From Candidatus Pacearchaeota archaeon (lineage in GTDB: Archaea > Nanobdellota > Nanobdellia > Pacearchaeales > GW2011-AR1), in the NCBI GenBank assembly GCA_017609915.1, contig JAFCDA010000001.1, positions 5,033 through 69,032 on the forward strand: a stretch of DNA of 64,000 nt, in the 5' to 3' direction. Under the pieces are notes generated by a model. The model was given only the letters and a program-made list of their open reading frames with translations. It was not told the origin of the DNA and did not search any database. Both the position numbers and the translations under genes were made by a program. How positions within the stretch are numbered: the stretch's first letter is position 1; each line of letters begins with the position of its first letter. This document shows positions 1-64,000 of this stretch, piece by piece.

Positions 1-2
1 TT

Positions 3-557
3 CAGGGGACTAGAAATCTAATTAATGCATGTGAAAAAAATAAAGTTAAAAAAATAATTTTTATGAGTTCATTAGATATTAAATTTAATACACCTTATGG
101 AAAATCTAAATTAAAAGCAGAAGAGATTATTAAAAACTCTAAATTAAAATATGTATTTTTAAGGCCTACTGCAATATATGGTGAAGGATTTAAAACAGGA
201 GTAAACTCTCTTGTTAAACTTGTAAAAAAAACACCTGTTTTTCCAATACCTGGTTCTGGAAAAAATCTATATCAACCACTTTATGTTAAAGATCTGATTT
301 TATTAATAAAACAAATTCTTGATAAAAATAAATTTAATAATAAAGTTTATTTTTTAGGTGGAAGTAAGATTATGAATTTAAATCAATTAGTAAATTTGAT
401 AAGTTTTAATCTTGGAAAGAAAACAATTAAAATTCATTTGCCAATTAAATCTAAAAACTTTAAATTTAATAAGATCTGCAGTAATGATAAGATCAAAAAA
501 GATTTTGATTTTGATCCTCTTCCGATAACAAAGGGGGTTCAGAAGATATTATGCTAG
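3..557 (+). CDS. NAD-dependent epimerase/dehydratase (extended SDR) family protein, C-terminal part; 5' end outside window
   Basis: Frame of the 63..557 ORF stays open back to nt 3 (QGTRNLINACEKNKVKKIIFMSS). PYGKSK is the SDR catalytic YxxxK. Lies at the edge of the sugar island. Confidence 0.7.
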   Translation, partial: QGTRNLINACEKNKVKKIIFMSSLDIKFNTPYGKSKLKAEEIIKNSKLKYVFLRPTAIYGEGFKTGVNSLVKLVKKTPVFPIPGSGKNLYQPLYVKDLILLIKQILDKNKFNNKVYFLGGSKIMNLNQLVNLISFNLGKKTIKIHLPIKSKNFKFNKICSNDKIKKDFDFDPLPITKGVQKILC

Positions 558-2100
558 AATAATCTGATCTATCAAACCTATAAATTATCAAACTTGGTTG
601 AGAGTTTTGTGCATCTACAAAATAAATCTTAAGAGGGTTTAAATTATTTTCTTGAGGATAAGTATAAGCCCAATCTTGATGAGGTTCATATATTGAAATC
701 ATTAAAAGAGTTATATTAGGATTAGATGCTACTAATTCTTCAAATTCTTCTTTTGTATTTGGAAGCCTTAGGGCTGTTATTTCACCATAAAATTGAATAT
801 GTGGCCAACTTTTTGTTACTATTACATCTTCTGGTTGAGAATTCTCTTTTATCCATAATCCTGCTTGTTTTACTTGCAAATAAGAATCTTTCTTTAATTT
901 AATTAAATTATCTGCGTCTTGTAATTGTAAATACCCAACTGTGCCTAAAAGAACTATTAAAAACAAAACTGCTATGAATTTGCCTTTTTTCCTTATGATC
1001 TCATATAAACTTATTATAAAAGCCCCAGCCATAGCAAAAACTACTGGAAAAATATTTATGATATATCTATCTTCGTTAAAAGCAACTGAAAAACTAACCA
1101 CAAGAATTGGTATTATTATTAATAAAATTAAAAATAAATCTTTTTTTAATTTAAAATCCTTTCCTTTAATTAACATATCAACCCCTATAAATATCTTATA
1201 TAAGGAGAATAATCCTAAGATAAAAAATATTAAAAGAGGCCATGAAAGAAGGGTTGGAAACATATGGATATAAGCCTTAAGATTAGTATATCCATTTGAA
1301 AAATATTCTCCTTCTGCAGGCGCATTCCATCCTCCTGCCTGAGTTATTACAAATCCTCCAAACTCAAAATAACCCCAAATAAGATATGGTGAAAGAATCA
1401 ATGCAAAGATTAATGCAGCTATCCATAATTCCTTTTTCTTAATAAATCTTAATCTTTCTGTTATTAAAAGATAAATTAAAAGAGAAAATAAGATTGTTGC
1501 TGTTGGTAATTTAAATAAGGTTCCGATTGCAACCATTACTGCTGCCCAGTATAATGATTTAACTGAGCCATCTTTAATATACTTATAAAGAAAAAAAGCA
1601 GAAAAAGTATAAAATGCTAAGGAAGGCACTTCAACTAAAAGTCTAAAACTGTAAAAAATATTAAGGTAAAAAACAGACATTAAAAATGTAGCTACTAAAG
1701 CTGCTTTTTTGTTATACAATTCTTTTGTAAAATAATATATTCCAAAAACAGAAGCCATTGATATAATCAACAAGAATAATCTTGGTAAAAACTCATTATA
1801 AGCTAATCTTAAAAATAATGACATGATAAAAGGAAAAAAAGCAGGCCTTACTACAAGAAATTCATATTCTAAGCCTAATGCCCAGGCTCTTGCCATACTC
1901 ATATATTCTGCCCCATCCCACCATAAAGGCTGGTTTTGGGTCATTAGAAAATAATATAAACGAATTATAAGAGCAAAGGCAATGATTAATGTAAAAATCA
2001 AATTGTGTGGTTTTTTTATCCAGTTAATTATTTTATCTGTTCTTTTTTCTATTGTTTTTTCTACATCTCCTACATCTTTTAAAAGTTCTTGTGCATCCAT
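493..2100 (-). CDS. GT-C fold membrane glycosyltransferase (PMT/ArnT-like, GT39/GT83-type)
   Basis: 535 aa with many TM helices by eye. Acidic first loop WWDGAEY as in PMT/ArnT-type enzymes, plus a C-terminal soluble domain. Call rests on architecture only. Confidence 0.55.
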   Translation of the reverse strand: MDAQELLKDVGDVEKTIEKRTDKIINWIKKPHNLIFTLIIAFALIIRLYYFLMTQNQPLWWDGAEYMSMARAWALGLEYEFLVVRPAFFPFIMSLFLRLAYNEFLPRLFLLIISMASVFGIYYFTKELYNKKAALVATFLMSVFYLNIFYSFRLLVEVPSLAFYTFSAFFLYKYIKDGSVKSLYWAAVMVAIGTLFKLPTATILFSLLIYLLITERLRFIKKKELWIAALIFALILSPYLIWGYFEFGGFVITQAGGWNAPAEGEYFSNGYTNLKAYIHMFPTLLSWPLLIFFILGLFSLYKIFIGVDMLIKGKDFKLKKDLFLILLIIIPILVVSFSVAFNEDRYIINIFPVVFAMAGAFIISLYEIIRKKGKFIAVLFLIVLLGTVGYLQLQDADNLIKLKKDSYLQVKQAGLWIKENSQPEDVIVTKSWPHIQFYGEITALRLPNTKEEFEELVASNPNITLLMISIYEPHQDWAYTYPQENNLNPLKIYFVDAQNSQPSLIIYRFDRSDYSSIISSEPPLLSEEDQNQNLF

Positions 2101-2156
2101 TTTTTTATTTTATTCTTTTTCTATTATCTCTATAAACATTTAAGTTTAATTATCTA

Positions 2157-2237
2157 GCAAGGGCACATCCCTTCCGTAACCCTATCTTTAAGCTTATCTT
2201 CTCAGCTGAGCATCTCTCCCTATGCTTATAAGATATT
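2157..2237. repeat. ~80-nt intergenic element, copy 1 (second copy 34171..34244)
   Basis: gcaagggcacatcccttccgtaaccc...tcttctcagctgag...ctatgcttataagatatt. About 88% identical, with small indels, to 34171..34244. Contains the hairpin AAGGG-CACAT-CCCTT. Confidence 0.8.
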
Positions 2238-2289
2238 GATATTCTTTTTATCTCTTAAATGAGATTCCTTTCTATTTAAAAATTATTGT

Positions 2290-2601
2290 TTAACTAAGTA
2301 AACTAAAAATTCCTTTTTGAACTAAGAAAAGAGTCACTATAATCACCATAAATCTTGGCATTATCATCATTGTACTTAAAATAATAACTCCTGCTGAAAG
2401 AATATCTAAAACACTTGTTATATTTATTTTAATTGAAAAAATAAGTCCTTTTACTAATAAGAACAAACCTAAAAATAAAATAAATTTGTCAGAAATTATA
2501 TTAAAAATACCAAATATCCAAAAACATATTGCAATAAAAATATCCATTACTCCTAATATTTTAATTATCATCTTTATTAAGAGCCTCCAAAACCTGTTCA
2601 A
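2290..2601 (-). CDS. small membrane protein (3 TM), function unknown
   Basis: Hydrophobic 103-aa ORF. Start uncertain: the internal Met at 2547 would remove the 41-nt overlap with the upstream GT9 gene. Confidence 0.4.
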   Translation of the reverse strand: MNRFWRLLIKMIIKILGVMDIFIAICFWIFGIFNIISDKFILFLGLFLLVKGLIFSIKINITSVLDILSAGVIILSTMMIMPRFMVIIVTLFLVQKGIFSLLS

Positions 2602-3676
2602 TAGAAATACTTTCTTCTAACTCAGGGACATATTGATTAATAAGAAAATATTTTTCTAATAAAGGAGAAGTTAATTTTTTAAGATTATCATAATCTTCTA
2701 TTTCCCAATCAGGAGTTGAAAAAAACAAAGAAATTATTTTTTTATTTAATGCTGAAGCAAGATGTAGTGCCATTGTGTCTCCACATATAATTGTATCACA
2801 AATATTTACAACAGAAGCAAATTCTCTTAAAGAATTATTTGGGTCATTACTCATTAAAGAAATTCCTTGTTCTTTCATTTCTTTTATTAAATTTTCTTGT
2901 TTTTCAATTTCATTTGGACCTGCTAAAATAATTATCTTATTTCCTTGCAATCTTCTTATTAATTGTTTTATTTTTTCATTATTCCAAAATTTAACCCATC
3001 TATCTGAAGAACCTATATTTATCCCAATTATTTTATCATTATCAGAAAGATTATTTTGTAGTTTAAATTTTTCTGAAAACTCAATCTCTTTATTAGTTAA
3101 ATTAAAAACAGGTCTTTCTTTAGAATAATAAGATTCTAATTCACAAGCTTCTATAGTAAGTTGCTGATAAGTTTTTCTATTCTTTATCTTAACATGATTT
3201 AAAAAAGCTGTTTCTAAATAAGGTTCTGCAAATTCATTAAAATATGAGGTTGTTCCATTATCAAAAAAATAACCTAACTTTTCATTTGCTTTTACTAAAT
3301 TTGCCAATAATGTTGCAGGAGTGTCTATTTCTAGGGCAAATAAAATATCAAATTCTTCTTGTTGAATCCTTAAAATATTTTCAGGGTTATATGCAAGAAC
3401 TTTATCTACTAAAGGATTATTTTTAAGTAAATCAACAGATTCTGGATTAGTCATCCAATAAACTAAAATATCTGGCCCATATTTTTTCTTTAGAGCTGGT
3501 AAAATGCATGTTGTTCTTAAAACATCTCCCATTTCTCCAAGTTTTATAATCAAGATTTTTTTTGAGTATTCTTGTGCAAATTTGCATTCTTCACAAGACT
3601 TGTAATTTTCAGTAGATAATGTATCACAAGCATATTTTTCATTGAAAAACCTGCATTTTTTATTCCATTTTATCAT
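2561..3676 (-). CDS. glycosyltransferase family 9 (heptosyltransferase-like) with Cys-rich N-terminus
   Basis: ILIIKLGEMGDVLRTTCILPALKKKYG and C-terminal ICGDTMALHLASAL are GT9 hallmarks. There is an extra N-terminal CRFF..C..CEEC. Confidence 0.75.
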   Translation of the reverse strand: MIKWNKKCRFFNEKYACDTLSTENYKSCEECKFAQEYSKKILIIKLGEMGDVLRTTCILPALKKKYGPDILVYWMTNPESVDLLKNNPLVDKVLAYNPENILRIQQEEFDILFALEIDTPATLLANLVKANEKLGYFFDNGTTSYFNEFAEPYLETAFLNHVKIKNRKTYQQLTIEACELESYYSKERPVFNLTNKEIEFSEKFKLQNNLSDNDKIIGINIGSSDRWVKFWNNEKIKQLIRRLQGNKIIILAGPNEIEKQENLIKEMKEQGISLMSNDPNNSLREFASVVNICDTIICGDTMALHLASALNKKIISLFFSTPDWEIEDYDNLKKLTSPLLEKYFLINQYVPELEESISIEQVLEALNKDDN

Positions 3677-4080
3677 TTTAATTTTTCTAATTCTATTTTT
3701 AACTTTTCAATTGAGTCTATGATATGAACTTTTCCAACTATTATCACACTAATATCACTAATAGATTCTTTAATATCTCTATCTGTTTTTAATCCAATTA
3801 CTTTTTTTCCTATAGCTTGTGCATAACCCATTTCCCAAGCAGTTCCTGCTCCAACATAAATTCCATTTAAAACTCCAACCATAATCTCACATTTATTTAT
3901 CTCTTCTAAATCTCTTTCAGAAATTTCTTTAATTTTGTTTAAATCTCCATCATATAATCCAGCATCTCTATGAGGTAAAAATGTTTCAAAACCTAAATCT
4001 TTACAGATTTTATCTATTTGCTCTAAAAAATTTCTGTTTTTTTGTTCACACAAAGGGCCTGCAATATAAATCTTCACCAT
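3673..4080 (-). CDS. nucleoside 2-deoxyribosyltransferase-like protein
   Basis: IYIAGPL ... GAGTAWEMGYAQAIGKKVIGL signature. 4-nt overlap with the GT9 gene suggests one operon. Confidence 0.6.
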   Translation of the reverse strand: MVKIYIAGPLCEQKNRNFLEQIDKICKDLGFETFLPHRDAGLYDGDLNKIKEISERDLEEINKCEIMVGVLNGIYVGAGTAWEMGYAQAIGKKVIGLKTDRDIKESISDISVIIVGKVHIIDSIEKLKIELEKLK

Positions 4081-4133
4081 AATTTTAAATAATTTAGGGC
4101 TTCTTAAAGATTATTAAGGTTGGATAGGGTATC

Positions 4134-5054
4134 TTAATCCAAACTCCTAGTGCTCTTTGTTTCTTGTTTTCTCCAACCATCTACATATTTTTGTTTTTTG
4201 AACTTTAGCTCATAAAAAGCTCTTAAATAAATGTAAAATCTTGTTGAAAAAAGAGGTATTGTGAAAAAAACTTCTCGAAGGTTTTTTGGGTAAGTTAAAG
4301 CAAAAATAGCTCCTTGTTTTATTTCATTGAAAAAAGATTTGGTTCTTGGCATATCTGGAGCAATTTTATTCAAACTTTCATGTCCTTTTATGTTTCTTAT
4401 TTTTTGTATTTTAAAATCTTTCCAGTTTTGAGGATTTATAACATAAACTTCTACTTTTGGTAAATATTTTATTTTATATCCTTGCTTATGAAATAAATAA
4501 GAAATAACACCATCTTCAGAAGATTCTAAAGGGAATCCTTGTAAAACTCCGTTTCTAATCGCAAATAAATAACCTGAACATTCAAAAAACTTTTTCTGAT
4601 TTGAAAATCTTAATCTTGTTTTATGAATCCCATCAAAGGCTACATGAGAAGCATAGCCCCAAAACTTTTCTCTAGGATTTAATAAAACAGGTCTTCCAGT
4701 TATACATCCAACTTCTTTGTCTTTAAATGCTTTCATGATTTCATTTACTGTGTTTTGTGAAACATAAACATCTCCATCAGTAAGGATGATAATGTCATCT
4801 TTGTTCTGAGAATAAATTCTTTCTAAGAAAATGTTTAAAGCATAACTTTTACCTTCTCCTGGATCTAAGAAAAAGTCTATTTTGTTTTTCTTAAACTCTT
4901 TTTTATACTTTTTATTTAGAAATTCCTCTGTTTTTAGAAAAGGGTCTATTATTGTTATTTTAAATTCTTGCTTAATATTTTGATTAAGAAAACAATCAAT
5001 TGCCCTTGAAGTTGCTTTTGGTTCTCCATAAGAGGTTATAATTATGTTAATCAT
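4134..5054 (-). CDS. glycosyltransferase family 2
   Basis: GT-A pattern: IIITSYGEPK at the N-terminus and the TDGDVYV acidic motif. 306 aa. Confidence 0.65.
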   Translation of the reverse strand: MINIIITSYGEPKATSRAIDCFLNQNIKQEFKITIIDPFLKTEEFLNKKYKKEFKKNKIDFFLDPGEGKSYALNIFLERIYSQNKDDIIILTDGDVYVSQNTVNEIMKAFKDKEVGCITGRPVLLNPREKFWGYASHVAFDGIHKTRLRFSNQKKFFECSGYLFAIRNGVLQGFPLESSEDGVISYLFHKQGYKIKYLPKVEVYVINPQNWKDFKIQKIRNIKGHESLNKIAPDMPRTKSFFNEIKQGAIFALTYPKNLREVFFTIPLFSTRFYIYLRAFYELKFKKQKYVDGWRKQETKSTRSLD

Positions 5055-5254
5055 TCTGTTTCAATCATATCTTCTGCTAATCTTATAACAACCACTGGCT
5101 TGTTATCTTTTAGAGATTCTGCTTCTATTCTACATTTAACTCTTCCTTGTTTAATTCCTTTTCCAGAAGTCTCTATTTTTTTAACAACTGCTTTATCTCC
5201 ATAAACAAGAATTATATCACCTTGTTTTATTTCTGAAGCTTTTTTCTGTGCCAT
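5051..5254 (-). CDS. aIF5A N-terminal (SH3-like) domain-only protein
   Basis: IKQGDIILVYGDKAVVKKIETSGKGIKQGRVKCRIEA aligns by eye with the archaeal aIF5A region KVGxYVxIDGxPCxIVDISxSKPGKHGxAKARV. Only 67 aa, with no C-terminal OB domain. Confidence 0.45.
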   Translation of the reverse strand: MAQKKASEIKQGDIILVYGDKAVVKKIETSGKGIKQGRVKCRIEAESLKDNKPVVVIRLAEDMIETE

Positions 5255-5344
5255 ACAAAAATACTACAAGCTCATTATATAAAGTTTTTTATACTCCCAA
5301 CCCTTTAAAAAAGGCTTGACCTAAATTTTAAAATCATAGAAAAT

Positions 5345-6037
5345 ATGGCTAATGCAATCATATTATGTTCTGGTGGATTAGATAGTGTTGTTTTAGCACA
5401 TTATTTGAAGAAGGTTCAAAAAATTGAAAAAATTAGGTTGGTTTTCTTAGATTATAATCAAAAAGCTTTAGAAGAGGAAAAATTTTGTGTTGAGAAATTA
5501 GCTAAAGATTTGGATGCTGATTTAAAAATTATTAATGTTAAATGGCTTGGAGAAATTAGTACTTCTTTGATTAATAAAGATGCTGATAAAAATGAAATTG
5601 ATTCTGAAGAATTAATTTCATGGTATGTTCCTTGTAGGAATTCCTTGTTTTTATTAATAGGATTATCATTAGCAGAATCTGAATTTATTTCTAAAAATGA
5701 AAAATATGATGTTTATCTTGGAATAAAATATGAAGGAGAACTTCAATTTAAAGATACTACTCCTGAATTTCTTGAACAAATGAATAAAATAACCAATTTT
5801 TCAACTCAAACAGGAGATTATAAGTTTATTGCTCCTTTTTTAAACAAAGATAAAGAAAAGGTTATTGAATTAGGTTTGGAGTTAGGAGTTGATTTAAAGA
5901 ACACTTATAGTTGTTATATTGGAAAAGGTTTTGAAAATGAGGTTCCTGTTCATTGTGGAGTTTGTAGTGCTTGTAAATCAAGAAAAAAAGCTTTTAAGTT
6001 TTCAAATAATAATGATGTTAGTGTTTATGGGTGTTAA
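5345..6037 (+). CDS. queC: 7-cyano-7-deazaguanine synthase QueC
   Basis: PP-loop ILCSGGLDS and C-terminal zinc site CGVCSACKSRKKAF. 230 aa. Confidence 0.85.
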   Translation: MANAIILCSGGLDSVVLAHYLKKVQKIEKIRLVFLDYNQKALEEEKFCVEKLAKDLDADLKIINVKWLGEISTSLINKDADKNEIDSEELISWYVPCRNSLFLLIGLSLAESEFISKNEKYDVYLGIKYEGELQFKDTTPEFLEQMNKITNFSTQTGDYKFIAPFLNKDKEKVIELGLELGVDLKNTYSCYIGKGFENEVPVHCGVCSACKSRKKAFKFSNNNDVSVYGC

Positions 6038-6462
6038 ACAAGATCTAAGTCACCATATACACGTAAAGACCCTGGCCCCTCATTAAGAGGGTCATATTTA
6101 TTTACATGTTCTATTAAACGTCTCTTAATCTCATATAATTTTTTTATAGGAATATTTGCCCCTATTATCTGTTTAGAATCTATTAGCTGTATTGATGGTA
6201 TTGGTTTTTCTTGATAATATCTCACATACATATTTACATCATCCATTAATCCACTAATTTCTCTTTTTAAACTATTTGTTTTAATTGCTTCATCCCAATC
6301 TTTATTATATTCACATACTTGATTAGTTTTATTTTCTCTAGAATTTTCTGAAGATTTTCCAAAAATAGTAGATGAAGTAATACCTAAGGTAGCTCCTACA
6401 AGTCCTGTTCCTTTCATAAAACTTCTTCTTGTTATATTTTGTGGTTTTTTCATATTTATCAA
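6034..6462 (-). CDS. secreted protein with twin-arginine-like signal, function unknown
   Basis: N-terminus TRRSFMKGTGLVGATLG resembles a Tat signal. Its stop codon overlaps the queC stop (convergent). Confidence 0.5.
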   Translation of the reverse strand: MINMKKPQNITRRSFMKGTGLVGATLGITSSTIFGKSSENSRENKTNQVCEYNKDWDEAIKTNSLKREISGLMDDVNMYVRYYQEKPIPSIQLIDSKQIIGANIPIKKLYEIKRRLIEHVNKYDPLNEGPGSLRVYGDLDLV

Positions 6463-6492
6463 TGATATATTGGGTTTTTAAGGTTTATTGTT

Positions 6493-8037
6493 TTAAACCC
6501 TATACCTAACTTTATCATACCAGACTTTAAAATCTAAAGGAAGGCTTCTATAAGTTGGTTTTAATATTCTTTCTCTTATTAAATCATAAATACTCACGAA
6601 TTTTAAAATAAATAATGTATTAGAGGGGTTTGTTAGATTTTTTTTAATTCTTTCTGGTTTAAGAAGATGGTTAATCAAAGAATTTGATATTATTCCAAAT
6701 CTTTTTTCTGTTACAACTCCCCTCATTAAATTTAAAATTAAAACTAAATACATGTTTTTTCTTTTTAATAAAATATGCGCTCCTCTGTCCCAATAATTAA
6801 GAGTAACTGCTGAATCTTTTGGAGTTTTTATTATGCCTTCATTTACAGCTCTTTCATGAAGTTTAGATCCATGAAAAAAAACTAAGTTATTAACAGATAA
6901 AAAATAAGGTTTTGGAAGCTTTTGCAATAATCTTATCATATTTATTATATCTTCTGGTTTTTCATAAGGATTGCAAGTTATGACATCATACATAACAGCT
7001 AATTTGTCCTTGTACTTGTTTAAGATTTTTGCTGCATTAATTACTTCTTTATTTGTTTGATTCCTGTGATAAACTTCTTTATTAACTCTTTCTTCTCCTT
7101 GAATTCCCATAATTATATCTGTACACCCTGCATTTACAAGAAGTTTTATTTTTTCATCTGAAACAGTATGGGGATCTGTAAGACATTTAAACCTAAGATT
7201 AACTTTTTCTTTGTATTTTTTTGTGAATTCTCTTATTTGCTCAATAGGTCTTAAAGAAAAAGTGTCATCTCTTATATCAAAATAACTTAAACTTGGAAAT
7301 TTTTCTTTTAATTTTAAAATCCCTTTAATTATATAATCCACACTATGCCATCTTACTATTTTTTTTCTTTTTCCCTTGTAAAGTTCATTTAATAAACTAT
7401 TACTACAATAATCACACCCATAAGGGCATCCTCTTCCTGTTAAGAAAAATATTGCTCCATCTAAATCTTGTTCTCTAAATCTTCTTAATCTATGATTGTC
7501 AAGAATATAATGTGTTTTTGTATCATAATCTGGAAGAGGAATAGAATCTAAATTATCTATTAAAAGTCTTACAGGGTTTTTAATTATCTTTTCCGTTTCT
7601 TTGTTTTTAATCCAAAGATTTTTTATTTTTTTAATTGATTTATTTTTTTCTATTGCATTAACTAAATCAAGAATTGTTTCTTCTCCTTCTCCAACACATA
7701 CAATATTACAATATTTAATACATTCTTTTGGTGAAATTGTTGCATGAATTCCTCCCCAAACAATTGGGATTTTTACACATGTTTTTTCTAAATATTTTAT
7801 TATCTGAATAGCTCTTGGTGCAGTTGAAACAAAAGAACTAATTCCAATTAATTCTGAATCTTTGCAAATTTGATAAAGTTGTCTTAATTCCTGTCTTTTG
7901 TAAAACTTAGAATAATCTTCACTTAGGTTCATAAAAACTAATTTAACATCATGTCCTGCTTTTTTTAAAACAGCAGAAATTGTCCTTATTCCTTGATCTG
8001 AAGGATATGTTGCTGCAGAAATTAAAGTTATTTTCAT
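6493..8037 (-). CDS. B12-binding-domain radical SAM protein (1 of 3)
   Basis: N-terminal Rossmann/B12-like domain (MKITLISAATYP, CVGEGEE). Radical SAM cluster motif CPYGCDYC. 514 aa. Confidence 0.8.
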   Translation of the reverse strand: MKITLISAATYPSDQGIRTISAVLKKAGHDVKLVFMNLSEDYSKFYKRQELRQLYQICKDSELIGISSFVSTAPRAIQIIKYLEKTCVKIPIVWGGIHATISPKECIKYCNIVCVGEGEETILDLVNAIEKNKSIKKIKNLWIKNKETEKIIKNPVRLLIDNLDSIPLPDYDTKTHYILDNHRLRRFREQDLDGAIFFLTGRGCPYGCDYCSNSLLNELYKGKRKKIVRWHSVDYIIKGILKLKEKFPSLSYFDIRDDTFSLRPIEQIREFTKKYKEKVNLRFKCLTDPHTVSDEKIKLLVNAGCTDIIMGIQGEERVNKEVYHRNQTNKEVINAAKILNKYKDKLAVMYDVITCNPYEKPEDIINMIRLLQKLPKPYFLSVNNLVFFHGSKLHERAVNEGIIKTPKDSAVTLNYWDRGAHILLKRKNMYLVLILNLMRGVVTEKRFGIISNSLINHLLKPERIKKNLTNPSNTLFILKFVSIYDLIRERILKPTYRSLPLDFKVWYDKVRYRV

Positions 8038-8146
8038 TTTATATTGTTTATCTGGAATTTGATAAGCTCAATTTAGTTTTGAAGATGATTTGTTTAACTT
8101 AATCTTATCTTCTCCAAAGCTCTAGGTTTAATAAGATATTGATATT

Positions 8147-9307
8147 TCATTTATTGTTTTTATTGTTTATTGAGGATTCATACTCTTCCATATATCTTTT
8201 TGAAATAAGATCCCAAGCATAATCTTTAGATTTTTTAAAATTGTTTTTAGATATTTGTTTTGCTAATTTTGGATTATCTAGAATTTTTAAAATGTTTTTT
8301 TCAAGGTTTTTTATATCTCCATACTTTACTAAAAATCCATTTTCAGGCTCTTTTACCTCATATGGGACACCATTTACAGGAGATGCTACAATAGGTAAAC
8401 CAGAAGCCATTGCTTCAAATAATGTTAAAGGAAGCCCTTCTCTATAACTTGGTAAAACATAAACATCTGCTGCTTGATACATTTCTGCTATTTTTTCTTT
8501 TCCTCTAATTGCTCCAAGATATTTCATATTTTTGTGCGATTTAATTAATCTTTCTACTTCTTGTGCTTTTCCTTCATCTGGACCAACCCAAATAAAAGCT
8601 ATATCTTTTCTTTTTTTAGAAATATTAATTGCTGCTAATGCTAATTTTTCTGCTCCTTTTGTTGGATTTAATCTACCAAAAAATAAAACTAATTTTTTTT
8701 CTTTTATTTTGTGTTGTTTTTTAAAATTATTTTTCTTTACTTTTTTGTAAAGAATTTTATCTGTTCCATTTGGAATAACTTTAATCTTATTTTTGTTTTT
8801 AATATATTTATTAAGAATATCTAATTCCCAAGGAGTTATTGCTATTACTTTGTCAACTAATTTAAAAGATATTTTATTAAAAATTAGATTATTTAAAAAT
8901 AAAAATGGGCGTAAGATTAATGGGCGGAATTCTGCTCCTGTCCATGAACAATGTGTTGTATGTATATGTTTACTTTTGTTTAATTTAGAGAGTATTCCTG
9001 CAAACAAAATATAAGCATGTCCTGATACATGTGTATGGATAATATCAAATTTTCCTTTAAATCTCCAAAGTAAGGAAGGCCAAATAAACGTGCTTAAAGA
9101 TAATCTAAACCAATAAGGAAACCTATGAATATGAACTCCTTGTATAATTTCTTTTTTTAATTTTATTCTTTTGTTTTTATCAGAATCACAACAAAAAACA
9201 TGAACTTCATGCCCTTGTTTAACTTGTCTTTGAGCTAGTTCATACATTACCTGCTCAACACCTCCAAAAGTTGGTAAATAAAACATATTAATGTGAGCTA
9301 TTTTCAT
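8147..9307 (-). CDS. glycosyltransferase family 4 (GT-B)
   Basis: MKIAHINMFYLPTFGGVEQ start and REGLPLTLFEAMASGLPIVAS. I prefer the Met at 9307 over the ORF-track start 9517, which would overlap the divergent gene at 9414. Confidence 0.8.
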   Translation of the reverse strand: MKIAHINMFYLPTFGGVEQVMYELAQRQVKQGHEVHVFCCDSDKNKRIKLKKEIIQGVHIHRFPYWFRLSLSTFIWPSLLWRFKGKFDIIHTHVSGHAYILFAGILSKLNKSKHIHTTHCSWTGAEFRPLILRPFLFLNNLIFNKISFKLVDKVIAITPWELDILNKYIKNKNKIKVIPNGTDKILYKKVKKNNFKKQHKIKEKKLVLFFGRLNPTKGAEKLALAAINISKKRKDIAFIWVGPDEGKAQEVERLIKSHKNMKYLGAIRGKEKIAEMYQAADVYVLPSYREGLPLTLFEAMASGLPIVASPVNGVPYEVKEPENGFLVKYGDIKNLEKNILKILDNPKLAKQISKNNFKKSKDYAWDLISKRYMEEYESSINNKNNK

Positions 9308-9413
9308 GATTTTTTTGAGAAGTTGATTGTTTATAAAGTTATATTGGATATACTTAATAAATTGTTTTTTTGTTCTAGTAACATTTATATAGTTTTCCAA
9401 AGGTATTTTACTT

Positions 9414-10829
9414 ATGGCTAATAAAATAAGGAAACTCATCATTATTGGGATAGATGGGGGGACCTTTAATGTTTTAAATCCTTTATTCCAAAAAGGGTTA
9501 TTGCCTAATTTAAACAAATTTAAGAATAAACTAATACTTGAATCAACAATTCCTCCTGGAACTGCTGTTTCTTGGGCAAGTTTCTCAACAGGAAATCTAC
9601 CTGATAAAACAAATATTTATGATTTTACAATTGTTAGTGAAAATTCTTGGAAAATAAATTTTGTTAATAGGAAAATAGCTAAAGGTAAAAAATTATGGAA
9701 CTATCTTGATGAGGCAGGATTAAAAAGCTGTTTTATTAATCTTCCTTTGACTTATCCTGTTGAGGAAATAAATGGGGTTATGATTTCTGGAATTGATACA
9801 CCAAGCAAATTAAGCAATTATACTTATCCTAAAGAGATTAAAGAAGAATTAAATAAAATAGGATACGAAATAGAAGTTTCTGGTTTAAAAGAAAAATCAG
9901 AAGTAAGTGATGAAGCACTTGCAGTTTTGGATAAAAGAATAATAATTGCAAGGAAATTTTTAAAAGAAAACTTTGATTTTTTTATTGTTTTATTTAGAGG
10001 AAGTGATGTTGTTCAACATTATGCTTGGGGAGAAAATCAAGTTGAAGATGCTTACAAAAAAATAGATAAATTTATTGGAGAGGTTCAAGATTATTGTGGA
10101 AAAAATAATGCTGACTTAATGGTTATATCAGATCATGGTGAAGAAAAAGTCAATAAAGCTTTTAATATAAATTCTTGGTTAGAAAAAGAAGGATATCTTA
10201 AAACTCATATAAAGAAAAAGAATGTTCTTTCTTATCTTGGAGTTAATAGGGAAAGAATTTTCAAAATTTTAGAAAAATTACAATTACAATTTTTAGTAAG
10301 AGTTATTCCAAGAAATATTGGTAAAAAAATACCTACAAAACAAATTAATTTTGAAGAAGCAATAATTACTAAACAAATAGATTTTAATCAAACAAAAGCC
10401 ATTGCTAAACGAGCTGTTAAAACAGCACAAATTTTCATAAGTAGTGAAAAAAGAAAAGGAATTGTTAAGAAAGAGGAAATAAAAGAACTTAAACAAGAAA
10501 TTAAGAACAAATTAAAAAGATTTTTTGAAAAAGAAAAATTAGATGTTATAATTAAGACTAAAGAAGAATTATATCCAAATAGTGAAAATTTTGCTCCAGA
10601 TATTAATTTATATTTTAAAGAAAAAGGTTATGATATCACTGCTTCTTTTTCATCAAATAAGGGCTTATGGAATAATCCTCGAGAAAAAGCAACTCATAAT
10701 AGTGAAGGAATTTTATTTACAGATATAAATATAAAATCAAAATCCCAAAAAATTATTGATTTAGCACCTACAATTTTGAAATATTTTAATATAAAAAAGA
10801 AAAATTTTGATGGAGAAAGTTTAATTTAA
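9414..10829 (+). CDS. alkaline-phosphatase superfamily protein (type I phosphodiesterase/nucleotide pyrophosphatase-like)
   Basis: IIIGIDGGTF, PPGTAVSWASFSTG, ISDHGE motifs. Confidence 0.7.
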   Translation: MANKIRKLIIIGIDGGTFNVLNPLFQKGLLPNLNKFKNKLILESTIPPGTAVSWASFSTGNLPDKTNIYDFTIVSENSWKINFVNRKIAKGKKLWNYLDEAGLKSCFINLPLTYPVEEINGVMISGIDTPSKLSNYTYPKEIKEELNKIGYEIEVSGLKEKSEVSDEALAVLDKRIIIARKFLKENFDFFIVLFRGSDVVQHYAWGENQVEDAYKKIDKFIGEVQDYCGKNNADLMVISDHGEEKVNKAFNINSWLEKEGYLKTHIKKKNVLSYLGVNRERIFKILEKLQLQFLVRVIPRNIGKKIPTKQINFEEAIITKQIDFNQTKAIAKRAVKTAQIFISSEKRKGIVKKEEIKELKQEIKNKLKRFFEKEKLDVIIKTKEELYPNSENFAPDINLYFKEKGYDITASFSSNKGLWNNPREKATHNSEGILFTDINIKSKSQKIIDLAPTILKYFNIKKKNFDGESLI

Positions 10830-10830
10830 A

Positions 10831-11592
10831 CTAAGTATATCCTAAATCTCTTAGTCTTTGCATGATTTCTTCTCTTACTATTCCTCTTCCAGCCCTTTCA
10901 TGGGCATTTGGATCATCATTTATCTCAGTACAATGGGTACATCCCAAAGAAGTATATCCTTTAGCATAAAGGGGATTACATTTTATATCAAATTCTTTAA
11001 CATAATTTAAAACATCTTCCTGTGTCCAAAATAATAAAGGATGAATTCTAAAATGTGTATCTCTTGGTGAAACAATTGTTTCTTTTGCTCTTTCTTCATG
11101 TTCTACTCCTCTAATTCCTGCCATAAATGCTGATAATTTCAAATCTTCAATAGCTTTTTTTAAAGGAGCGATTTTATGATATCCACAACAGATTTCAGTA
11201 AAATCTGGGGTTTTCCATCCAAATTTTTCTTTTATACTTTCTAATCTATTTTCAGGAGCTTTAACTTCATGGAAATTAGTTAATCCCCATCCCTTGATAA
11301 TTTCATCAATATACTTGTAAGTTTCTTCAAATTGATGTTGAGTATTAACAAAAATTATTGGTAAATCTTTAGGGATTATTGGTAAAGCTACATGCAATAA
11401 AACAACACTATCTGTTCCACCACTAAACCCTAACCCTGTAGTAGGATATCTTTCAATAGTTTCTCTTATTATTTCTTGAGATTTTCTTATTTTTTTATGC
11501 AAAGGCAATTCTGTAAGTTTTTTAATTTCTTCACTCATTAAATCTATACATCTTTGAGTTCTATTAGCTTTTGTATATTTTTCATCTACCAT
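10831..11592 (-). CDS. PAPS reductase / CysD-fold (PP-loop) protein
   Basis: GLGFSGGTDSVVLLHV PP-loop and SLGCTHCT. C-terminal tail EEIMQRLRDLGYT. Confidence 0.75.
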   Translation of the reverse strand: MVDEKYTKANRTQRCIDLMSEEIKKLTELPLHKKIRKSQEIIRETIERYPTTGLGFSGGTDSVVLLHVALPIIPKDLPIIFVNTQHQFEETYKYIDEIIKGWGLTNFHEVKAPENRLESIKEKFGWKTPDFTEICCGYHKIAPLKKAIEDLKLSAFMAGIRGVEHEERAKETIVSPRDTHFRIHPLLFWTQEDVLNYVKEFDIKCNPLYAKGYTSLGCTHCTEINDDPNAHERAGRGIVREEIMQRLRDLGYT

Positions 11593-11665
11593 TTTTTTAT
11601 TGATTAGATTTAATTAAATATAATGACTATTTAAAGATTATTATGTTTAGATATAGATGAATCAT

Positions 11666-12874
11666 CTATTCTAAAAATTTCATAAGGTAACTATCTCCAG
11701 AATAAATATTAATAGATTCTTCAGGGTCTTTTTCTAAATCATATTCTTCTATTTTCTCATGATGGCTTGCCTTACACAAATTACAAAAATTATTTTTTGC
11801 TAAAATTAATTTTCTGTTTTTGGTTCTTACAGTTTTAATATCTTCACAAAGCCCATCAAATGAAAAAATCTTATCCCTAATTGGCTGATTAGTTTTTATT
11901 AAAGGTAAAAAAGATTTTCCATCAAATTCTTCTTGTGTTTCTAATTGAAGATAATCTAAAATACTTGGGACAATATCAATGTCTTGAACAAATTCTGTTA
12001 TTTTTTTAGATTCAAGTCCTGGAAAATGCATTACAGAGGGAATATGTATTGAATCTTCATATAATCCTGAAGAACTAAAATAAATTCCCTGCTCTGTTAA
12101 ATTTGTTCCATGATCTCCTACAATTATTAATATAGTGTCTTCCCATAAATTTTGTTCTATTAAAACCTCTTTAATCCTTTTTATTTCATTATCTATATCT
12201 TTTATTGAAGTGTCATATTTATTTATCATATCTTGGATAGTGTAAAGTTTTTTTCCTTCAATTCTCTTTTTCAAATATTCTCTCTGACTTTCATCTTTAA
12301 TATTTTCTAATGTTTTTTGAAAATCTGTTTCATTATTTTCTGATTCATATTTTGTATTTGGAAAAGGAAAATGAGTATCCCATATATGCATAAACAAGAA
12401 AAAAGACTTGTCTGTGTTTTGATTTTCTTTTATTTTAGAAATAGCTAAATCTGTCATTTCGTTTATTGGAGCAAATGGTGCTGGAGATTTTTTAAAATCA
12501 AAATTTTCTCCTTCCCCATAATAATTAAATCCTCGTTTAAACCAAAGTCCAATCCAATCTACACAAATTGTCTCATATCCTTTATTTTTCAAATATTCAG
12601 GAAACCAGAATTTTACTTTTTGAACTTTATCAATTTCTTCTTGCTTAGTATATGGGAGTTGATGAATTACTCCATGATTATTTGGATATTTTCCAGTAAA
12701 TATAGAGCTTAATGCAGGAGCAGTAGAATTTGATGCTGAAAAATAATTATCAAACCAGAGATTTTCTTTTGCAATTTCTTTTATGTTTTTATCTGTTTCC
12801 TTATGATAACCATATAAACTTAGATTTTTTCTTCTAAAAGCATCTACAAGGATGATAATTATATTCTTTTTCAT
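11666..12874 (-). CDS. sulfatase-like hydrolase/transferase (alkaline-phosphatase superfamily)
   Basis: IIILVDAFRRKNLSLYGY and VGDHG. The nucleophile region SNSTAPALSS lacks the CxPxR formylglycine motif, so it is probably a Ser/Thr-nucleophile transferase type. Confidence 0.7.
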   Translation of the reverse strand: MKKNIIIILVDAFRRKNLSLYGYHKETDKNIKEIAKENLWFDNYFSASNSTAPALSSIFTGKYPNNHGVIHQLPYTKQEEIDKVQKVKFWFPEYLKNKGYETICVDWIGLWFKRGFNYYGEGENFDFKKSPAPFAPINEMTDLAISKIKENQNTDKSFFLFMHIWDTHFPFPNTKYESENNETDFQKTLENIKDESQREYLKKRIEGKKLYTIQDMINKYDTSIKDIDNEIKRIKEVLIEQNLWEDTILIIVGDHGTNLTEQGIYFSSSGLYEDSIHIPSVMHFPGLESKKITEFVQDIDIVPSILDYLQLETQEEFDGKSFLPLIKTNQPIRDKIFSFDGLCEDIKTVRTKNRKLILAKNNFCNLCKASHHEKIEEYDLEKDPEESINIYSGDSYLMKFLE

Positions 12875-12922
12875 TTTACTTAATTAAATTTAATTACTGT
12901 ATTTAAAGATTTATGAGTAAAA

Positions 12923-13150
12923 CTAGTCTAAATAACCTAGGGCTTTTAATCTCTTTCTTATTGCCTCTTCTTCTTCCTTAGAAAATCCTTCTCCTTTAGT
13001 TTCTGGAGATTCAGATAATAATTGCCTTAAAATAAAGGTCACATATGCTGAAGGAGAATGCATCCCAGTTCCTTTTATCTTTTCTTTTATTTTATCTACT
13101 AATTGGGTTGGTAGAGAGATTGTACTAAATTTTGATTTTTTATTTTTCAT
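12923..13150 (-). CDS. ribbon-helix-helix (CopG/Arc-like) protein with RLKALGYLD tail
   Basis: FSTISLPTQLVDKIKEKI (beta strand plus helix) is typical of RHH. C-terminus is EEEEAIRKRLKALGYLD. Confidence 0.55.
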   Translation of the reverse strand: MKNKKSKFSTISLPTQLVDKIKEKIKGTGMHSPSAYVTFILRQLLSESPETKGEGFSKEEEEAIRKRLKALGYLD

Positions 13151-13197
13151 AATTTACTTAAGAATATAGAGATTTTAAAACTTTCTTAATTAAGCAT

Positions 13198-13211
13198 ATC
13201 TTTAAAAATAT
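13198..13211 (+). promoter_or_regulatory. putative TATA box for small acidic ORF
   Basis: atctttaaaaatat lies ~20-30 nt upstream of the ATG at 13230, consistent with a leaderless or short-leader archaeal mRNA. Confidence 0.35.
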
Positions 13212-13229
13212 GAGGTAGATTTAATTAAT

Positions 13230-13346
13230 ATGACTGAAGAAAACAATAATGAAGATAATAAAGATAAAGAAGAAGATAATGCATATACTCCTGAAGAAGA
13301 ATTAGAAGTAAAAAAAAGACTTGAGAGCTTGGGGTATTTGGATTAA
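13230..13346 (+). CDS. 38-aa highly acidic peptide ending RLESLGYLD (not in ORF track)
   Basis: MTEENNNEDNKDKEEDNAYTPEEELEVKKRLESLGYLD. The tail is conserved at protein level with the two neighbours, but the DNA has diverged. Confidence 0.35.
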   Translation: MTEENNNEDNKDKEEDNAYTPEEELEVKKRLESLGYLD

Positions 13347-13442
13347 ATATAACTTTCTTAGTGTCTCTAATCATAATTAGGACTTAAACTTCTCTTCTTT
13401 AAAGCATTATATTTTATAATATATAGATTAGAATTTTGGTTT

Positions 13443-15155
13443 TCACATTCTCTTTTTTAACAAATTGTCTCTGATTAATAAATAATTTCTTCTCAAAAAA
13501 TCTAATTTTTCATAATGATAAACTTCTATTTTGTATAAAAAACTTGTAATCCAAAACTGCATTCCGCATTTTCTACATGGCAACATAAATTGGTAACGAA
13601 ATTTGTTTTTAATTAAACAATTTTCATACTGAATTTTTTCATGGCAAAAAGGACATTTAACCTTAACCCTGTATCTATCTTTATTTGTTTTTTTAATTTT
13701 GAGGGGAATAACATAACGAGCATATTTTCTTCTTGCATCTACTATATCTTTTTTTAATTTCAGAATTTCATTATCTGTCATTTTATCAGTCATATTTATC
13801 CAATTAGTATGGGCTATTTTGTTTTTAATAAAAGATAATTTATCTTTAATAATTCCTTTTTTAATACAATGGTGATAAATAGCACTTCCAGGATATGGTT
13901 GAATAAATCCTATTCTAATTGAAGAATCTAAAGGAATATAACCAATGCCTTTTGTTATTTTTTTCCAATAATTAAGAGTTTTATAAGCAGTTTCTTTTGT
14001 TTCAGCAACATCTCCAAAAATAAAATTTCCTTGAATACCTATACCTACTTCTCTTGAAAGTTTTATAACATTATCAATTTGTTGAGGGGTTATTGGTTTT
14101 TTCATACTTTTAAGTACTTTTTCACTATAACTTTCAAAACCAAAACCAACAACAGTACATCCTGCATCTTTTAATGTTTTTAATAATTTTTTATCTACTC
14201 CAGCCACTACTAGTTGACAAGTCCATTTAATTTTCCAAGGTGTGTTTTTAATAAGTTTTTTTATTTTTTTACAAAACTCATATACTCTTTCTTTATTAAC
14301 TGAAAATAAATCATCATAAATTTCAATAGCATTGATTTTATATTTTTTTATTGCTATTTCAAGTTCTTTAATAACTGAATCAATTTGCCTTTCCCTATAT
14401 TTTCTTCCAATACTATGATAACAAAAAGTGCATTGAAAAGCACACCCTCTGCTGGCAAGTATTGGGTAAGACCTTGGATAATCAAATTCTCCATAGAGAA
14501 AATAAGAATTACTTTGATTTTTTAATTTTTCTTCATATCCAAATCCTTCAAAATCTGGCAAAGGCAAGGAATCTAAATCCATTATAAGCTCTCTTGGTTT
14601 TGTGAAAAAAGGTTTTTTATTTTTTGGTTTTGTGAAAAAAGGTTTTTTATTTTTTATATAACCTATTCCATTTATTTTGCTTAAGTTTCTTTTTTTTTCT
14701 AAACATTTTAATAACTCGATTATTGTTGTTTCTCCTTCACCAACTACTACAAAATCTGGGTGTAATGATTTAAGCATTAATTCTGGTTCGCTTGTTATTA
14801 ATGCTCCTCCCACAATAGTTTTTGGTTTAGAAGGATGATTTTTAGCTGCTTTTAATATTTTCTCTATTACCACATAACCTATTCCAGTATGTCCTGAACA
14901 AACAATATCATATTTCTTTTTATTTAATTGTCGAAAAACTAATTCTTCTGTTTTTCCATTTAAATGATTTAAATTTAGGCAATCTACATCATATTTTGCT
15001 TTTTTTAAAACAGCAGAAATATAACCCAATCCTAAAGGAAAATTATACTGATAATTTGTTTTATTGCTCAAATTATATCTTGGAATTACAAGCAATATTT
15101 TCATATTTTCTTTTGTATTTTTTTTAGTGTGTTTTATTAATTTTTGTTTTATCAT
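13443..15155 (-). CDS. B12-binding-domain radical SAM protein (2 of 3) with C-terminal zinc-ribbon extension
   Basis: N-terminal B12-like domain (VVGEGE), CAFQCTFC cluster motif, C-terminal CPFC...CRKC. 570 aa. Confidence 0.8.
   Translation of the reverse strand: MIKQKLIKHTKKNTKENMKILLVIPRYNLSNKTNYQYNFPLGLGYISAVLKKAKYDVDCLNLNHLNGKTEELVFRQLNKKKYDIVCSGHTGIGYVVIEKILKAAKNHPSKPKTIVGGALITSEPELMLKSLHPDFVVVGEGETTIIELLKCLEKKRNLSKINGIGYIKNKKPFFTKPKNKKPFFTKPRELIMDLDSLPLPDFEGFGYEEKLKNQSNSYFLYGEFDYPRSYPILASRGCAFQCTFCYHSIGRKYRERQIDSVIKELEIAIKKYKINAIEIYDDLFSVNKERVYEFCKKIKKLIKNTPWKIKWTCQLVVAGVDKKLLKTLKDAGCTVVGFGFESYSEKVLKSMKKPITPQQIDNVIKLSREVGIGIQGNFIFGDVAETKETAYKTLNYWKKITKGIGYIPLDSSIRIGFIQPYPGSAIYHHCIKKGIIKDKLSFIKNKIAHTNWINMTDKMTDNEILKLKKDIVDARRKYARYVIPLKIKKTNKDRYRVKVKCPFCHEKIQYENCLIKNKFRYQFMLPCRKCGMQFWITSFLYKIEVYHYEKLDFLRRNYLLIRDNLLKKRM
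14596..14655. repeat. perfect 30-bp tandem duplication inside CDS
   Basis: ggttttgtgaaaaaaggttttttatttttt x2. Encodes KNKKPFFTKP twice in the linker between the B12 and radical SAM domains. Confidence 0.9.
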
Positions 15156-15241
15156 TTTATTTAGTTTAATTTAGAATATTTAAGATTTATTAATGTATAA
15201 TCATACCTTATTGCCCCCATATTTCTAAGAATTTTACTGGT

Positions 15242-15728
15242 TCACTTTATAACTCTTAATTCAACATGAACTTGAGATACTAAACCACCAAAAAACAAAG
15301 CTAATTTTTCTCTAAGTGGTTTGAATATAAATTTTCCAATTCTTGTGGGTATTAATTCTAATTTGATTATCTCAAACTTTTTTTATTTTTTTATTTTATT
15401 TGGTCCTTCTACAAATACTTTAAATGTCGCATCTGAAAAATAATGTAAATGTTCCATATCATTAAAAGCTCCTTTACTATTATAATAGGGCACTTCAATA
15501 ATAATTACTGCATTTTGCTTACATATTCGATATAACTCATTTAATACTTTTTTGGTTTTAAATAAGATAATATTTGATTCATTAAAACATAATCATAACA
15601 ATCTGCATTTAAGGGATAAGGAAATTTATTAAAATCAAAGCTCTTGAAGATTTTTGGATTTTTTGTATATCTACATTATCCCATCCTTCTCTTATATCTG
15701 GCCCACATCCAAAATTAAGTTTTCTCAT
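15242..15728 (-). pseudogene. class I SAM-dependent methyltransferase pseudogene (frame broken 3 times)
   Basis: Minus strand reads MRKLNFGCGPDIREGWDNVDI / FDFNKFPYPLNADCYDYVLMNQILSYLK / VLNELYRICKQNAVIIIEVPYY... / FEIIKLELIPTR...VIK* in shifting frames. All breaks fall in poly-A runs. No ORF of 60 aa or more in the track here. Confidence 0.6.
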
Positions 15729-15813
15729 GATTATAATCACTTCTTATTTTAAAAATTTTTTAGAGTAAAAAGAACGCAATAATGTTTAAAAAGCTTCTTA
15801 TAAAATAAAGTAT

Positions 15814-16686
15814 ATGTTAAAAAGAATAAAAAAAAGAATAAAAAAAAGAATAAGAAAGATAATGAAAGGGTCTTTTTTACATCTAATATTTGAGTATAAA
15901 TGGTATCTTATCAATAGGGCGGCATTAAGAAGATTATTAAAAAAGAATTATAAAAAAAATTTCAAACAACTTCAACCTTCTTCAAAAGTTGCTATTCTTT
16001 TTTTAGGAACCAGGACATATGTTAATCTTTTTCCAAATTATTATAAAAATATAAAAAAATATTTTTTACCAAATATAAAAAAATATTTTTTTGTTTATAC
16101 AGACCAAGTAGATTATCCTTTTTTGTCAAAAAAAGATGTTATTGTTGTTCCTATTAAACATAGAAAATATCCTTTGCCTATGCTTTATACATTTAAATCA
16201 ATAAATAAAGCAGCTGATAAATTAAAAAAATATGACCATATAATCTGGTTTGATGCAGATATGATTGTCAATAGGGTGGTTAAAGAAGAAGAGTTTTTTT
16301 GCCATGATAAACAATTATTTGGGGTCAGACATCCAAATTTTTTAGCTAGAAAAGGAACTTTTGATAATAATCCTAAATCATTAGCTTATGTTCGACCTGA
16401 AGATAATTCTTCTATTTATTATCAAGCTTGTCTTTGGGGAGGTCAATCTAAACCTTTTCTTAAACTATTAAAAGAATTAGAAAAAAGAGTAGATATTGAC
16501 TTATCAAAGAATATTCGTTCAAGAATTTTAGATGAATCTTATTTAAATAAATATTTTATAGAAAAAAAAGATATCACACATGCATATGACCCAACCTATG
16601 CTTATCCTAAAAATCAACCTATTCCCCAACCTTTTAAAAAAAAGATTTTGCATGTTGATTTTAAAAAACATAAAATAATTAAGTGA
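15814..16686 (+). CDS. glycosyltransferase family 6 (ABO / alpha-1,3-Gal(NAc) transferase-like)
   Basis: HIIWFDADMIV (DxD), SSIYYQACLWGG and ILDESYLNKYF align by eye with vertebrate GT6 FCMDVDQVF, GDFYYHAAIFGG and WHDESHLNKYF. Confidence 0.75.
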   Translation: MLKRIKKRIKKRIRKIMKGSFLHLIFEYKWYLINRAALRRLLKKNYKKNFKQLQPSSKVAILFLGTRTYVNLFPNYYKNIKKYFLPNIKKYFFVYTDQVDYPFLSKKDVIVVPIKHRKYPLPMLYTFKSINKAADKLKKYDHIIWFDADMIVNRVVKEEEFFCHDKQLFGVRHPNFLARKGTFDNNPKSLAYVRPEDNSSIYYQACLWGGQSKPFLKLLKELEKRVDIDLSKNIRSRILDESYLNKYFIEKKDITHAYDPTYAYPKNQPIPQPFKKKILHVDFKKHKIIK

Positions 16687-16749
16687 TGTGGAATTTAATA
16701 CATATTTTAACTACATAAAAGCTTTTAAATTAAAAAGATAGTCAAAAAT

Positions 16750-17823
16750 ATGGAAGAGTATGAAAAAGAGTTTGAAAATAAAAAGATTCTTATTACTGGG
16801 GGTTTGGGTTTTATAGGAAGTAATTTAGCTCATAAATTAATTCAACTAAATCCTCAAAGAATAGTTGTTGTAGATTCTCTTATTCCAGAATGTGGAGGAA
16901 ATGAGCATAATTTAGATAAAATTAAAGAGGAAATTGATATTTTTAATGTAGATATAAGACAGACTAAAACAATGGATGCTATTATAAGATCATTAAAACC
17001 TGATTTTATATTTAATTTAGCAGGATTATTAAGTCATACAGAAAGTTTAAAAGATCCAAAAAAAGATGCAGAAATAAATGCATGGGCACAATACAATATA
17101 TTAGAACCTTGTAAAATAAATAAGAATAAAGTTAAAATAATTTATGCAGGAACCAGAGGACAATATGGAAAAGATATAAAAATAATGCCTATTACTGAGA
17201 ATTTATCTACTTTAAAACCTGCAGACCCTAATGGAATAAGTAAAAATTCAGGAGAACAAAGTTGTTTATTTTATGGTGAAAAATTTGAAAATATAAGTGT
17301 CTGTTCTTTGAGAATGACTAATACTTATGGTCCAAAACATCAAATGATTTCACCTAAACAAGGATTTTTAAATTGGTTTATAAGGTTAGCTATGGATAAT
17401 AAAGAAATTTCAGTTTATGAACCTGGAAGTCAATTAAGAGATTTTAATTATGTTGATGATGTTGTTAGAGCTTTATTAATGGCTATGGCTTCTAATAAAA
17501 CAAATAATGAGGTTTACAATCTAGGAAGTTGTTTAAATGATGGATATGAACTAAAAGAGTTATGTGGGAATATAATCTCAGTAAAAGATGTTGCAAAAAA
17601 GATAACTGAAATTTGTCATGAAGAACTTGGAGAGTCTGGCAAATTAATAATGATGCCTTATCCTGAAGAAATGAAAAAAATAGAAGTGGGAAATATTAAA
17701 ATGGACTTTACAAAATTTAATAGGGACACTGGTTGGAAGCCTTTAATTAATTTAGATGAAGGATTAAGAAAAACCATAAGATTTTACAATCAAAATAAAG
17801 AAAAATACTGGGGATTAAAATGA
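16750..17823 (+). CDS. extended-SDR NDP-sugar epimerase/dehydratase family protein (atypical active site)
   Basis: ILITGGLGFIGSNL (GxxGxxG) and RMTNTYGP. The expected PYxxSK reads PNGISK, i.e. Tyr to Asn. Confidence 0.7.
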   Translation: MEEYEKEFENKKILITGGLGFIGSNLAHKLIQLNPQRIVVVDSLIPECGGNEHNLDKIKEEIDIFNVDIRQTKTMDAIIRSLKPDFIFNLAGLLSHTESLKDPKKDAEINAWAQYNILEPCKINKNKVKIIYAGTRGQYGKDIKIMPITENLSTLKPADPNGISKNSGEQSCLFYGEKFENISVCSLRMTNTYGPKHQMISPKQGFLNWFIRLAMDNKEISVYEPGSQLRDFNYVDDVVRALLMAMASNKTNNEVYNLGSCLNDGYELKELCGNIISVKDVAKKITEICHEELGESGKLIMMPYPEEMKKIEVGNIKMDFTKFNRDTGWKPLINLDEGLRKTIRFYNQNKEKYWGLK

Positions 17824-18911
17824 TTCCTTTTGGAAATTTAAAAAAACATTATAGTTTAATAAAATCTAATATTGATAAAGCTATATCTGATGTTTTGCAA
17901 GGAGGGTGGTTTATTTTAGGAGAAACATTAAAATCATTTGAAAAAGAATTTGCAGAGTATTGTGGCAAGAAATATGGGGTTGGTGTTGGAAATGGGACAG
18001 ATGCTTTATTATTAGCATTAAAAGCGTACGGAATCAAGCAAGGTGATGAGGTGATAAGTGTTCCAAATACAGCTATTCCAACAATTTCGGCTATTGTTAG
18101 TTCTGGGGCAAAGCCTGTTTTTGTAGATGTTGGTGAAGATTATTTAATAGATGTTAATAAAATAGAGGCAGCTATAACTGAAAAAACAAAAGCAATTATG
18201 CCTGTGCATTTATATGGTCAAGTTTGTGATATGGAACCTATATTAAAAATAGCTGAAAAATATAATCTTCATGTTATAGAAGATTGTGCACAATCTCATG
18301 GAGCAGAATATAAAGAAAAAAAATCTCCTATTGGAGAAACTGGATGTTTTAGTTTTTATCCAAGTAAAAACTTAGGTGCTTTTGGAGATGCAGGAATGAT
18401 TGTGACAGATAATGAAGACTTAGCAAAAAAATTAAGAATGTTAAGAGATTATGGAAAATCAGAAAGAAATAGTGCTAAACTTCATGGATATAATAGCAGA
18501 TTAGATGATATTCAAGCAGCAATATTAAGTGTTAAATTAAAATATCTTGATATGTGGAATAATGAAAGAAGAAAAATTGCTTTTATATATGATATTTTAT
18601 TAAAAAATAATTTTAAAATCCCTATAGAAAACAAAAATAACAAACATGTTTATCATTTGTATGTTATAAAAACAGATAAAAGAGATGAATTACAAAATTT
18701 TTTGAAAAATAAAGGAATTGGAAGTGTGATCCATTACCCAATACCAATCCATTTACAACCTGCTTATGAATATTTAGGATATAAAGAAGGAGATTTTCCA
18801 AAAGCTGAGCAATATGCAAGTGAAATTCTTTCATTACCTATTTTTCCTGAATTAGAAAATGAAGAAATTCAGGAAGTTGTTAAGGTAATTAAAGAGTTTT
18901 TTGAAAATTAG
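17820..18911 (+). CDS. DegT/DnrJ/EryC1/StrS family PLP-dependent sugar aminotransferase
   Basis: GNGTDALLLAL, HLYGQ, EDCAQSHGA, SFYPSKNLGAFGDAG (PLP lysine). 4-nt overlap with the upstream SDR gene. Confidence 0.85.
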   Translation: MIPFGNLKKHYSLIKSNIDKAISDVLQGGWFILGETLKSFEKEFAEYCGKKYGVGVGNGTDALLLALKAYGIKQGDEVISVPNTAIPTISAIVSSGAKPVFVDVGEDYLIDVNKIEAAITEKTKAIMPVHLYGQVCDMEPILKIAEKYNLHVIEDCAQSHGAEYKEKKSPIGETGCFSFYPSKNLGAFGDAGMIVTDNEDLAKKLRMLRDYGKSERNSAKLHGYNSRLDDIQAAILSVKLKYLDMWNNERRKIAFIYDILLKNNFKIPIENKNNKHVYHLYVIKTDKRDELQNFLKNKGIGSVIHYPIPIHLQPAYEYLGYKEGDFPKAEQYASEILSLPIFPELENEEIQEVVKVIKEFFEN

Positions 18912-19023
18912 AAGGTGAATAAACTAATATCTTATAAGTATAGGAAAGATATTCAATGAGGAGCTTAAACTTATCAGATAATAAAACTTAAGATTTATAG
19001 AGATATTTAAAATAAAATATAAA

Positions 19024-19932
19024 ATGAATGGAGAAAATTTTTTTAAAAAAAGCTTAATAAAGTCTTATAAAATAGTTAGGGATAGATTTAGTAAATATGG
19101 TTTTGGGAATTTTTATTTTGTTAGAAAAATTAATGCAACTTTTTTAAAATATGTGACGCCTAATTTAATAATAATTAAAGGACATAAAATGTTTTTAGAC
19201 CCCTCAGATTCTTTAAGGCTATCAATATATGGTAATCATGAGACAAATGAAAAAGAGATTTATAAAAAATATATTAAAAAAGGAGATGTTGTTTTAGATG
19301 TTGGAGCCAATATAGGGTATGATACTTTGATTCTTGCAAAACTTGTTGGTAAAAATGGCAGGGTTTTTGCTTTTGAACCAGGCCCGATTAATTTTCAATT
19401 ACTTGAAAAGAATATTAAAATTAATGAATATAATAATGTAACTTTAGTAAATAAAGCAGTTTCAAAAGATAATAAATCGATTAAATTATATTTAAATGAA
19501 ACTAATGGGACAGGACATAAAATAGATGATATAAGTAATTTAGGTGTTAAACTTAACAGAAAATCAATCGATATAGAGTCAATTAAATTAGATGATTTTT
19601 TAAAGAATAAAAAAATTAAAAAAATTGATTTTGTTAAAATAGATGTTGAAGGTTCAGAAAGTGAAGTAATTAAGGGAATGAATAATATTTTTAAAAACAA
19701 TAAATCTTTAAAAATGATATTAGAATTTACTCCTGGTGCACTTAAAAACTATGGAAAAGACCCTAAAAAATATTTAAAAGAATTTATTTCTAAAGGATTT
19801 AAATTATATGAGATACCAGATAAAGGTTCTTTTGATAAAGATAAAATACCAATAAATAATGATAAAGATATTCATGATTTATTAAAAAGATGGGGCAAAA
19901 GTGGAACAAATCTGTTTTGTATAAGGGATTGA
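19024..19932 (+). CDS. FkbM family methyltransferase
   Basis: VLDVGANIGYDTL, VFAFEP, DFVKIDVEGSE motifs. Confidence 0.7.
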   Translation: MNGENFFKKSLIKSYKIVRDRFSKYGFGNFYFVRKINATFLKYVTPNLIIIKGHKMFLDPSDSLRLSIYGNHETNEKEIYKKYIKKGDVVLDVGANIGYDTLILAKLVGKNGRVFAFEPGPINFQLLEKNIKINEYNNVTLVNKAVSKDNKSIKLYLNETNGTGHKIDDISNLGVKLNRKSIDIESIKLDDFLKNKKIKKIDFVKIDVEGSESEVIKGMNNIFKNNKSLKMILEFTPGALKNYGKDPKKYLKEFISKGFKLYEIPDKGSFDKDKIPINNDKDIHDLLKRWGKSGTNLFCIRD

Positions 19933-20001
19933 GATGTATAAACGAAAAACATATATTGCTCCTAAGATAAATTTTTAAACCATTATATTTACTAACTAAT
20001 C

Positions 20002-20973
20002 ATGAAAAAAAAGGAAATTCCTGTTTCATTGGTTATGCTTACTTTTGAGATAGATAAAACTGAACCAGCAATTAGAAATGCTCTTGAACAAGATTATCCT
20101 AATAAAGAAATAATTGTTGTAAATGACAATCCAAAATTAAAAATTCCTGATTCTATACTTAAATTAGAAAAACAACGTAAAATTAAAATTGTAAATAATG
20201 TAAAAAATCTTGGTATGGCAGGAAGTTTAAATGCAGGAATCAAGGCTTCAAAAACTAATACAATATTATTTACTTGTCATGATTATTTTTTTGAAAGTAA
20301 TCAATGGATTAGACATATTGTAGAAAAACTTTATTCTGATAAAAAACTAGGAACTATTGGTTCTGTTGTTAGATTGCCTATAGAAGAATGGAAAAATTAT
20401 AGTTTCTTAAACAAACTTTTTACATTTAGGCATATGCTTAAACCATCACGTAATTTACATAGTTGTTATAAAAGAGAGGTATTTAATAAATTAGGATTAT
20501 TTGATTCAAAAAATTTTAAGCGTGGTGGAGAAGATGGAGATTTTTATTCTAAGGTTATAAAAGCCGGGTATAAAACAGGGTGTATTGAAGATAGCCTAAT
20601 CCATAAACATTATAATAAAGATGATAGTTTATTAAAAATACTTAGAAAAGAATATGAGTATGGAAGATCTCATGGAGCACGTAAAAGAAAAGATGGTCTT
20701 TTTTCAAGACTGGGTTTATTTGATTTTGAAATTCGTATTTTACTTATACTAGGATTTATAATGGGTTTATTTATTCATCCTATAATAAGTTTTCTTTATT
20801 TTTTGCCTTTCTTTTTTGTAGCTTTATTTAAGTGCATTAAAGCATATCCTCAAACAAAATGGATTCCTGGATTAATTCTTTCTCCTTTTGCAGGAGTACT
20901 TATTTTATTAATCCAAACTATTGGGGCAACAAAAGAATATTTAGTCCTTCCTAAAACTAAAAGCAAAAAATAA
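20002..20973 (+). CDS. glycosyltransferase family 2 with C-terminal TM helices
   Basis: VSLVMLTFE..., IIVVNDNP, GEDGDFY. Hydrophobic C-terminus. Confidence 0.65.
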   Translation: MKKKEIPVSLVMLTFEIDKTEPAIRNALEQDYPNKEIIVVNDNPKLKIPDSILKLEKQRKIKIVNNVKNLGMAGSLNAGIKASKTNTILFTCHDYFFESNQWIRHIVEKLYSDKKLGTIGSVVRLPIEEWKNYSFLNKLFTFRHMLKPSRNLHSCYKREVFNKLGLFDSKNFKRGGEDGDFYSKVIKAGYKTGCIEDSLIHKHYNKDDSLLKILRKEYEYGRSHGARKRKDGLFSRLGLFDFEIRILLILGFIMGLFIHPIISFLYFLPFFFVALFKCIKAYPQTKWIPGLILSPFAGVLILLIQTIGATKEYLVLPKTKSKK

Positions 20974-21051
20974 AAGTGTTAAAATTATCTAGATCCTAGA
21001 TATAGATTTCACAACAATAAATCTTTTAAAGGGTTTAAACAAACTTAATCT

Positions 21052-22473
21052 ATGAAAAAAGTGATATTAATGTATCCTAATTGTAGGTGGAAAAAAGGGT
21101 TTGAAAATAAAACCATATGGAACCTTCATCCTTATAATCTTTGTTTACTTTCTGCAATGATAGAACAAGATTATGAAACTAAAATAGTAGATACTAATAT
21201 TGATGATATATCTAAAGAAGATTTTGTAAAGATTATAGAAGAATATAAACCAGATATAGTTGGAATTTCAGTTCTTACAAATGAATATTTAGATTCTGGT
21301 TTAATTGCTGCAGAAATAGTTAAATCAATAAATTCTGAAATAAAAACAGTTATAGGAGGGGTTGCAACTTTTGATCCTGAATCTATAATTAAAAATGAAA
21401 ACATTGATTATGTTGTAGTGGGTGAAGGAGAATTTACTTTTAAAAAATTATGTAATCATATTTTTAGTGATGGAGATTTGCCATCTAAAGGCCTTGTTTT
21501 TAAAAAAGATGGAGAAATAATAAATCTTGGTCGTTCAGATTTTATAGAAGATTTAGATAGTCTTCCTTTTCCATCATATGATAAAGTTGATTATTTAAAA
21601 TATGCTAATTCAATTCAAAGAGAAAGTGTAGATAGCCCAAGAGAAATGCCTTATGCAAACATAATAACATCAAGAGGCTGTCCTTATAATTGTTGTTTTT
21701 GCCAGGCTGGAAAAATTTCTGGTAAAAAACCAAGGTTTCGTAGTGTAGAAAATATTCTTAAGGAAATTAGTTGGTTAAAAGAAAAATATGGAATAAAAGC
21801 TCTTATTTTTGATGATGATAATCTTCTTGTTGATAAAGAAAGAGCTAAAAATTTATTTAGGGGAATGATTGATAGAGGATTTAATCTAAAATGGAATGCT
21901 ATTGCTATGGCTGCATTTAAATTAGACGAAGAAATGATAGATTTAATGAAAAAAAGTGGATGTCAATATGTAGATATTGCTATTGAATCAGGTGTTGAAA
22001 GAGTACTTCATGATATTATTCATAAACCTTTAAATTTAGAACATGCAAGAGAAGTTCGAGATTTATTAAAAAAATATGAGATTGATTTTGCTGCAAATTT
22101 TATTATGGGATTTCCAGGAGAAACCTGGGATGAAATTAGAAAAACAATTAAATTTGCAGAAGAATTTGATGCAGATTATACTAAAATATTTATTGCAACA
22201 CCTTTACCAAACACAGAATTATATGAAGTTGCCAGAGAAAAAGGTTATTTAAAAGAAAATTTTAGTTTTGATAAACACTTATGGACTGATGGATGGATAG
22301 AAACTGAAGAATTTCGTCCAGAAGATCTAAAAATCTTAAGGGCATATGAATGGGATAGGATAAATTTCTCAAGCCCAGAAAAAATAAAAAAAATTATCTC
22401 TATGATGGACATTAGTGTAGAAAGACTTAATGAGATAAGAAAAAATACACGCAAGAGGGCAAACCCTCAATAA
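21052..22473 (+). CDS. B12-binding-domain radical SAM protein (3 of 3)
   Basis: N-terminal B12-like domain (VVGEGE) and CPYNCCFC cluster motif. 473 aa. Confidence 0.8.
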   Translation: MKKVILMYPNCRWKKGFENKTIWNLHPYNLCLLSAMIEQDYETKIVDTNIDDISKEDFVKIIEEYKPDIVGISVLTNEYLDSGLIAAEIVKSINSEIKTVIGGVATFDPESIIKNENIDYVVVGEGEFTFKKLCNHIFSDGDLPSKGLVFKKDGEIINLGRSDFIEDLDSLPFPSYDKVDYLKYANSIQRESVDSPREMPYANIITSRGCPYNCCFCQAGKISGKKPRFRSVENILKEISWLKEKYGIKALIFDDDNLLVDKERAKNLFRGMIDRGFNLKWNAIAMAAFKLDEEMIDLMKKSGCQYVDIAIESGVERVLHDIIHKPLNLEHAREVRDLLKKYEIDFAANFIMGFPGETWDEIRKTIKFAEEFDADYTKIFIATPLPNTELYEVAREKGYLKENFSFDKHLWTDGWIETEEFRPEDLKILRAYEWDRINFSSPEKIKKIISMMDISVERLNEIRKNTRKRANPQ

Positions 22474-22483
22474 ACTTTATAAA

Positions 22484-23134
22484 ATGAGTCCAAATTTAAA
22501 AAATCTTTCAGATGAAGAAAAAGAAATTAAGATGATTGAGTTTGTAAAAGAGATTGTTGAATTATGGGAAGCTGCAAAAATACCTTATCCTATTCATTTT
22601 AGTGGGGGAAATGAAAAAGAATTAATTAAAATCTTTTCTGAAATTAAAGAAGGAGATTATGTTTTTTCTACGCATAGGGGGCATTATCATTATTTATTAA
22701 AAGGTGGAGATTTTGAAAAGTTAAAAGAATTTATTTTAAGAGGAGATAGTATGCATATTTTTGATAAAGATTTAAAATTTCTTACATCTGCTATTGTTGC
22801 TGGAACTCCCTCTATTGCTGCAGGAGTTGCTTATGCTTTAAAAAAGAAAAATAGTGAAAATAAAGTATGGTGTTTTATTGGAGATGGGGCAGAAGATGAA
22901 GGGCATTTTTATGAAGCAGTTAGGTATGTTGATGGATGGGATTTGCCATGCACATTTATTATAGAAGATAATGATCGGTCTGTTGAAACTCCAAAAAGTG
23001 AAAGATATGGAAAATCTCAAATTCAGTGGCCATCATGTGTTAGAAGATATATGTACAAGCCAAAATATCCTCATGTAGCAACTGAAAATTGGGTTGATTT
23101 TTCAGGAATGAAAGCTGGAGGTCCTTCTTTTTAA
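22484..23134 (+). CDS. TPP-dependent dehydrogenase E1 alpha-like protein (short form)
   Basis: TPP motif IGDGAEDEGHFYEAVRYVDGWDLPCTFIIEDND (GDG...N). 216 aa versus ~320 aa for typical E1 alpha. Confidence 0.6.
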   Translation: MSPNLKNLSDEEKEIKMIEFVKEIVELWEAAKIPYPIHFSGGNEKELIKIFSEIKEGDYVFSTHRGHYHYLLKGGDFEKLKEFILRGDSMHIFDKDLKFLTSAIVAGTPSIAAGVAYALKKKNSENKVWCFIGDGAEDEGHFYEAVRYVDGWDLPCTFIIEDNDRSVETPKSERYGKSQIQWPSCVRRYMYKPKYPHVATENWVDFSGMKAGGPSF

Positions 23135-24774
23135 TGAAATATAAAGAATTAATTAGTGAAGAAATGAAAAAATTAGCAAAAAATGATAAAACTGTCTTTA
23201 TAGGATATAATATTAAAAGAGGTTCAAAAGCTTATGGGACCTTAACAGATGTTCAAGATAAATGTATTGAAATGCCCCTTGCAGAAAATTTAATGACAAG
23301 TTTTGCTATTGGCATGTCTTTAGAAGGCTATAAACCAGTAGTTTTCTTTGAGAGACAAGATTTTATTTTAAATGCCTTAGACTCTATTGTTAATCATTTA
23401 GATAAAATTAAAGAAATGTCTAAAGGAGAATTTGAAACTCCTATAATAATCAGAGCCCCTGTAGGCGGCAAAAAACCTTTAGATCCTGGGATGCAGCATA
23501 CTCAAGATTTTAGTGAGGTATTGAAAAAAATTATTAAATTTCCAGTTTATGAATTAAAAACTGAAGAAGATTTTGCTAATTATTCTAAAATTATTCAAAA
23601 TATAAAAGAACCAACCCTTTTTATAGAGTATAAGGACCTTTATGGAAAAGAAATTGAGCAAAAAGAAAAAATAATTCTTGATAGTCATAAATTAATCTGG
23701 CATACAGAAAGAGTTAATGCATGGTTAAGAGGAGAAAGAATTGCTCCTATAACAATAGATTGCGCATTAACCAGGAGATGTAATTATAGATGTACTTATT
23801 GTTATGGACAATTACAAGCAAATGATGAAAAAAAGATGACTTTAGAGGTAATTCAAAGATTTTTAAAAGATGCTTCTGAAATAGGGGTAAAAGCTGTAAG
23901 TTTTGTAAGTGATGGAGAAAGTTCATGCTCTCCTCATCTTTATGATTCAATAATTTATGGGAAAAAACAAGGACTAGATATGGCTCTTGGAACAAATGGG
24001 TCTTTGCTTAAAAAAGAAGGGCTTAAAGAAGCAATAGAGTGCTTAACCTATCTTAGATTTAATATTTCTGCTGGAGAAAAAGAACGATATAAAGAAATAC
24101 ATGGATGTTCTGATTTAGATTATGATAAAACAATTGAAAATATTAAAGAATGTGTAAAAATAAAAAAAGAAAATAATTTAGATGTTACAATTGGTTTACA
24201 AATGGTTCTCATGTCTGAATTTAAAGACCAAATAATTCCTTTAACAAAATTAGGAAAAGAACTAGGAGTTGATTATTTAGTTATTAAACATTGTAGTGAT
24301 GATGAAGAAGGTAGTTTAGGAATAGATTATGATAAATATTTTGATAAAGATTTAATTGAAAAAATAAAAGAAGCTGAATCTTATTCAGATGAAAATTACT
24401 TAGTTAAAGCAAAATGGTCAAAAATCTTAAGTGGGGGAAAAAGAAATTATTCACGATGTTTTGGACCTCCTTTTATCTTACAGATGTCTGGTTCTGGATT
24501 AGTTGCTCCTTGCGGAATGTTTTTTAATGATAAATATGAAAAATATCATATTGGAAATATAGCTGAAAAATCTTTTAAAGAGATTTGGGAAAGCGATAGA
24601 TATTGGGAAGTTATGGATTTAATTGCTTCTGAAGATTTTGATGCAAAAACAATGTGTGGAACTTTATGCTTGCAGCATAAAGTAAATGAATATCTCTGGG
24701 ATTTAAAAGATAAAGGGGTAACTAATATAGATGTACCAGAAGGAGAAGCTCCAATGCATCTTAATTTTATTTGA
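23134..24774 (+). CDS. fusion protein: E1 beta-like (transketolase pyrimidine-binding) N-domain + radical SAM domain
   Basis: aa 1-~175 carry MPLAENLMTSFAIGMSLEGYKPVVFFERQDFILNALDSIVNH (E1-beta/Transket_pyr-like). aa ~185-546 are radical SAM with C216NYRC220TYC223. Confidence 0.65.
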   Translation: MKYKELISEEMKKLAKNDKTVFIGYNIKRGSKAYGTLTDVQDKCIEMPLAENLMTSFAIGMSLEGYKPVVFFERQDFILNALDSIVNHLDKIKEMSKGEFETPIIIRAPVGGKKPLDPGMQHTQDFSEVLKKIIKFPVYELKTEEDFANYSKIIQNIKEPTLFIEYKDLYGKEIEQKEKIILDSHKLIWHTERVNAWLRGERIAPITIDCALTRRCNYRCTYCYGQLQANDEKKMTLEVIQRFLKDASEIGVKAVSFVSDGESSCSPHLYDSIIYGKKQGLDMALGTNGSLLKKEGLKEAIECLTYLRFNISAGEKERYKEIHGCSDLDYDKTIENIKECVKIKKENNLDVTIGLQMVLMSEFKDQIIPLTKLGKELGVDYLVIKHCSDDEEGSLGIDYDKYFDKDLIEKIKEAESYSDENYLVKAKWSKILSGGKRNYSRCFGPPFILQMSGSGLVAPCGMFFNDKYEKYHIGNIAEKSFKEIWESDRYWEVMDLIASEDFDAKTMCGTLCLQHKVNEYLWDLKDKGVTNIDVPEGEAPMHLNFI

Positions 24775-24938
24775 ATAAAAAATAATCTTAAAATATTAAA
24801 AGGTAACTAAATAATATCCATATCTTGATAAGAATAACGAGTGAGAAAAAGATTTGTAAAGCTTTAAAATGAGTAGAGATTCAAGATGGTTTGCATAACT
24901 TAAAGATATAATAAGATTCCAGTAAATAATATAAAAAA

Positions 24939-25997
24939 ATGGCAGTAGATAGTAAAATTGACGGGCATAAATTAATCCTGCATCCAAAAAGGGTGGCTGA
25001 ATGGAAAGAAAAAGGAGATTGTTATCCAATATATATTGAGATAGGTCCTACAAATATATGTAATCATAGATGTATTTTTTGTGCTTTAGATTATCTTGGA
25101 CATGAAGGATTTAATATAGACACAGAACTTATGATTAATACCTTAAAAGAAATCGGGGAAAAGGGTGTTAAATCTATAATGTTTGCCGGAGAAGGAGAAC
25201 CTCTTGCGCATAAAGATATTGGATTATTTGTTCAAACAGCAAAACAATCTGGAATAGATGTTTCTATTACAACAAATGGGGTATTATTTAATAAAGAAAA
25301 AGCAGAACAATTTCTTCATCATTTATCTTGGATAAGGTTTAGTATTGATGCTGGAACTTCTGAAACTTATAATAAAGTTCATAGAGGGGGAGAAAATGAT
25401 TTTAACAAAGTTATAGAAAACATAAAAAATGCTGTTGAAATTAAAAAAGCAAAAAATCTAAACACTGTGATTGGAATTCAGTTTTTAATGATTCCTGATA
25501 ATCTAAATGATGTTCTTAAACTTGCTCAAATAGCAAAAGATATTGGGGCAGATAATTTGCAAATAAAACCTTATTCTCAGCATCCAAAAAGTGAAAATAG
25601 TTTAGTACTATATTATGAAGATTATGCGCATTTAGAAAAAGAACTTGAAAAGTTTAATTCACCTGATTTTAAAATCTTCTTTAGAAAACAGACAATGCAA
25701 AGAGTTGAACAAGGAATCAATTATTCTGGATGTCATGGGCTTCCATTTTTTGCTCTAATAGATGCAAAAGGAAACATAATTCCATGCAATCTTTTTTATG
25801 ATATTCCAGAATTTACATATGGAAATTTACATGAAAACAGTTTTTCAGAAATTTGGAAAAGTGAAAAAAGACAACAAGTTTTACAAAGAATAAGAGAAAA
25901 AGGAATTGAAGATTGCAGACATGCATGTAGATTAGATGTTATTAACAGATATTTACAAAGATTAAAAAATCCTCAATCACATGATAATTTTGTGTGA
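24939..25997 (+). CDS. radical SAM protein, paralog of the C-terminal domain of 23134..24774
   Basis: HKLILHPKRVAEWKEK...CNHRCIFC parallels HKLIWHTERVNAWLRG...CNYRCTYC. Collinear similarity runs to the C-terminus (HDNFV vs HLNFI). Confidence 0.75.
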   Translation: MAVDSKIDGHKLILHPKRVAEWKEKGDCYPIYIEIGPTNICNHRCIFCALDYLGHEGFNIDTELMINTLKEIGEKGVKSIMFAGEGEPLAHKDIGLFVQTAKQSGIDVSITTNGVLFNKEKAEQFLHHLSWIRFSIDAGTSETYNKVHRGGENDFNKVIENIKNAVEIKKAKNLNTVIGIQFLMIPDNLNDVLKLAQIAKDIGADNLQIKPYSQHPKSENSLVLYYEDYAHLEKELEKFNSPDFKIFFRKQTMQRVEQGINYSGCHGLPFFALIDAKGNIIPCNLFYDIPEFTYGNLHENSFSEIWKSEKRQQVLQRIREKGIEDCRHACRLDVINRYLQRLKNPQSHDNFV

Positions 25998-26067
25998 TTG
26001 AGTTAACAAATCATAACTACGGAAAATTTTTAAATGAGGTATCAATTAAATAAAAATAATAAAAAAG

Positions 26068-27015
26068 ATGATGAATAAAGTATTAATTATAAAAACTGGG
26101 TATTCTGAGGTTTTAGATAGAAGAAATAATTCAAGAGTAGTAAGTTTTGGAGATGTATTAAGAACAACTCCATTATTACATCTTTATAAAGACAATCATA
26201 TAACTTGGGTCACAGATGAAAAAGCGATTCCATTACTTAAACACAACCATTTAATTAATCGTCTACTCGTTTTAGATTTTATTTCAATATCTCAATTACA
26301 AACAGAAGAATTTGATGTTGTGATAAATCTTGAAAAAATTCCTGGAATATGTGCACTTGCAGACAAAATAAGAGCAAGAAGAAATAGATATGGATTTACT
26401 TTTAATAGTCAAACTGGAGAAGCAGAAGCATATGATAAATCCCATGATATCCTTAGCCTGAGTACAAATCAAGAATTAAAAAGAAGTAATAAAAAAACTG
26501 CCCAAGAACTTTTATTTGAAATAGTTGGGGAAGAATGGAAAGGGGAAGAATATGTTCTTGGATATCAACCTAAAACAGAGGAAAAATACACTGTTGGTTT
26601 AAACAGCATTGTAGGACTTAAATGGCCAACTAAAGCCTGGCCAGCAGAAAATTGGGATGAATTAACTGAAATATTAAAAAATGGAGGGATAGTAGTAAGC
26701 AGACAAGACCAACAACCTAAAGAAACATTAACAGACCTCTTTAAGTATATGGATTGGATAAATTCTTGTAAATTAATTGTTAGCAATGATAGTCTTGGAA
26801 TGCATTTGGGAATAGCATTAAAGAAAAAAATTTTAGGATTATTTGGAGCAACATCTCCTTATGAAGTGCATTTTTATGGTGATGGAAAACCAATTATGCC
26901 AAATCCTATCCCAAGTTGTTTACCTTGTTTTAGAGGTTCTTGTGAAAGAAGAAAAAATTGTATAAATGAGATTACTCCTGAAAAAGTATATCAAGAGATT
27001 AGGAAGCTTATATAA
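26068..27015 (+). CDS. glycosyltransferase family 9-like protein (second copy) with Cys-rich C-terminus
   Basis: VLIIKTGYSEVL...FGDVLRTTPLL, SNDSLGMHLGIAL. C-terminal CLPCFRGSCERRKNC. Confidence 0.65.
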   Translation: MMNKVLIIKTGYSEVLDRRNNSRVVSFGDVLRTTPLLHLYKDNHITWVTDEKAIPLLKHNHLINRLLVLDFISISQLQTEEFDVVINLEKIPGICALADKIRARRNRYGFTFNSQTGEAEAYDKSHDILSLSTNQELKRSNKKTAQELLFEIVGEEWKGEEYVLGYQPKTEEKYTVGLNSIVGLKWPTKAWPAENWDELTEILKNGGIVVSRQDQQPKETLTDLFKYMDWINSCKLIVSNDSLGMHLGIALKKKILGLFGATSPYEVHFYGDGKPIMPNPIPSCLPCFRGSCERRKNCINEITPEKVYQEIRKLI

Positions 27016-27066
27016 AATATATTCAATAAGAATCATCTTTAAAAACAAATCTTTTTTGCAATAAGA

Positions 27067-28032
27067 ATGAATAAAAAAGATTTAGAAACATATGGTTCTG
27101 GTTTATTAGATTTTCATACTCATTCAACTTTCTCTGATGGGGGAGATACCCCAACACAACTTGTAGAAAGAGCTAAAAAACAGGGGGTTACTGCAATGGC
27201 TTTAACAGACCATCATGGTCATAAAGGATTACCTGAATTTATAGCTGCATGTAAGCAATATGATATATTTCCAATACCTTTTGGAGTTGAAATTGCTGCA
27301 GAACTTCCTGAAAAAGTTTTAACACCACAAGATATGTCTTCTCCTGATTTAATTATTCTTGGAAAAAATCCAAATGTAAAACCTATGAAAGGATATCAAG
27401 AAATATATTTTAATGATTTGGAAAAAAGGCATTTACCTGAAATATTAGCTGGATTAAGAAAGGTTGGTTTTGAATTACCTGTTGTAAATCTAAAAGAACA
27501 ATGTGCTTCTTTTCATGCTCCTCCAGATATACTTCATGATTTTGTTCATTATAAAAAAAATATGCAAGTTTTAAAAAATTATGTTAAAACAAAGGATTCA
27601 AATGTTAGTGATGCAGACATTGAAAAAAAACCAATAGCATTTGCTAATAGATGGTTATATGCTGTAGGTATGCCTGCTTATACAGCAAGATTTAAAGGTT
27701 TTAGCCTTGATAGTGCACTTCAATTAGTTGAAGAGATGAACTGTAAACTATTTATTGCACACCCTGGAGGAGATTATGGGTTTTTAACAGATGCTATGTT
27801 AAATTATTTTACTGAGAAGAAAATCCATGGAATTGAGATAAGAAGTTATCTTAACAGCCCTGAACAAAATGCTAAATTTGATAAATTAGCTAAAGAACAC
27901 AATCTAATAAGATCTGGAGGTTCTGATTGTCATGGTGCCAAGGGGCCTTTTAGAATGGGAATATATGATCGTCCACAAAATCAACTTCCTAAAGATGTTT
28001 TAGAAGAGCTTATGGACTGGTTGCCTTCTTAA
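27067..28032 (+). CDS. PHP-domain metal-dependent phosphoesterase
   Basis: DFHTHSTFSDGGDTP, ALTDHH, GGSDCHG. Confidence 0.75.
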   Translation: MNKKDLETYGSGLLDFHTHSTFSDGGDTPTQLVERAKKQGVTAMALTDHHGHKGLPEFIAACKQYDIFPIPFGVEIAAELPEKVLTPQDMSSPDLIILGKNPNVKPMKGYQEIYFNDLEKRHLPEILAGLRKVGFELPVVNLKEQCASFHAPPDILHDFVHYKKNMQVLKNYVKTKDSNVSDADIEKKPIAFANRWLYAVGMPAYTARFKGFSLDSALQLVEEMNCKLFIAHPGGDYGFLTDAMLNYFTEKKIHGIEIRSYLNSPEQNAKFDKLAKEHNLIRSGGSDCHGAKGPFRMGIYDRPQNQLPKDVLEELMDWLPS

Positions 28033-28224
28033 TTATTAGTTTAAATTCTTTCTTCAACATTATTCTCTAAAATATATATCTTTCCTACAATAGTTTTTTT
28101 AAAGGAGTTTTTATAATCTTTAATATCCTTAATTTAAAACTATCACATATAAAACTTAAAGTTCCACACCTCAATTGTGTATAACTTGATTATGTAAAGA
28201 TATTGAATTAATAAAATAAAAAAG

Positions 28225-29136
28225 ATGGACCCAATACAAATCCCTCAAGGTTACAATTATATATCTGCATTTTTAACAATGAGATGCAATCTTAATTGTA
28301 GTTTTTGCTTAAATTCAATTGACAAAAGCAGAGAATTTAATAGGACAAAATTTAAAGAGCTTTCTGGAGAGCAATGGGTTAAAGCATTAAATAGGATTGA
28401 ATCACGTCCAGAAGTTCCAGTAACCTTTTCAGGAGGAGAGCCTTTTTTACATCCAGATTTTCTTTATATCCTTAAGAATCTTAAAAAAGATTTAAACATA
28501 GATATTTTAACTAATTTATCTTTTGAAGTAGCTGTTGAAAAATTTTTAAAAGAAATAGACCCAGAAAGAATAAAGAGAAATGTTCCTTATGCTTGTATTC
28601 GTGTTTCTTATCATCCAGAACAAATGGGAAATGGTGCAGAACTTATTGAAACAGTTAAAAAACTAAAAGATGCTGGATTTAGTATTGGTGTATGGAGTGT
28701 TTTATATCCTTCTTTTGAAAATCTCTCTGCAATAAATCAAATGCAATTTAGATGTATAGATGCAGGAATTGATTTTAGATTAAAAGAATATACTGGAACC
28801 TATAAGGGAGACTTATATGGAGATTATTCTAAATATTCTAACTCAGTTTTATCAAATAAATTAAAAAAATGCTTATGTAAGGGCTCTGAATTATTAATAG
28901 CTCCAAATGGAAATATTTACAAATGTCACAGTGATTTATTTAGTGAAGAATTTCCTATAGGAAATATTCTTGACCCTAATTTCCAAATTAAAAACGAATT
29001 TAGAAAATGTGAGAAATATGGTCAGTGCCATCCATGTGATGTAAAACTTAAGACAAATTATAAACAAGAATTAGGGAATACCTCTGTTGAAATAAAAGAA
29101 ATAGAAGATAATTCTCAACCGAAAGTTATAGTTTAA
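28225..29136 (+). CDS. radical SAM protein (small, C-terminal Cys-rich)
   Basis: CNLNCSFC cluster motif, FSGGEPFLHPDF, C-terminal CEKYGQCHPCD. Confidence 0.75.
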   Translation: MDPIQIPQGYNYISAFLTMRCNLNCSFCLNSIDKSREFNRTKFKELSGEQWVKALNRIESRPEVPVTFSGGEPFLHPDFLYILKNLKKDLNIDILTNLSFEVAVEKFLKEIDPERIKRNVPYACIRVSYHPEQMGNGAELIETVKKLKDAGFSIGVWSVLYPSFENLSAINQMQFRCIDAGIDFRLKEYTGTYKGDLYGDYSKYSNSVLSNKLKKCLCKGSELLIAPNGNIYKCHSDLFSEEFPIGNILDPNFQIKNEFRKCEKYGQCHPCDVKLKTNYKQELGNTSVEIKEIEDNSQPKVIV

Positions 29137-29223
29137 ATTTTTTGGTATTTATAAAAATATGATGAGATAAAGAAGAGGGATTAAGTTATTCAGATAATAT
29201 CTCTTGATTGAGCTTATAAAATA

Positions 29224-30840
29224 TTAAAATGTTTTTTTTATAGATTTTTTAACTAATTTTAAATCCTTAAATAATTTTTTTATAACTGATTTTATCACCA
29301 TTAAATCCTCTTTATCAAGAGAATGTGAAATAATTATTAAAGACAAGTAAAGTAAAATAAACAAAGAGGTTAAAATTATAATTGAAAAAACATTAATTGT
29401 AACTTTTTCTATTAAATAAAATAAAACTCCTGTTGGGATTATTGAAACTAAGATTATAGTAAACATCTTTCTTTTTAAAGGTATAAATGAAAGATGTTTT
29501 TTTGTTTGTATAATCAAAAGGGTATTTAAAAAGATTATAGATAAAACAGTTGCAAGAGAAGCTCCGATTAAACCATTTGAATTATCTAAAGAAAACAAAA
29601 CAGGTATTGGAACTAATATTGAATTTAATATTAAATTAACAATTGCAGATATAGATATATTAAACAAGATTAACTTAGATTTACCTAACATTGAAATAAG
29701 ATTTGTTGAAATCATAAATAATGCAGAAATAAATGTTCCAATTAGCAAAAATTTAAGGGCAATTTGTGCAATAACATATTGACTTCCAAAAAGGATATTT
29801 AATGATGCTCCTGAAAAAAAGAATATTAAAATAAAAATTGGAAGAATTGCCATAAATATCCATTTATTTACTTGTTTACTAAGCTGTTTGATTAAAGCAT
29901 TATTTTTTGCAGAATATTGTCTTGTTATAAGTGGAAAAAATAACTGCATAAATAATTGTGGGACAATCATTATAAGCATTGCAATTGGCACAGCTGCATT
30001 ATAAAACCCAACTTCTACTGCAGATTTATAATAACCTAAAGAAATAGTATCAATCCAATGAAAAATAATAGATATAGCTGCAAAAAATAATAATGGCCAG
30101 GAATATTGAAAAAACTCTTTACTAATCTTTGAATAATCTTTTTTCTCATAAGAACCAAAGATTTTATTTATTTTATTTTTACAAACTAAATAAGCAGCAA
30201 ATAATGTAAGAATTGAACCAGATATGTAAGACCAAACAACAGCATTTCCTCCTGAATTAAAACCTATGAAAATAAGAATTATAAGCACACCTACACGGAC
30301 TAAATTTTGAAAAATATTAAAAATAAAAGAATACCATCCAATCTTTTCAAACCCTCTAAGCACTGTGAGAAATATACTTGCAAGCATTACAGCAAGAATT
30401 GAAAAACTCATTATTTTTAGAAAAATAGAAAGGCTTGGATTATGAAATATTTGTATTGAAATAAAATCTGATAAACCAATTAAAACTATTGAAGCAATTA
30501 TCCCAGAGATTAAATAAAATCTCAGTGTTTTTCTAAATAAATACCTCATCTCATTAATCTTTTTTCTCTCTCTTAATAATGGGACAAATCTTAATAATCC
30601 ATCTACAAAACCAAAAGAAGCAATTGTGATAAAAAGAGGGATTACAGATAAAACAAGAGAAAATAATCCATAAATTTCTGGGCCATAATAACGAGCAATA
30701 ATTATCCTATAAGCATACATTAAAACTTTTGATAAAAAAAGTCCAATAAAAACAATAAAAGAAGATTTCATAATTAGTTTAAGAGATTTATTAAGCTGAT
30801 TTTCTCTTGTAATATGTTCCTGATTTTTCAAATGTTCCAT
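29224..30840 (-). CDS. oligosaccharide/polysaccharide flippase (MOP superfamily, Wzx-like)
   Basis: 538 aa with ~14 TM helices by eye. N-terminal pattern typical of polysaccharide biosynthesis (Wzx) proteins. Closes the glycan island. Confidence 0.7.
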   Translation of the reverse strand: MEHLKNQEHITRENQLNKSLKLIMKSSFIVFIGLFLSKVLMYAYRIIIARYYGPEIYGLFSLVLSVIPLFITIASFGFVDGLLRFVPLLRERKKINEMRYLFRKTLRFYLISGIIASIVLIGLSDFISIQIFHNPSLSIFLKIMSFSILAVMLASIFLTVLRGFEKIGWYSFIFNIFQNLVRVGVLIILIFIGFNSGGNAVVWSYISGSILTLFAAYLVCKNKINKIFGSYEKKDYSKISKEFFQYSWPLLFFAAISIIFHWIDTISLGYYKSAVEVGFYNAAVPIAMLIMIVPQLFMQLFFPLITRQYSAKNNALIKQLSKQVNKWIFMAILPIFILIFFFSGASLNILFGSQYVIAQIALKFLLIGTFISALFMISTNLISMLGKSKLILFNISISAIVNLILNSILVPIPVLFSLDNSNGLIGASLATVLSIIFLNTLLIIQTKKHLSFIPLKRKMFTIILVSIIPTGVLFYLIEKVTINVFSIIILTSLFILLYLSLIIISHSLDKEDLMVIKSVIKKLFKDLKLVKKSIKKTF

Positions 30841-30904
30841 AAAGAAGATAAGAATTTGTTTTTTTTAAAGCTATATGTAGGAATTATATGTTTTTTAATC
30901 TAAT

Positions 30905-31333
30905 TCAAAAATATTTGTTTGGATATTTTTCTCTTAATACTAAATGTCTTATTAAACTAAATTCCCTAACATAAAGCATATTTTTATGCCCAAAGTATAA
31001 TAAATCTAATATTGAATGAAATATCATTCCAATTAAAGCAAAATAAAATCCTCTCCAGAAAAAAGATAAAATAAAAACAAGAATTAAAAATTCTATTGTG
31101 TGGAAAACCATCATTATTGGTTTTTTTAAATTTTTACTTAGTTTTTCAAGATAATTATAAGAATTTTTTAAATCCCAATCTTTTTTTCTTGCTACATACC
31201 ATAAGTAATGGTCAAAGTCTATTAAAATAGAACTTAAAAAAACTAAAAGAGTTTGGAAGATAGTTAATGAAAATAACCAATATAATAATGCTGAAAATAT
31301 TGCTCCTAATATGATGTGGTGTTTTGGCAGCAT
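30905..31333 (-). CDS. small membrane protein (possibly DUF457/YdjM-like metal-dependent hydrolase)
   Basis: MLPKHHIILGAIF...LIDFDHYLWY. 4 TM helices. Confidence 0.35.
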   Translation of the reverse strand: MLPKHHIILGAIFSALLYWLFSLTIFQTLLVFLSSILIDFDHYLWYVARKKDWDLKNSYNYLEKLSKNLKKPIMMVFHTIEFLILVFILSFFWRGFYFALIGMIFHSILDLLYFGHKNMLYVREFSLIRHLVLREKYPNKYF

Positions 31334-31556
31334 TTTTACCTCTTTTTTATGTTTCTTTTTTTATCTCTATAATCTTAGGTTTAATTATCTGAGTTTTTCT
31401 TAATCCCAGTAGAACAAATCTCCCTATACTTATAAATTATTTGTATAAAATATTTATATTCTTATTGTATTTTTAAGCTATGCTCTTCTTTTCTTTAAAT
31501 CTTAATCTCATCATAACATCTTTTCTTATGCTTATAAGATATTTGTTTTTAATAGA

Positions 31557-33062
31557 TTAATCTCTCAAAATCTTTTTTACCATTTCTGAGAATGCAGGAC
31601 GAGTAATAAATACTCCTGCTGAGATTCCAATTATTGTTGTGATTGCAAATCCTTTTAATAAACCTGCTCCTGCCCACATAAGAGGAAGCAAAGCAAATAA
31701 TGTAGTTACATATGTTCCTAAAATAATAAACAAAGCTCTTTTAATTCTCTGTTTTAATGAAAGAATATGACTCATTTGAGATTCATCTAAGATAATTATT
31801 TGTGAATCAACCCCTGTTCCAATTGCTGCTATAATTCCTGCAATTGCTGGTAAATCTAAATTTCTTTTAAATAATGCTGAAATTCCTAAAATTATTAAAA
31901 CTTCACACAAACTTGTTAATAAAACTGCTAAAGATAATTTTATTTTTCTATATCTTAAAAAAATCATTAAACCTACTGCAAGAATTGCAGCAGCTCCTGC
32001 AATTAAAATTGTGTTAATAAATTTTTTCCCAAGTAATGGAGAAATTGTATCTAATTTTTCTATTTGTAATTTAAAAGGTAGAGAGCCTGTTTTTAGAACT
32101 GTTTGTAATCTATTCATCTCAATTTTAGTATTTTCTATTGCTTCATTCCTTGTTTCTCCAGACCCAGATCCGCTAATTTGAATCTGAGTTGTTGTACTCC
32201 CCCTCAATCCTTCAGAAATAGATAAAGAACTAAATAATTCATCATCTAAATATAAATCTATTTTTTTATCTAATGATTGTGGATTTTCAGGGTCTAATCC
32301 CAACCCTTTTGTTATCTTTGCAAATCTTTCTGCAGCTTCTGGGCTTAAGGTTATTCCAAATCTAAAGTTACAAAATTCTTCTTCTTGAGTGGTTCTACAA
32401 TCATAAATTCCTGCCTGTTCTCCTGTTTTTGCAACATAAGTTATATCCCTATTCCCACCAATAAATACAGTTTTGTTTCCGATTTTTGCTTCAAATTTTC
32501 CTTGTTGAGAAATTAAATTTCCAAGTTCTTCACGGGTTGAACCAGCTATTTCAATTAACATATAATTATTTCCAGAAAGGTCTGTAACAGGCCTAATTAT
32601 AATATCTTTTAGTCCATAAACATTTAATCTCTGGCTTGTTATGTCTATAAGATCTTGCAACTCCTGAACATTTAATTTTTTATCCTTAGCTACAACTAAT
32701 GCTCTTGATCCACCTGATAAATCTAATCCTGTTTTGATTCTTGTTTTATCTATATTTGCAACACTTATTTGTGGAGCTTTATTTGTAAATAAAATAAATT
32801 CTCCTTTTTTAGTTGTTATTGTTATTTTTTGATTTTCACTTAAAAAAACTTTTGAATTAATTATTTCTTTATAATCTTCAAAACTTAATATTTTTTGCCC
32901 ATCAATATGGGTAATTATCTGTCCTTGCCTTAATCCTTGTTCATAAGCTGTTGAATTTTGTTCTATTGAAATAATTTCAACTCCTTTTTCAAAATTTAAA
33001 GGAACCATAGCTAATATAGAACCTAAAACTACAAATATTAATAACCAAATTTTCCAGTTCAT
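31557..33062 (-). CDS. secD: protein-export membrane protein SecD with N-terminal PDZ-like segment
   Basis: GLDLSGGSRALV motif and a C-terminal 5-6 TM bundle. Directly downstream of secF. Confidence 0.75.
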   Translation of the reverse strand: MNWKIWLLIFVVLGSILAMVPLNFEKGVEIISIEQNSTAYEQGLRQGQIITHIDGQKILSFEDYKEIINSKVFLSENQKITITTKKGEFILFTNKAPQISVANIDKTRIKTGLDLSGGSRALVVAKDKKLNVQELQDLIDITSQRLNVYGLKDIIIRPVTDLSGNNYMLIEIAGSTREELGNLISQQGKFEAKIGNKTVFIGGNRDITYVAKTGEQAGIYDCRTTQEEEFCNFRFGITLSPEAAERFAKITKGLGLDPENPQSLDKKIDLYLDDELFSSLSISEGLRGSTTTQIQISGSGSGETRNEAIENTKIEMNRLQTVLKTGSLPFKLQIEKLDTISPLLGKKFINTILIAGAAAILAVGLMIFLRYRKIKLSLAVLLTSLCEVLIILGISALFKRNLDLPAIAGIIAAIGTGVDSQIIILDESQMSHILSLKQRIKRALFIILGTYVTTLFALLPLMWAGAGLLKGFAITTIIGISAGVFITRPAFSEMVKKILRD

Positions 33063-33168
33063 TTTTTGTTTTTCATTTTTATTTAATTTTTAATTATCTT
33101 ATATCCTTAATCTTCTCATCTGAATCTCGTTCTATGCTTATAAGATATTAATTATTTTCCTCCATAAT

Positions 33169-34122
33169 TTAATCCCTCTCCTTCTTTTCCAAATACCATT
33201 TTAATATTGAAGCATTTGTAATCCATGTATTAAGAATATCAAAACCTAAACCAATTAACAAGATAGTGAATATTTGTTTTAAAACAGGTGAAAATGATTG
33301 AGTGATAATTAAAGCTACACTAAGTGCAATTATAGAAGTTAGAGTCATTGTTATCCCTGTTTTAAATGCATCTTTAAGTTTTGTGTTTATTTGCCCTTGT
33401 CTTTTTAATAGACGTGTTGTAAGCATAATATCAGTATCTACACTATAACCAATTAACATTAAAAATGCAATAATTCCTGCACTTGAAACTCTTATTCCTA
33501 ATATATTTACTAAAGCTAAAGTCATCATAATATCTGCAAAAGCAGAAAGAACAACTGCCATACTTGGTGCAAAAGTTCTAAAAATAATAAAAACAACTAT
33601 TGCCATTAAAATAAAAGATATTAAAATTGCAAATTGTAATTGTTTGTAAAAAGACTCTCCTAAAGTTGAGCCTGTTGAGACCACGCTTGAATTTTCACTT
33701 GTTAAGTCATAACCTAAGAAATCTTCTATTGAAGAAGTTATGGTTTTATACTCTTCAGAAGTTGATTCTATTGGAATTTCAATAATAATTGCTTCTTGTT
33801 TTCCTGTTCTAAAATTAGATAGTTCTCTGATATTAAAATCATCTATTTTCTGAGATAATCTGTTTGTTAAATCATTTATATTTATTTCTTCTTGTTCAGA
33901 AAAAATAGTTATTGTTGTTCCTCCTGTTAAAGAAACATCTCTTTTTATGAAGTCGTTGTTTTGCTGGTGGAAATATGCTATATAACCTAATGATAGGATT
34001 AATAAAATTAAGGGGATTAAAAGTAGTAACTTATAGTTTTTATTATAAAATTTTAGGGCTTTTCTTCCTAATTTCTTTTCTTCTTGTTCTATTTCATTGA
34101 GGATGTTGTTTTCTTGTTCCAT
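33169..34122 (-). CDS. secF: protein-export membrane protein SecF
   Basis: LMLIGYSVDTDIMLTTRLLKR and the TM pattern. Met at 34122 (MEQENN) preferred over ORF-track start 34182, which runs into the repeat element. Confidence 0.8.
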   Translation of the reverse strand: MEQENNILNEIEQEEKKLGRKALKFYNKNYKLLLLIPLILLILSLGYIAYFHQQNNDFIKRDVSLTGGTTITIFSEQEEININDLTNRLSQKIDDFNIRELSNFRTGKQEAIIIEIPIESTSEEYKTITSSIEDFLGYDLTSENSSVVSTGSTLGESFYKQLQFAILISFILMAIVVFIIFRTFAPSMAVVLSAFADIMMTLALVNILGIRVSSAGIIAFLMLIGYSVDTDIMLTTRLLKRQGQINTKLKDAFKTGITMTLTSIIALSVALIITQSFSPVLKQIFTILLIGLGFDILNTWITNASILKWYLEKKERD

Positions 34123-34170
34123 ATTTTGTTTTATCTGGTATCTTAATATCTTAAGCTGAATTGATGAGTG

Positions 34171-34244
34171 GCAAGGGTACATCCCTTCCGTAACCCTTTT
34201 CTTAATCTTCTCATCTGAGTATCTCTCTATGCTTATAAAATATT
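34171..34244. repeat. ~80-nt intergenic element, copy 2 (first copy 2157..2237)
   Basis: gcaagggtacatcccttccgtaaccc...tcttctcatctgag...ctatgcttataaaatatt. Same orientation relative to the downstream (minus-strand) gene as copy 1. Confidence 0.8.
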
Positions 34245-34272
34245 AGTTTTTTATTTGATTTTTATTATTAAA

Positions 34273-34343
34273 TGCGCGGACTGGGAATCGAACCCAGGTT
34301 TTCTGGTTGGAAGCCAGAAGTTCTACCACTAAACTATCCACGC
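34273..34343 (-). tRNA. tRNA-Gly (anticodon UCC)
   Basis: Minus strand GCGTGGA TA GTTT..GAAC T TCTGG CTTCCAA CCAGA ... CTGGG TTCGATT CCCAG TCCGCGC A. Cloverleaf folds by hand. Confidence 0.9.
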
Positions 34344-34392
34344 ATGATTTCACTAATTTCTAAGGGTTTTTAAAGATTATTAAGCCTTATGA

Positions 34393-34466
34393 TGCTCCTG
34401 ACAGGACTCGAACCTGCGACCCCTTCCTTAGGAGGGAAGTGCTCTATCCAACTGAGCTACAGGAGC
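34393..34466 (-). tRNA. tRNA-Arg (anticodon CCU)
   Basis: Minus strand GCTCCTG TA GCTC AGTTGGATA GAGC A CTTCC CTCCTAA GGAAG ... GCAGG TTCGAGT CCTGT CAGGAGC A. Confidence 0.9.
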
Positions 34467-34539
34467 TTACTTGAGTAATACATTACATTATACCAATTAT
34501 CTTTATAAACTTTAAATATTCGGATAATATATTACAAAA

Positions 34540-35223
34540 ATGGCGGCACAAACAAAATGGCAAAGTTTTGAGGAATTTTTAGTTAATCAACCAATCCAAG
34601 TAGATTATTTTTATTTGATAATTGCTTTACTAATAGCTGCATTACTTTCATTTATATTAGGTAAACTTTATGTGAAATATGGGACTTCTATTTCAAATAG
34701 GAGAAAATTTTCATCTAATTTTGTCTTGGTTACAACTACTACTACTTTAATTATAATGATTGTTAAATCATCTCTTGCACTTTCATTAGGGCTTGTTGGA
34801 GCATTATCAATTGTAAGATTTAGGGCAGCAATAAAAGAACCTGAAGAACTAGCTTTCTTGTTTCTCACAATTTCAATTGGATTAGGATTAGGTGCAGGAC
34901 AATTATTAACAACAATTATAGCTTTTTTTATAATTTCTTTATTAATTTGTGGGCGTCATTTTTATTATAAAAAAGAAGAAAATCAAAATCTATATTTAAC
35001 TGTTTCTGGAAAAAATATTAAACTAAAAGATATAGTTGATGCATTAAACAAACATTGCTCATCTGTTCATTTAAAACGTTTTGACCAATTAGAAGAAGGA
35101 TTAGAAGCCTCTTTTTTAGTTGATTTTGATTCTTTCCAAAAATTAGAAAAAACAAAAAGAGAGTTAAATTCTCTTTCAAAAGAAGTTAATATAACATACC
35201 TTGATAAATCGGGCTTAGATTAA
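34540..35223 (+). CDS. DUF4956-like membrane protein
   Basis: LVGALSIVRFRAAIKEPEELAFLFLTISIGLGLGAG resembles the DUF4956 core. 4 TM helices plus a soluble C-terminal domain. Confidence 0.6.
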   Translation: MAAQTKWQSFEEFLVNQPIQVDYFYLIIALLIAALLSFILGKLYVKYGTSISNRRKFSSNFVLVTTTTTLIIMIVKSSLALSLGLVGALSIVRFRAAIKEPEELAFLFLTISIGLGLGAGQLLTTIIAFFIISLLICGRHFYYKKEENQNLYLTVSGKNIKLKDIVDALNKHCSSVHLKRFDQLEEGLEASFLVDFDSFQKLEKTKRELNSLSKEVNITYLDKSGLD

Positions 35224-35225
35224 AA

Positions 35226-37982
35226 ATGAAATTAAAAGAAAGGAAAGAAGGTAATTTTTTTTATTATTTAAAGAAAAGTTTAAAATTTATTTCTAGAGGT
35301 ATATTTAATAAAAAAACAAAAATCATTTTCTGGATTTTAATTCTGATTGTTCTTTTTTCAATGGGAACGCTTTTTGGATTATTAATTTCTGGTTTTTTTG
35401 GGACATTTGATGAGCCCTCACAAAGAGTTATAGATTTATTGCATTCTAAAGGCATAATAGGGCTTAAAAATATTAAACGCCAAATGGAAGGGGTTATTAG
35501 TGAAAATTTCAAGATTCCAATTAATTACATAGCAGGCCAATTTTCAAAACCTAAGAAAATCTTTATTGATATTGGTCTTGATAATTATAAAAGAATAGAG
35601 TATAAACGTGAACAAGCATTAGATATTGGGGTGCTTGTTACTTCTGGAGAAGATTATGTTCCTGCAGAGATTAGATATAAAGACCAGGTAGTTAATGTAA
35701 ACTTAAGATTAAAAGGAGATTGGGTGGATCATCTTGAAGGAGATAAATGGTCTTTTAGAATTAAAACAAAAGGAGATACGCTTTTTGGAATGAAAACTTT
35801 TTCAATACAAGACCCAAAAACTAGAAATTATTTAAATGAATGGTTGTATCATCAGGCTCTTGAAAGAGAAGATGTCTTATCTCTTAAGTATGATTTTGTA
35901 GAGGTTGTTATAAATGGAGAAAATAAAGGCATATATGCTTTAGAAGAACATTTTGAAAAACAATTAATTGAACGAAATAATAGGAGAGAAGGATTGATTA
36001 TTAAATTTAATGAAGATCCTATGTGGGATGAAATTGTAAAAATAAATAATTATTATACTCATCCTCTTGAATTAATTAGTGCTTTAGATAATAAATCTTT
36101 AGATTGGTTTTATAGTAGCAGTATAGAAACTTTTACTAATGAAAAATCTTTAAAAGATCCTTATTTAGCTAAACAATTTGAAGAAGCTAGTAGTTTATTA
36201 GAATCTTTTAGAAGAGGTTCATTAGGAGTTTCAGAAGTTTTTGATACAGATAAACTTGCAAAATATTTTGCTATTAATACATTAATGGGAACTGGACATG
36301 CTTCTACATGGAATAATATTAGATTTTATTATAATCCTATAACTTCCCGTTTAGAACCAATTGGTTTTGATGCAAATTGTGATGTTGAGGCCCCATATAA
36401 TGTTATCGGAGATTATATTCCTCCTTGTTTATCTAATGAAAACAATTGTTCTCAAAAAATAGAATCTTTTTCTGATTTATTTCTCAGGGATAAAGAATTT
36501 TTTGAAAAATATATGAAAGAATTAGATAAATTTTCTCAAAAATCTTATTTAGATAGCTTATTTTTAGATTTGGGTGATGACCTTGAAAAAAATTTAAACA
36601 TTATTCATAAGAATTATCCCTTTTATTGTTTTTCCATCCAATCTTTTTATGAAAGACAGAAACGAATAAGAGAAGGATTAACCCCTTTGAAAAGTATAAA
36701 TGCATATTTTCAGAAAAGTTTACCTTCTCAAAATGAACTTGTTTTATATATTGGAAATGTGAAGTTCATCCCTTTAGAAATTGAAAATTTAGTTTATAAT
36801 GATTCTGTTATCTTTCACTTAATTGAAGGTGATAAACTTCTTCAACCAAAAATAGCTTCTGAGCCTGTAGATTATCAAAAGTTTAATTTTAAAATTCCTG
36901 CTGGTTTTTCATGGAATGACAGCTTTGCTTCAGATTTAAAGATTAATTATAAAATCTTGGGAATTGAGGGGATAAAAGAAGAGATTGTTTCTCCCTGGTC
37001 TTATGTTGAAGAAAACTTCTTAGAAGAAGATTTTATAAGGCAAGAAACAAATATTAGTTCTTTTGAATTATTAATAATAGAAGAAGATACTAAATCAATA
37101 TTTATTCAAAAAGGGTCGTGGATTTTAAATCAAAGTATGACTATTCCTCCAGGATTTAGTGTGTATTGTAATGAAGGAACAAGTATTAATCTTATGAATG
37201 GTGCAACAATACTTTCTTATTCAGACTTACAATTTTCTGGATCAGACGAAAATCCAATTAAAATCTTTTCATCTGATAGAACTGGGCAAGGCCTTACATT
37301 ATTAAATGTCGAACGTGTTTCTAATCTTAAACATGTTATTTTTAATGATTTGACAAGTCCAATTAAAAAAGGCTGGGAACTTTCTGGAGCAATCAACTTT
37401 TATAAATCTCCTGTTAAATTAGAGAATATTATTATCAAAGATATTAATTCAGAAGATGGTTTAAATATAATTGACTCTGAATTTGAAATTAGAGATTCTC
37501 ATTTTGAAAATTGTATTTCAGATTGTTTTGATGGTGATTTTGTAGAAGGTCCTATAAAATCTTCTTCATTTATTGGTTGTGGAAATGATGGTTTAGATTT
37601 TTCAGGAAGTTTTGTTGATATAGAAAATATTGATATTTTAAATGTAGGAGACAAAGGGATAAGTGTTGGAGAAGATAGTAATGTAACAATAGAGAATGCA
37701 AAGATAAATGGAGATAAGTTAAATAAAGGTTATATTGGAATTGCAAGTAAGGATAAATCACAAGTTTTTATTAAAAATAGTGAAATTTCAAATGTTGAGT
37801 ATGGTCTTGCAGTTTATGAAAAAAAATCTGAATTTGGAGCTGCTTCAATAAATGCTATCAATATTAATTTTTCTAATATAAATAATAGTTATATTATTGA
37901 AAAAGAATCATCTCTTTTAATTGATGATGTTATGATGCTTAATAAAGAAGAAGAAGTTTATAAAAAATTATATGAATTATGA
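35226..37982 (+). CDS. CotH kinase-like protein with C-terminal beta-helix repeats, N-terminal TM anchor
   Basis: GDWVDHLEGDKWSFRIKTKGD...FSIQDPKTRNYLNEWLYHQALERE...VVINGENKGIYALEEHFEKQLIE matches the CotH family pattern. The C-terminal ~300 aa look like a right-handed beta-helix. Confidence 0.65.
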   Translation: MKLKERKEGNFFYYLKKSLKFISRGIFNKKTKIIFWILILIVLFSMGTLFGLLISGFFGTFDEPSQRVIDLLHSKGIIGLKNIKRQMEGVISENFKIPINYIAGQFSKPKKIFIDIGLDNYKRIEYKREQALDIGVLVTSGEDYVPAEIRYKDQVVNVNLRLKGDWVDHLEGDKWSFRIKTKGDTLFGMKTFSIQDPKTRNYLNEWLYHQALEREDVLSLKYDFVEVVINGENKGIYALEEHFEKQLIERNNRREGLIIKFNEDPMWDEIVKINNYYTHPLELISALDNKSLDWFYSSSIETFTNEKSLKDPYLAKQFEEASSLLESFRRGSLGVSEVFDTDKLAKYFAINTLMGTGHASTWNNIRFYYNPITSRLEPIGFDANCDVEAPYNVIGDYIPPCLSNENNCSQKIESFSDLFLRDKEFFEKYMKELDKFSQKSYLDSLFLDLGDDLEKNLNIIHKNYPFYCFSIQSFYERQKRIREGLTPLKSINAYFQKSLPSQNELVLYIGNVKFIPLEIENLVYNDSVIFHLIEGDKLLQPKIASEPVDYQKFNFKIPAGFSWNDSFASDLKINYKILGIEGIKEEIVSPWSYVEENFLEEDFIRQETNISSFELLIIEEDTKSIFIQKGSWILNQSMTIPPGFSVYCNEGTSINLMNGATILSYSDLQFSGSDENPIKIFSSDRTGQGLTLLNVERVSNLKHVIFNDLTSPIKKGWELSGAINFYKSPVKLENIIIKDINSEDGLNIIDSEFEIRDSHFENCISDCFDGDFVEGPIKSSSFIGCGNDGLDFSGSFVDIENIDILNVGDKGISVGEDSNVTIENAKINGDKLNKGYIGIASKDKSQVFIKNSEISNVEYGLAVYEKKSEFGAASINAININFSNINNSYIIEKESSLLIDDVMMLNKEEEVYKKLYEL

Positions 37983-38015
37983 AATATCAGATTAAAAACT
38001 AATATCTTGATTGAG

Positions 38016-38027
38016 CTTATAAAATAT
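38016..38027 (+). promoter_or_regulatory. putative TATA-like box (CTTATAAAATAT)
   Basis: Lies 23-34 nt upstream of the ATG at 38050. Same box recurs upstream of 45200 and 46416. Confidence 0.4.
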
Positions 38028-38049
38028 AGGTTAATAGAATAACACAAAA

Positions 38050-38736
38050 ATGAAAAATAATGATTTAAAGAGATTTAGATATGAAAGAAAATTTGTTATA
38101 TCTGAATTAAATTCTTATGAAATAGAACATTTAATCAGACATAATCCTGCAATTTTTTCTGAAATATTTTATGAAAGAATGGTTAATAATATTTATTTAG
38201 ATTCTATAGATTTGAAAAATTATAATGAAAATTTAATTGGAATTTCTAATAGAATAAAAATTAGAATTAGATGGTATGGGGGTGTTTTTGGAATTATTAA
38301 AAAGCCTGTATTAGAATTAAAAGTAAAAAATAATGAATTAGGGAGAAAACTATCTTTTCCATTAAAGGGATTTATTTTAGATAAAAAATTTTCCTTAAAT
38401 TTATTACAAAAAGTTTTCTCAAAATCAAATCTTCCAAAGTGGTTAGTTGAAAGATTAAAATTATATTCTCCAAGTCTTCTTAATTCTTATAAGAGAAAAT
38501 ATTTTATTTCTGCTAATAAAAAATATAGGATTACTTTAGATAAAGATCAAATTTTTTATAAAATAAAAAATAGAAATAATTTCTTTAAGGAAAAAATTAC
38601 AAATAAAAAAATCTGTATTTTAGAAATAAAATATGCTTTAGAAGATTATAAAAGAGCAGCCAATATAACTAGATATTTTCCATTTAGATTAATAGCAAAC
38701 TCCAAATATGTTAATGGAATGGATTTGTTTGGTTAG
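38050..38736 (+). CDS. VTC-domain (polyphosphate polymerase / triphosphate-tunnel-like) protein
   Basis: RFRYERKFVI, NNIYLDS, RIKIRIRWYG, VLELKVKNN. Alternating basic beta-strand pattern of VTC/CYTH-like tunnel proteins. Confidence 0.6.
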   Translation: MKNNDLKRFRYERKFVISELNSYEIEHLIRHNPAIFSEIFYERMVNNIYLDSIDLKNYNENLIGISNRIKIRIRWYGGVFGIIKKPVLELKVKNNELGRKLSFPLKGFILDKKFSLNLLQKVFSKSNLPKWLVERLKLYSPSLLNSYKRKYFISANKKYRITLDKDQIFYKIKNRNNFFKEKITNKKICILEIKYALEDYKRAANITRYFPFRLIANSKYVNGMDLFG

Positions 38737-38764
38737 TTTGTTTAATCACTAAGGTAGATTTCAT

Positions 38765-39592
38765 TTAACTTAAATTTATTCTCATTTTAGAGAGGCCTAA
38801 TCTTAAAGCAAAATAAAATGCGTGTTTTGTAAAACCACTATAAGAAATTTCTTGTTTATCATTTAACCAATCGTTGTGTTCTCTAATTTTTTCATCAAGA
38901 GATTTATTTAGTTTTTCAGGATTTTGATTACAATCAATTTCAGATAAAACAGAATAAGAACGTCCAATTTCAAAAGGAGAATGAGCATCAGAAGATGAAA
39001 GGGCCCCAATATTTTTATTTTCACAGAATTTTTTATAAAATTTCTGGGCTTTTTTATTTCCTACAATAGCTTCTCCATCATGAACCATTATTGCAGAAAA
39101 AAAATCTAATATTTCTGGATTTTTTAATAAATAATCTCCAAGTTTTGACATAAAAAAGATGTGACTTGCTTCAGCAGGGCACCCTTTAGCTTTTGTTTCT
39201 CTAAGAGACTCTGTTATTTTTCTTTGTTTAAGATTTGTTCCATAAGGAAGTCCTAAAACTAAAATATGTCCTTCAGGAAATTCCATTTCCTGGGTTTTTA
39301 ATATATGAACTCCATAGGGATTAACATGAAACATATTGCTTTTATCAATAGAAGGTCCATTAACTTCAATTTTTCTATATCCAAATTCTTTTAAGCAAGT
39401 TTTAAAAAATAATTCATATCTATAATCATAATCTGGTTTTCTATCAAAAGTTTTTCCCCATTGACTATTTGCAATTCCAAAAACCCCATTAGGCCCTAAC
39501 CTTTGTTCAGCAATTTCTAAAATATGCTTGGCACTAGTTGGGCAATGTTGTCTTTCATATGCATGATTATGTAAATCTGCTCTTATTTCCAT
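38765..39592 (-). CDS. PHP-like metal-dependent phosphoesterase
   Basis: MEIRADLHNHAY at the N-terminus, SSSDAHSPFEIG near the C-terminus. Confidence 0.5.
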   Translation of the reverse strand: MEIRADLHNHAYERQHCPTSAKHILEIAEQRLGPNGVFGIANSQWGKTFDRKPDYDYRYELFFKTCLKEFGYRKIEVNGPSIDKSNMFHVNPYGVHILKTQEMEFPEGHILVLGLPYGTNLKQRKITESLRETKAKGCPAEASHIFFMSKLGDYLLKNPEILDFFSAIMVHDGEAIVGNKKAQKFYKKFCENKNIGALSSSDAHSPFEIGRSYSVLSEIDCNQNPEKLNKSLDEKIREHNDWLNDKQEISYSGFTKHAFYFALRLGLSKMRINLS

Positions 39593-39625
39593 TTTAATTT
39601 ATTATCAGAACTCTTTTTAAATTTA

Positions 39626-39709
39626 TGCAGAGGATAGGATTCGAACCTATGAAGGCACTAAGCCACAAGATCTTGAGTCTTGCCCGTTTGACCACTCCGG
39701 AACCTCTGC
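39626..39709 (-). tRNA. tRNA-Leu (anticodon CAA), long variable arm
   Basis: Minus strand GCAGAGG TT CCGG AGTGGTCAAA CGGG CAAGA CTCAAGA TCTTG TGGCTTAGTGCCTTC ATAGG TTCGAAT CCTAT CCTCTGC A. Confidence 0.9.
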
Positions 39710-39751
39710 TTAAATATTATGAAAAAGCCAATAATTGTTTATATAAAAACC

Positions 39752-39761
39752 TTTATAAAGA
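39752..39761 (+). promoter_or_regulatory. putative TATA box for 5S rRNA
   Basis: ctttataaag is centred ~25 nt upstream of the inferred 5S 5' end (39781). Confidence 0.5.
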
Positions 39762-39780
39762 GTTATTTTTAAGTTATATT

Positions 39781-39894
39781 GGAGACGACCATAATAATCT
39801 GGTCACACCTGATCCGATTTCCAACTCAGAAGTTAAGCAGATTATGTTTAAGGTATTAGTTTCAGAGATGAAGTGAAGCCATAAAGTTGTCTTC
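39781..39894 (+). rRNA. 5S ribosomal RNA (stand-alone)
   Basis: GGAGACGACCATA...CACACCTGATCCGATTTCCAACTCAGAAGTTAAGC... matches conserved 5S loop/helix signatures. The 5' GGAGACGAC pairs with the 3' GTTGTCTTC. Confidence 0.8.
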
Positions 39895-39964
39895 TTTATA
39901 TTCCAAACAACTTTATATAAAAAGCCAGTATCTTATAAAATATAAATAAACATAAAAATAAAAA

Positions 39965-40162
39965 ATGATAATACCTCTTCGTTGCATATCTTGTGGAAAG
40001 CCAATTGGTCATTTGTGGCAGGATTTTAAAGAAAGAACTGAAAAAGGAGAAGATTCTAAAAAAGTCTTAGATGAATTAGGTTTAGAAAGATATTGCTGCA
40101 GAGCTATGTTTTTAGGGCAAGTTGATATATTAGAGTTAGTTAATAAGTTTAAGAAGTTCTGA
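39965..40162 (+). CDS. rpoN: DNA-directed RNA polymerase subunit N (Rpo10)
   Basis: MIIPLRCISCGKPIGHLWQDF...LGLERYCCRAMFLGQVD. Canonical Rpo10/RpoN zinc bundle. Confidence 0.9.
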   Translation: MIIPLRCISCGKPIGHLWQDFKERTEKGEDSKKVLDELGLERYCCRAMFLGQVDILELVNKFKKF

Positions 40163-40332
40163 TATTTCATTATATTAATAGCCTATAAGCTTAATTAAGA
40201 GATTATCTGAGTAGCTTAAAAAACTCCTCTTCTAAACTTCAAATTTTATAGAGATATTAATATATTGTATTAACTCCTTAGAAGTAACAAACAAGAAACA
40301 TTTATAAGGGGGTTTTTCTTGGGGAAATTAAG

Positions 40333-40659
40333 ATGAAAACAAAGAAACATATCCAAAAAGTTAGAAATGCAATCAATAAATTTGATATAGTTACTACTGA
40401 TTTATTTGCTCAAAGCGTGATACAAAGAGCTAAGGCCTTAGAGGAATCTGTGGATGAGGGTTGGTTTATACCTTTTCTTAAAATATCTGAGGTAACTGGA
40501 GCAAGCGTAGCTACCTATGGAGCTTTAACAAATAAACCTTATGTGATTGGGGCTGGGGCAGGATTTGCTTTAATGGCAGGAATTTATCATTTATTAATAA
40601 ATAGAGTTGTGAAAAAACAAAATGAAACAGACAATAATTCAATTAAAAAACGTACATAA
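40333..40659 (+). CDS. small protein with C-terminal Gly-zipper TM helix
   Basis: 108-aa ORF with VIGAGAGFALMAGIYHLL. Overlaps the ABC ATPase start by 38 nt. Confidence 0.4.
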   Translation: MKTKKHIQKVRNAINKFDIVTTDLFAQSVIQRAKALEESVDEGWFIPFLKISEVTGASVATYGALTNKPYVIGAGAGFALMAGIYHLLINRVVKKQNETDNNSIKKRT

Positions 40660-41296
40660 AGACTATAAAATAGGGGATACTATAATCCCTGCTGTTGATG
40701 GTGTAGATTTAGAAATAAAACAAGGAGATTTTATTGCTATTGTTGGACCTTCTGGAAGTGGTAAAAGTACCATGATGAATCTTGTTGGGGCATTAGATTT
40801 AGCTACAAAAGGAGATATTTTTCTAGATGATGTTAATATTGAACATTTACATGAATCTGAATTAGCTCAACTAAGAGGAAAGAAAATAGGATTTGTATTT
40901 CAAACATTTAATTTAATTCCTACACTTACAGCACTTGAAAATGTTATGTTACCTATGATTTTTCAAAATGTTGAATTAGAAGAAAGAAAAGAAAGAGCTA
41001 CTAAGCTTTTAGCAGATTTGGGATTAGGTGAAAGATTAAAACACCTTCCAAGTGAATTATCAGGTGGAGAAAGACAAAGAGTTGCACTTGCTCGTGCACT
41101 TGCAAATGATCCTGAAGTTATTTTAGCTGATGAACCTACAGGTAATCTTGATTCAAAAAGAAGCAAAGAAATTGCTGAAATGTTTGTTAAATTAAGCAAA
41201 CAAGGAAAGACAATAATCCTTGTTACACATGATTTAGATATAGCAAAGTATGCTAGTAAAGTTTATAAACTAAAAGATGGGAGGATAAGTAAGTAA
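40622..41296 (+). CDS. ABC transporter ATP-binding protein (MacB/LolD type)
   Basis: Walker A GPSGSGKST, signature LSGGERQRVALARAL, Walker B ILADEPTGNLD. Confidence 0.9.
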   Translation: MKQTIIQLKNVHKDYKIGDTIIPAVDGVDLEIKQGDFIAIVGPSGSGKSTMMNLVGALDLATKGDIFLDDVNIEHLHESELAQLRGKKIGFVFQTFNLIPTLTALENVMLPMIFQNVELEERKERATKLLADLGLGERLKHLPSELSGGERQRVALARALANDPEVILADEPTGNLDSKRSKEIAEMFVKLSKQGKTIILVTHDLDIAKYASKVYKLKDGRISK

Positions 41297-41297
41297 A

Positions 41298-41501
41298 ATG
41301 GAATATAGACAAAATAAATTAGGATCTTTGTTAACTACAATGGGATTACTTATGGTAGTTGCTTTTGGAACAGTGAGGGGTTATAAAAGATGCCAAAGAG
41401 AATGCGAACAAATTACAAGAAATTTTGAAGTATCAGATATAAATGTTAAAGATATTGATAAAGGTGGTTTAAACGATATTATTAAATTTGGAAATAGATA
41501 A
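41298..41501 (+). CDS. small single-TM protein
   Basis: 67 aa with LLTTMGLLMVVAFG. Tightly packed in the ABC operon. Confidence 0.4.
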   Translation: MEYRQNKLGSLLTTMGLLMVVAFGTVRGYKRCQRECEQITRNFEVSDINVKDIDKGGLNDIIKFGNR

Positions 41502-41721
41502 AATGACAGAAAAATTAACTGAAAAATTGAACTTTTCATTTACAACAGATCATAATGGGAAAACATATGGAGTTATACCTAAAGGCAATGAAGGACATCT
41601 TGATTGGAGCAAGAGTGATGTTTATGAAATAATTAATGAAAAAACAAACCAGTATGTTGAAGTAATGGGCCCTATAAAATCTCAAATAATGGAAAAATTT
41701 GATAATGCAAGGAAAAAATAA
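41488..41721 (+). CDS. small soluble hypothetical protein
   Basis: 77-aa ORF overlapping the upstream ORF by 14 nt. Confidence 0.35.
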   Translation: MEIDKMTEKLTEKLNFSFTTDHNGKTYGVIPKGNEGHLDWSKSDVYEIINEKTNQYVEVMGPIKSQIMEKFDNARKK

Positions 41722-41766
41722 AATGAAAACTAAAATAATTGTTAAATTGGATGATAAGTAAGTAAA

Positions 41767-42117
41767 ATGGGAATAAAAACAGTAAAAAACTTTTTAAATC
41801 CTATATATCATATGATCAATTATATTGATCTTGACAATAGAGGGTTGTCTGATGCAAAATTTGTTGTAAAAGGCTGTGCATCTATTTTATTAGGGGGTTT
41901 AGAATCTGTATTATACGGAAGTTTATTAGGTGGAGTAAGTGTAGCTGTTTTTGGTGGAGATTCTAAAAAAATAATTATAGGCTCTGCTGTGGGGGCAGTT
42001 GCTGGGGTCGGTGCTTGGGCAACTAAAGGAATACAATTAGGAATCATGGAAAATGAAAATCCTAAGAAATATAAACAATATTTAGCAAAAATAAAATACA
42101 AAACAAAATTAAAATGA
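41767..42117 (+). CDS. small Gly-zipper membrane protein
   Basis: GGLESVLYGSLLGGVSVAVFGG...GSAVGAVAGVGAWA. Confidence 0.4.
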   Translation: MGIKTVKNFLNPIYHMINYIDLDNRGLSDAKFVVKGCASILLGGLESVLYGSLLGGVSVAVFGGDSKKIIIGSAVGAVAGVGAWATKGIQLGIMENENPKKYKQYLAKIKYKTKLK

Positions 42118-43031
42118 AAACTCAAACACTAACACTAATAACCGCATTATTCATCATTCTTAGTTTAGCAAGTATTCAAGCTTTAGTAATTGATTCTGTA
42201 AAAATGTATCCTAGTGAAATAGCACCTGGTGAAACAGCTGTTATAACTGTGGGTATTGAAAATGATGGAGATGAAGATGTTACAAATGTTGCAGTTATTT
42301 TAGATTTAACAGGGATTATTGAATCAGACATTCCTGGAGCACCTTTAACAGCTTTAGATATCCCTTTTGCGCCTTATGAATCAAGTTCAGAACATAGTTT
42401 TGATGAAATTGAAGAAGATGAAACAGATTATGCTGAATTTGAAATCATAGCATTAGGTGATGCTAAATCAGGAGTATATAAAATTCCTTTAAGAATAAGT
42501 TATACAGAAGATGATGAATTAAAAACTAGAAATTCTTTAATTGGGGTTACTGTTAATTCAAAACCTATAATTGGAGTTAATATTGAAGATGGCTTATTGT
42601 TAAAACCTCAAGAAAATGAAATAGATATTAAAGTAATAAATAAAGGATTATCAGATGTAAGATTTTTAGAAGTTGAAATTGGAAGCTCTACTTATTTTGA
42701 TGTATTATCTAATAAACAAGTTTATATTGGAGATATTGATAGTGATGATTTTGATACTGCTGATTTTAAGATTTATTTTAAGAGCAATGCTCCAAGTACT
42801 TTAACTCTTCCTATAAGTATTACATATAAAGATGCTGTTAATAATGAATATAATGAAGATTTTGATATACAAGTAAAAGTTTATACAAGAGATAAAGCTA
42901 TTGAGCTTGGTTTATTGGAAAGAAGTTATACTAGTATATATGTGGGTGTTGTTGTTGGTGTTATAATCCTTTGGATAATTTATAGGAAAATAAAGAAAAG
43001 AAGAAAGTTGAAAAAGAGGAAGGAGGGTTAA
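42114..43031 (+). CDS. secreted beta-rich (CARDB/COG1361-like) protein with C-terminal TM anchor
   Basis: Signal-like N-terminus, two Ig-like repeats by eye (PGETAVITVGIENDGDEDVTNV; IDIKVINKGLSDVRF). C-terminal TM plus a KKRRKLKKRKEG tail. Confidence 0.45.
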   Translation: MKTQTLTLITALFIILSLASIQALVIDSVKMYPSEIAPGETAVITVGIENDGDEDVTNVAVILDLTGIIESDIPGAPLTALDIPFAPYESSSEHSFDEIEEDETDYAEFEIIALGDAKSGVYKIPLRISYTEDDELKTRNSLIGVTVNSKPIIGVNIEDGLLLKPQENEIDIKVINKGLSDVRFLEVEIGSSTYFDVLSNKQVYIGDIDSDDFDTADFKIYFKSNAPSTLTLPISITYKDAVNNEYNEDFDIQVKVYTRDKAIELGLLERSYTSIYVGVVVGVIILWIIYRKIKKRRKLKKRKEG

Positions 43032-43034
43032 AAG

Positions 43035-43307
43035 ATGGGATTCGATTGTTATATTACCATTTTAAGAGATAATAGAGGTTTAATTGATTGGTTGAGAAAG
43101 GATTATAATCAAGAAGAAATAGATAAATTTGGTGATTTGGATGTTATCGAAATATTTAGAGGTGATTTAAAGAGTGTTCAAGAAAAAGCACATGATTATA
43201 TAGAACAACATAAAGGAAAAGAGAAAGATTTAAAGGCATTAAATAGAATAGAAATTTCAAGTAGATTAGAACAATTATCTAAAACGCAAGCAGAAGTGTC
43301 TGCTTAG
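43035..43307 (+). CDS. small hypothetical protein
   Basis: 90-aa ORF within the operon. Confidence 0.35.
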   Translation: MGFDCYITILRDNRGLIDWLRKDYNQEEIDKFGDLDVIEIFRGDLKSVQEKAHDYIEQHKGKEKDLKALNRIEISSRLEQLSKTQAEVSA

Positions 43308-43316
43308 GAGCTCAAA

Positions 43317-43568
43317 ATGAAAGATGAAAAATATATAGATCATATAAAAAAATTTGTCGCTGAAAAACAAGGAGGATATAATAAAATAGGCTTAGTTAAA
43401 GAATTAAGAACCTATGGATTAATAAAAGATTCAAGAGATCCAGGACTTATACCTGCTAAAAATATTGTAGAAAGAATGATTCAAGAGGGGATATTAGAAA
43501 TGAAAACTCAAGAAGTAGGGGCATTTTTACAAATGAATTTACCTAAAAGGGCATTTGTTGGGTGGTAA
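43317..43568 (+). CDS. small hypothetical protein
   Basis: 83-aa ORF overlapping the permease start by 7 nt. Confidence 0.35.
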   Translation: MKDEKYIDHIKKFVAEKQGGYNKIGLVKELRTYGLIKDSRDPGLIPAKNIVERMIQEGILEMKTQEVGAFLQMNLPKRAFVGW

Positions 43569-44785
43569 TCAAAATGATTAAAGATTTCTTTGTATTGGGT
43601 TTAAACAATTTGAAAAGGCGTAGACTTAGAAGCTGGCTTACTATGATTGGAATTTTTATTGGAATTGCTGCTGTTGTTGCGCTGATATCATTAGGGCAAG
43701 GACTTCAAGATTATATTTCAGAGGAATTTGAAAAATTAGGTGCTGATAAAATAATTATTCAACCAAGAGGTATGGGGCCTCCTGGAACAGCAGGACCCAG
43801 CTTAATTTTGACGAGTGATGATTTAGAAACTATTGAAAAAGTTCGGGGTGTTAAATGGGCTATAGGTTTCTTAATTAAACAAGGACAAGCTATGTATAAA
43901 GATGAAGCAGGAATTGGTTTTGCAATTGGTTCTAATCCAGAAGATTTAGAACTTATGTCTGAAATACAAAGTTTTGAAATCTTTGATGGAAGAGATTTAA
44001 AACATGGAGACAAGTACAAATTAGTTGTAGGTTATAATCATATTTATGGAGATATTTGGGAAAAACCAATGCAAATAGGAAGCACAATAGAGGTTGAAGG
44101 TTATGATTTTAAAGTTATTGGAGTTTTAGATAAAATAGGAAATCCTATTGATGATAGTTCTCTTTATATGTCAAAAGATGTTTTAAAAGAAATTTTAGAC
44201 ATAGAAGATGAGGAAAGTCAAATTATGGTTAAAACAGCAGAAGGATTTAATCCTGAAGAAGTTGCAGATACAATTGAAAGAAAATTAAGAAAATCAAGAG
44301 GAGAAAAAGAAGATCAAGAAACATTTAATGTTCAAACTTCTGAACAATTATTAGAAACTTTTCAAAGTATTTTTGCTGTTGTTCAAGGAGTTTTAGTTGG
44401 AATAGCTGCTATTTCTCTTTTAGTTGGAGGAATAGGGATTATGAATACAATGTATACTTCTGTAATAGAAAGAACAAAAGAGATTGGAACTATGAAAGCT
44501 ATTGGTGCTAAAAATTCTCATGTTTTATTATTATTCTTATTAGAATCAGGATTATTAGGATTAGTAGGGGGTTTAATTGGTGTTGGAATAGGTGTAGGTT
44601 TAGCTAAAAGTGCAGAATACTTGGCAGCAGTTGCAATTGGAACAGATTTATTACAAGCATCTATGAGTCCTGTAATATTAGGTGGAGCATTAGCATTTTC
44701 ATTTGTAATAGGAACATTATCAGGAATCTTACCTGCATTACAAGCATCAAAACTTAAACCTGCTGATGCATTGAGATTTGAGTGA
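43562..44785 (+). CDS. ABC transporter permease (MacB/FtsX family)
   Basis: N-terminal TM, MacB-like extracytoplasmic domain, FtsX region GIMNTMYTSVIERTKEIGTMKAIGA, C-terminal LKPADALRFE. Confidence 0.85.
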   Translation: MVIKMIKDFFVLGLNNLKRRRLRSWLTMIGIFIGIAAVVALISLGQGLQDYISEEFEKLGADKIIIQPRGMGPPGTAGPSLILTSDDLETIEKVRGVKWAIGFLIKQGQAMYKDEAGIGFAIGSNPEDLELMSEIQSFEIFDGRDLKHGDKYKLVVGYNHIYGDIWEKPMQIGSTIEVEGYDFKVIGVLDKIGNPIDDSSLYMSKDVLKEILDIEDEESQIMVKTAEGFNPEEVADTIERKLRKSRGEKEDQETFNVQTSEQLLETFQSIFAVVQGVLVGIAAISLLVGGIGIMNTMYTSVIERTKEIGTMKAIGAKNSHVLLLFLLESGLLGLVGGLIGVGIGVGLAKSAEYLAAVAIGTDLLQASMSPVILGGALAFSFVIGTLSGILPALQASKLKPADALRFE

Positions 44786-44833
44786 ATTTTTTAGAAAAAT
44801 ATTTAAACCAAAGTAATTGTATATTATTTTAAA

Positions 44834-45031
44834 ATGAAGCGGTGTATTTATTGTAAATGTGGTTTATCTGAAGAATCTGTTATTGATTTTTGTGAAAGAT
44901 GTGGACATGGTGCTTTTGGAGAAAAAATGTTTAAGGTGATTGTTCAAAACATGAAAGACGCCAAGGAAAGAGGGGACTTACATCAATAAGAAACCTTTTT
45001 AAAGCTCTTATTTTTAAGGATTTTATATTAA
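44834..45031 (+). CDS. small zinc-ribbon protein (not in ORF track; 3' end uncertain)
   Basis: MKRCIYCKCGLSEESVIDFCERCGHGAFGEKMFKVI... contains two CxxC pairs. After the T-run at 44940-44942, another frame encodes a more protein-like tail (VQNMKDAKERGDLHQ*). Confidence 0.35.
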
Positions 45032-45043
45032 ACTAAACTAATA

Positions 45044-45071
45044 CCCAAAAAAATCAAATAGATTTTTTGGG
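45044..45071 (+). terminator. hairpin with T-tract after ABC/zinc-ribbon unit
   Basis: CCCAAAAAA-tcaaataga-TTTTTTGGG, a 9-bp perfect stem. A second imperfect hairpin follows immediately: CCTAGAAAA...TTTTCTTAGG. Confidence 0.45.
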
Positions 45072-45164
45072 CCTAGAAAACCATAAAAATTTTCTTAGGT
45101 CTTATAAAACTTTAAGTTATGCCCCATTAAGATTTAACTACTCAGATAATCAAAATCTCATGAG

Positions 45165-45176
45165 CTTATAAGATAT
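45165..45176 (+). promoter_or_regulatory. putative TATA-like box (CTTATAAGATAT) for L21e operon
   Basis: Lies 24-35 nt upstream of the ATG at 45200. Part of the recurring palindromic box. Confidence 0.45.
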
Positions 45177-45199
45177 AGATAAACAAATTAAAACAAAAA

Positions 45200-45463
45200 A
45201 TGATAAAAAGAAAAAGACAAAGAGAACACGGGAAAATTAAACTTGGAAGATATTTTCAAGATTTTAAAAAAGGAGACAAAGTAGGTGTTATAAGAGAATT
45301 ATCTGTTCAACCTAAGTTCCCTAAACAGCTCCAAGGGAGATCTGGAGTTATAGAAGGTAAAAGAGGGAATAGTTATGTTGTTAAAATAAAGGATTTAAAT
45401 AAGGAAAAGACTTATATAATACATCCTGTACACTTAAAAAGATTAAAACAAACTAAAAAATGA
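45200..45463 (+). CDS. rpl21e: 50S ribosomal protein L21e
   Basis: KGDKVGV...LQGRSGVIEGKRGNSYVVKI...IIHPVHLKRL. Conserved archaeal synteny L21e-RpoF-DUF655. Confidence 0.8.
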   Translation: MIKRKRQREHGKIKLGRYFQDFKKGDKVGVIRELSVQPKFPKQLQGRSGVIEGKRGNSYVVKIKDLNKEKTYIIHPVHLKRLKQTKK

Positions 45464-45762
45464 TATTAGAAAGAACGCCCTTAAATTTAGAAGAAGTAAA
45501 AGAAATACTTGAGAGTATTGAAGATAGTGATAAAAAAGAAGAAATGAAAACATACTTGAAGAAGTTTTTAAAAACCAAACCAGAAAAAGTAAAAAAGATT
45601 AAAGAAGAACTAAGAAAATTAGATTTATTAAAAATGAAAAGGGAACACCTAGTCAAAATTGTTGATTTAGTCCCAGAAGATGCAACAGATTTAAATAAAA
45701 TTTTTACTGATGTTAGTTTAAACGAAGAAGAAACTAATAAAATACTCAATGTCGTTAAATAG
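45460..45762 (+). CDS. rpoF: DNA-directed RNA polymerase subunit F (Rpo4)
   Basis: 100 aa, helical. LVKIVDLVPEDATDLNKIF fits the Rpo4 pattern. 4-nt overlap with L21e, plus synteny. Confidence 0.65.
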   Translation: MILERTPLNLEEVKEILESIEDSDKKEEMKTYLKKFLKTKPEKVKKIKEELRKLDLLKMKREHLVKIVDLVPEDATDLNKIFTDVSLNEEETNKILNVVK

Positions 45763-45770
45763 GAAAAACA

Positions 45771-46310
45771 ATGGAAAAAGAAGAATATTCAATAATCTTA
45801 GATTCCCTGCCTTATGGTTATCCTTTAGAACAGAAAATGATGCCTATAGCTCAAGCTATAGGGCTTAAGAATTTTACATTGCTTCAATTAGTTCCTAGGA
45901 GGGGGATAAAACTAGAAGTTGGAGAAAAAGTATATATTGGAGAAGGTAAAAGGGATAAAATATATTATATTCTTGGAAAACTTCAGGAAGAAAAGCTTAC
46001 TGAAACTACAAAAGAACAATTACAAGAATTTATTAGGGAACAGATTAAAGAAACCGAAGAAAAATTCATTGATTTTTTTAATAAAGCAGAAGCGATAAAT
46101 ACTAGATTACATCAATTTGAACTTCTTCCAGGATTTGGAAAAAGACATACAGAAGCAATTTTAGAAGAAAGAAATAAAACACTTTTTAAATCTTTGGAAG
46201 ATTTAAAGAAAAGAGTTTCTAACCTTCCAGACCCTAAAAAAGCAATTGAAAAAAGAATTTTTGATGAAATAATTGGTAAGGAAAGATATTATTTATTTAT
46301 AAATAAATAA
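45771..46310 (+). CDS. DUF655 / COG1491-type nucleic-acid-binding protein (HhH)
   Basis: HQFELLPGFGKRHTEAILEERNK (helix-hairpin-helix), N-terminal OB-like part, plus synteny. Confidence 0.7.
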   Translation: MEKEEYSIILDSLPYGYPLEQKMMPIAQAIGLKNFTLLQLVPRRGIKLEVGEKVYIGEGKRDKIYYILGKLQEEKLTETTKEQLQEFIREQIKETEEKFIDFFNKAEAINTRLHQFELLPGFGKRHTEAILEERNKTLFKSLEDLKKRVSNLPDPKKAIEKRIFDEIIGKERYYLFINK

Positions 46311-46388
46311 AATGTGTTATCAGAACCAAATATCTAAAAAAATAAAGATTTAAAAACCCAATTATTGATTATTTAATAAGCTCAATGC

Positions 46389-46400
46389 CTTATAAAATAT
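46389..46400 (+). promoter_or_regulatory. putative TATA-like box (CTTATAAAATAT) for S13 operon
   Basis: Lies 16-27 nt upstream of the ATG at 46416. Confidence 0.4.
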
Positions 46401-46415
46401 TATATAGATAAAAAA

Positions 46416-46958
46416 ATGCAAGAACAAACACAAGAAATCAAAGAAAATAACATTTCTTCTTTAGAAAAGAAGACAAGATTGAACAAAGAAGAAACTAAGG
46501 AAGAATACTTTTCTATAATTAGGATTCTACAAACAGATATTCCTGGGAATAAAAAAACTTTGGTTGGTTTAACATATATTAAAGGAGTTTCTTGGGCTAT
46601 TTCTAATGCTTTATGTAAAATTCTTAATTTAGATCCTGAAAAAAAAATTCTAGATTTAGATAAAAAAGAAATAAAAATAATAGAGGATTTTTTAAAAAAT
46701 CCTCAAAACTTGCCTGAATTTTTAAAAAATAGAAGAAATGAATTTGAAACAGGAGAAGATTCTCATTTAGTTGGAGCTGAACTTGATATGAAAAAAGAGT
46801 TTGATATTAGAAGATTAAAAAAAATAAGATCTTACAGGGGATTAAGACATGCTTTTGGACATCCTACAAGAGGGCAAAGAACAAGAAGCCATTTTAGGGC
46901 TAAAGGAAAGAAAAAAGCAATTGGAGTTAAAACAAAGAAAGTAGGAAAGAAAGGATAA
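46416..46958 (+). CDS. rps13: 30S ribosomal protein S13 (uS13) with N-terminal extension
   Basis: IIRILQTDIPGNKK...IRSYRGLRHAFGHPTRGQRTRSHFR. Confidence 0.9.
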   Translation: MQEQTQEIKENNISSLEKKTRLNKEETKEEYFSIIRILQTDIPGNKKTLVGLTYIKGVSWAISNALCKILNLDPEKKILDLDKKEIKIIEDFLKNPQNLPEFLKNRRNEFETGEDSHLVGAELDMKKEFDIRRLKKIRSYRGLRHAFGHPTRGQRTRSHFRAKGKKKAIGVKTKKVGKKG

Positions 46959-47020
46959 AAACAACCCCTTAAAAAAGGCTTGACCCAAACCAATAAAAAT
47001 AAACCATCAAAATATTAAAA

Positions 47021-47668
47021 ATGCCAAAAAGAAAACGTAAAAAATATTCAAGACCGCAAAGGCCTTTTGATAAAGCAAGAATACAAGAAGAAAATCTTCT
47101 TAGAGACAAATATGGACTTAAAAATAAAAAAGAAATATGGAAAGCAGATGCTGCAATAGCAAGGATTAGAAATCTTGTAAAACAATTAATTACAAAACCT
47201 GAAGAAGAGAAAAAAGCATTTGTTAAAAAACTCCAAACAAAAGGATTTAAAGTTAATAATATTGCAGATTCTTTAGCTTTAGATAAAGAAGATTGGTTAA
47301 AAAGAAGATTACAAACAATAGTGTTTAGTAAAAAATTAGCAAGAACACCTAAACAAGCAAGACAATTAGTTGCTCATAAACAAGTATCTATTGGAAATAA
47401 AACAATTAATATTCCTTCATACCAAGTTAGTTTAGAACAAGAGCCTGAAATAAAATTAAATATTGTATTAAAAAAACCTAAAAATTCTAAAAAAGATTCT
47501 AAAGAAAAAATAGAAGAAGCTAAAAGTGAAGAGATTAAACCTGTTGAAGAGATTGCTGAAAAAACTGAAACTAAAGAACAAACCCCTAAACCTATAGAAA
47601 AACAACCTGAACAACCAATAACAAATACTAATAAAATAGAAAAAGTTAAAGAGAAAGAAAATGCCTAA
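47021..47668 (+). CDS. rps4: 30S ribosomal protein S4 (uS4) with K/E-rich C-terminal extension
   Basis: KKYSRPQRPFDKARIQEE...LARTPKQARQLVAHKQVSIGNKTINIPSYQV. Confidence 0.9.
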   Translation: MPKRKRKKYSRPQRPFDKARIQEENLLRDKYGLKNKKEIWKADAAIARIRNLVKQLITKPEEEKKAFVKKLQTKGFKVNNIADSLALDKEDWLKRRLQTIVFSKKLARTPKQARQLVAHKQVSIGNKTINIPSYQVSLEQEPEIKLNIVLKKPKNSKKDSKEKIEEAKSEEIKPVEEIAEKTETKEQTPKPIEKQPEQPITNTNKIEKVKEKENA

Positions 47669-47897
47669 AAATCTTAAAAAAATAATCGGAACAGGAATAC
47701 TCTTATTAGCTTTAGGTGGAAATATGAATAAAAACCTTAATCCTATTCAAACAGGGGTTGCTCAAAAAAGATATATTAAACAACCAAATAATGTTGAAAA
47801 AGCAATCTATATGGGGGCTTTTGTAGGAACTTCCCTATTAGCAACTTTAGGAATTCATAAACTTCTAACTAAATATAGAACTAATGAAAATGCCTAA
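47661..47897 (+). CDS. 78-aa 2-TM protein inserted between rps4 and rps11
   Basis: IIGTGILLLALGG and AIYMGAFVGTSLLATLGI. Bounded by the 15-bp direct repeats 47657..47671 and 47886..47900. Confidence 0.45.
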   Translation: MPKNLKKIIGTGILLLALGGNMNKNLNPIQTGVAQKRYIKQPNNVEKAIYMGAFVGTSLLATLGIHKLLTKYRTNENA

Positions 47898-48444
47898 AAA
47901 AGAAACTAAAGAAAAAATTGAGAAAGAAAAACCAAAGGTAGAAGTTAAAAAAAATAAATCAACTAATATCTCTCAAAAATCTGAAGAAAAGCCTATTGAA
48001 GATAAAAAATTAATGGGTAAAGATCCTGAAGAGAAAAAAGAGACAAAAATTGAAAAAAGAAAAGAGAAAAAAGATAGAATAGGTATTCTTAATATTTATA
48101 CTACTTTTAATAATACAATTATGAATCTAACAGACTTATCTGGAAAAAGTATTGCTAAATTTGGTGGAGGACAATCAACAAAACAAGATAGATTAAAAGC
48201 TAATCCAACAATAGCAATGTTTGTTTCTCAAAGAATAGCTGAAGAAGCAAGAGACAATGGAATAACAGGGTTTTATGTTAAAGTAAGGGCTAAAACAGGG
48301 CAAAACAACCCTGGACCAGGAGCTCATGCAGCAATTAAATCACTTACAAGAGCAGGGTTTAGAATTTTAAGTATTATGGATACTACAAAGATTCCTAGAG
48401 GAGGGCCTAAAAAGAAAGGAGGAAGAAGAGGAAGAAGACCATAA
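47884..48444 (+). CDS. rps11: 30S ribosomal protein S11 (uS11) with long K/E-rich N-terminal extension
   Basis: GILNIYTTFNNTIMNLTDLSGK...GPGAHAAIKSLTRAGFRILSIMDTTKIPRGG. Start may be 47884 or 47890, or the internal Met (MGKD). Confidence 0.85.
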   Translation: MKMPKKETKEKIEKEKPKVEVKKNKSTNISQKSEEKPIEDKKLMGKDPEEKKETKIEKRKEKKDRIGILNIYTTFNNTIMNLTDLSGKSIAKFGGGQSTKQDRLKANPTIAMFVSQRIAEEARDNGITGFYVKVRAKTGQNNPGPGAHAAIKSLTRAGFRILSIMDTTKIPRGGPKKKGGRRGRRP

Positions 48445-48478
48445 ATAGGTTTAAAAATGATAAAAATTACTCAATAAA

Positions 48479-49144
48479 ATGATAAAAATACAAAATTATG
48501 ATAAAGAAAAGCAAAAGATGGGTTTTATAACAGACATGTCTTTTAATCTAGCTAATGCTATTAGGCGGAGTGTTTTAGAAATTCCAACCATGGCAATTGA
48601 TGAAGTTCAAATCTCTAAAAATGATTCTGCATTATATGATGAAATAATCGCTCATAGAATTGGTTTGGTTCCCATAAAAACAAATAAAATATCTAAAGAA
48701 ACAAAATTCAAATTAAAAGAAAAAGGACCAAAAACAGTTTATTCAACAGATATAAGCCCATCTATAGGTGTAGATTATAAATTGCCTATTGTGATTTTAG
48801 ATGAAGGGCAAGAAATTGAGATGGTTATAAATGCAAAATTAGGTAAGGGAATTGAACATATTAAATATTCTCCTGGCTTACTTTATTATTCTTATAATTT
48901 AGAACCTGAAGTTTTAGATTTCACTAATGTGAATGAAAAAGGGAAAATTAGTTATGATGAAAAAGAAATAAGAAAAGATAAATTATCAGAAGAGCAAATA
49001 AATAAAATAAAAAAATTAGATAATGTTAAAGAATTAATCATAAATATTGAATCTTGGAAACAAATAGAAGTTAAGGATATTTTTCTAAGAGCTATTGAAG
49101 TTTTAGATAGTAATTTAAGTGAATTAGGTAAGGCTGTAAAATAG
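48479..49144 (+). CDS. rpoD: DNA-directed RNA polymerase subunit D (Rpo3), Cys-free form
   Basis: FNLANAIRRSVLEIPTMAIDEV...DEIIAHRIGLVPIK. No cysteines, so no Fe-S domain. Confidence 0.8.
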   Translation: MIKIQNYDKEKQKMGFITDMSFNLANAIRRSVLEIPTMAIDEVQISKNDSALYDEIIAHRIGLVPIKTNKISKETKFKLKEKGPKTVYSTDISPSIGVDYKLPIVILDEGQEIEMVINAKLGKGIEHIKYSPGLLYYSYNLEPEVLDFTNVNEKGKISYDEKEIRKDKLSEEQINKIKKLDNVKELIINIESWKQIEVKDIFLRAIEVLDSNLSELGKAVK

Positions 49145-49191
49145 TAAAATAATAACAATTATAAACCAAATTCTCTGCTTAATTCATATAA

Positions 49192-49275
49192 GCGGAGATG
49201 CCGGAGCGGTCAAACGGGCTTGGTTAAGGTCCAAGTGGCTTAGTGCCTACGAGGGTTCGAATCCTTCTCTCCGCA
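49192..49275 (+). tRNA. tRNA-Leu, anticodon reads AAG (unusual A34)
   Basis: GCGGAGA TG CCGG AGCGGTCAAA CGGG CTTGG TTAAGGT CCAAG TGGCTTAGTGCCTAC GAGGG TTCGAAT CCTTC TCTCCGC A. A perfect 5-bp anticodon stem fixes the loop as UUAAGGU. Confidence 0.8.
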
Positions 49276-49281
49276 TAAAAA

Positions 49282-49644
49282 ATGAGAATCACAAAAACAC
49301 AACTCAGCAAAAGAATAAAGAAAAAAACAAATCCAGAATTAGTTGAAACTATTAAATTAGCTAAGAAAAATAATCTTTTAGAATTAGGAAAAAGACTTTC
49401 TAAACCTACAAGATTACAAAAAAAAATCAATTTAGATGAACTTAATAAATTAAAAGAAGAAAAAGTTCTTATTGTTGGCAAAGTTCTTAGTAAAGGAGAG
49501 ATTAATAAAAAAATGAAGATTGCTGCATTGGGTTTTTCAGAAAAAGCTAAAGAAAAACTAGAAAAAGCAGGATGTAAAATATTTACAATAAAACATGCAA
49601 TTGAAAAAAATAATAATTTAGATGGTGTTAAAATATTAGATTAA
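49282..49644 (+). CDS. rpl18e: 50S ribosomal protein L18e (eL18)
   Basis: NPELVETIKLAKKN...VLIVGKVLSKGEINKKMKIAALGFSEKAKEKLEKAG. Synteny rpoD-L18e-L13-S9. Confidence 0.8.
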   Translation: MRITKTQLSKRIKKKTNPELVETIKLAKKNNLLELGKRLSKPTRLQKKINLDELNKLKEEKVLIVGKVLSKGEINKKMKIAALGFSEKAKEKLEKAGCKIFTIKHAIEKNNNLDGVKILD

Positions 49645-49645
49645 A

Positions 49646-50056
49646 ATGGCAGACAAAAAAATAATAATTGATGGAAATGGAGCAATTTTTGGAAGAATAT
49701 GTAGTTTTGCTGCTAAAAAAGCATTAGAAGGAAATGAGATAGTGATTATTAATTCTGAAAAAGTTATTATTAGTGGGAATAAAAAAGATGTTCTTAAAAA
49801 ACACAAGAGAATTAGAGAGGTTGGAGGACATTCTTTAAAGGGCCCAAAATATTCAACAATTGCTTATAAAATATTAAAAAGAGGAGTAAAAGGCATGCTC
49901 CCTGATTTTAGAAAAGGAATTGGAAAACAAACTCTTTTAAGAATCAAATGTTATAATGGAGTTCCTAAAGAATTTGAAAATGAAAAAATGATTAAATCAA
50001 AAAAAACAAAACCTGGAAAATATATTAGATTAAAAGAATTAAGTGAAAAGCTTTAA
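49646..50056 (+). CDS. rpl13: 50S ribosomal protein L13 (uL13)
   Basis: IIDGNGAIFGRICSFAAKKALEG...KRGVKGMLP. Confidence 0.85.
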   Translation: MADKKIIIDGNGAIFGRICSFAAKKALEGNEIVIINSEKVIISGNKKDVLKKHKRIREVGGHSLKGPKYSTIAYKILKRGVKGMLPDFRKGIGKQTLLRIKCYNGVPKEFENEKMIKSKKTKPGKYIRLKELSEKL

Positions 50057-50193
50057 AAATAAATAATAATATAAACCCATATCTTATAAGGCCGTCTTTT
50101 AGAAAAAGATGGTGACAAAAATTATAGAGATGTTATGAGAAGATTAAGTAATTCATCTTCAAAACTCAAGATTAAGAGATATCAAATAAAAAA

Positions 50194-50607
50194 ATGCCGA
50201 AAATTGATAAAAATTTAACAGTAAGTGGAAAAAGAAAAACAGCAATAGCAAAAGCTACAATAAAAAAAGGTGAAGGGAAAATTTTGGTTAATAAAAAACC
50301 TTATGAAAACTTAGATTTTTTTAAAAAATTGACAATAAAAGAACCTATTGAAATTGCTAAAAAGGTTTTAGGAGTGTTTGATTTTGATATTAGTATTAAT
50401 ATTAAAGGAGGGGGAAGTGAAAGTCAAATTTTTGCTGCAAGATTAGCTCTTGCTAGAGCTTTAGTTAAATTTACAAAATCTGATGAATTAAAAACAGCTT
50501 TTACTAAATATGATAAAAACCTATTAGTTGCCGATACTAGAAGAAAAGAACCTAATAAGCCAGGAGATAGTAAGGCTAGAAAAAAGAGACAAAAAAGTTT
50601 TAGATAA
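50194..50607 (+). CDS. rps9: 30S ribosomal protein S9 (uS9)
   Basis: VSGKRKTAIAKATIKKGEGKILVN...GGGSESQIFAARLALARAL...DTRRKE...KARKKRQKSFR. Confidence 0.9.
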   Translation: MPKIDKNLTVSGKRKTAIAKATIKKGEGKILVNKKPYENLDFFKKLTIKEPIEIAKKVLGVFDFDISINIKGGGSESQIFAARLALARALVKFTKSDELKTAFTKYDKNLLVADTRRKEPNKPGDSKARKKRQKSFR

Positions 50608-50774
50608 AAGTATATTTTATTTTTTAGTATCTTATTGTATTTTTAAGATATGCTAAACTGTTCTTTATCTCTCATCTTCAAAACTTAATATTTTACAAGA
50701 TATGGAGAAAATCCATAACATTTATTAATTCTTAATTATAATCATTAATATAAAAAGAGGTAAAGTTTTGTAAA

Positions 50775-51431
50775 ATGCTATTTGAATCAGTTGTAAGTTT
50801 TTTTGAAGGATTAATAAATTCAGTTCCTACAGAATATCGAATATTAGTGAGTCTTTTTATTTACACCTTTTTTATTGCAATATATGCTATCTTTATTTGG
50901 AAATTTTATAAATTTCTTGCAAGTAGAGATATTATTGAACTAAATCTAAAACAATATAATCATTCAAAATATCCTGGATTAGAGAAATTTTTTGCAGTTC
51001 TTCTTTATACTGTTGAATATATGATTATTTTGCCTTTTTTAGTATTATTTTGGTTTGCAATCTTTTCTATGTTTTTATTAATCTTATCTGAATCACAAAG
51101 TGCTCAACAAATACTTTTAATTTCTGCAGCAATTATTGCCTCAACAAGAATAAGTGCTTATATTAGTGAAGATTTATCAAAAGATATTGCAAAAATTCTT
51201 CCATTTACTGTTTTAGCAATGTTTATTTTAGGTAATCAATTTTTTAATTTAGAAACTATCTTCTTAAAAATCTATCAAATTCCTTCATTGTTTAATAATG
51301 TTGTAATGTTTATTATATTTATTTTTATAACAGAGTTTGTTCTTAGAGGAATTCATTCTATTATTCAATTAATTTATTCTTCTTCAGGAAGCTCTGGAAC
51401 TGGTGGAGGAACTTCAGTTAAGGAAGGTTGA
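50775..51431 (+). CDS. polytopic membrane protein, function unknown
   Basis: 218 aa, ~6 TM helices, Gly/Ser-rich tail SSSGSSGTGGGTS. Confidence 0.45.
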   Translation: MLFESVVSFFEGLINSVPTEYRILVSLFIYTFFIAIYAIFIWKFYKFLASRDIIELNLKQYNHSKYPGLEKFFAVLLYTVEYMIILPFLVLFWFAIFSMFLLILSESQSAQQILLISAAIIASTRISAYISEDLSKDIAKILPFTVLAMFILGNQFFNLETIFLKIYQIPSLFNNVVMFIIFIFITEFVLRGIHSIIQLIYSSSGSSGTGGGTSVKEG

Positions 51432-52210
51432 GAATTAAATAAATCACAATTACTTCTAAATTCACACCATTTACATAATTTACTTGGTGTTGGAGGAAAC
51501 TCTGTTGTAGATTCAATTTTATCAATTAACCTTATGATTTCTTGTTTTAAGTTTTCAAGCTCTTGCTCTGTTCTTTTTGAGACTATTTTCTTATTAAAAG
51601 CAAGAAAATGCCAAACCAGATGCACATCATTAACATTATCAAAACTGTTTTTTATACCAATTGCATATAATGCTAATTGCCTATCTTTATCTAATTCTTC
51701 TTGAGATTTTAGAAATCCTCCTGTCTTATAGTCATGAATCTCATAAATGTTGTTATCTTTATTGTGAACTAATCTATCAATATATCCTTGAAGTTTATAT
51801 TTTCCTTCAGAATCTAAATTAATAATTATTCTTTTTTCTGTTGCAATAGTATTATCTTTGAATGGGGAATGTTTTAAAAAATAATCTATTAAAAACTTGA
51901 TTCCTTGATTAAAATAATGTTCTGCATTATATTCTTTTTTTGTTATTTGGATTTTATTATTAAAATCTTTATTCCAAAGATCAATAAAATATCTAAGAAC
52001 ATCATCTAACTGGAAGATTCTTCCTATAATAACTTGGTCATAAATAAATCTTAGAGTTTCATGGACTTTGTGCCCAAGAAAAGCTTCTATTGTCTCTTCT
52101 ATATCTGGTCTAATTCTATCAATATATCTAAATTTAAATTTAAGAGCACATTGTTCAAATGAAGCTAATCTTGAATGAGAGTAAATCACCATTTTTAAGT
52201 ATAAACTCAA
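51374..52210 (-). CDS. PD-(D/E)XK nuclease (Cas4/RecB-like) with Fe-S cysteines
   Basis: YSHSRLASFEQCALKFKFRYI (N-terminal Cys), GYIDRL...IHDYKTG (D..D/E-x-K core), C-terminal CKWCEFRSNC. Confidence 0.7.
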   Translation of the reverse strand: MSLYLKMVIYSHSRLASFEQCALKFKFRYIDRIRPDIEETIEAFLGHKVHETLRFIYDQVIIGRIFQLDDVLRYFIDLWNKDFNNKIQITKKEYNAEHYFNQGIKFLIDYFLKHSPFKDNTIATEKRIIINLDSEGKYKLQGYIDRLVHNKDNNIYEIHDYKTGGFLKSQEELDKDRQLALYAIGIKNSFDNVNDVHLVWHFLAFNKKIVSKRTEQELENLKQEIIRLIDKIESTTEFPPTPSKLCKWCEFRSNCDLFNSQPSLTEVPPPVPELPEEE

Positions 52211-52323
52211 ATAAATAGTCTATTAAAAAGATTTCTGTGGTGGAAATCGAGAAATCTTTTTTGTTTTTTTAGTATCTAAAAATTTTCAGTTAAGTTTTTA
52301 AAAATCATTTTCCTAATCCTTGT

Positions 52324-52590
52324 ATGGTAAATTTTGTTATGTTAAAAAATGGGTTAGGTTTTGGTCTTAAAGGATTTGGATTTTTTTGGGGGATTGCAGA
52401 TAGGTTTTTATGTAATTGGTTATGTATTGGAAATTCTTGCTCAACAAATCAGCCAGGAACATGTTCATTTTTATTTCTTCTTGTAGCTATTATTTTTGTT
52501 GTATGTGGATATGCAATAGTCCATTTACCTAAGAAAGAAAGAGAAAAAGTACAAAAAGTTGTAGAAACAGACATAGAAAAAGAGAAGTGA
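52324..52590 (+). CDS. small membrane protein
   Basis: 88-aa ORF with 2 hydrophobic segments. Confidence 0.3.
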   Translation: MVNFVMLKNGLGFGLKGFGFFWGIADRFLCNWLCIGNSCSTNQPGTCSFLFLLVAIIFVVCGYAIVHLPKKEREKVQKVVETDIEKEK

Positions 52591-52599
52591 ACATAATCT

Positions 52600-53343
52600 T
52601 TACTCATTTTTAATATCTAAAATATCTGCATAAGTTACTATCTCCTTATTTTGCCTTAGCTCATTAATAGCATTTAAGGTTAATTGAAAAAATCCAGATT
52701 CTATGTCTTGAGGGTGGATTGCAACACGTGCGATTCTTTGATTTTTAAATTTTCTTTTGATTAAGTGTTGATTATACCATTCAAATCCTTTATTAATCAA
52801 ACCGCCTCCAGAAGTAAAAACAACTATATTTGAAGATTCTTTTTTGTATGGTGAAAAAAATTCAATATTACTAAAACTTGTAGTATATTGAAAATCTTCT
52901 TTTAATGCTTTTTCTGATTCTGGGTTTAATAACCAGGCAGGTGCAACAAAACCTACTGCTCCAAATCCATTAGCTTTAAAAATTTCTTTTCCTTTCCAAA
53001 TTTTTTCTTTTGCTTCTTTATAAGAAATATTTTGAAATTCCCCACAACCCTGAGCTATTTGTTCTCCAATAAATTTTTCTAAAAAAGAAGGATAATTATG
53101 ATTTGTTGAAATATGCTCAAGCCCATGTTGAACAATTTCATTTCCTTTATCTTGCAAAGAATGCAACCATTCAATAAATTCACCAGATTGGGAAATACTG
53201 TTTTTTCCAAGATAATCTGGAATAACTAAAATACTTTTTTTATTTACTCCTATTTTATCTAACTCAGATATAATTTTTGTTAATTGACTATTGAAATTAG
53301 GTGTAACATCATGAATTGAAACCACTAAATATTTATTTTTCAT
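52600..53343 (-). CDS. DUF2334-like (polysaccharide deacetylase-fold) protein
   Basis: YLVVSIHDVTPNF...ILVIPDY...VQHGLEH pattern. Met at 53343 preferred because it abuts the upstream stop. Confidence 0.5.
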   Translation of the reverse strand: MKNKYLVVSIHDVTPNFNSQLTKIISELDKIGVNKKSILVIPDYLGKNSISQSGEFIEWLHSLQDKGNEIVQHGLEHISTNHNYPSFLEKFIGEQIAQGCGEFQNISYKEAKEKIWKGKEIFKANGFGAVGFVAPAWLLNPESEKALKEDFQYTTSFSNIEFFSPYKKESSNIVVFTSGGGLINKGFEWYNQHLIKRKFKNQRIARVAIHPQDIESGFFQLTLNAINELRQNKEIVTYADILDIKNE

Positions 53344-53344
53344 T

Positions 53345-54058
53345 TTATTGAACTTTTTCCCCAATATATAAGAATTGTTTTGGATTTTTTCCCCAAGGAG
53401 TTTGAATTTCATAAGATACTAAGTCTAATTCTTTTAACCCTAAGCTCTCAAAAATTTCAAGGTAATCTTTTCTTCCAAGGGCTGTGTGATTTTTTATACA
53501 GTTCACTTCAATCACAGTATTATCTCTTTTATTTTTTATTAAATCTATTCCATTTTCCATTCCTAAAACTGCACACTCATTATCTTCTATAAATAAATAC
53601 TTTGAGAAATTTTCTCTAATAGTTGAAACGTTCCAATTTTTTTCCTTAGCTAAATCTAAAAACCAAGGCAAATCATAATCTACACAACAAAACTTTCCTC
53701 CAACACTTACTTTTTCAAGTGATTTCCTTAGGCTTCTTTTTGGACCTTTTAGTTCATGTAATGTGAAAAGAGCAAGTGCAAAATCGTAAGGAGGCCTTAA
53801 TTTTTTATGTGAAGTAATAACATCTAAATTATTAATTCTTTCTACTTCTGGACTTACTTTATCAATCCTAATACTATCTTCTCTAAAATGATCAAATTGT
53901 GAATTTGGATACCACTTAGCAAGTCTTTCAACAGCTTTTGGAGGTTTGTATCCTGCAAGATCTAAAACATTATTTGGTTCAGAACCTAAACGAAATCTAA
54001 CTATTTTTATCATATCTAATAAACTTTCTCCTTTTCTACCATATTTTTTAGTTTTCAT
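53345..54058 (-). CDS. hypothetical protein (possible methyltransferase-fold)
   Basis: NVLDLAG...FDFALALFTLHEL is only weakly reminiscent of class I MTases. Confidence 0.3.
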   Translation of the reverse strand: MKTKKYGRKGESLLDMIKIVRFRLGSEPNNVLDLAGYKPPKAVERLAKWYPNSQFDHFREDSIRIDKVSPEVERINNLDVITSHKKLRPPYDFALALFTLHELKGPKRSLRKSLEKVSVGGKFCCVDYDLPWFLDLAKEKNWNVSTIRENFSKYLFIEDNECAVLGMENGIDLIKNKRDNTVIEVNCIKNHTALGRKDYLEIFESLGLKELDLVSYEIQTPWGKNPKQFLYIGEKVQ

Positions 54059-54109
54059 CCTAATGTAATTTTTAAAACTTATTTAATAAATTTAATCATG
54101 ATGGGATAG

Positions 54110-54877
54110 TTATTTTTTATTGTTTTTTGAGAGCTCAGGGTATAGATTAACCATATAAATTTCATAGTCTTTTAAAACATTTCTTTTTATTTTATCTAAT
54201 ATTCCTCTTCCAAAAAGCCATTCAAAAGGTCCAAGAGTTCCTTTTAATGAACCATAGTATGCTGTTATGGCCTTACAATGTTTGTCATGATATTCTTTAT
54301 ATTCTTTAGATGAAAAAGTATTTTTAACTAAACTATTAACAGATTGCTCTACATTTATTGTTGGATAAGTCTTTAAATTATTTTTTAATAATTTAATGTA
54401 ATATAGTGTGTTTGTTTTAATAATTTCTGCTTGTGTTTTAAGAACTTTTTTTGCTGTAGGGTTTACTGCGCTTTTATCAAATTTTTTACTTTCTGTACCT
54501 AATTTCTTTGCAATAGTAAGATAATTTTTATTTGAAATTAACTCTGGTTTTTGTGTTTTCAGATATTTTTGAGCTAAATCAATACAATATAATCTTTCTG
54601 TTATATTATGTTCAAGAGTTTTTTGAAATCCGTGTTTTTTAATTTGCTCTTTAAATGGTGTTCCTGACTTATGTTTTTTTATAAAACTTGAGGTTGATCT
54701 TAAAATATCTAATTTAAAAAGTTCTGAAGCAGAAACTTTTTGTTCTAAAGAAACTTGTTTTGTAAGGGTAGATTTTTTAGGGGCTTCTTGTGCTTTTGAA
54801 ATAGCATTTAAATTTTGAAATGTTAAACTAGTAACTAATAAACTTGTCAACAATTTATATTTAAATTTTGATTTCAT
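54110..54877 (-). CDS. secreted hypothetical protein
   Basis: Signal-like N-terminus LLTSLLVTSLTFQNLNA. 4-nt overlap with the upstream gene. Confidence 0.4.
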   Translation of the reverse strand: MKSKFKYKLLTSLLVTSLTFQNLNAISKAQEAPKKSTLTKQVSLEQKVSASELFKLDILRSTSSFIKKHKSGTPFKEQIKKHGFQKTLEHNITERLYCIDLAQKYLKTQKPELISNKNYLTIAKKLGTESKKFDKSAVNPTAKKVLKTQAEIIKTNTLYYIKLLKNNLKTYPTINVEQSVNSLVKNTFSSKEYKEYHDKHCKAITAYYGSLKGTLGPFEWLFGRGILDKIKRNVLKDYEIYMVNLYPELSKNNKK

Positions 54878-55707
54878 CTTTTATTTAAAATTTGATTTAT
54901 ACTTCTAATATATTGTGGGGCAAATCTATTTTCAAGAGGGGTTAAATGATGACCTCTAAGATGATGATTTCTAAACGTTGTTTTAAAATTAGCAAAATCA
55001 CTTTTCCTAAGTTTTCTCCCTTCATAAGGTCCATCTGTGACATAGTTTTCAACATGAATAACATTAGAAGGAATTGTAAAATTATTAAACAATCCATCAA
55101 CAATTGGGGGGAAATATTCTTCTGATTTCAAGTGGGTTGAATCAACAAGCATAAGCCCAACAGGCACATTTACTTTTTCTAAAACTTTTGTTGCTTTAAT
55201 TGCATTACTTCCTCCACCACTATGACCTATTAAAATTATTGGACTTTGTTTAAAATATTGGTGTTTAATTTTTTCCAAAGAATCCCTCCAATCCTCAAAA
55301 TTAAAAACCTGATAATCTGAATGTTCTATGTTTAAGGCTATATTATCTGTCATTCTAAAAATTTGATTGTTATTATTTAAATCCCATCCTCCAAAACAAT
55401 AAAAAGCAGGATTAAAATCAAAATTATTAATTTGAGGTTGTAAATTATGAAAATTTCTTTGGTACGCTTGCCAATTAAAGTTTGTTGGGCTTTGAGAAGG
55501 TTTAGCACCTAATGCAGAAAAGAGTACTATAAAGATGTCTTCAACTGGAGAAGACCCTTTTACCACTTTTTGGTCTTGAGGTGTCTTTAAAAGTCTAGGA
55601 TTTCTTTGGTAAACTGGAGCACAGCCTGTAACAGCCATTAATGCTACTAATCCCATTACTTTTGCTTTATTTTTAAATCTAATTTTTTCCATGTCTAAAA
55701 CTTTCAA
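54874..55707 (-). CDS. lipobox-containing alpha/beta-hydrolase-like protein
   Basis: LVALMAVTGCAP (lipobox-like) and LIGHSGGG (GxSxG nucleophile elbow). Confidence 0.5.
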   Translation of the reverse strand: MKVLDMEKIRFKNKAKVMGLVALMAVTGCAPVYQRNPRLLKTPQDQKVVKGSSPVEDIFIVLFSALGAKPSQSPTNFNWQAYQRNFHNLQPQINNFDFNPAFYCFGGWDLNNNNQIFRMTDNIALNIEHSDYQVFNFEDWRDSLEKIKHQYFKQSPIILIGHSGGGSNAIKATKVLEKVNVPVGLMLVDSTHLKSEEYFPPIVDGLFNNFTIPSNVIHVENYVTDGPYEGRKLRKSDFANFKTTFRNHHLRGHHLTPLENRFAPQYIRSINQILNKR

Positions 55708-56923
55708 ATCCTTTTTTAATATATTTAACTGCTGTTTCTATAGGGTCTGGCTCTGCATTTATTTGTTCTGAAATTCTTTTTGTAACCTTTTTAAACTTGG
55801 GGTCAATTAATAATCTGTAAACTTGTTCCCTAAGTGTTTGTGGATTTCTTTGACTTTTAGATAAACTTAAACCTGCACTTAATCTTTCAAGGGTTATACA
55901 AGTAGCAGCTTGTTCAAGATGGTTAGCCATGCCTAAAATAGGTTTTCCTGCTTTTAATGAAAAATAAGTAGACCCTAAACCCCCTTGAATTACTACTGCA
56001 TCAACTAAAGGCAACACGCTATTAAAATTAAAATAATTTCCACCATAGAAATTTTCAGGCATTTCTTTTGGGATGTTTTTAGTATGCAATGCTACTGCTA
56101 ATCCACTATCTTTAAATGTTTTTATAAAAAAATCAGATTTACTATACTTTCCAGTTGACCCTTCTGAAATAAGAACTTTTTTTTGATTATCATTTTTAAA
56201 ATCTAAAATCCAATCTGGAGCAGCCCCATTATTAGGGATTAATAAGGGACCCATATATTTGTAACTTTCAGGTTTTTCTTTTAATTTAAAGACACTTTCT
56301 GAATCACATAAAAGTGTTAAGTCAGGAGCAACCCCTTCATAACTCCTTTCATTTACCCCTAAACCAAGGTTTCTACATTCAGTATAAAGATTTTTAGATG
56401 TAGATCTCCTAATATTTTTCTCTAAGCTTCCGATTCTATTTAAAATCGATTCAGGTAATCTTTCAAAAAAATTTGCGATTATACTAGGGACATTAGGAGG
56501 GATAAAATCAAATTCAAAAAAAGGGCAAACATTAACTTGACCTAAAAAAACATCAAAAATTCCTTGTTTTTTCGCATGTATTCCTGCTAAATCTCTAAAA
56601 TTATCTCTGATAATTATGTCTGGTTTTTGTGTTTTTAAAAGCTCCTCTTCTATTTTTGAGAAATATTCCACCATTTTTGGAGTATATAATCTTGGGATAA
56701 ATGTGCTCATAGATTTTGAAATAAGTTCTGGTTTAACCCCTGGAGTATAAATAAATTCAAATCCCTGATTCCTTATTAATCCTTCATGATGATTTTCTCC
56801 TGCTATGGTGATATCATGCTCCCCTGTATTTTTTAATCCTTCACAAATTGCAAGAACCCTTACTAAATGGCTTGTCCCTAAATTTCCACTATAAGGCAAA
56901 CCTAAAACTTTCTGTTTTTCCAT
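55679..56923 (-). CDS. GT-B glycosyltransferase (GT1/MGT-like UDP-glycosyltransferase)
   Basis: N-terminal LGLPYSGNLGTSHLVRVLAICEGL and C-terminal VIQGGLGSTYFSLKAGKPILGMANHLEQ. Confidence 0.6.
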   Translation of the reverse strand: MEKQKVLGLPYSGNLGTSHLVRVLAICEGLKNTGEHDITIAGENHHEGLIRNQGFEFIYTPGVKPELISKSMSTFIPRLYTPKMVEYFSKIEEELLKTQKPDIIIRDNFRDLAGIHAKKQGIFDVFLGQVNVCPFFEFDFIPPNVPSIIANFFERLPESILNRIGSLEKNIRRSTSKNLYTECRNLGLGVNERSYEGVAPDLTLLCDSESVFKLKEKPESYKYMGPLLIPNNGAAPDWILDFKNDNQKKVLISEGSTGKYSKSDFFIKTFKDSGLAVALHTKNIPKEMPENFYGGNYFNFNSVLPLVDAVVIQGGLGSTYFSLKAGKPILGMANHLEQAATCITLERLSAGLSLSKSQRNPQTLREQVYRLLIDPKFKKVTKRISEQINAEPDPIETAVKYIKKGFESFRHGKN

Positions 56924-56981
56924 TTTACTAGACTAAACTAATTAAAATTTAGCATATATAAAGACAATACACATTAGATAA

Positions 56982-57425
56982 GTGTTAATAAAAAATATAT
57001 CTACAAAAACATATATCTCTAAGAATAGATTTATTTTTAAACCATGGGATAATTTAAGACATATGAATAAACTAAAAAGAGAATTGATTTGGATTACTTT
57101 ATCCCTTCTTGCCATTTCTGGATGTGAAAATTCAATGATTGGGGGGAAAAATTATGTTTGTTTATGTAAGTCTCGTCATGCAGATTCTTATCTTAAAAAA
57201 TCAAAATTAATTGAGAAAAAATTAGAAGATTTTCCCACTTTAGAAGATAAAAAAGAAGCAGTCCATATTTATGGGCTTTTAGGAAAAACAGAATTAATGG
57301 ATAAATACATTAAAGAAATAATTGAAGAATCAAAGGTTTTAGATGGAGAGCTTTATGATTGGATAGGAGAACAATATCGTAAAGCACACAAGAAATGCGA
57401 TAGTCAAATAAGATTTTTAAGATAA
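56982..57425 (+). CDS. small lipobox-like protein
   Basis: LSLLAISGCENS. A start at the internal Met (MNKLK) is likely. Confidence 0.35.
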   Translation: MLIKNISTKTYISKNRFIFKPWDNLRHMNKLKRELIWITLSLLAISGCENSMIGGKNYVCLCKSRHADSYLKKSKLIEKKLEDFPTLEDKKEAVHIYGLLGKTELMDKYIKEIIEESKVLDGELYDWIGEQYRKAHKKCDSQIRFLR

Positions 57426-57804
57426 ATTCTAAAAATAACTATCACCACTTTGAAATTACTTGTAACTACTTTTAAGATTTGCAGTATTTAAACACTATCA
57501 GACTAAAATATATATTTTAGTATATAAGTTTATATTTAAAAGAATTTTTGCTATTTTTAATGTAAAGTGGTGAAAGACAATGATAATTGAGATATCTTTT
57601 GGATTAGTAGGGGGATTAAATTTTGGATTAGAAAAATCTTTAGGATTAATAAAAAATTTAACTATAAAATATCCTCATGCTGTTTGGAAAAAAGTTGTAG
57701 ATGTAAGACGAGGAATTGGTAAATATATTGTAGAGATTGATTAGTTCTTAATAGAATATTCCTAAAAACAAAAAATCTAAAAACCCTTAGAATTTATATA
57801 TAAA

Positions 57805-58326
57805 ATGGTAAAACTTTATGTTTGTAAAATATGCGGAGAACCTTATATTGGAGGAGAAGCCCCAGATGACTGCCCTTTTTGTGGAGCCCCTAAAAATTAT
57901 TTAAGGCCTGTAGAGGAATTTAATGAATTGTGGAAACAAGAATTAAATGAACAAGAAAAAAAAGATATGCAAGAAACTCTTGATTTAGAGATTAATGCTA
58001 CAGCATATTATCAAAAAGTAAGCGACAATCATGAAAAATATTCAAAACAAAATAGGTTATTTAAACAACTAACTAGGGTTGAAAAAGAACATGCAGAAAT
58101 AGCAGCAAAATTTCTTAATATAGAAATGCCTGAAATTAAAGGAGAAGATCCAAAAGGTTCTGTTGAAAAAGATTTAGAAAGAACAAAAGAACTTGAAAAA
58201 GGATCTATTGAAAAATATCAACAATTTCTTAAAAATGCAGATAATAGTGAGGTGAAAAACCTTTATGTTGCATTAATACATGCAGAGCAAGGGCATCATG
58301 ATATTGCTTCAAAAGAACTTGAATAA
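57805..58326 (+). CDS. rubrerythrin family protein with N-terminal rubredoxin-like domain (reverse rubrerythrin)
   Basis: CKICG...CPFCG at the N-terminus. Ferritin-like E..ExxH pairs: EINATAYY / EKEHAEIA and EKGSIEKY / AEQGHHDIA. Confidence 0.75.
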   Translation: MVKLYVCKICGEPYIGGEAPDDCPFCGAPKNYLRPVEEFNELWKQELNEQEKKDMQETLDLEINATAYYQKVSDNHEKYSKQNRLFKQLTRVEKEHAEIAAKFLNIEMPEIKGEDPKGSVEKDLERTKELEKGSIEKYQQFLKNADNSEVKNLYVALIHAEQGHHDIASKELE

Positions 58327-58331
58327 CTTAT

Positions 58332-59150
58332 TTATAAATCATCTAATGGATTTTTAATAGATTTAAGTTGTTCATGACTTATATGAGTATAAATCTGAGT
58401 TGTTGCAATACTTGAATGCCCAAGTAATTCTTGGATTTTTCTTAAATCTGTTCCCTTATCTAAAAGATGTGTGGCAAAAGAATGGCGTAAGGTGTGTGGA
58501 TGGACTGATTTATCAATACCTGCTCTTTGAGCTGTTTTTTGAACAATTTTTTGAATATTTCTTGTAGTCAAGGGTTTATTTTTTGAAAAAACATATATCC
58601 AATCTGAATTTTTTTTAATAAATTTATCAAGTTTTTTTGATAGTTTTTTTGATAAAATAAGCATCCTATCTTTTCCCCCTTTACCAGAACGAACCCAACC
58701 AATATTTTCATTAAAATCTAAATTTGTTGGTTTTAAATTAACTATTTCAGAAACCCTAAGTCCAGAAGAATATAATAATTGAATAATTAATTTGCTTTTT
58801 AGATTATTTGAACTTTCAATTAAGTCAGTTGTTTCTTGTCTAGTTAAAACAATTGGTATTTTATTTTCTTTTTTTGGGCGTTTAACTCCTGCTGTAGGAT
58901 CTTTTCCTAAAACATTAGAATATGCAAATTTAATTGAAGCTAAAAATAAAATAATTGAACTTGAAGCCCTATCTGTCATTTTATCTGCAAGAAAATATTT
59001 TACATCTTGTTGCTCAATTTGTTCTGGTTGTTTTTTTGCATGATTTAATAATTGATTATTAAGTTCTAAATAGTTTTTCAAAGTATAAGGTGATAATTTA
59101 GAAATTTTAATTTCTGTTTCAAGATGTTTTAGAAATTCTTGCTTATCCAT
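58332..59150 (-). CDS. xerA: tyrosine recombinase (XerA/XerC-like)
   Basis: GLRVSE, HTLRHSFATHLL, LLGHSSIATTQIYTH catalytic signature. Met at 59150 preferred because it removes the overlap with the VIT gene. Confidence 0.8.
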   Translation of the reverse strand: MDKQEFLKHLETEIKISKLSPYTLKNYLELNNQLLNHAKKQPEQIEQQDVKYFLADKMTDRASSSIILFLASIKFAYSNVLGKDPTAGVKRPKKENKIPIVLTRQETTDLIESSNNLKSKLIIQLLYSSGLRVSEIVNLKPTNLDFNENIGWVRSGKGGKDRMLILSKKLSKKLDKFIKKNSDWIYVFSKNKPLTTRNIQKIVQKTAQRAGIDKSVHPHTLRHSFATHLLDKGTDLRKIQELLGHSSIATTQIYTHISHEQLKSIKNPLDDL

Positions 59151-59191
59151 GATATAGATAGTGCGAACTTCTTTAAAAGGTTTTTTATAAT

Positions 59192-59671
59192 TTAAGAAAA
59201 AATACTTGCTATCCAAATTCCAGTATAATGTGTTGCAAAAATAACCAAAACAGTTATAACCAAATGCTCTGAAATAGCCTTAAAAGCAGAGGTTTTTTTC
59301 CATTTAGAAGTATAATAACTTAAGATAGTTATTAATAATAATCCCCAGATTATACTAATAATTATTGCGCTTCTTAGATTTAAAAATATAAATGGAATTA
59401 AAAAAGTTAAGGAAAATAAAAGTTTAGATAAAAAAGTTGCACCTGTTGATTCCCAAATTTCTTTTTTAGTTGTTTTCCTATTTCCTGATTCTTCAGAAAT
59501 ATGAATCCCTAATGAATCTGAAAAAGCATCTGCAATTGCAATTGTTAAAATTCCTCCAAGAATAATCATTTTAGAATGTGTGCTTGAATTTAACCCTATA
59601 ATTAATCCAAGAGTTGTTATTATTCCAGAAGTTAATCCAAAGCTCATCCCTTTTCTTATTGATATCTTCAT
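59192..59671 (-). CDS. VIT1/CCC1 family membrane protein (short form)
   Basis: GLTSGIITTLGLIIGL, IAIADAFSDSLGIHISEES. Confidence 0.6.
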   Translation of the reverse strand: MKISIRKGMSFGLTSGIITTLGLIIGLNSSTHSKMIILGGILTIAIADAFSDSLGIHISEESGNRKTTKKEIWESTGATFLSKLLFSLTFLIPFIFLNLRSAIIISIIWGLLLITILSYYTSKWKKTSAFKAISEHLVITVLVIFATHYTGIWIASIFS

Positions 59672-59790
59672 AAGTTCTTTAAGGTTTTTTATATTATAAA
59701 CCTATTTAATCTAACTAGTATCTTATAAAATATAGATAAAAATAAGTTTAAAAACAAAAACTTAATAAATATTACTTCCTTTTATATGAA

Positions 59791-60018
59791 ATGGTAAAAA
59801 GGTGGATTCAAAAAACTAAAATTAAAAAAGGAGCATTACATAAACAATTAGGGGTTCCTGAAGAGAGAAAAATTCCCATTACATTATTAAACAAAATTAT
59901 ATCTGCAGAAGTAGGAAAGGTTATTAAAAACTCTTCTAAATCAAGTAAAAAAATGATTAAGGTTACATCTTTACTTAAAAAAAGAGCTAATTTAGCTAAA
60001 AACTTAAAGAAGATATAA
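59791..60018 (+). CDS. small basic hypothetical protein
   Basis: 75-aa Lys-rich ORF (KGALHKQLGVPEE). Confidence 0.35.
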   Translation: MVKRWIQKTKIKKGALHKQLGVPEERKIPITLLNKIISAEVGKVIKNSSKSSKKMIKVTSLLKKRANLAKNLKKI

Positions 60019-60430
60019 CTAGGCCCTATTGAAGTTATGGACTGCCTTAAACCATTATAAATAGCATCCTATCCAATAAAGGCCTAGTTTAATTCTTCCT
60101 ATCTGTTAGGGAGGGTCTTGATCTTTCATTTTACAGCGGTTTAATTTTAATGTTTTTGAATAATGGATTAGTTTTGGAAAAAGAGTTTTAAAGGGAAGTT
60201 ATCAGCAAGATATTTGAAAAATCAGCCATCATATTGTGATAACCTTTTTGCATTATCAAAAACAAAAAATATGAAATTGGGTTCCTCCTTTTTTATTATT
60301 AAATTTATAAATATATTAAAGAAAAGTTATTTATAAACAGTCAGAAGTAAACATAAATATATTAGATATATAGCAATCCTCTATATTATTGAATATAAAA
60401 CCTTAAATAAACAAAAAAAATTCCAATAAT

Positions 60431-61102
60431 ATGTACTCTGAAATATATACCTTCCTCTCACAAAATAGAGAATTATTTAGATTCTTATACTCTATTTTAA
60501 TAGCATTTATTTGCCTTATTATTGTGTTAAAAACAGATAGATTATTTAGAATTAGTTCTCATCAAGGGATTAGGTATTTTAGAAATGCTTTCTTTTTTTA
60601 TGGTATTGCATTTGTTTTTAGATATCTTCTTGGGAACCCTATTTATTTTAATGAAATGCGGGTAGTATTTGAATTTTTCATGATTATTGGAGGATTTTGT
60701 TTATTTTATAGTTTAATATGGAAAAAATTTGAAAAATTTAATGAAACAAGTTCATTGTTTAATCCTAGAATAATCATCCTTTATGTTTTAGCATTTATAA
60801 TTGCTTTTTTAGATTATTTATGGATTTGTTATAATTTTCTATTTTTCTCACAGATTATCATATTCTTTTTTGCAACTATAATAAGCTATAATAATTATAA
60901 AAAAGGCGGGAAACAGCATAAATTCTTAAAACTATATTTTGTTATAATGTTGTTAAATCTTATTGCGTGGGTCCTAAATTATGCTTTTGTGCTCTTCTTA
61001 GACTGGAGATTAAGATGGGTAGCAAATATTTATATTATTAATGTTGTTGTATTCTTAATCTTTTTATATGGGGTTGTTAAATTAACAAAAAGAGGCAGAT
61101 AA
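60431..61102 (+). CDS. polytopic membrane protein, function unknown
   Basis: 223 aa, ~6-7 TM helices. Confidence 0.45.
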   Translation: MYSEIYTFLSQNRELFRFLYSILIAFICLIIVLKTDRLFRISSHQGIRYFRNAFFFYGIAFVFRYLLGNPIYFNEMRVVFEFFMIIGGFCLFYSLIWKKFEKFNETSSLFNPRIIILYVLAFIIAFLDYLWICYNFLFFSQIIIFFFATIISYNNYKKGGKQHKFLKLYFVIMLLNLIAWVLNYAFVLFLDWRLRWVANIYIINVVVFLIFLYGVVKLTKRGR

Positions 61103-61113
61103 TAAAATAAAAA

Positions 61114-61386
61114 ATGGCTAAAAAAAGAGAAAGATTAAAGGTAATAAAAGATATTCTTAATTCAATTAAAGATAATAGAAATATTAAACCTACAAGATTA
61201 TTATATGCTTCTAATCTGTCTCCTCAAATGTTTAAAGATTATATTAATGAACTAATCTCTAAAGGATTTATTAGTTTAGATATTGATAAAAAAGATAAAA
61301 AAACTTTTTCATTGACTTCAAAAGGTTATGAGTTTTTAGAAGAATATAAAGTAATTGAAAACTTTGTTGAAAACTTTGGGTTATAA
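61114..61386 (+). CDS. winged-helix DNA-binding protein (HTH_45-like)
   Basis: RLKVIKDILNSIKDN..IKPTRLLYASNLSPQMFKDYINELISKGFI is typical of small archaeal wHTH regulators. Confidence 0.6.
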   Translation: MAKKRERLKVIKDILNSIKDNRNIKPTRLLYASNLSPQMFKDYINELISKGFISLDIDKKDKKTFSLTSKGYEFLEEYKVIENFVENFGL

Positions 61387-61521
61387 CACAAAACTTTGAA
61401 CAGTGTAATTCTATTTTAATAAATAATATCGCTATCTTATTAAGAATTCAGCTACACAATAAAAGACTAATCTCCTCATAGCAAAGCTTAAGATTTATCA
61501 AGATATTAAAAGACATTAAAA

Positions 61522-61623
61522 AAGCCTTATTTGAGTTTTACAGCAGTACCATATGCTAACATCTCTTCTCGATGCACATAAGCCTTATTTGAGTTTTACA
61601 GCAGTACCATATGCTAACATCTC
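61522..61623. repeat. 44-nt direct repeat (period 58 nt) duplicating the 3' end of the YbjQ-like gene
   Basis: aagccttatttgagttttacagcagtaccatatgctaacatctc occurs at 61522..61565 and 61580..61623. Confidence 0.9.
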
Positions 61624-61908
61624 GGCTGCACCTTGCATTATCATTGATGTTGCAAATCTTATAGTGATAATTGCATCTGCCTTAAGTTCAATAGCTTGAT
61701 TAACCATTCTATTAAATGCTTCTTCTCTTGCATGAGTAGTCATATCTGTATAGCTTTTTATTTCTCCACCAACAATGTTTTTGAATCCTGCTGCAATATC
61801 TCTTCCAACATGTCGTGCTCTTATTGTGTTTCCTTTTACAACCCCTAAAATCTCTACTACTTTTTTTCCAGGTATTTCAGATGTTGTACTGGTTATTATT
61901 TCTACCAT
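61585..61908 (-). CDS. YbjQ/UPF0145 family protein
   Basis: TTSEIPGKKVVEILGVVKGNTIRARHVGRDIAAGFKNIVGGEI...ADAIITIRF. Confidence 0.75.
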   Translation of the reverse strand: MVEIITSTTSEIPGKKVVEILGVVKGNTIRARHVGRDIAAGFKNIVGGEIKSYTDMTTHAREEAFNRMVNQAIELKADAIITIRFATSMIMQGAAEMLAYGTAVKLK

Positions 61909-61909
61909 G

Positions 61910-62119
61910 TTATTTCTTTGATTTCTTTTCTTTTAAATCTTTTCTTTGTTCAATTTTATCTTCTGCCTTATACATAAGAACTAATGCAATTCCAATTCCT
62001 ATTGAGAATAAAGGATAAATTAATACCCAAATAGGAGTTTCTGAAGAAAGTGTTTTAAAAATGCCCCAAGCACCTAATAAAATAAGTGCTATTCCAATAT
62101 AAATTGCGCCTTTTCCCAT
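61910..62119 (-). CDS. small 2-TM protein
   Basis: 69-aa ORF placed 1 nt upstream of the ybjQ-like start. Confidence 0.4.
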   Translation of the reverse strand: MGKGAIYIGIALILLGAWGIFKTLSSETPIWVLIYPLFSIGIGIALVLMYKAEDKIEQRKDLKEKKSKK

Positions 62120-62125
62120 TTTGAT

Positions 62126-62287
62126 TTATTCCTCACATTCATCTGCAGTTATCAGATAAATTTTTTCATATTCTTTTTTTCTCTGAGCAGAACATTTCTC
62201 ACAATATTTTCTAGGATATCTTGTATTTGTTTTTGCTTCAAACCCTTTTCCACAGTCCTTACATTTTTTTTTGATTGTTTTAGGCAT
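62126..62287 (-). CDS. small zinc-ribbon protein
   Basis: MPKTIKKKCKDCG...YCEKCS. Met at 62287 preferred over the ORF-track start 62335. Confidence 0.4.
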   Translation of the reverse strand: MPKTIKKKCKDCGKGFEAKTNTRYPRKYCEKCSAQRKKEYEKIYLITADECEE

Positions 62288-62475
62288 AATTAAAATAAAT
62301 ATAAGCACTTTATAAGATTTTCTCCATCTCTTCAAACAACAAAGTTATAGCCCTGTTCTTTAAAGCTATACTCGCCTCATCTTCAAAAGCTATTATTGAG
62401 CTTTTAAGATAATATTAAACTTATTAAAAAAATAAAAAATAAAAAAATAAGGCTAAAGCCAATTATATTGCTTTA

Positions 62476-62880
62476 TTAAAATTCTTCGTTAGATTCATCA
62501 GAATTATCTTCTTTAGGTTTTTCAGATCCTCCAAAGTTTCCTTGTTTTTGGTCTTGAAAACATTCATTACAAAAAACATCTCTGCCTTCTGTTGGTCTAA
62601 AAGGAACCTCGCAATCTTTCTTACATTTAGCACAAACTGCTTTATGCTTTTCTTGCGGTCTTCTATCAAATCTTCGTCCACCAAAACCTCCTCTATTAAA
62701 GCCTCCTCTATTGCTTCTTTGAGGTCTGTTTTTTCTAAAACAATCTTGACATCTGACATCTTTACCTGGTGTTGGCTTAAAGGGAACTGTACATTCAGCT
62801 CCACAATCAGAACAAATTGCTTTATGCTTTTCTCTATCGTCCATATTATCGTCCATATTCTCGCTGTTCTTATCCTCCAT
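62476..62880 (-). CDS. tandem CxxC-x17-CxxC zinc-ribbon protein with RGG-like linker
   Basis: HKAICSDCGAECTVPFKPTPGKDVRCQDCF and HKAVCAKCKKDCEVPFRPTEGRDVFCNECF, separated by RSNRGGFNRGGFGGRRFDRR. Confidence 0.7.
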   Translation of the reverse strand: MEDKNSENMDDNMDDREKHKAICSDCGAECTVPFKPTPGKDVRCQDCFRKNRPQRSNRGGFNRGGFGGRRFDRRPQEKHKAVCAKCKKDCEVPFRPTEGRDVFCNECFQDQKQGNFGGSEKPKEDNSDESNEEF

Positions 62881-62923
62881 TCTACTATTCTTCTTTCCTA
62901 ATTTCTAGGTAAATTGAGGAGAT

Positions 62924-63403
62924 TTAGAAGGTATTTAAAGGTATGTTTTTACCAGGAATAAATCTTATTAGCATGGGTTTCCCTTTACTCATAACAACTT
63001 CTCCAAGAAATGGTTGTTCAGAATTTGCTACTTTTATCAAAACATTGCAAATACGTATTGCTTCTTTTCTTGCTTTTGCTAAAGCATAAGTTTTTCCTAA
63101 AGTATTTCCACTTTCAGGCAGAGGTTTTCCTGCATTTTTTTTATTACAAATTATTTTAATTAATTTAGAAGTTCTTGGGCCTCCTCCAAAAGTATGCTTA
63201 GTTACAGTATAATGATGTGGTTGTTTTAATTTATTTTCTTCTGATCCATAAAGAGCGTCTGTTGCATAAGATACCTCCCATGTAGCACCCATAACCCCGT
63301 TTTGATGATATTGAACTTCATAATCACCACTAATAGACGCTTCTGGAGAAAATAATAAAAGTCCTGTTTCTTTTTCTCTTGTTGTAGTAACTAGTTCTTC
63401 CAT
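62924..63403 (-). CDS. hypothetical protein
   Basis: 159-aa ORF with no recognisable motif. Confidence 0.4.
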   Translation of the reverse strand: MEELVTTTREKETGLLLFSPEASISGDYEVQYHQNGVMGATWEVSYATDALYGSEENKLKQPHHYTVTKHTFGGGPRTSKLIKIICNKKNAGKPLPESGNTLGKTYALAKARKEAIRICNVLIKVANSEQPFLGEVVMSKGKPMLIRFIPGKNIPLNTF

Positions 63404-63489
63404 AGTAAATCAAAATTTGATGCCTATTTAAGGTTTATGATGATTAAATAAATAAATTTAAAATAAAGAGATGTATAAAATTATAGAAA

Positions 63490-63696
63490 ATGAGTGTAAT
63501 TCAAATAGGGAAAGGTTTAAGTGTTAGACTTTTTTATAATTTTTTTGATTGTCCTTTGAGGGGGAATTGTGATGGTCAAGAAGCTAGGGAGGCTGGGTTA
63601 ATGAAACATCGTTGCTCTTTTAATCCTAGTATATATAAATGTAAATACTACCCAGAATTTAATTCAAAAAAAATGCTTCAAAAGTTTATTCCTTAA
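63490..63696 (+). CDS. small Cys-containing hypothetical protein
   Basis: 68-aa ORF. Weak support. Confidence 0.25.
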   Translation: MSVIQIGKGLSVRLFYNFFDCPLRGNCDGQEAREAGLMKHRCSFNPSIYKCKYYPEFNSKKMLQKFIP

Positions 63697-63756
63697 ATTG
63701 TTTATAGATTGTTTATTAAAAGATAAATTTAAATAAGTTTTTTTCTTAAGTTAAAA

Positions 63757-64000
63757 ATGAAATTCACAACATTAATCTTAATAATTCTTTTAATTTCTTT
63801 TGGGGCTGTGTTAATTGTTTATACTTTAGAAGGCAAACCTAAACAAACAGCATGTACAGAAGAAGCTAAATTATGTCCTGATGGTTCTGCTGTTGGTAGA
63901 ACAGGGCCTGATTGTGAATTTGAACCCTGCCCTGTTAGCAAGAGATGTATTAGAAATAGCGATTGTGTTGTTTTTGGACAAGATGGGGATTGTAATTGTG
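63757..64000 (+). CDS. secreted Cys-rich protein, 3' end outside window
   Basis: MKFTTLILIILLISFGAVLIV signal/anchor, then CTEEAKLCPDGSAVGRTGPDCEFEPCP. Frame is open to the window end. Confidence 0.5.
   Translation, partial: MKFTTLILIILLISFGAVLIVYTLEGKPKQTACTEEAKLCPDGSAVGRTGPDCEFEPCPVSKRCIRNSDCVVFGQDGDCNC

What the first reader, a model, noticed from the sequence alone, without database searches (positions are those of the whole stretch)
34540..38736. DUF4956 / CotH-kinase-like / VTC-domain trio: a bacterial-type putative polyphosphate module in an archaeon
Seen: three consecutive same-strand genes, with the first two 2 nt apart.
- A DUF4956-like membrane protein (SIVRFRAAIKEPEELAFLF).
- A 918-aa membrane-anchored CotH-like protein with a C-terminal beta-helix.
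- A VTC/CYTH-tunnel-like protein (RYERKF, RIKIRIRWYG, LELKVK).
Established: the VTC catalytic domain is the eukaryotic vacuolar polyphosphate polymerase fold, and CotH is an atypical protein kinase of Bacillus spore coats. From memory, VTC-domain, DUF4956 and CotH genes co-occur in bacteria, and I am not aware of that module having been characterised.
Inference: this may be a membrane-associated polyP-synthesising or polyP-dependent phosphorylation system acting at the cell surface. It is unusual for a reduced archaeon and is a candidate horizontal acquisition.
Basis: partly seen in the sequence, partly recalled or inferred. Interest (0 to 1): 0.6.

Follow-up and report, generated by a model that had tools for sequence, protein, structure and literature searches.

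The report
Prokaryotic VTC-type polyphosphate module
Three adjacent genes in this DPANN-type archaeon encode a yeast-Vtc4-like polyphosphate polymerase, a very conserved membrane protein and a surface-exposed kinase-fold/beta-helix enzyme; this uncharacterised module is common across archaea and bacteria and probably makes polyphosphate and passes it to the cell surface.

Summary
Three same-strand genes encode DUF4956 (34540-35223), a 918-aa CotH-fold plus beta-helix protein (35226-37982) and a stand-alone VTC tunnel domain (38050-38736). All three pass Pfam's cut-offs.

The VTC protein keeps all nine Vtc4 triphosphate-binding and catalytic residues, including K458, which separates active Vtc4 from inactive Vtc2/3. 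These residues are invariant in 150 diverse relatives.

DUF4956 and VTC are adjacent in 82 of 86 related loci. The CotH-like gene is present in 63. A secreted metallophosphoesterase joins them in 14.

The CotH/beta-helix protein and the metallophosphoesterase are extracytoplasmic, whereas VTC is cytoplasmic. I therefore infer polyphosphate synthesis coupled to export through DUF4956, as in the yeast VTC complex.

Two points in the finding do not hold:
- The module is not unusual in reduced archaea. It is common in Pace-, Woese- and Nanoarchaeota. The window's copy sits in a DPANN clade and has native base composition.
- The "CotH kinase" lacks CotH's catalytic Asp. An invariant His precedes that position in every module copy.

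The gene association was already noted beside Gram-positive pel operons. No function has been tested.

The parts
34540..35223 (+). DUF4956 membrane protein gene (227 aa): predicted 5 TM helices, N-terminus out and C-terminus in, with a cytoplasmic C-terminal domain
   Evidence: ORF. Pfam PF16316 E=2e-16. AF2 model pLDDT 79. Homologs 63-82% identical. Adjacent to VTC in 82/86 loci. Topology is my reading by the positive-inside rule.
34762..34902 (+). Near-invariant core of DUF4956 (residues 75-121): small-residue-rich helices flanking the charged loop R93-F-R95-x-x-I-K99-E-P-E-E
   Evidence: R93, R95, K99, E100 and E103 are present in 81/82 archaeal and bacterial sequences; E102 in 80/82. I infer that the loop faces the cytoplasm.
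34984..35202 (+). C-terminal beta-alpha-beta-beta-alpha-beta domain of DUF4956 (ACT/PII-like ferredoxin fold), predicted cytoplasmic
35226..37982 (+). Gene for the 918-aa membrane-anchored, extracytoplasmic CotH-fold / beta-sandwich / beta-helix protein
   Evidence: Full-length homologs are 40-59% identical in DPANN archaea, Methanosarcina and several bacterial phyla.
35310..35399 (+). N-terminal signal-anchor helix (about residues 29-58) after a K/R-rich cytoplasmic tail
   Evidence: Sequence; helix 29-54. Bacterial homologs have lipoprotein, signal or TM N-termini instead.
35643..36680 (+). CotH-fold (atypical kinase-like) domain, about residues 140-485
   Evidence: Pfam PF08757. Profile hit to B. 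cereus CotH 5jd9 at E=3e-4. Foldseek to 5jda/5jd9 at E=4e-11, TM 0.65 normalised to the target.
36297..36371 (+). Variant catalytic loop H358-A359...N364...D382. CotH's catalytic Asp position holds A/G/S in nearly all copies and follows an invariant His; the metal-binding Asn and Asp are kept.
   Evidence: Alignment to 5jd9. Column counts. 66 module copies tabulated. D228Q and D251A are reported as inactive in B. subtilis CotH (PMC7821199).
36693..37025 (+). Beta-sandwich linker domain (about residues 490-600)
   Evidence: AF2 secondary structure. No family assigned.
37068..37940 (+). Right-handed parallel beta-helix (about residues 615-905) with invariant D744, D766, D769, D771, D788, D791, D809, K810, E816, K842, D843, K866, K867 and E869
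   Evidence: Pfam Beta_helix. Weak GH28-like match to 1k5c covering the N-x-D-G-x-D motif. Foldseek hits to GH87, AlgE4 epimerase, PL6 lyases and tailspikes. Invariant columns.
38050..38736 (+). Gene for a stand-alone VTC tunnel domain (228 aa): predicted cytoplasmic polyphosphate polymerase
   Evidence: Pfam PF09359, 86 bits. Profile hits to yeast Vtc2/Vtc4. K14, R72, R74, K91, Y147, R149, E192, S218 and K219 correspond to Vtc4 K200, R264, R266, K281, Y359, R361, E426, S457 and K458. They are invariant in 150 representatives apart from Y to F in two and four truncated N-termini.
34502..34509 (+). TTTATAAA, a TATA-like box about 31-38 nt upstream of the DUF4956 start codon (possible archaeal promoter; weak evidence in 27% GC DNA)
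   Evidence: Sequence read. No statistical test was done.

Best explanation
The trio is a prokaryotic counterpart of the eukaryotic VTC polyphosphate synthase/translocase, with a surface enzyme attached.

Step 1 (sequence shown, activity inferred). The soluble 228-aa VTC tunnel protein polymerises polyphosphate from ATP at the cytoplasmic face of the membrane. It would use the same Lys/Arg/Tyr/Ser/Glu-Mn2+ site as yeast Vtc4.

Step 2 (inferred). It works on the polytopic DUF4956 protein, its obligate genomic partner. DUF4956's invariant R-F-R-x-x-I-K loop is predicted to face the cytoplasm. Together with the small-residue-rich helices, it would receive the nascent chain and pass it across the membrane. 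The C-terminal ACT/PII-like domain would act as a cytoplasmic regulatory sensor.

Step 3 (location shown, chemistry inferred). Outside the cell, the anchored CotH-fold/beta-helix protein handles the emerging polymer. It either uses it as the phosphoryl donor to modify surface glycans or proteins, since no ATP is available outside, or it trims or attaches it. The active site is a His variant of the CotH site. Some relatives add a secreted metallophosphoesterase, as yeast vacuoles have luminal Ppn2.

The window's copy is a resident DPANN gene set next to a large surface-glycan island, not a recent import.
For: VTC enzyme:
- VTC Pfam match at 86 bits over the whole profile, and profile hits to the yeast Vtc2/Vtc4 tunnel domains.
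- All nine residues that bind triphosphate/Mn2+ and are required for polyP synthesis in Vtc4 (listed in bioRxiv 10.1101/2023.01.27.525886) align to identical residues. This includes K458, the only one lost in inactive Vtc2/3. They are invariant in 150 representatives of 50%-identity clusters.
- The family has 7341 such clusters, and the best 150 are all stand-alone proteins of 181-277 aa.

Pairing:
- DUF4956 and VTC are adjacent in 82/86 loci. The other four are cut at a contig end or hold a fragmentary DUF4956 match. Open reading frames often overlap.
- DUF4956 residues 75-121, including R93, R95 and K99, are near-invariant across archaea and bacteria.

Inside/outside split:
- VTC has no hydrophobic segment.
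- The CotH/beta-helix protein has a signal anchor here and lipoprotein, signal or TM N-termini in bacteria.
- The recurrent metallophosphoesterase occurs in 14 loci, is on the same strand in 14/14, and lies a median 34 nt from a trio gene. It carries signal or lipoprotein N-termini, and some copies end in a hydrophobic anchor or a T9SS-like tail.

Yeast precedent: VTC couples synthesis to translocation through a channel with rings of basic residues. Ppn2 is a luminal metallophosphatase endopolyphosphatase.

Residency in DPANN.
Against: - No enzymatic or localisation data exist for any prokaryotic member.
- DUF4956 shows no detectable sequence or fold similarity to the VTC transmembrane domain or to any solved channel, so the conduit role rests on context only.
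- The S. intermedius study suggested the polyP may stay in the cytoplasm.
- The beta-helix resembles polysaccharide-active enzymes, and the neighbours are often glycan genes. The ectoenzyme's substrate may therefore be a glycan with no involvement of polyP.
- The CotH-like gene is absent within about 7 kb in several full-length loci, for example L037, L068, L082 and L086.
- No fusion of VTC to DUF4956 was seen among the best 150 representatives.
Confidence: 0.4

Rival explanations
1. Cytoplasmic polyP store. The VTC protein makes polyP that stays inside the cell. DUF4956 only anchors or regulates it at the membrane, with the ACT/PII-like domain sensing a metabolite. The CotH/beta-helix protein is a functionally separate surface enzyme that is merely co-regulated.
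For: The catalytic residues are intact. DUF4956 has an ACT/PII-like cytoplasmic domain typical of small-molecule sensors. The DUF4956 membrane part shows no similarity to the VTC channel. The S. intermedius authors proposed cytoplasmic retention. No PPK1, PPK2 or PPX was found among the ORFs scanned in this window, so VTC could be the cell's polyP source.
Against: It does not explain why the most frequent partners are extracytoplasmic phospho-enzyme folds, on the same strand and often overlapping. It also does not explain why a mere anchor would have a near-invariant 47-residue membrane core across two domains of life. In yeast, VTC-type synthesis is mechanistically coupled to translocation, and a review notes that cytosolic polyP is toxic there (PMC7381174).
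Confidence: 0.25
2. Exopolysaccharide or surface-glycan modification module. The main job is to modify a surface glycan: the beta-helix binds, cuts or epimerises it and the CotH fold acts as a glycan kinase or transferase. VTC/DUF4956 only supplies or regulates the phosphoryl donor, and no free surface polyP is the end product.
For: The trio sits 3.7 kb from a roughly 30-kb glycan island in the window. In relatives it lies beside STT3, GT2, GT4, GT9, GtrA, Polysacc_synt, deacetylase and AlgX/MBOAT genes. In Firmicutes it is contiguous with pel operons, and in C. perfringens it lies near a GT2 'chitin synthase'. The beta-helix matches AlgE4, PL6, GH28 and GH87 enzymes.
Against: The neighbouring glycan genes differ from locus to locus, whereas the trio is constant. 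This reading overlaps with step 3 of the best explanation rather than excluding it. No glycan-specific catalytic motif is fully conserved: the GH28-like 'DD' is D809-K810 here.
Confidence: 0.2
3. Not a polymerase. The VTC-like protein is a triphosphate-tunnel hydrolase or cyclase, as many CYTH/TTM enzymes are, and the module signals or transports something other than polyP.
For: The TTM superfamily includes tripolyphosphatases, thiamine triphosphatases, RNA triphosphatases and adenylyl cyclases (my own knowledge, not tested here). No prokaryotic VTC-family member has been assayed.
Against: The match is to Pfam VTC, with no CYTH family listed at E<=0.01. Every Vtc4 residue needed for polymerisation is invariant, including K458, which inactive Vtc2/3 lack.
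Confidence: 0.08
4. One reading: a bacterial module recently acquired by a reduced archaeon.
For: The family is shared between archaea and many bacterial phyla at 40-55% identity. Methanosarcina and Methanogenium copies group apart from the DPANN copies, so inter-domain transfer happened at some point.
Against: The nearest relatives of all three proteins are DPANN archaea with identical gene order. The window copy nests in a DPANN clade in a rough NJ tree. GC is native. No integrase or repeat flanks the trio; the neighbours are tRNAs, SecDF and 5S rRNA.
Confidence: 0.05

Closest known systems
Eukaryotic VTC complex (yeast Vtc4/Vtc3/Vtc1), a polyphosphate polymerase coupled to a membrane channel
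   Same: Same Pfam VTC tunnel domain, with all nine triphosphate/Mn2+-binding residues identical. The catalytic domain is obligatorily associated with a small polytopic membrane protein. A metallophosphoesterase on the trans side occurs in some loci, like luminal Ppn2.
   Different: There is no SPX domain, and the tunnel domain is not fused to a membrane domain. The membrane partner is DUF4956, with 5 predicted TM helices plus an ACT-like domain. It is not the 3-TM Vtc1-type domain, and no similarity to it was detected. The target compartment would be the cell exterior rather than a vacuole. The module adds a CotH-fold/beta-helix ectoenzyme.
Bacillus CotH spore-coat protein kinase (PDB 5JD9/5JDA)
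   Same: Pfam CotH passes its cut-off. The fold matches at Foldseek E=4e-11. The Asn and Asp equivalent to the metal-binding residues are kept: N364, and D382, which corresponds to B. subtilis D251.
   Different: The catalytic Asp (B. subtilis D228) position holds A/G/S in nearly all copies, preceded by an invariant His. The protein is membrane-anchored and extracytoplasmic rather than made in the mother-cell cytoplasm. It is fused to a beta-sandwich and a beta-helix. It is 918 aa, against about 360.
cotH / 'polyphosphate polymerase' / DUF4956 / DUF4832 accessory genes next to Gram-positive pel operons, and C. perfringens NELoc-2
   Same: The same three families sit side by side, have been noted in print, and remain functionally untested (bioRxiv 10.1101/768473; PMC2879425; bioRxiv 10.1101/2024.04.20.589940).
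   Different: Those CotH proteins are shorter. One has an FN3 domain instead of a beta-helix and was reported to keep the catalytic residues; I did not check this. They are embedded in a defined pel operon. Here the host is archaeal, the gene order is DUF4956-CotH-VTC, and there are no pel genes.
Synthase-dependent exopolysaccharide systems (alginate, Pel, cellulose): a working analogy only
   Same: A cytoplasmic-face polymerase is coupled to a membrane conduit, with an extracytoplasmic beta-helix enzyme acting on the emerging polyanion. Structural neighbours of the beta-helix include the AlgE4/AlgE6 mannuronan epimerases.
   Different: The polymer would be inorganic. No glycosyltransferase is part of the conserved core.
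PPK1/PPK2 polyphosphate kinases
   Same: The predicted end product is polyP made from a nucleotide.
   Different: The folds are unrelated. PPKs are not coupled to membrane transit. None was found among the window ORFs scanned, and the rest of the genome was not available.

Membership tests
VTC polyphosphate polymerase domain (Pfam PF09359; yeast Vtc4 central domain) | Profile match above the curated threshold over the whole domain | tested here: met
   86 bits against a cut-off of 23, covering profile positions 1-233 of 235. The A1 profile hits Vtc2 at E=3e-6 and Vtc4 at E=1e-4.
VTC polyphosphate polymerase domain (Pfam PF09359; yeast Vtc4 central domain) | Triphosphate/Mn2+ site: K200, R264, R266, K281, Y359, R361, E426, S457 and K458. 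K458 distinguishes active Vtc4 from inactive Vtc2/3. | tested here: met
   These align to K14, R72, R74, K91, Y147, R149, E192, S218 and K219 (residue list). They are invariant in 150 representatives, apart from Y to F in two and four truncated N-termini.
VTC polyphosphate polymerase domain (Pfam PF09359; yeast Vtc4 central domain) | Synthesises polyP from ATP | not testable with these tools
   Needs a recombinant enzyme assay.
Eukaryote-type VTC complex subunit | N-terminal SPX domain and C-terminal 3-TM (Vtc1-like) domain on the same chain or on partner chains | tested here: not met
   The protein is 228 aa with the VTC domain only. The best 150 relatives are 181-277 aa. The partner is DUF4956, with no match to VTC chains.
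CotH kinase family (Pfam PF08757; B. cereus/B. subtilis CotH) | Profile match above threshold and the CotH fold | tested here: met
   45.1 bits against 23.8. 5jd9 at E=3e-4 by profile. Foldseek E=4e-11 with target-normalised TM 0.65.
CotH kinase family (Pfam PF08757; B. cereus/B. subtilis CotH) | Catalytic Asp (B. subtilis D228, B. cereus D224) | tested here: not met
   The aligned position is A359. It holds A/G/S in nearly all 66 module copies (a few carry P, N, T, F, M or V, and one paralog has Asp), and His358 precedes it in all but one. A one-residue alignment shift cannot be excluded, but no Asp is present in this loop.
CotH kinase family (Pfam PF08757; B. cereus/B. subtilis CotH) | Metal-binding Asn and Asp (the latter is B. 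subtilis D251) | tested here: met
   N364 is present in 33/36 sequences and D382 in 31/36. The N-to-D spacing of 18 residues is the same as in CotH.
CotH kinase family (Pfam PF08757; B. cereus/B. subtilis CotH) | ATP-dependent Ser/Thr phosphorylation of protein substrates | not testable with these tools
   Biochemistry is needed. The extracytoplasmic location makes ATP an unlikely donor (my inference).
DUF4956 (Pfam PF16316) | Profile match above threshold | tested here: met
   60.5 bits against 30.6.
MgtC/SapB/YhiD family (considered for DUF4956) | Sequence similarity of the membrane domain to MgtC/YhiD | tested here: not met
Conserved prokaryotic DUF4956-VTC(-CotH) gene module | DUF4956 and VTC genes adjacent, with a CotH-like gene next to them | tested here: met
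   The window has the gene order DUF4956-CotH-VTC seen in 34 of 86 related loci. The pair is present in 82/86 and the trio in 62/86.
Known anti-phage defence systems | Match to any PADLOC model | tested here: not met
   No hits for the three proteins or the downstream PHP-like protein.

The most novel reading that the evidence does not exclude
Prokaryotes have a VTC-type machine (VTC tunnel enzyme plus a DUF4956 pore) that extrudes polyphosphate to the cell surface. There a His-variant CotH-fold ectoenzyme uses the polymer instead of ATP as phosphoryl donor, possibly through a phospho-His358 intermediate. It would phosphorylate or polyphosphorylate surface glycans or S-layer proteins. This would be an ATP-independent extracellular phosphorylation system and the likely prokaryotic ancestor of the eukaryotic VTC complex.
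Probability: 0.15. Interest if true: 0.85.

Novelty: new variant of a known kind. Interest (0 to 1): 0.58.

Why it matters
The polyphosphate papers I read present VTC as a eukaryotic enzyme. They leave open how archaea without PPK1 or PPK2 make polyP.

Stand-alone VTC proteins with a fully intact Vtc4 active site form a large prokaryotic family: 7341 clusters at 50% identity. They are almost always paired with one highly conserved membrane protein.

If the pair proves to be a synthase/translocase, three things follow:
- It would give a third prokaryotic route to polyP.
- It would provide a prokaryotic model, and a possible ancestor, for the eukaryotic VTC complex.
- It would offer an answer to how secreted CotH-fold 'kinases' work where there is no ATP.

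For DPANN archaea, which depend on cell-surface contact with hosts, it points to a conserved surface-chemistry module. Cultivable carriers for genetics exist: Methanosarcina sp. Mfa9, Methanogenium marinum DSM 15558, Winogradskyella, Agaribacillus, Bacteroides and Streptococcus intermedius.

Tried and rejected
1. Exact-sequence look-up of the window's VTC protein and of its identical hit P0001 found no contig on record. I could not reach the rest of the genome to look for ppk1, ppk2 or ppx.
2. Single-sequence PDB searches were uninformative. Profiles were needed.
3. DUF4956 as an MgtC/YhiD relative, suggested by JGI names on some homologs: rejected at sequence level.
5. VTC-DUF4956 fusion proteins as evidence of physical association: none among the best 150 representatives.
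6. The downstream PHP-like phosphoesterase (38765-39592) as a fourth module member: no homolog in any of the 86 related loci. Rejected.
7. A module-type metallophosphoesterase, or second copies of the trio, elsewhere in the window: none.
8. Defence-system membership: none. NCBIfam gave no hit for any of the three proteins.
9. The original CotH structure paper (PMC4922149) is not held. The D228 and D251 roles come from PMC7821199. The mapping to B. cereus numbering rests on the constant offset of 4 in the alignment.
10. Several recurrent 'neighbour' ORF clusters were antisense artefacts lying inside the trio genes.

Full report
**1. Observation**

- 34540-35223 (+, 227 aa)
- 35226-37982 (+, 918 aa)
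- 38050-38736 (+, 228 aa)

The first two are 2 nt apart, and the second and third are 67 nt apart. The quoted peptides are present.

Pfam confirms all three assignments above the curated cut-offs:
- DUF4956 at 60.5 bits
- CotH at 45.1 bits, residues 160-433
- VTC at 86 bits, across the whole profile

The beta-helix is borderline on the whole protein. It passes on the C-terminal half alone and is clear in the AlphaFold2 model (pLDDT 87). NCBIfam and PADLOC give no hit for any of the three proteins.

**2. Host and setting**

The window has 24-31% GC, and the trio is not compositionally distinct. Archaeal markers are present: DUF655, an Rpb3-like RNA polymerase subunit and a stand-alone 5S rRNA.

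The nearest relative of the trio is a Candidatus Pacearchaeota genome, with 70% VTC identity. I therefore take the host to be a DPANN-type archaeon.

The region from 0.5 to 31 kb is a large surface-glycan island. It holds PMT_2, GT2, GT4, GT6 and GT9 genes. It also holds several B12-radical-SAM and radical-SAM/SPASM genes, an epimerase, DegT, FkbM, a sulfatase, a PAPS reductase, a type I phosphodiesterase and a Polysacc_synt flippase.

SecD/SecF and two tRNAs lie between that island and the trio. Downstream is a convergent PHP-like gene. It has no counterpart next to the trio anywhere else, so it is not part of the module.

No PPK1, PPK2 or PPX was seen among the ORFs scanned. The rest of the genome could not be reached.

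**3. The VTC protein**

A profile built from 37 homologs hits the yeast Vtc2 and Vtc4 tunnel domains (E=3e-6 to 2e-3).

The cryo-EM study of yeast VTC lists K200, R264, R266, K281, Y359, R361, S457, K458 and E426 (Mn2+) as the residues holding the triphosphate. All are needed for polyP synthesis. K458 is the one residue that inactive Vtc2/3 lack.

In the alignment these correspond to K14, R72, R74, K91, Y147, R149, S218, K219 and E192 of the window protein.

A search of 1.84 billion cluster representatives found 7341 relatives at E<=1e-3. The best 150 are all stand-alone proteins of 181-277 aa. All nine residues are invariant in them, apart from Y to F in two and four truncated N-termini.

The protein has no SPX domain and no membrane segment. 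The family is clearly under selection for the Vtc4 active site. Polymerase activity itself remains an inference.

**4. DUF4956**

This is the most conserved of the three proteins. The top 120 hits are 63-82% identical.

The membrane part has no solved relative. A link to MgtC/YhiD fails at sequence level.

By the positive-inside rule (my reading) the topology is N-terminus out, C-terminus in. That places the loop R93-F-R95-A-A-I-K99-E-P-E-E and the ACT-like domain in the cytoplasm.

Residues 75-121 are near-invariant in 82 archaeal and bacterial sequences.

**5. The 918-aa protein**

A K/R-rich tail and one helix (29-54) anchor it with the bulk outside the cell.

Bacterial homologs replace the anchor with lipoprotein signal peptides (Bacteroidales) or other signal/TM segments. 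The extracytoplasmic location is therefore a conserved feature.

Residues 140-485 have the CotH fold (Foldseek E=4e-11 to 5jda; profile E=3e-4).

In B. subtilis CotH, D228Q and D251A are inactive. In the alignment, B. cereus D224, N229 and D247 correspond to those residues with a constant offset of 4.
- The window protein keeps N364 and D382.
- The catalytic Asp position is A359. It holds A, G or S in nearly all of the 66 module copies examined, from archaea and bacteria.
- It is preceded by His358, which is present in all but one of those copies.

This is therefore a distinct His-variant branch of the CotH fold. Calling it a protein kinase is not justified.

Residues 615-905 form a right-handed beta-helix with a column of invariant Asp and Lys residues. 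Its structural neighbours act on polysaccharides, several of them acidic: AlgE4 epimerase, PL6 lyases, GH28, GH87 and phage tailspikes.

**6. Conservation of the module**

They include:
- Archaea: Pace-, Woese- and Nanoarchaeia, Methanosarcina, Methanogenium.
- Bacteria: Bacteroidota, Chlorobiota, Omnitrophota, Planctomycetota, Verrucomicrobiota, Patescibacteria, Gemmatimonadota and others.

I searched 86 fetched loci with HMMs built from my own alignments:

| Content of locus | Loci |
|---|---|
| All three genes | 62 |
| DUF4956 + VTC only | 20 |
| VTC + CotH, no DUF4956 | 1 |
| VTC only | 3 |

Of the four loci without DUF4956, three are cut at a contig end on the relevant side. In the fourth, DUF4956 appears only as a fragmentary hit.

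The gene orders were:

| Order | Loci | Where |
|---|---|---|
| DUF4956-CotH-VTC | 34 | All DPANN loci but one, Methanosarcina, several bacterial phyla |
| CotH-(x)-DUF4956-VTC | 18 | Bacteroidales, Chlorobiota |
| Split form: beta-helix half and CotH half as separate genes flanking VTC-DUF4956 | 6 | Flavobacteriaceae, Agaribacillus |
| DUF4956-VTC-CotH | 3 | Various |

Two loci fall outside these orders: L007, where VTC converges on CotH-DUF4956, and the truncated L018. The core is therefore the DUF4956-VTC pair, and the CotH/beta-helix enzyme is a frequent accessory.

A fourth recurrent gene is a calcineurin-like metallophosphoesterase:
- It occurs in 14 loci, including the archaeon Methanogenium.
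- It is on the same strand in 14 of 14 and lies a median 34 nt from a trio gene.
- It carries signal or lipoprotein N-termini, and some copies end in a hydrophobic anchor or a T9SS-like tail.

Other neighbours vary but are mostly glycan genes.

**7. Mechanism**

Shown:
- A cytoplasmic enzyme with an intact Vtc4 active site.
- An obligate, extremely conserved polytopic partner.
- One or two extracytoplasmic phospho-enzyme folds encoded in the same transcription unit.

Inferred: the product made inside the cell is used outside it, so DUF4956 is the conduit.

Yeast provides the precedent. There the Vtc4 tunnel sits on a channel with rings of basic residues, and synthesis is coupled to transit. 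A metallophosphatase, Ppn2, trims polyP on the trans side.

The role of the ectoenzyme is the weakest step. Because ATP is not available outside the cell, polyP is the obvious donor or substrate. The invariant His could serve as base or as phospho-acceptor. The beta-helix could hold polyP or an acidic glycan.

I put 0.4 on the whole chain. I put more, about 0.6-0.7, on step 1 alone.

The rival explanations are:
- a cytoplasmic polyP store with DUF4956 as anchor or sensor (0.25)
- a glycan-modification module in which polyP is only an intermediate (0.2)
- a non-polymerase TTM enzyme (0.08)
- recent acquisition from bacteria (0.05)

**8. Horizontal transfer**

A rough NJ tree of concatenated VTC+DUF4956, without bootstrap support, places the window with Pacearchaeota. 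It sits inside a clade of Woese-, Pace- and Nanoarchaeia. Methanosarcina and Methanogenium fall elsewhere, among bacterial sequences.

Inter-domain transfer is thus part of the family's history. The window's copy is nonetheless a long-resident DPANN gene set and is not unusual for such genomes.

**9. What is known**

The side-by-side occurrence of cotH, a 'polyphosphate polymerase' and DUF4956 has been described in three places:
- next to Gram-positive pel operons
- in S. intermedius
- in C. perfringens NELoc-2, where DUF4956 was mislabelled 'tubulin/FtsZ'

I found no functional study. The polyP papers I read present VTC as eukaryotic.

New here:
- the breadth of the module in archaea
- the invariance of the complete Vtc4 active site
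- the His-for-Asp change across all module CotH copies
- the consistent inside/outside split
- the metallophosphoesterase partner

**10. Verdict**

This is a real, well-conserved and uncharacterised module.

| Aspect | Verdict |
|---|---|
| Functional idea | Plausible, and sharpened here |
| 'Unusual archaeal acquisition' | Wrong |
| Novelty | New variant of a known kind (VTC-type polyP synthesis) |
| Interest | 0.58 |

Noticed in passing
window 22484-24774: A split thiamine-diphosphate enzyme inside the glycan island. A 216-aa E1_dh/DXP_synthase_N protein is followed directly by a 546-aa fusion of a transketolase pyrimidine-binding domain with a radical-SAM/SPASM domain. I do not recognise this fusion.
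   Followed up: no
window 493-30840: A roughly 30-kb surface-glycan island, very large for a small DPANN genome. It has at least four B12-binding radical-SAM genes (6493-8037, 13443-15155, 21052-22473, plus SPASM types at 24939-25997 and 28225-29136) and a GT6-family glycosyltransferase at 15814-16686.
   Followed up: partly
window 9414-12874: A cluster of a type I phosphodiesterase/nucleotide pyrophosphatase, a PAPS-reductase-family protein and a sulfatase. It hints at sulfated or phosphorylated surface glycans.
   Followed up: no
window 39625-39895: A stand-alone 5S rRNA gene (39781-39895, +) lies beside tRNA-Leu (39626-39709, -). The 83-aa ORF at 39625-39876 overlaps both and is almost certainly spurious.
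   Followed up: partly
window 51374-59216: A PD-(D/E)XK/Cas4-like nuclease (51374-52210), several ORFs without any Pfam match (53345-55707) and a tyrosine integrase (58332-59216). This may be an integrated mobile element.
   Followed up: no
L010 9469-13690 and L063 7667-12353: A second, much more divergent DUF4956/VTC/CotH set lies next to the first in a Nanoarchaeota SAG and a Cytophagia MAG. The L010 paralog has 'H-D' at the catalytic loop, that is both the His and the canonical Asp.
   Followed up: partly
L019, L026, L050, L067, L076, L081: In Flavobacteriaceae and Agaribacillus the large ectoprotein is split into two genes flanking VTC-DUF4956: a beta-helix half and a CotH half. Each half has its own signal anchor.
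   Followed up: partly
L003 (GCA_042576465.1, labelled candidate division KSB1): Its VTC+DUF4956 nests inside the DPANN clade next to Woese- and Nanoarchaeota sequences. This could be a mis-binned archaeal contig or a recent archaeon-to-bacterium transfer.
   Followed up: no
L033, L037, L044, L057, L060, L061, L069, L070, L086: An AlgX-like SGNH acetyltransferase, paired with an MBOAT (AlgI-like) gene in most of these loci, recurs next to the module in Bacteroidales and Chlorobiota, often on the same strand. This is the O-acetylation machinery of secreted polysaccharides.
   Followed up: partly
window 27067-28032 and 38765-39592: Two PHP-family phosphoesterase genes lie in the window: one in the glycan island and one convergent on the VTC gene. 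Neither has a homolog near the module in 86 related loci.
   Followed up: yes

Follow-up and report, generated by a model that had tools for sequence, protein, structure and literature searches.

Nine tightly packed open reading frames (ORFs) on the plus strand occupy positions 40333-44785 of the window, the 64,000-nucleotide stretch of a Candidatus Pacearchaeota contig that was analysed here, and 98.6% of this segment is covered by same-strand ORFs. The neighbourhood is of a housekeeping kind (tRNA, 5S rRNA, rpoN, the operon, L21e, Rpb4-like, DUF655, S13, S4 and S11). Every ORF listed in an earlier note on this DNA is present at its coordinates, save for two start codons that had to be corrected. 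For the permease, all relatives and public gene calls agree on ATG 43574 (MIKDFF...) and not GTG 43562 as the start, while the ORF previously given as 77 aa starts not at TTG 41488 but at ATG 41503, directly 3′ of the p67 stop (TAA-A-ATG), its publicly recorded product being 72 aa long. The features are as follows (codon scores in bits/codon):

40301..40307, plus strand: TATA-like box TTTATAA, 26 nt 5′ of the first ATG; putative operon promoter, judging by archaeal promoter architecture
40333..40659, plus strand: p108, ORFan; codon score 0.47; overlaps the ATPase start by 38 nt
40622..41296, plus strand: ABC ATPase (LolD/MacB/FtsE-like NBD), core component 1; Pfam ABC_tran 2e-33
41298..41501, plus strand: p67, ORFan with an N-terminal TM helix; codon score 0.47
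41503..41721, plus strand: p72, soluble ORFan; codon score 0.49
41720..41770, plus strand: relic junction, made up of a copied CARDB-like gene start, AAAATGAAAACT, and, fused to it, a copied ATPase 3′ end, GATAAGTAAGTAAAATGG
41767..42117, plus strand: p116, ORFan; codon score 0.54; ATGA overlap with the start of the CARDB-like gene
42114..43031, plus strand: CARDB-like type-I membrane protein, 305 aa, core component 2, assigned from homologues and an AF2 model
43035..43307, plus strand: p90, soluble ORFan; codon score 0.52
43288..43305, plus strand: 7-bp hairpin AAGCAGA-AGTG-TCTGCTT within the tail of p90, with the TAG stop at its end
43317..43568, plus strand: p83, soluble ORFan; codon score 0.63
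43574..44785, plus strand: MacB-type permease, 403 aa, core component 3; TM1, extracytoplasmic MacB_PCD domain, FtsX TM2-4
44787..44792, plus strand: oligo-T run directly 3′ of the permease stop, a likely operon terminator, oligo-T tracts being archaeal terminators
44834..44989, plus strand: p51, small Cys-rich (CxxC..CxxC) protein with its own A/T-rich region upstream; conserved

The best NCBIfam models for the ATPase are LolD (2e-73), the MacB NBD (2e-68) and FtsE, every one under its equivalog cut-off, and the protein is 85-94% identical to those of close relatives. The CARDB-like protein comprises a signal peptide (residues 1-23), two Ig-like beta-sandwich domains (24-147 and 153-258), a TM helix (273-296) and a Lys/Arg-rich tail; in its AF2 model (pLDDT 89.9) a signal-peptide helix is followed by two beta-sandwich domains and a TM helix at the C-terminus. 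Its match to CARDB is borderline (23.0 bits against a cut-off of 22.7; homologues reach 29-30 bits), and its fold matches are generic tandem-Ig only. More than 200 homologues of 285-315 aa were found, two alignments of which (A1 and A2) have a mean column identity of 60% and 53%, respectively. The permease matches Pfam MacB_PCD (1e-27) and FtsX (1e-21), with MacB as its best PDB match (6e-36) and Spr0695 at 2.5e-34. The dN/dS values of the ATPase (0.09, versus relative L005), the CARDB-like gene (0.27) and the permease (0.14) indicate that the core genes evolve under purifying selection.

The conserved unit in DPANN archaea is the ATPase-CARDB-permease triad, usually a compact operon. The gene-order comparison proposed in the earlier note shows this order in 60 of 68 complete loci, with gaps mostly of -4 to about 100 nt, and in 44 of the 49 related DPANN loci that have at least 3 kb on both sides, the CARDB-like gene has an ATPase and a MacB permease no more than 3 kb away. 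The statement in that note that CARDB/COG1361-like proteins stand beside such ABC pairs in archaea therefore holds for DPANN, while its premise that ATPase and permease genes are normally adjacent does not, since the CARDB-like gene normally separates them in this lineage. Linkage and order together make a multi-component envelope machine, as it had suggested, plausible for the triad, though not with the six small proteins as parts.

ORF-length odds and codon scores identify these six small ORFs, on sequence grounds, as real protein-coding genes. At a stop-codon frequency of 0.088 per codon, the chance of an ORF of 67-116 codons staying open is 2e-3 to 2e-5 each, and codon-usage log-odds in their own frame are 0.47-0.63 bits/codon, compared with 0.43 +/- 0.11 for the long genes of the window and -0.10 +/- 0.34 for spurious overlapping ORFs. 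This gene-like usage is confined to the correct frame, and GC content is the same as in the flanks. Gaps between ORFs of the operon range from -14 to 9 nt except at the 45-nt relic, the spacing at small-ORF junctions takes the forms TAA-A-ATG, ATGA overlap and TAG-GAG-N6-ATG, and start/stop coupling is exact at all junctions. Given this coupling-type spacing and the lack of promoters of their own, the small genes are most likely co-expressed as passengers of the operon promoter. Three of the six have a membrane-associated look (hydrophobic or GxxxG segments). In p108 a soluble N-terminal part precedes a hydrophobic segment rich in Gly and Ala (about 71-90), in p116 there are two GxxxG segments rich in Gly, Ala and Val, and both proteins end in a basic tail; comparison of the two led us to reject them as paralogues. 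Their earlier designation as Gly-zipper proteins reflects GxxxG patterns; with Pfam Gly-zipper_YMGG, p116 reaches only E=0.13 and p108 has no match. Single-sequence AF2 modelling of p83 gave a pLDDT of 69 and no significant fold match.

None of the six small ORFs (108, 67, 72, 116, 90 and 83 aa) has a relative in 101 related loci by tblastn (E<=1e-3 for L001-L098, E<=1e-2 for L099-L101). Only p90 itself was found in 5.8 billion clusters, and only p116 itself when 1.84 billion representative proteins were searched exhaustively with phmmer, and p116 has no viral relatives; p108, p67, p72 and p83 were searched in the related loci and by exact-cluster look-ups, p83 and p108 also in viral contigs. 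All six are singleton 90% clusters (p108 in a 15-billion protein collection), each known from one 70-kb contig. Because dS between the window and L005 is 0.38-0.62 and intergenic DNA is alignable at 76-90%, vertically inherited orthologues would be visible, and by this comparison the six ORFs are strain-specific, absent rather than diverged in relatives. Small proteins as components of the machine, a proposal for which the earlier note itself had named lack of conservation as the counter-evidence, are thus not upheld.

Comparison with L005 and L017 revealed clean indels at start/stop junctions, at 40350-40612 (the body of p108), 41304-42106 and 43022-43566. The p108 start lies at the position of the ATPase start in L017, and in L017 and L018 it is the ATPase start codon that stands behind the TATA-like box, with the same spacing and leader as p108 in the window. 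Similarly, the p67 ATG occupies the exact site of the CARDB-like gene's ATG in relatives, and the start of p83 falls on an imperfect copy of the sequence at the permease start (CTCAAAATGA--AAGAT versus ATCAAAATGATTAAAGAT). With A, C and P for ATPase, CARDB-like gene and permease, the window reads 108-A-67,72,116-C-90,83-P, whereas L005 reads A-C-119-P, L017 A-C-P, L099 A-89-C-P, L100 A-96-C-113,129,75-P and L101 A-118,107-C-118-P. Nearly every close relative has its own, differing cassette set: six genomes with an ATPase 85-94% identical each carry either no small ORFs or a different set at the same junctions. Among close relatives, unrelated small ORFs are found there in L005, L099, L100, L101, L018 and L003, and a compact operon in L017. 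Inserts occur at A-C in about 14 and at C-P in about 12 of 68 loci, multi-gene inserts reaching 1.1 kb; at nearby ribosomal-protein junctions, gaps of at least 200 nt are found in 0-24% of loci and measure at most 460 nt.

Among ten genomes, L017 has the farthest ATPase (84.8%) and the nearest permease (93.8%), and in L049 the ATPase is 89% but the permease 53% identical; these incongruent identities indicate recombination inside the operon. Lateral exchange is indicated by one cassette (L018_107/L049_100), whose copies, at 77% amino acid identity and a dS of 0.39, are far closer than the flanking permeases (50%). Cassettes common to several genomes have dN/dS values of 0.27-0.51. Across 15 loci with 45 inserted ORFs, the only domains recognised were DUF5680 (three members) and one RNA_pol_A_CTD-like domain; defence, phage and transport families were absent, and most of the ORFs are soluble and lack a signal peptide.

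The junctions themselves carry repeats. The relic junction, with a 12-codon mini-ORF (MKTKIIVKLDDK*, 41723-41761), sits between the cassettes p67+p72 and p116. Direct repeat D12 (41277-41301/41746-41770) matches at 23 of 25 positions, including an exact core of 18 nt, and D7 (41704-41735/42095-42126) at 81%; boundary repeats vary between junctions. The last 13-15 residues of p90 (..SRLEQLSKTQAEVSA) form part of a tail that recurs in other genomes, in unrelated cassettes inserted at this junction downstream of the CARDB-like gene (consensus LEQL[SA]K..AE.S[AS]); its regular expression matches 8 of 4021 ORFs, all just downstream of a CARDB-like gene, plus L100. The TAG stop at the hairpin end overlaps the AGGAG Shine-Dalgarno-like motif of the next gene. 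The same hairpin is found at the same place in L049, L021, L003 and L007 (about -8 kcal/mol, z -0.8 to -3.8), though not at the native junction of L017, and five of the eight tail-bearing, otherwise unrelated cassettes carry it. Tail, hairpin and TAG-GAG occur two or three times each in L049 and L018.

Taken together, we consider it probable that this conserved MacB-type envelope machine of three parts is a hot spot at which ORFan cassettes turn over fast; the cassettes would be strain-specific passengers and not conserved subunits. The first layer would comprise the ABC ATPase, the protein with a signal peptide, two Ig-like (CARDB-type) domains and a C-terminal anchor, and the MacB-type (type VII ABC) permease. 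By analogy with MacB and LolCDE, the ATPase dimer may drive movements of the large extracytoplasmic domain of the permease (mechanotransmission), which would act on something outside the cytoplasmic membrane. Gene linkage and fold suggest that the Ig-like protein is a fixed extracytoplasmic partner. It may be an adaptor that takes the place of the bacterial membrane-fusion protein, or the substrate that is handled. The second layer would consist of p108, p67, p72, p116, p90 and p83, placed exactly at start/stop junctions and presumably riding on the single promoter and translational coupling of the operon, whose junctions would act as recombination joints where cassettes are gained, replaced and lost quickly. 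It is common for ORFans to enter a genome beside native genes and to rely on native promoters for their expression (PMC1480536).

An alternative, which we regard as unlikely but the strongest competitor, is that the small proteins have a function as rapidly evolving accessories or clients of the transporter, namely as strain-specific secreted, membrane-inserted or toxin/immunity-type peptides that the MacB-type machine exports, assembles at the surface or protects against, their diversity being driven by host or competitor interactions of episymbiotic archaea. Cassettes are indeed enriched at the two internal junctions of the operon relative to neighbouring conserved junctions, a bias that may stem from a functional connection with the transporter and not from mere tolerance; the hydrophobic or GxxxG segments suit envelope-machine accessories, shared cassettes are under purifying selection, and the common tail might be a peptide that serves in docking or recognition. 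Models of bacteriocin exporters also give the ATPase good scores (L_ocin_972_ABC 4e-61, DarD 5e-66), although these similarities are generic to NBDs. However, intact triads without any cassette (L017, L001, L023 and most of the 68 loci) show that the machine does not need them, the inserted ORFs are mostly soluble, signal-less and of heterogeneous or no family, and similar ORFan insertions occur in ribosomal-protein junctions, unconnected with transport. The tail, moreover, may be no peptide signal but an element of the nucleic acid (hairpin plus SD) or a scar of recombination, and MacB-type transporters are not known to carry folded cytoplasmic proteins across the membrane, which also counts against this reading.

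It is improbable that the operon is an integron-like platform, on which site- or structure-specific recombination at a conserved boundary element (tail hairpin plus TAG-GAG junction, or duplicated start/stop junctions) stacks promoterless cassettes behind a strong promoter. Unrelated promoterless small ORFs packed tightly in one orientation behind one promoter would fit, as would D12 and D7, the repeated tail/hairpin/TAG-GAG of L049 and L018, and the cassette moved laterally between divergent backgrounds. However, the gaps in the operon are too short for attC-like sites, and no recombinase lies in or beside it, the only tyrosine recombinase of the window being Xer-like and 13.5 kb away (58332-59216). 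Duplication of the downstream-gene start across 38 cassette junctions is at background (score 8.7 versus 8.7), the differences in boundary repeats argue against one specific site, and the 7-bp hairpin is short and comes from few closely related genomes, so that common descent could explain it. That the small ORFs are non-functional (decaying remnants, chance ORFs or chimeric joins of metagenome assembly) fits their lack of homologues, their single 70-kb source contig and the relic mini-ORF, but is highly improbable in view of the chance probabilities, the frame-restricted codon usage equal to bona fide genes, the exact start/stop coupling, the flank-like GC content and the dN/dS of analogous cassettes elsewhere, and a chimeric assembly would not insert foreign DNA between stop and start codon five times.

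Beside the favoured reading of strain-specific passengers stands the tail of eight otherwise unrelated cassettes, five of which also have the hairpin; a passenger model does not predict this sharing, which, downstream of the CARDB-like gene, is a hint of a possible functional link between cassettes and pump. An insertion of this type is also present away from the operon, where an ORFan (p78) between S4 and S11 is bordered by a 15-nt exact repeat of the S11 start. Finally, p51 is missing from L005 and L017 in alignments to the window, yet has tblastn matches in 38 related loci, also in L099 and L101, with a dN/dS of 0.11; it is a syntenic neighbour and not a strain-specific cassette.

The operon at 40333-44785 (+) probably combines a conserved three-part MacB-type machine with gene junctions that act as a landing or exchange site for promoterless ORFan cassettes, which would be carried along by the operon promoter and by translational coupling. 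It sits in a housekeeping neighbourhood of the AT-rich window (about 27% GC), preceded in gene order by rpoN and followed by a 51-aa Cys-rich ORF and the genes for L21e, an Rpb4-like protein, DUF655, S13, S4, S11 and RpoD. Rfam gave nothing within the operon and only a tRNA and a 5S rRNA upstream. Same-strand ORFs occupy 98.6% of the locus. The features referred to below are:

39626-39709, -, tRNA-Leu (CAA), from Rfam
39781-39895, +, 5S rRNA, from Rfam (62 bits)
39965-40162, rpoN, directly before the locus in gene order
40622-41296, +, ABC ATPase (A)
42114-43031, +, CARDB-like protein of 305 aa (C)
43574-44785, +, MacB-type permease (P)
44834-44989, Cys-rich ORF of 51 aa (p51)
47661-47897, 78-aa ORF between the S4 and S11 genes (p78)
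58332-59216, -, tyrosine recombinase

The ATPase matches NBDs of the LolD/MacB/FtsE type (2e-33 for Pfam ABC_tran; in NCBIfam, 2e-73 for LolD and 2e-68 for the MacB NBD). It has the Walker A, Q-loop, LSGGQ-like signature, Walker B and H-loop elements expected of a cytoplasmic ABC ATPase, and GPSGSGKS, LSGGERQR, ILADEPT and VTHD can be read in its translation. The permease comprises MacB_PCD (residues 24-240, 1e-27) and FtsX (281-400, 1e-21) Pfam domains, and in its topology TM1 is followed by the large extracytoplasmic domain and then by TM2-4 as an FtsX-type bundle; its best PDB matches are MacB (5gko, 6e-36) and Spr0695 (5xu1, 2.5e-34), and it aligns over its full length with the MacB permease halves 5gko, 5nik and 5lil. 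In both respects the pair resembles E. coli MacAB-TolC and S. pneumoniae Spr0693-0694-0695, while the encoding of NBD and permease as separate genes recalls LolCDE and Gram-positive systems. As in MacB/LolCDE-type systems, an extracytoplasmic third partner is encoded within the operon. Unlike in MacAB, however, this partner is not a HlyD/MacA membrane-fusion protein (MFP) but a membrane protein of type I that carries two CARDB-type domains of Ig-like fold, and its gene lies between those for NBD and permease, unlike in the MacB/LolCDE-type comparators. No operon ORF matched the HlyD/MFP (MacA-type adaptor) family in Pfam or NCBIfam, a result that bears on the tripartite subclass only, because an MFP defines that subclass and not the MacB superfamily. 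A TolC-like exit duct is also lacking, unlike in MacAB-TolC, because the host is an archaeon with a single membrane.

The CARDB-like protein found instead of a MacA/HlyD adaptor is itself conserved, with more than 200 homologues of very uniform length and strongly conserved sequence. Its match to Pfam CARDB (PF07705) just passes the cut-off (23.0 against 22.7 bits), and the homologues P0048 and P0090 reach 30.1 and 29.1 bits. In an AlphaFold2 (AF2) model (pLDDT 89.9), a signal-peptide helix that closes with a conserved small-x-A motif precedes two beta-sandwich domains of Ig-like type; a TM helix and a basic tail make up the C-terminus, and export to the cell surface is predicted from this layout. 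Foldseek found only generic tandem-Ig proteins in the PDB and no specific functional relative of the fold. The protein shares with COG1361/CARDB archaeal surface proteins the first-domain CARDB match (23-30 bits), the beta-sandwich, the signal peptide, the predicted surface location and the linkage to an ABC pair. It differs from them in being compact (about 300 aa, two domains, a C-terminal TM anchor and a basic tail, uniform over the more than 200 homologues) and in having neither repeats nor the length of an S-layer-type protein. No published functional study was found in the literature searched. The Ig-like partner is a candidate archaeal substitute for the bacterial membrane-fusion adaptor, which makes the role of MacB-type pumps in single-membrane archaea concretely testable.

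Conservation of the arrangement was assessed in 101 related loci (L001-L101) from Pacearchaeota, Woesearchaeota and Nanoarchaeota MAGs. Both ABC genes lie within 3 kb of the CARDB-like gene in 44 of the 49 loci with at least 3 kb on both its sides, and 60 of the 68 loci with a complete set have the order ATPase-CARDB-permease, mostly with gaps of -4 to about 100 nt. ATPase-CARDB spacing was taken from an ORF-based table, because gaps extrapolated from tblastn are too large in distant loci, whose CARDB-like proteins have longer N-termini. The earlier note had regarded ATPase and permease genes as normally adjacent, a premise that is wrong for this lineage because the CARDB-like gene usually intervenes; its statement that COG1361-like proteins accompany such ABC pairs was confirmed for DPANN by the same counts. 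Homology and linkage point to the triad being a conserved three-part MacB-type envelope machine, which would work by ATP-driven mechanotransmission via the permease's extracytoplasmic domain, with or on the Ig-like anchored partner; by homology, it may also extrude a substrate from the membrane's outer face. The appropriate unit for study of this widespread DPANN cluster is NBD, Ig-like anchored protein and MacB permease, and not an ABC pair with clutter, which corrects the annotation logic of the cluster. Neither the triad nor a cassette hot spot was described in the literature searched.

Among distant DPANN relatives, a PadR-like or other wHTH regulator is found upstream of the triad. An ORF of about 165 aa lies 5' of the ATPase in L074, L086, L078, L080, L087 and L092, and L075, L077, L084, L088 and L089 also belong to this distant group. 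A second MacB permease follows the triad in 26 loci and a second CARDB-like paralogue occurs in 7. Loci with the regulator and second copies are regulated, heterodimeric versions of the same machine, and the co-occurrence of second copies weakly hints at one-to-one pairing of permease with Ig-like protein.

The remaining DNA of the operon is taken up by six small ORFs, designated by length in amino acids as p108, p67, p72, p116, p90 and p83. All ORFs listed in the earlier note are present, with two starts corrected: the permease begins at ATG 43574 (403 aa) and the '77-aa' ORF at ATG 41503 (72 aa). At a stop frequency of 8.8%, ORFs of 67-116 codons have a chance probability of 2e-3 to 2e-5. 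In a log-odds model of codon usage, for which 40 long ORFs from beyond this region served as the training set, the six had 0.47-0.63 bits/codon in their own frame and strongly negative values in the other five, compared with 0.43 +/- 0.11 for real genes and -0.10 +/- 0.34 for spurious overlapping ORFs. Their GC content (0.29-0.35 for the inserts) is close to that of the core genes (0.28-0.32). By these measures the six are genuine coding sequences of host-like composition. The Gly-zipper label given to two of them did not hold in Pfam, where p116 scored 12.4 bits (E=0.13) against a cut-off of 28.9 for Gly-zipper_YMGG and p108 had no match; with GxxxG repeats visible in both, the resemblance is compositional only. 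The two are not paralogues either (BLASTP E=7.3).

Relatives of the six were sought widely. None had a tblastn match in any of the 101 loci, a family match in Pfam, NCBIfam, PHROGs or PADLOC, or a paralogue elsewhere in the 64-kb window. All are singletons in a collection of 15 billion proteins, with this 70-kb contig as their only source. Global searches covered p90, which matched only itself among 5.8 billion clusters, and p116, with a self-match only in an exhaustive phmmer search of 1.84 billion representatives. A viral, phage or plasmid origin was rejected, with no relatives of p83, p116 and p108 among IMG/VR viral contigs, no blastn match of the insert DNA in phage or plasmid collections, and no significant PHROG match. 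PADLOC and PHROGs likewise revealed no significant recurrent defence or toxin-antitoxin family in scans of the small window ORFs together with 45 ORFs inserted at 15 loci. The small ORFs are absent from relatives rather than diverged, because window and L005 are separated by a dS of no more than 0.38-0.62 and even intergenic sequence can be aligned, at 76-90%. The multi-component machine proposed in the earlier note is therefore supported for the triad, by its linkage, and not for the small proteins as its parts, none of which the gene-order check recovered. A role of the cassettes as variable pump clients or accessories is unlikely; the significance of the locus would rise substantially if they, or the tail described below, prove functionally coupled to the machine.

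The preferred reading, exchange of cassettes at the junctions of a conserved machine, draws on comparison with close relatives. Ten genomes with ATPases 85-94% identical to that of the window show nine configurations at the same three junctions, the only repeated one being that of L003 and L007, with one ORF at each internal junction (in L007 the ORF between ATPase and CARDB-like gene was deduced from a 260-nt gap). Representative layouts are as follows.

Layout of the operon in the window and five related loci (A, ATPase; C, CARDB-like protein; P, permease; numbers, inserted ORFs in aa)
Window: 108 – A – 67, 72, 116 – C – 90, 83 – P
L005: A – C – 119 – P
L017: A – C – P
L099: A – 89 – C – P
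L100: A – 96 – C – 113, 129, 75 – P
L101: A – 118, 107 – C – 118 – P

One to three unrelated ORFs occupy each junction in L018, L003 and L049. Of the 68 loci, about 14 carry inserts between ATPase and CARDB-like gene and about 12 between the latter and the permease, concentrated in the clade nearest the window. Gaps of at least 200 nt at adjacent ribosomal-protein control junctions numbered 0/39, 0/37, 2/34, 6/29, 1/15 and 6/25 and were much shorter than the operon inserts, so that these junctions are less variable yet not immune. Cargo is heterogeneous: in 15 loci, DUF5680 turned up three times and an HhH-like domain once, the rest being unrecognisable.

The flanking genes are mosaic. L017 has the most distant ATPase of the ten (84.8%) but the closest permease (93.8%), while L049 is 89.3% identical to the window in the ATPase, 58.5% in the CARDB-like protein and 52.8% in the permease. 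Incongruent gene-by-gene identities of this kind (L017, L049 and L099 against window 40622-44785) imply recombination breakpoints inside the operon. Cassettes common to several genomes have dN/dS of 0.27-0.51 and are under relaxed but purifying selection. Individual cassettes apparently also move laterally, because L018_107 (6920-7243) and L049_100 (6923-7225) are far more alike (77% identity, dS 0.39) than the flanking permeases (only 50%).

Precise boundaries of the insertions were obtained by blastn against L005 and L017, to which the core genes are 82-90% identical. The extra window DNA forms clean indels at gene junctions (40350-40612, 41304-42106 and 43022-43566). Briefly, p108 occupies the position at which the ATPase starts in L017, behind the predicted promoter (TTTATAA at 40301) that precedes the ATPase there, the ATG of p67 takes the exact position of the CARDB-gene ATG in L005 and L017 (..AAGTAAAATG..), p90 begins 3 nt after the CARDB stop, and p83 ends 5 nt before the permease ATG. 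Inside the insert between ATPase and CARDB-like gene, a relic at 41720-41770 joins two copied segments, one from the CARDB start (AAAATGAAAACT) and the other from the ATPase 3' end with its junction (GATAAGTAAGTAAAATGG, 18 nt exact; direct repeats D12 and D7), making a 12-codon mini-ORF. Stacking of two cassettes of separate origin, p67+p72 and p116, each bounded by the native junction, would be expected to leave such a joint, for example through unequal recombination between alleles. A general rule that cassettes start on a duplicated downstream start region was rejected: scores at 38 cassette junctions from 14 loci averaged 8.7, no different from background, the start regions being indistinguishable from generic AAAATGAAA start context. 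Because this rule failed statistically, the claim is limited to the individually significant repeats, namely D12, D7 and that of p78.

The latter ORF has hydrophobic segments and lies at 47661-47897, squeezed in between the genes for S4 and S11. It is an ORFan, unmatched in related loci and a singleton cluster, and is bounded by an exact 15-nt direct repeat, GAAAATGCCTAAAAA, which corresponds to the S11 start region (47657-47671 and 47886-47900). It is an insertion of the same type as those in the ABC operon, and the true S11 start is likely ATG 47890 (MPKKE..). In L005, the segment from the conserved promoter to the ATPase start (5237-5316) holds a 10-codon mini-ORF (MKQPFLEKKL, then stop) on the ancestral start position and an 8-nt match, AGTTGTGA, to the 3' end of window p108; the two weakly hint that a cassette may have been deleted here and left these traces.

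A C-terminal tail, LEQL[SA]K..AE.S[AS], is common to eight otherwise unrelated ORFs directly downstream of the CARDB-like gene: p90 of the window (element at 43263-43316) and ORFs of L100 (2340-2390), L018 (7200-7260), L049 (two; 7190-7240 and 7572-7622), L003 (7253-7300), L007 (4799-4850) and L021 (7337-7385). After the tail come a TAG, which overlaps an AGGAG motif, and the next ATG; in five of the eight the tail DNA forms one 7-bp hairpin, AAGCAGA-N4-TCTGCTT. The last codons resemble the CARDB-gene 3' end in L005. Judged from the eight related copies, it could be a functional peptide, a scar left when DNA inserted into the 3' end of the CARDB gene, or a nucleic-acid element, RNA or DNA, that serves coupling, processing or recombination.

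It is conceivable, at rather long odds, that the ATPase-CARDB-MacB operon of Pacearchaeota-like DPANN is purpose-built as a platform on which hypervariable small proteins are displayed or expressed. Strains would then swap cassettes by recombination at conserved boundary elements, namely the start/stop junction copies and the tail/hairpin/TAG-GAG element downstream of the CARDB-like gene, and the Ig-like/MacB machine would handle their products, membrane peptides and tail-bearing soluble proteins, or serve as a docking site for them. If true, this would provide a strain's own surface, host-interaction or antagonism repertoire, and an integrase-less, operon-embedded integron analogue coupled to an envelope machine.

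Still less probable is a dedicated integron-like platform. The likeness lies in stacked promoterless small ORFs, mostly without a known function, in one orientation under a single promoter, with fast turnover between close relatives and repeated boundary sequences. Unlike integron cassettes, those described here are embedded between functional operon genes and translationally coupled to them. An integron attC site is an imperfect palindrome of about 60-140 nt at each cassette 3' end. No attC site was found in the operon, where inter-ORF distances are -14 to 9 nt except at the 45-nt relic junction, and the only structure found is the 7-bp hairpin inside the p90 coding tail. No recombinase occurs in or beside the operon, and hence no IntI-type enzyme with an attI site; the sole tyrosine recombinase of the window (Phage_integrase, 1.9e-46, with an N-terminal SAM-like domain) is Xer-like, 13.5 kb away and without evident link to the cassettes. 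That the small ORFs are non-functional or artefacts is the least credible reading, given their codon usage.

The proposed entry of ORFan cassettes into the operon of a conserved machine has precedent. It is known that ORFans settle next to native genes and rely on the promoters of these for expression, operon-internal insertions being the rare case (Price, Arkin & Alm 2006, PMC1480536). The ORFans of that study are likewise lineage-restricted, homologue-less, in the same orientation and closely spaced in or next to a native operon, presumably using its promoter. Here, unlike in those cases, both internal junctions and the promoter-proximal position are filled at once, and the same junctions independently hold different cargo in many related genomes. 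What is unusual is that the internal junctions of a single operon are filled repeatedly and at several sites. The locus varies two known themes, the MacB-type ABC system, whose third component is Ig-like here, and the insertion of ORFans into operons. The locus offers a clean natural case of operon-internal gene turnover, with exact breakpoints, junction relics, mosaic flanks and lateral cassette movement. DPANN genomes are rich in small ORFans without known origin, and a hot spot with defined boundaries suits study of ORFan arrival, expression, loss and any symbiont-host role.

A winged-helix assignment for p83, from its sequence and a weak RQC match, was dropped (single-sequence AF2 pLDDT 69; no Foldseek match at E<1). 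An 83-aa ORF at 39625-39876 (+) is spurious, with a codon score of -0.06 and overlap with the opposite-strand tRNA-Leu(CAA) and the 5S rRNA. A sigma-70 promoter scan, a model not applicable to archaea, gave the shuffled expectation. The Cys-rich p51 has a zinc-ribbon-like CxxC...CxxC pattern and no family assignment; missing in L005 and L017, it is kept in at least 38 related loci (dN/dS 0.11), usually as the next gene behind the ABC triad; where the ABC genes lie elsewhere, it follows the CARDB-like gene.

Follow-up and report, generated by a model that had tools for sequence, protein, structure and literature searches.

Probable insertion of a small orphan gene into the rps4/rps11 stop/start overlap of a Pacearchaeota archaeon with duplication of the junction

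The S13-S4-S11-RpoD string is among the most conserved in archaeal genomes. How, then, could a further gene come to lie between S4 and S11? Such a gene, an orphan open reading frame of 78 codons (ORF78), was found in the 64,000-nucleotide stretch of DNA analysed here (the window), where each of its ends falls within a copy of the same short repeat. The locus is organised as follows.

46416..46958, + strand: rps13, upstream operon member (Pfam Ribosomal_S13, E = 4.5e-34)
47021..47668, + strand: rps4 (uS4), 215 aa (Pfam S4 domain, E = 8.5e-12)
47657..47671, + strand: repeat copy 1, GAAAATGCCTAAAAA, with the S4 stop and the ORF78 ATG (47661)
47661..47897, + strand: ORF78, 78 aa, orphan; starts MPKN in copy 1 and ends TNENA-stop in copy 2
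47672..47885, + strand: unique interior of the insert, 214 bp
47886..47900, + strand: repeat copy 2, GAAAATGCCTAAAAA, with the ORF78 stop TAA (47895-47897) and the S11 ATG (47890)
47890..48444, + strand: rps11 (uS11) (Pfam Ribosomal_S11, E = 2.3e-25)
48479..49144, + strand: rpoD (Rpo3), downstream operon member (Pfam RNA_pol_L and RNA_pol_A_bac)

The original prediction, made from the letters alone, described 15-bp direct repeats bracketing a 229-bp insertion at the rps4/rps11 junction of an S13-S4-S11-RpoD operon. Both copies of the exact 15-nt repeat GAAAATGCCTAAAAA are indeed where it placed them, at a spacing of 229, and Pfam confirmed the identity of all four operon members. The identity between the copies stretches to 17 of 18 nt when counted from 47654 and 47883. 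The two copies are the only matches to GAAAATGCCTAAAAA in the window on either strand with up to one mismatch, while dinucleotide shuffles gave an expected count of 0.08 and two matches in none of 100 shuffles. The K/E-rich, fast-evolving C-terminal tail of S4 ends in KEKENA, with its stop TAA (47666-47668) inside copy 1. The S11 start at 47890 (MPKKETKEK) was assigned by homology, the S11 N-termini of relatives beginning MPKE or MPKQ; an additional in-frame ATG for S11, at 47884, is produced by the end of the insert. The translations bear out the proposed division of roles, in which the S4 stop and the ORF78 start share copy 1, and the ORF78 stop and the S11 start share copy 2. ORF78 thus owes its opening codons (MPK) to the duplicated S11 start and its closing ENA and stop to the duplicated S4 end, and the stop/start overlap ATGCCTAA is present on both sides of it (47661-47668 and 47890-47897).

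ORF78 looks like a coding sequence, judging from its host-like codon usage and its open frame. Its codon score is 0.565, compared with 0.586 +/- 0.164 for host genes and -1.06 and -1.68 for the off-frames; the insert interior by itself scores 0.563, and a run of 76 open codons has a chance probability of about 9e-4. The search for homologues of the 78-aa protein returned only the protein itself, both among 5.8 billion clusters (word-indexed search) and among 1.84 billion representatives (full HMMER), and in the cluster collection it occurs on one contig only. No relative was found in viral contigs, neither Pfam nor PHROG holds a matching family, and exact look-ups of ORF78 and of S4 in a contig index gave no match. 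The "2-TM" description given at the outset is approximate: of the two hydrophobic segments seen by hydropathy, residues 47-66 have full transmembrane length, while residues 8-20 span only 13 residues and could be a signal peptide. Single-sequence AlphaFold predicted helices at residues 3-25 and 44-77 (pLDDT 72). Hydropathy and this model, on which the label of membrane protein rests, would place the product in the membrane, either as a helical hairpin or as a signal peptide followed by a C-terminal anchor. We observed no significant similarity of ORF78 to any of the window's other small membrane ORFs, to those small ORFs that relatives carry between S13 and S4, or to ORF58 of locus L097.

The origin of the insert interior was sought in several ways. 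It has no similarity to its flanks, to the rest of the 64-kb window or to the related loci (87 to 97, depending on the comparison), and neither the window nor these loci supplied a DNA donor. No inverted repeat with arms at both insert ends was detected. A duplication reaching further into the flanks was considered and was not significant. A structured RNA or riboregulator in the junction was likewise rejected, with no Rfam match at E <= 1 and a fold that is not unusually stable (z = -0.5). The motif ACTAAT precedes copy 1 by 30 bases and copy 2 by six, which could be chance. The inserted DNA may be foreign or unsampled coding DNA.

In order to place the locus, we compared it with 88 related loci, in which the S4/S11 junction is nearly always tight. 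The junction is empty in 85 of the 88, the exceptions being the window, L097 and the distant relative L020. A lone GAAAATGCCTAAAGA/CA junction, in which stop and start overlap by 8 nt and no gene intervenes, is present in seven of the 11 closest loci (L001, L088-L092 and L095), which stand for four of the seven closest lineages; there S11 begins 8 nt ahead of the S4 end. For L096 an 8-nt overlap is known from the gene calls. In 77 further relatives, with L001 (frameshifted S4 tail) and L020 as the exceptions, the S4/S11 gap ranges from -74 to +54. Junctions were compared directly, because the low-complexity tails made a global MAFFT alignment with L001 over the S4-S11 region uninformative. The left flank of copy 1, AAAGAGAAAGAAAATGCC, corresponds to AAGGAGAAAGAAAATGCC of L001 and is orthologous to the S4 tail of the relatives. 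Since the S4 C-terminus is ENA in 10 of the 15 closest S4 homologues, the overlap is ancestral in the clade.

Positions 11-15 of the repeat are AAAAA in both window copies, compared with AAAGA or AAACA in all relatives; both copies therefore derive from one sequence of the window lineage. In a neighbour-joining tree of the S4 and S11 cores (274 residues, no bootstrap), the window nests within an insert-free clade, with the L093/L095 clade among its sister lineages, and thus a single recent gain is the simplest reading. An argument for polarity from Shine-Dalgarno motifs (relatives have GGAGG upstream of the S11 ATG, which copy 2 of the window lacks) was dropped as weak because such motifs are not enriched in the host (8 of 62 genes, against a background of 13%); in view of this the mode of initiation is uncertain. 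Removing one repeat and the interior had been predicted to restore an overlapping junction, and this is precisely the state seen in the relatives. Together with the nesting in the tree and the lack of homologues, these insert-free junctions support the proposal that a gene was inserted into the operon by duplication of the junction.

We consider it likely that 214 bp of foreign or unsampled coding DNA were inserted into the 8-nt rps4-stop/rps11-start overlap, and that the junction was duplicated in the process. The target would have been the ATGCCTAA overlap, with some 15-18 bp of junction duplicated during insertion. Because the S4 stop lies downstream of the S11 start, the overlap must be duplicated for any gene to be placed between them. 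After duplication, copy 1 would still terminate S4 and would lend the old S11 start (MPK) to the insert, while copy 2 would provide the insert with the old S4 end and stop (ENA-stop) and would still start S11. ORF78 would accordingly be a promoter-less cistron with neither a start nor a stop of its own. Ribosomes terminating on S4 would read ORF78 and then pass to S11 via the same ATGnnTAA overlap that relatives use, and the stop/start geometry, on which this idea rests, suggests translational coupling on both sides, as the original prediction also proposed. The duplication may have arisen from a staggered break with fill-in, or from a replicative template switch re-entering 15-18 nt upstream; selection would retain only events in which both signals are restored. 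From then on, selection on S11 expression would shield the open frame, irrespective of what the peptide does.

How far the repeat itself argues for insertion depends on the measure. In so AT-rich a window, an ordinary 15-mer that recurs within 500 bp is no rarity, about one being expected under a third-order Markov model. By contrast, the longest string shared by unrelated insert boundaries never exceeded 14 (99th percentile 11), and flanking repeats of 15-18 nt lie above this null. What is non-random is that a GCC-containing sequence is set exactly on two consecutive stop/start junctions. Among 3737 non-adjacent start pairs taken from all loci, one had a start-anchored match of at least 15 nt, and adjacent genes have identical junctions more often than non-adjacent genes do. 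Native genes are also flanked by identical junctions, namely L13 in L079 (18 nt) and L065 (17 nt) and S13 in L004 (15 nt); an identical junction pair alone is therefore no proof of insertion, and local junction copying or gene conversion exists as an additional process at work.

These native cases and the enrichment between neighbours bring up a second explanation, in which the junctions became identical through local copying, gene conversion or convergence on a coupling motif, and ORF78 arrived or arose separately. It could also draw on the frequency of MPK starts, ATGCCnAAr occurring 10 times in the genome. We nevertheless regard it as improbable. Given the ancestral S4/S11 overlap, a duplicated overlap was needed from the outset, so that it cannot stem from later homogenisation; the repeat, which includes the rare GCC, is not of low complexity, while the junctions of L079, L065 and L004 are far more A-rich; and the design recurs in L020 with a complex 16-mer.

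That 16-mer, TAAGATGGTTGAAGAA, is an exact repeat flanking a complete 255-aa alpha/beta hydrolase gene between S4 and S11. One copy carries the S4 stop and the hydrolase start (MVEE), the other the hydrolase stop and the S11 start (MVEE); this is an independent event of the same design. As it involves a full enzyme gene, the L020 case suggests that the design is not a one-off.

Could ORF78 instead be an older resident of the operon, lost from the relatives by recombination between the junction copies? Deletion between direct repeats is easy and scar-free and would leave just the single overlapping junction of the relatives, the junction by itself gives no polarity, and small ORFs occupy other junctions of the operon in many relatives. 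This reading is nonetheless quite unlikely, as it requires at least three independent precise losses on the S4+S11 tree, compared with one gain. Nor does it sit well with the lineage-specific AAAAA common to both copies, with the many loci that are empty at the junction, or with the lack of an ORF78 homologue in any database searched.

A tandem duplication of 229 bp, taking in the 5' region of S11 or the 3' tail of S4 and followed by divergence with de novo origin of ORF78, is less probable still. Repetitive, indel-prone sequence makes up the S4 tail and the S11 N-terminal extension, the window has other short tandem duplications (at the RpoD start, 48454/48476, and a 58-bp unit at 61522/61580), and the TNENA end of ORF78 is reminiscent of S4 tails, which end NTN..ENA. 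The interior, however, retains no residual similarity to the 214 nt on either side (p = 0.23 for those before it and 0.80 for those after it), 15 perfect bases beside 214 fully diverged bp do not look like neutral decay, and the hydrophobic, host-like codon composition of the interior differs from the K/E-rich flanks in any frame. That the insert is an artefact of metagenome assembly, a chimeric join or a collapsed strain variant, is the least credible of the alternatives: the contig is metagenomic and ORF78 is known from a single contig, but a repeat of 15-18 nt is below usual assembler k-mers, the insert is exactly in frame and open with host codon usage, and the same design is found in the independent assembly of L020.

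A third junction duplication, of 18 nt, lies at 41284/41753 in the window, at an ABC-transporter locus whose small-ORF content varies among relatives. No motif is common to the three repeat-flanked inserts at their inner ends. In the window and its relatives, about 26 further small ORFs are wedged into the operon and the ABC locus with no repeat around them that rises above background; ORF58 of L097, at the very same S4/S11 junction, is one of them. Small-ORF families are junction-specific, with no mobility across junctions seen.

The three repeat-flanked events (S4/S11 in the window and in L020, and the ABC-transporter locus of the window) and the excess of identical junctions between adjacent genes lend support to a broader idea, which we put forward as speculative and rather doubtful: that Pacearchaeota-like DPANN archaea undergo recurrent, possibly enzyme-driven insertion of promoter-less cassettes at operon stop/start junctions, with about 15-20 bp duplicated. 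If this were true, each cassette would take the start of the downstream gene and the stop of the upstream gene and be coupled on both sides, as a translation-level analogue of an integron cassette, and essential ribosomal operons would serve as high-expression landing pads for orphan genes. The locus itself illustrates how a gene can be added at an overlapping S4/S11 site without harm to its neighbours, duplication of the overlap regenerating both signals so that the newcomer would be a coupled link in the translation chain. Orphan genes of reduced DPANN genomes would thereby have a specific route, open to testing, to high expression from the start. Their loss could then become difficult, since translation would have to pass through them for S11 to be made.

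The general concept of an ORFan within an operon is established in the literature, in which we found no description of the junction-duplication design. Native-ORFan pairs in E. coli and B. subtilis have been argued to arise by a single insertion event, with ORFans mostly appended downstream of a native gene and changes within pre-existing operons much less common (Price, Arkin and Alm 2006, "The Life-Cycle of Operons", PMC1480536). In keeping with such acquisitions, ORF78 is a lineage-restricted gene in a native transcription unit, where it would be expressed from the native promoter; it has no homologues outside a narrow lineage, and the orthologous site is empty in close relatives. Unlike the ORFans of that study, which describes no stop/start overlap duplication, it lies amid the genes of an essential ribosomal operon, within an overlap, with both start and stop borrowed.

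Mobile elements also leave direct repeats, target-site duplications measuring 2-14 bp for IS elements and 14-15 bp for casposons. As with a transposable element or MITE, the insert is flanked by a direct repeat of host sequence that corresponds to the single-copy junction of relatives, and its length (15-18 bp) is close to that of casposase-type integration. The insert differs in having no terminal inverted repeats, in holding no transposase or Cas1 within its 214-229 bp, and in having no second copy in the 64-kb window, the related loci or the protein databases. Small membrane proteins are encoded within operons in bacteria, and ORF78 resembles them in being hydrophobic, shorter than 100 aa and located alongside larger genes, while it differs in belonging to no Pfam or PHROG family and in having ribosomal partners rather than membrane complexes. 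Translationally coupled gene overlaps (ATGA, TAATG, ATGnnTAA) are found in prokaryotic operons, and both ORF78 junctions reproduce the ancestral 8-nt ATGCCTAA overlap; what sets ORF78 apart, as far as the geometry tells, is that the overlap is present twice, in tandem around a new cistron. Finally, T4-type phages shuffle small ORFs between repeated regulatory cassettes, the PeSL elements, whose repeats are promoter/stem-loop cassettes present many times per genome. ORF78 shares with them the arrangement of a small novel ORF bounded by repeated short expression signals at gene boundaries, its own repeat being instead a duplicated stop/start overlap unique to its site.

The window has a G+C content of 27%, and GAAAATGCCTAAAAA is found in it only at 47657-47671 (copy 1) and 47886-47900 (copy 2) when one mismatch is allowed, with 0.08 matches expected by shuffling; after extension with BLAST the two copies are identical at 17/18 nt. 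The direct repeat of the original prediction was thus confirmed with no third site, and the translation coordinates bear out the roles it had given the copies, copy 1 providing the S4 stop and the start of a 78-aa orphan ORF (ORF78), and copy 2 the ORF78 stop and the S11 start.

Genes at the S4/S11 junction of the window
46416-49144, + strand: S13, S4, S11 and RpoD (Pfam)
47021-47668, + strand: S4, with its end GAA AAT GCC TAA (..ENA*) within copy 1
47661-47897, + strand: ORF78, from ATG CCT AAA in copy 1 to GAA AAT GCC TAA in copy 2
47890, + strand: S11 start, ATG CCT AAA within copy 2

The spacing of the copies, 229 nt, is 1 modulo 3, which is exactly the shift required to bring the frame of the copy 1 ATG onto the frame of the copy 2 TAA. 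ORF78 between the repeat copies at S4/S11 is a real observation.

Taken alone, a 15-mer that recurs within 500 bp is unremarkable, since a third-order Markov model expects about one such repeat in this AT-rich window; the S4/S11 repeat includes the rare GCC and falls on two successive gene junctions. Across all loci, at least 15 nt are shared around the ATG in 1/3737 non-adjacent start pairs, versus at least 6 of ~355 adjacent tight gene pairs, a figure that includes cases missed by the filters of the count, and the longest string shared by unrelated insert boundaries has a 99th percentile of 11 and a maximum of 14 nt. Scanning the 509 kb of all loci for ORFs that start in one repeat copy and stop in the other also picked up native genes bounded by identical, very A-rich start junctions: L13 in L079 (18 nt, 4545/4988), L13 in L065 (17 nt, 3104/3496) and S13 in L004 (15 nt, 721/1286). 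In these three, S9 (or S4) opens with the same residues as the gene upstream, as if an N-terminus had been copied between the neighbouring proteins; such cases suggest that junctions were copied, or that a tandem duplication was later trimmed by deletion. Identical neighbours therefore do not always mark insertion scars, and the insertion reading of the window is drawn from comparative data, not from the repeat by itself.

The comparison drew on 87 related loci, in bins of Pacearchaeota, Woesearchaeota and Nanoarchaeia, which came from scanning genomes with RpoD and metagenomes with S11. In the 77 loci having both genes, the S11 start lies -74 to +54 from the S4 stop, with the exception of L001 and L020; the distance is mostly -11 to +11, and nine loci have the identical 8-nt overlap. 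A search with the S4 protein added relatives closer than those from the two scans, and 10 of the 15 best S4 matches end in ..ENA, so that the ATGCCTAA overlap constrains the S4 C terminus clade-wide. As the original prediction had proposed, we compared the junction in related genomes, and most of the closest relatives have a single insert-free overlap.

S4/S11 junctions in close relatives
L088-L092 and L095: 8-nt overlap, one GAAAATGCCTAAAGA (or ..ACA)
L096: the same 8-nt overlap, from gene calls alone
L001: the same junction after a frameshifted S4 tail
L093 and L094: TAAAATGCCTAAAG, 1-nt spacer

In L001 (3100-3272) a TGA at 3107-3109 interrupts S4, and the K/E-rich tail resumes in another frame to reach ..KEKENA* at the usual S11 overlap, either by a frameshift or by a sequencing error. 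The sequence left of copy 1 is orthologous to S4 tails in the relatives, and the sequence right of copy 2 to the N-termini of their S11 proteins (MPKKETKEKIEKEKPKV vs MPKQEKETKEKIE and ..KTKIEKEKPKV). At a site where the relatives all have AAAGA or AAACA, the two window copies share AAAAA, and so both derive from a single sequence of the window lineage. By neighbour joining on the S4 and S11 cores (274 residues, no bootstrap), the window is sister to L093 and L095 within a clade that also holds L097, L088, L089, L091 and L001. Loss of ORF78 in the relatives would require at least three precise deletions, whereas one gain explains the data. Junctions and tree together indicate that the original proposal, an insert placed in the overlapping rps4/rps11 junction by junction duplication, was essentially right. 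Sequence comparison shows that the junction was duplicated from an ancestral single overlap, around a 214-bp interior (47672-47885) of foreign or unsampled DNA that looks coding.

The S4/S11 junction is occupied in 3/88 loci. L097 (Logan SRR30965927), which at 93.8% identity over the S4 and S11 cores is tied with L089 as the closest relative found, carries there a different, soluble 58-aa orphan (1238-1414) that is unrelated to ORF78 at the protein and DNA level, has no flanking repeat above background and no homologue in 5.8 billion clusters. In L020 (Ga0180009_10010084, 2030-2814), a distant relative with 74% identity, S4 and S11 are separated by a complete 255-aa alpha/beta hydrolase (Hydrolase_4, E = 6.6e-20). 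A 16-nt repeat that is not low-complexity, TAAGATGGTTGAAGAA, bounds this gene as exact copies at 2030-2045 and 2799-2814. Its copy 1 holds the S4 stop and the hydrolase start MVEE, and its copy 2 the hydrolase stop and the S11 start MVEE, so that the first four hydrolase codons and the stop come from the repeat. Judged from this arrangement, L020 is an independent recurrence of the window's design.

Small lineage-specific ORFs are commoner at S13/S4 and S11/RpoD than at S4/S11, and their families are junction-specific. Those at S13/S4 in L003, L020, L034 and L038 encode 64-73-aa one-TM proteins (L020 and L034 being homologous), and those at S11/RpoD in L003, L008, L013/L015, L022, L009, L019, L020 and L063 encode soluble proteins of 56-98 aa; none of these has long flanking repeats. 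L097 also has a 120-aa ORF at S13/S4 (215-577) without flanking repeats. In L093 (2817-4025) and L094 (1297-2505), S11 and RpoD are separated by a 402-aa gene on the opposite strand; in L025, L028 and L029 (~4230-5016), an ORF of 208-236 aa whose product has a LAGLIDADG-like motif (LRGFLDTDG) separates RpoD from L18e. At the RpoD start of the window, AAAATGATAAAAAT occurs twice, 22 nt apart (48454-48467 and 48476-48489), the upstream copy starting a 6-codon mini-ORF (MIKITQ*) that ends just ahead of the true RpoD ATG; a similar element (AAAATGATGAAAATTACACAAAATAA) precedes RpoD in L095, one of six relatives checked, and is absent from L001, L088, L089, L091 and L093.

A second duplicated junction in the window lies at an ABC-transporter locus (context 40622-42128), where GATAAGTAAGTAAAATGG, an 18-nt exact direct repeat (21/22 counting flanks), occurs at 41284-41301 and 41753-41770. 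Copy 1 of this repeat holds the ABC ATPase stop and the start of ORF67, and copy 2 precedes the start of ORF116.

Small ORFs at the ABC-transporter locus of the window
41298-41501: ORF67, 67 aa, one TM
41503-41721: ORF72, homologous to the 74-aa ORF (ORF74) of L091
41723-41761: 12-codon remnant, duplicating the start of the 305-aa gene at 42114
41767-42117: ORF116, membrane ORF of 116 aa

Relatives vary in gene order after the ATPase and have fewer small ORFs: in L088 a 306-aa gene follows immediately, in L091 ORF74 and then the 306-aa gene, and in the window ORF67, ORF72, the remnant, ORF116 and the 305-aa gene. ORF116 and ORF74 both end in ..TKLK*; therefore, that junction was duplicated too. 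Window-specific glycine-rich membrane ORFs stand on either side of the ATPase (40333-40659, 108 aa, and 41767-42117, 116 aa), with weak mutual similarity (z = 3.35), and neither is present in the close relatives L088 and L091. Elsewhere in the window, 44 nt are repeated exactly and in direct orientation with a period of 58 nt (61522-61565 and 61580-61623), at the 3' end of a 107-aa ORF (61585-61908, minus strand); this looks like a gene end copied by a short tandem duplication. Besides, a conserved promoter/leader-like motif of ~45 nt, AATATCTTATAAGCATAGA..TCAGATGAGAAGATTAAG, is found on the minus strand at 31527-31543, 33106-33150 and 34201-34245, upstream of SecD (31557-33062), of SecF (33169-34182) and, as a weaker version, of a 142-aa gene (30905-31333).

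ORF78 spans the insert end to end, and 76 open codons would arise by chance at this composition with p ~9e-4. Its codon log-odds of 0.565 (interior alone, 0.563) lie inside the distribution obtained by cutting the long genes of the window into 78-codon pieces (0.586 +/- 0.164), against -1.06 and -1.68 for the remaining two frames, and its G+C and GC3 resemble the host; for these reasons it looks like an evolved coding sequence, from the host or a similarly AT-rich donor, rather than random spacer. The interior resembles neither the 214 nt on either side of it, nor any other part of the window, nor any fetched locus; the insert has no Rfam match, and its RNA stability is not unusual (z = -0.5). 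Following the original prediction, we searched for homologues of the 78-aa protein, and none was found in 5.8 billion protein clusters, in 1.84 billion representatives (full HMMER), in Pfam, in PHROGs or in viral contigs. The protein has a basic N terminus, a hydrophobic stretch of 13 residues (8-20), a polar loop of ~26 residues, a second hydrophobic stretch of 20 (47-66) and a basic tail; AlphaFold, run with no alignment, places helices at 3-25 and 44-77 (pLDDT 72), features that would suit a helical hairpin as well as a signal peptide with a C-terminal anchor.

Since the ATG of S11 precedes the TAA of S4, viable events must duplicate at least the 8-nt overlap, and this limit would let selection account for a survivor that regenerates both signals. 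A transposon is made less likely by the lack of element ends (no terminal inverted repeats were found at the insert), of further copies and of a recombinase in the insert. The duplication of 15-18 nt could have come from a staggered double-strand break filled in around captured DNA, or from template switching during replication, with 214 nt copied at another site and synthesis resumed 15-18 nt behind the point where it had left off. With this geometry, ribosomes are predicted to terminate and reinitiate at both junctions, S4 to ORF78 and ORF78 to S11. The host genome shows no enrichment of Shine-Dalgarno-like motifs, which makes coupling or unstructured AT-rich starts the likely routes of initiation. 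If ORF78 acquired a premature stop, a polar effect on S11, an essential gene, would follow, so that the frame of ORF78 would be protected regardless of the role of the peptide.

We found no description in the literature of a gene that owes both its start and its stop to the duplication of an overlap, and the L020 replicate and the ABC locus in the same window add interest to the ORF78 case. Price, Arkin and Alm (2006; PMC1480536) described ORFan genes joining native operons and found changes within pre-existing operons to be much less common. The window case is of the same kind, a known sort of event and not a new kind of system; unlike the cases in that study, ORF78 stands mid-way in an essential ribosomal operon, inside an overlapping junction, with its start and stop borrowed from the duplicated overlap.
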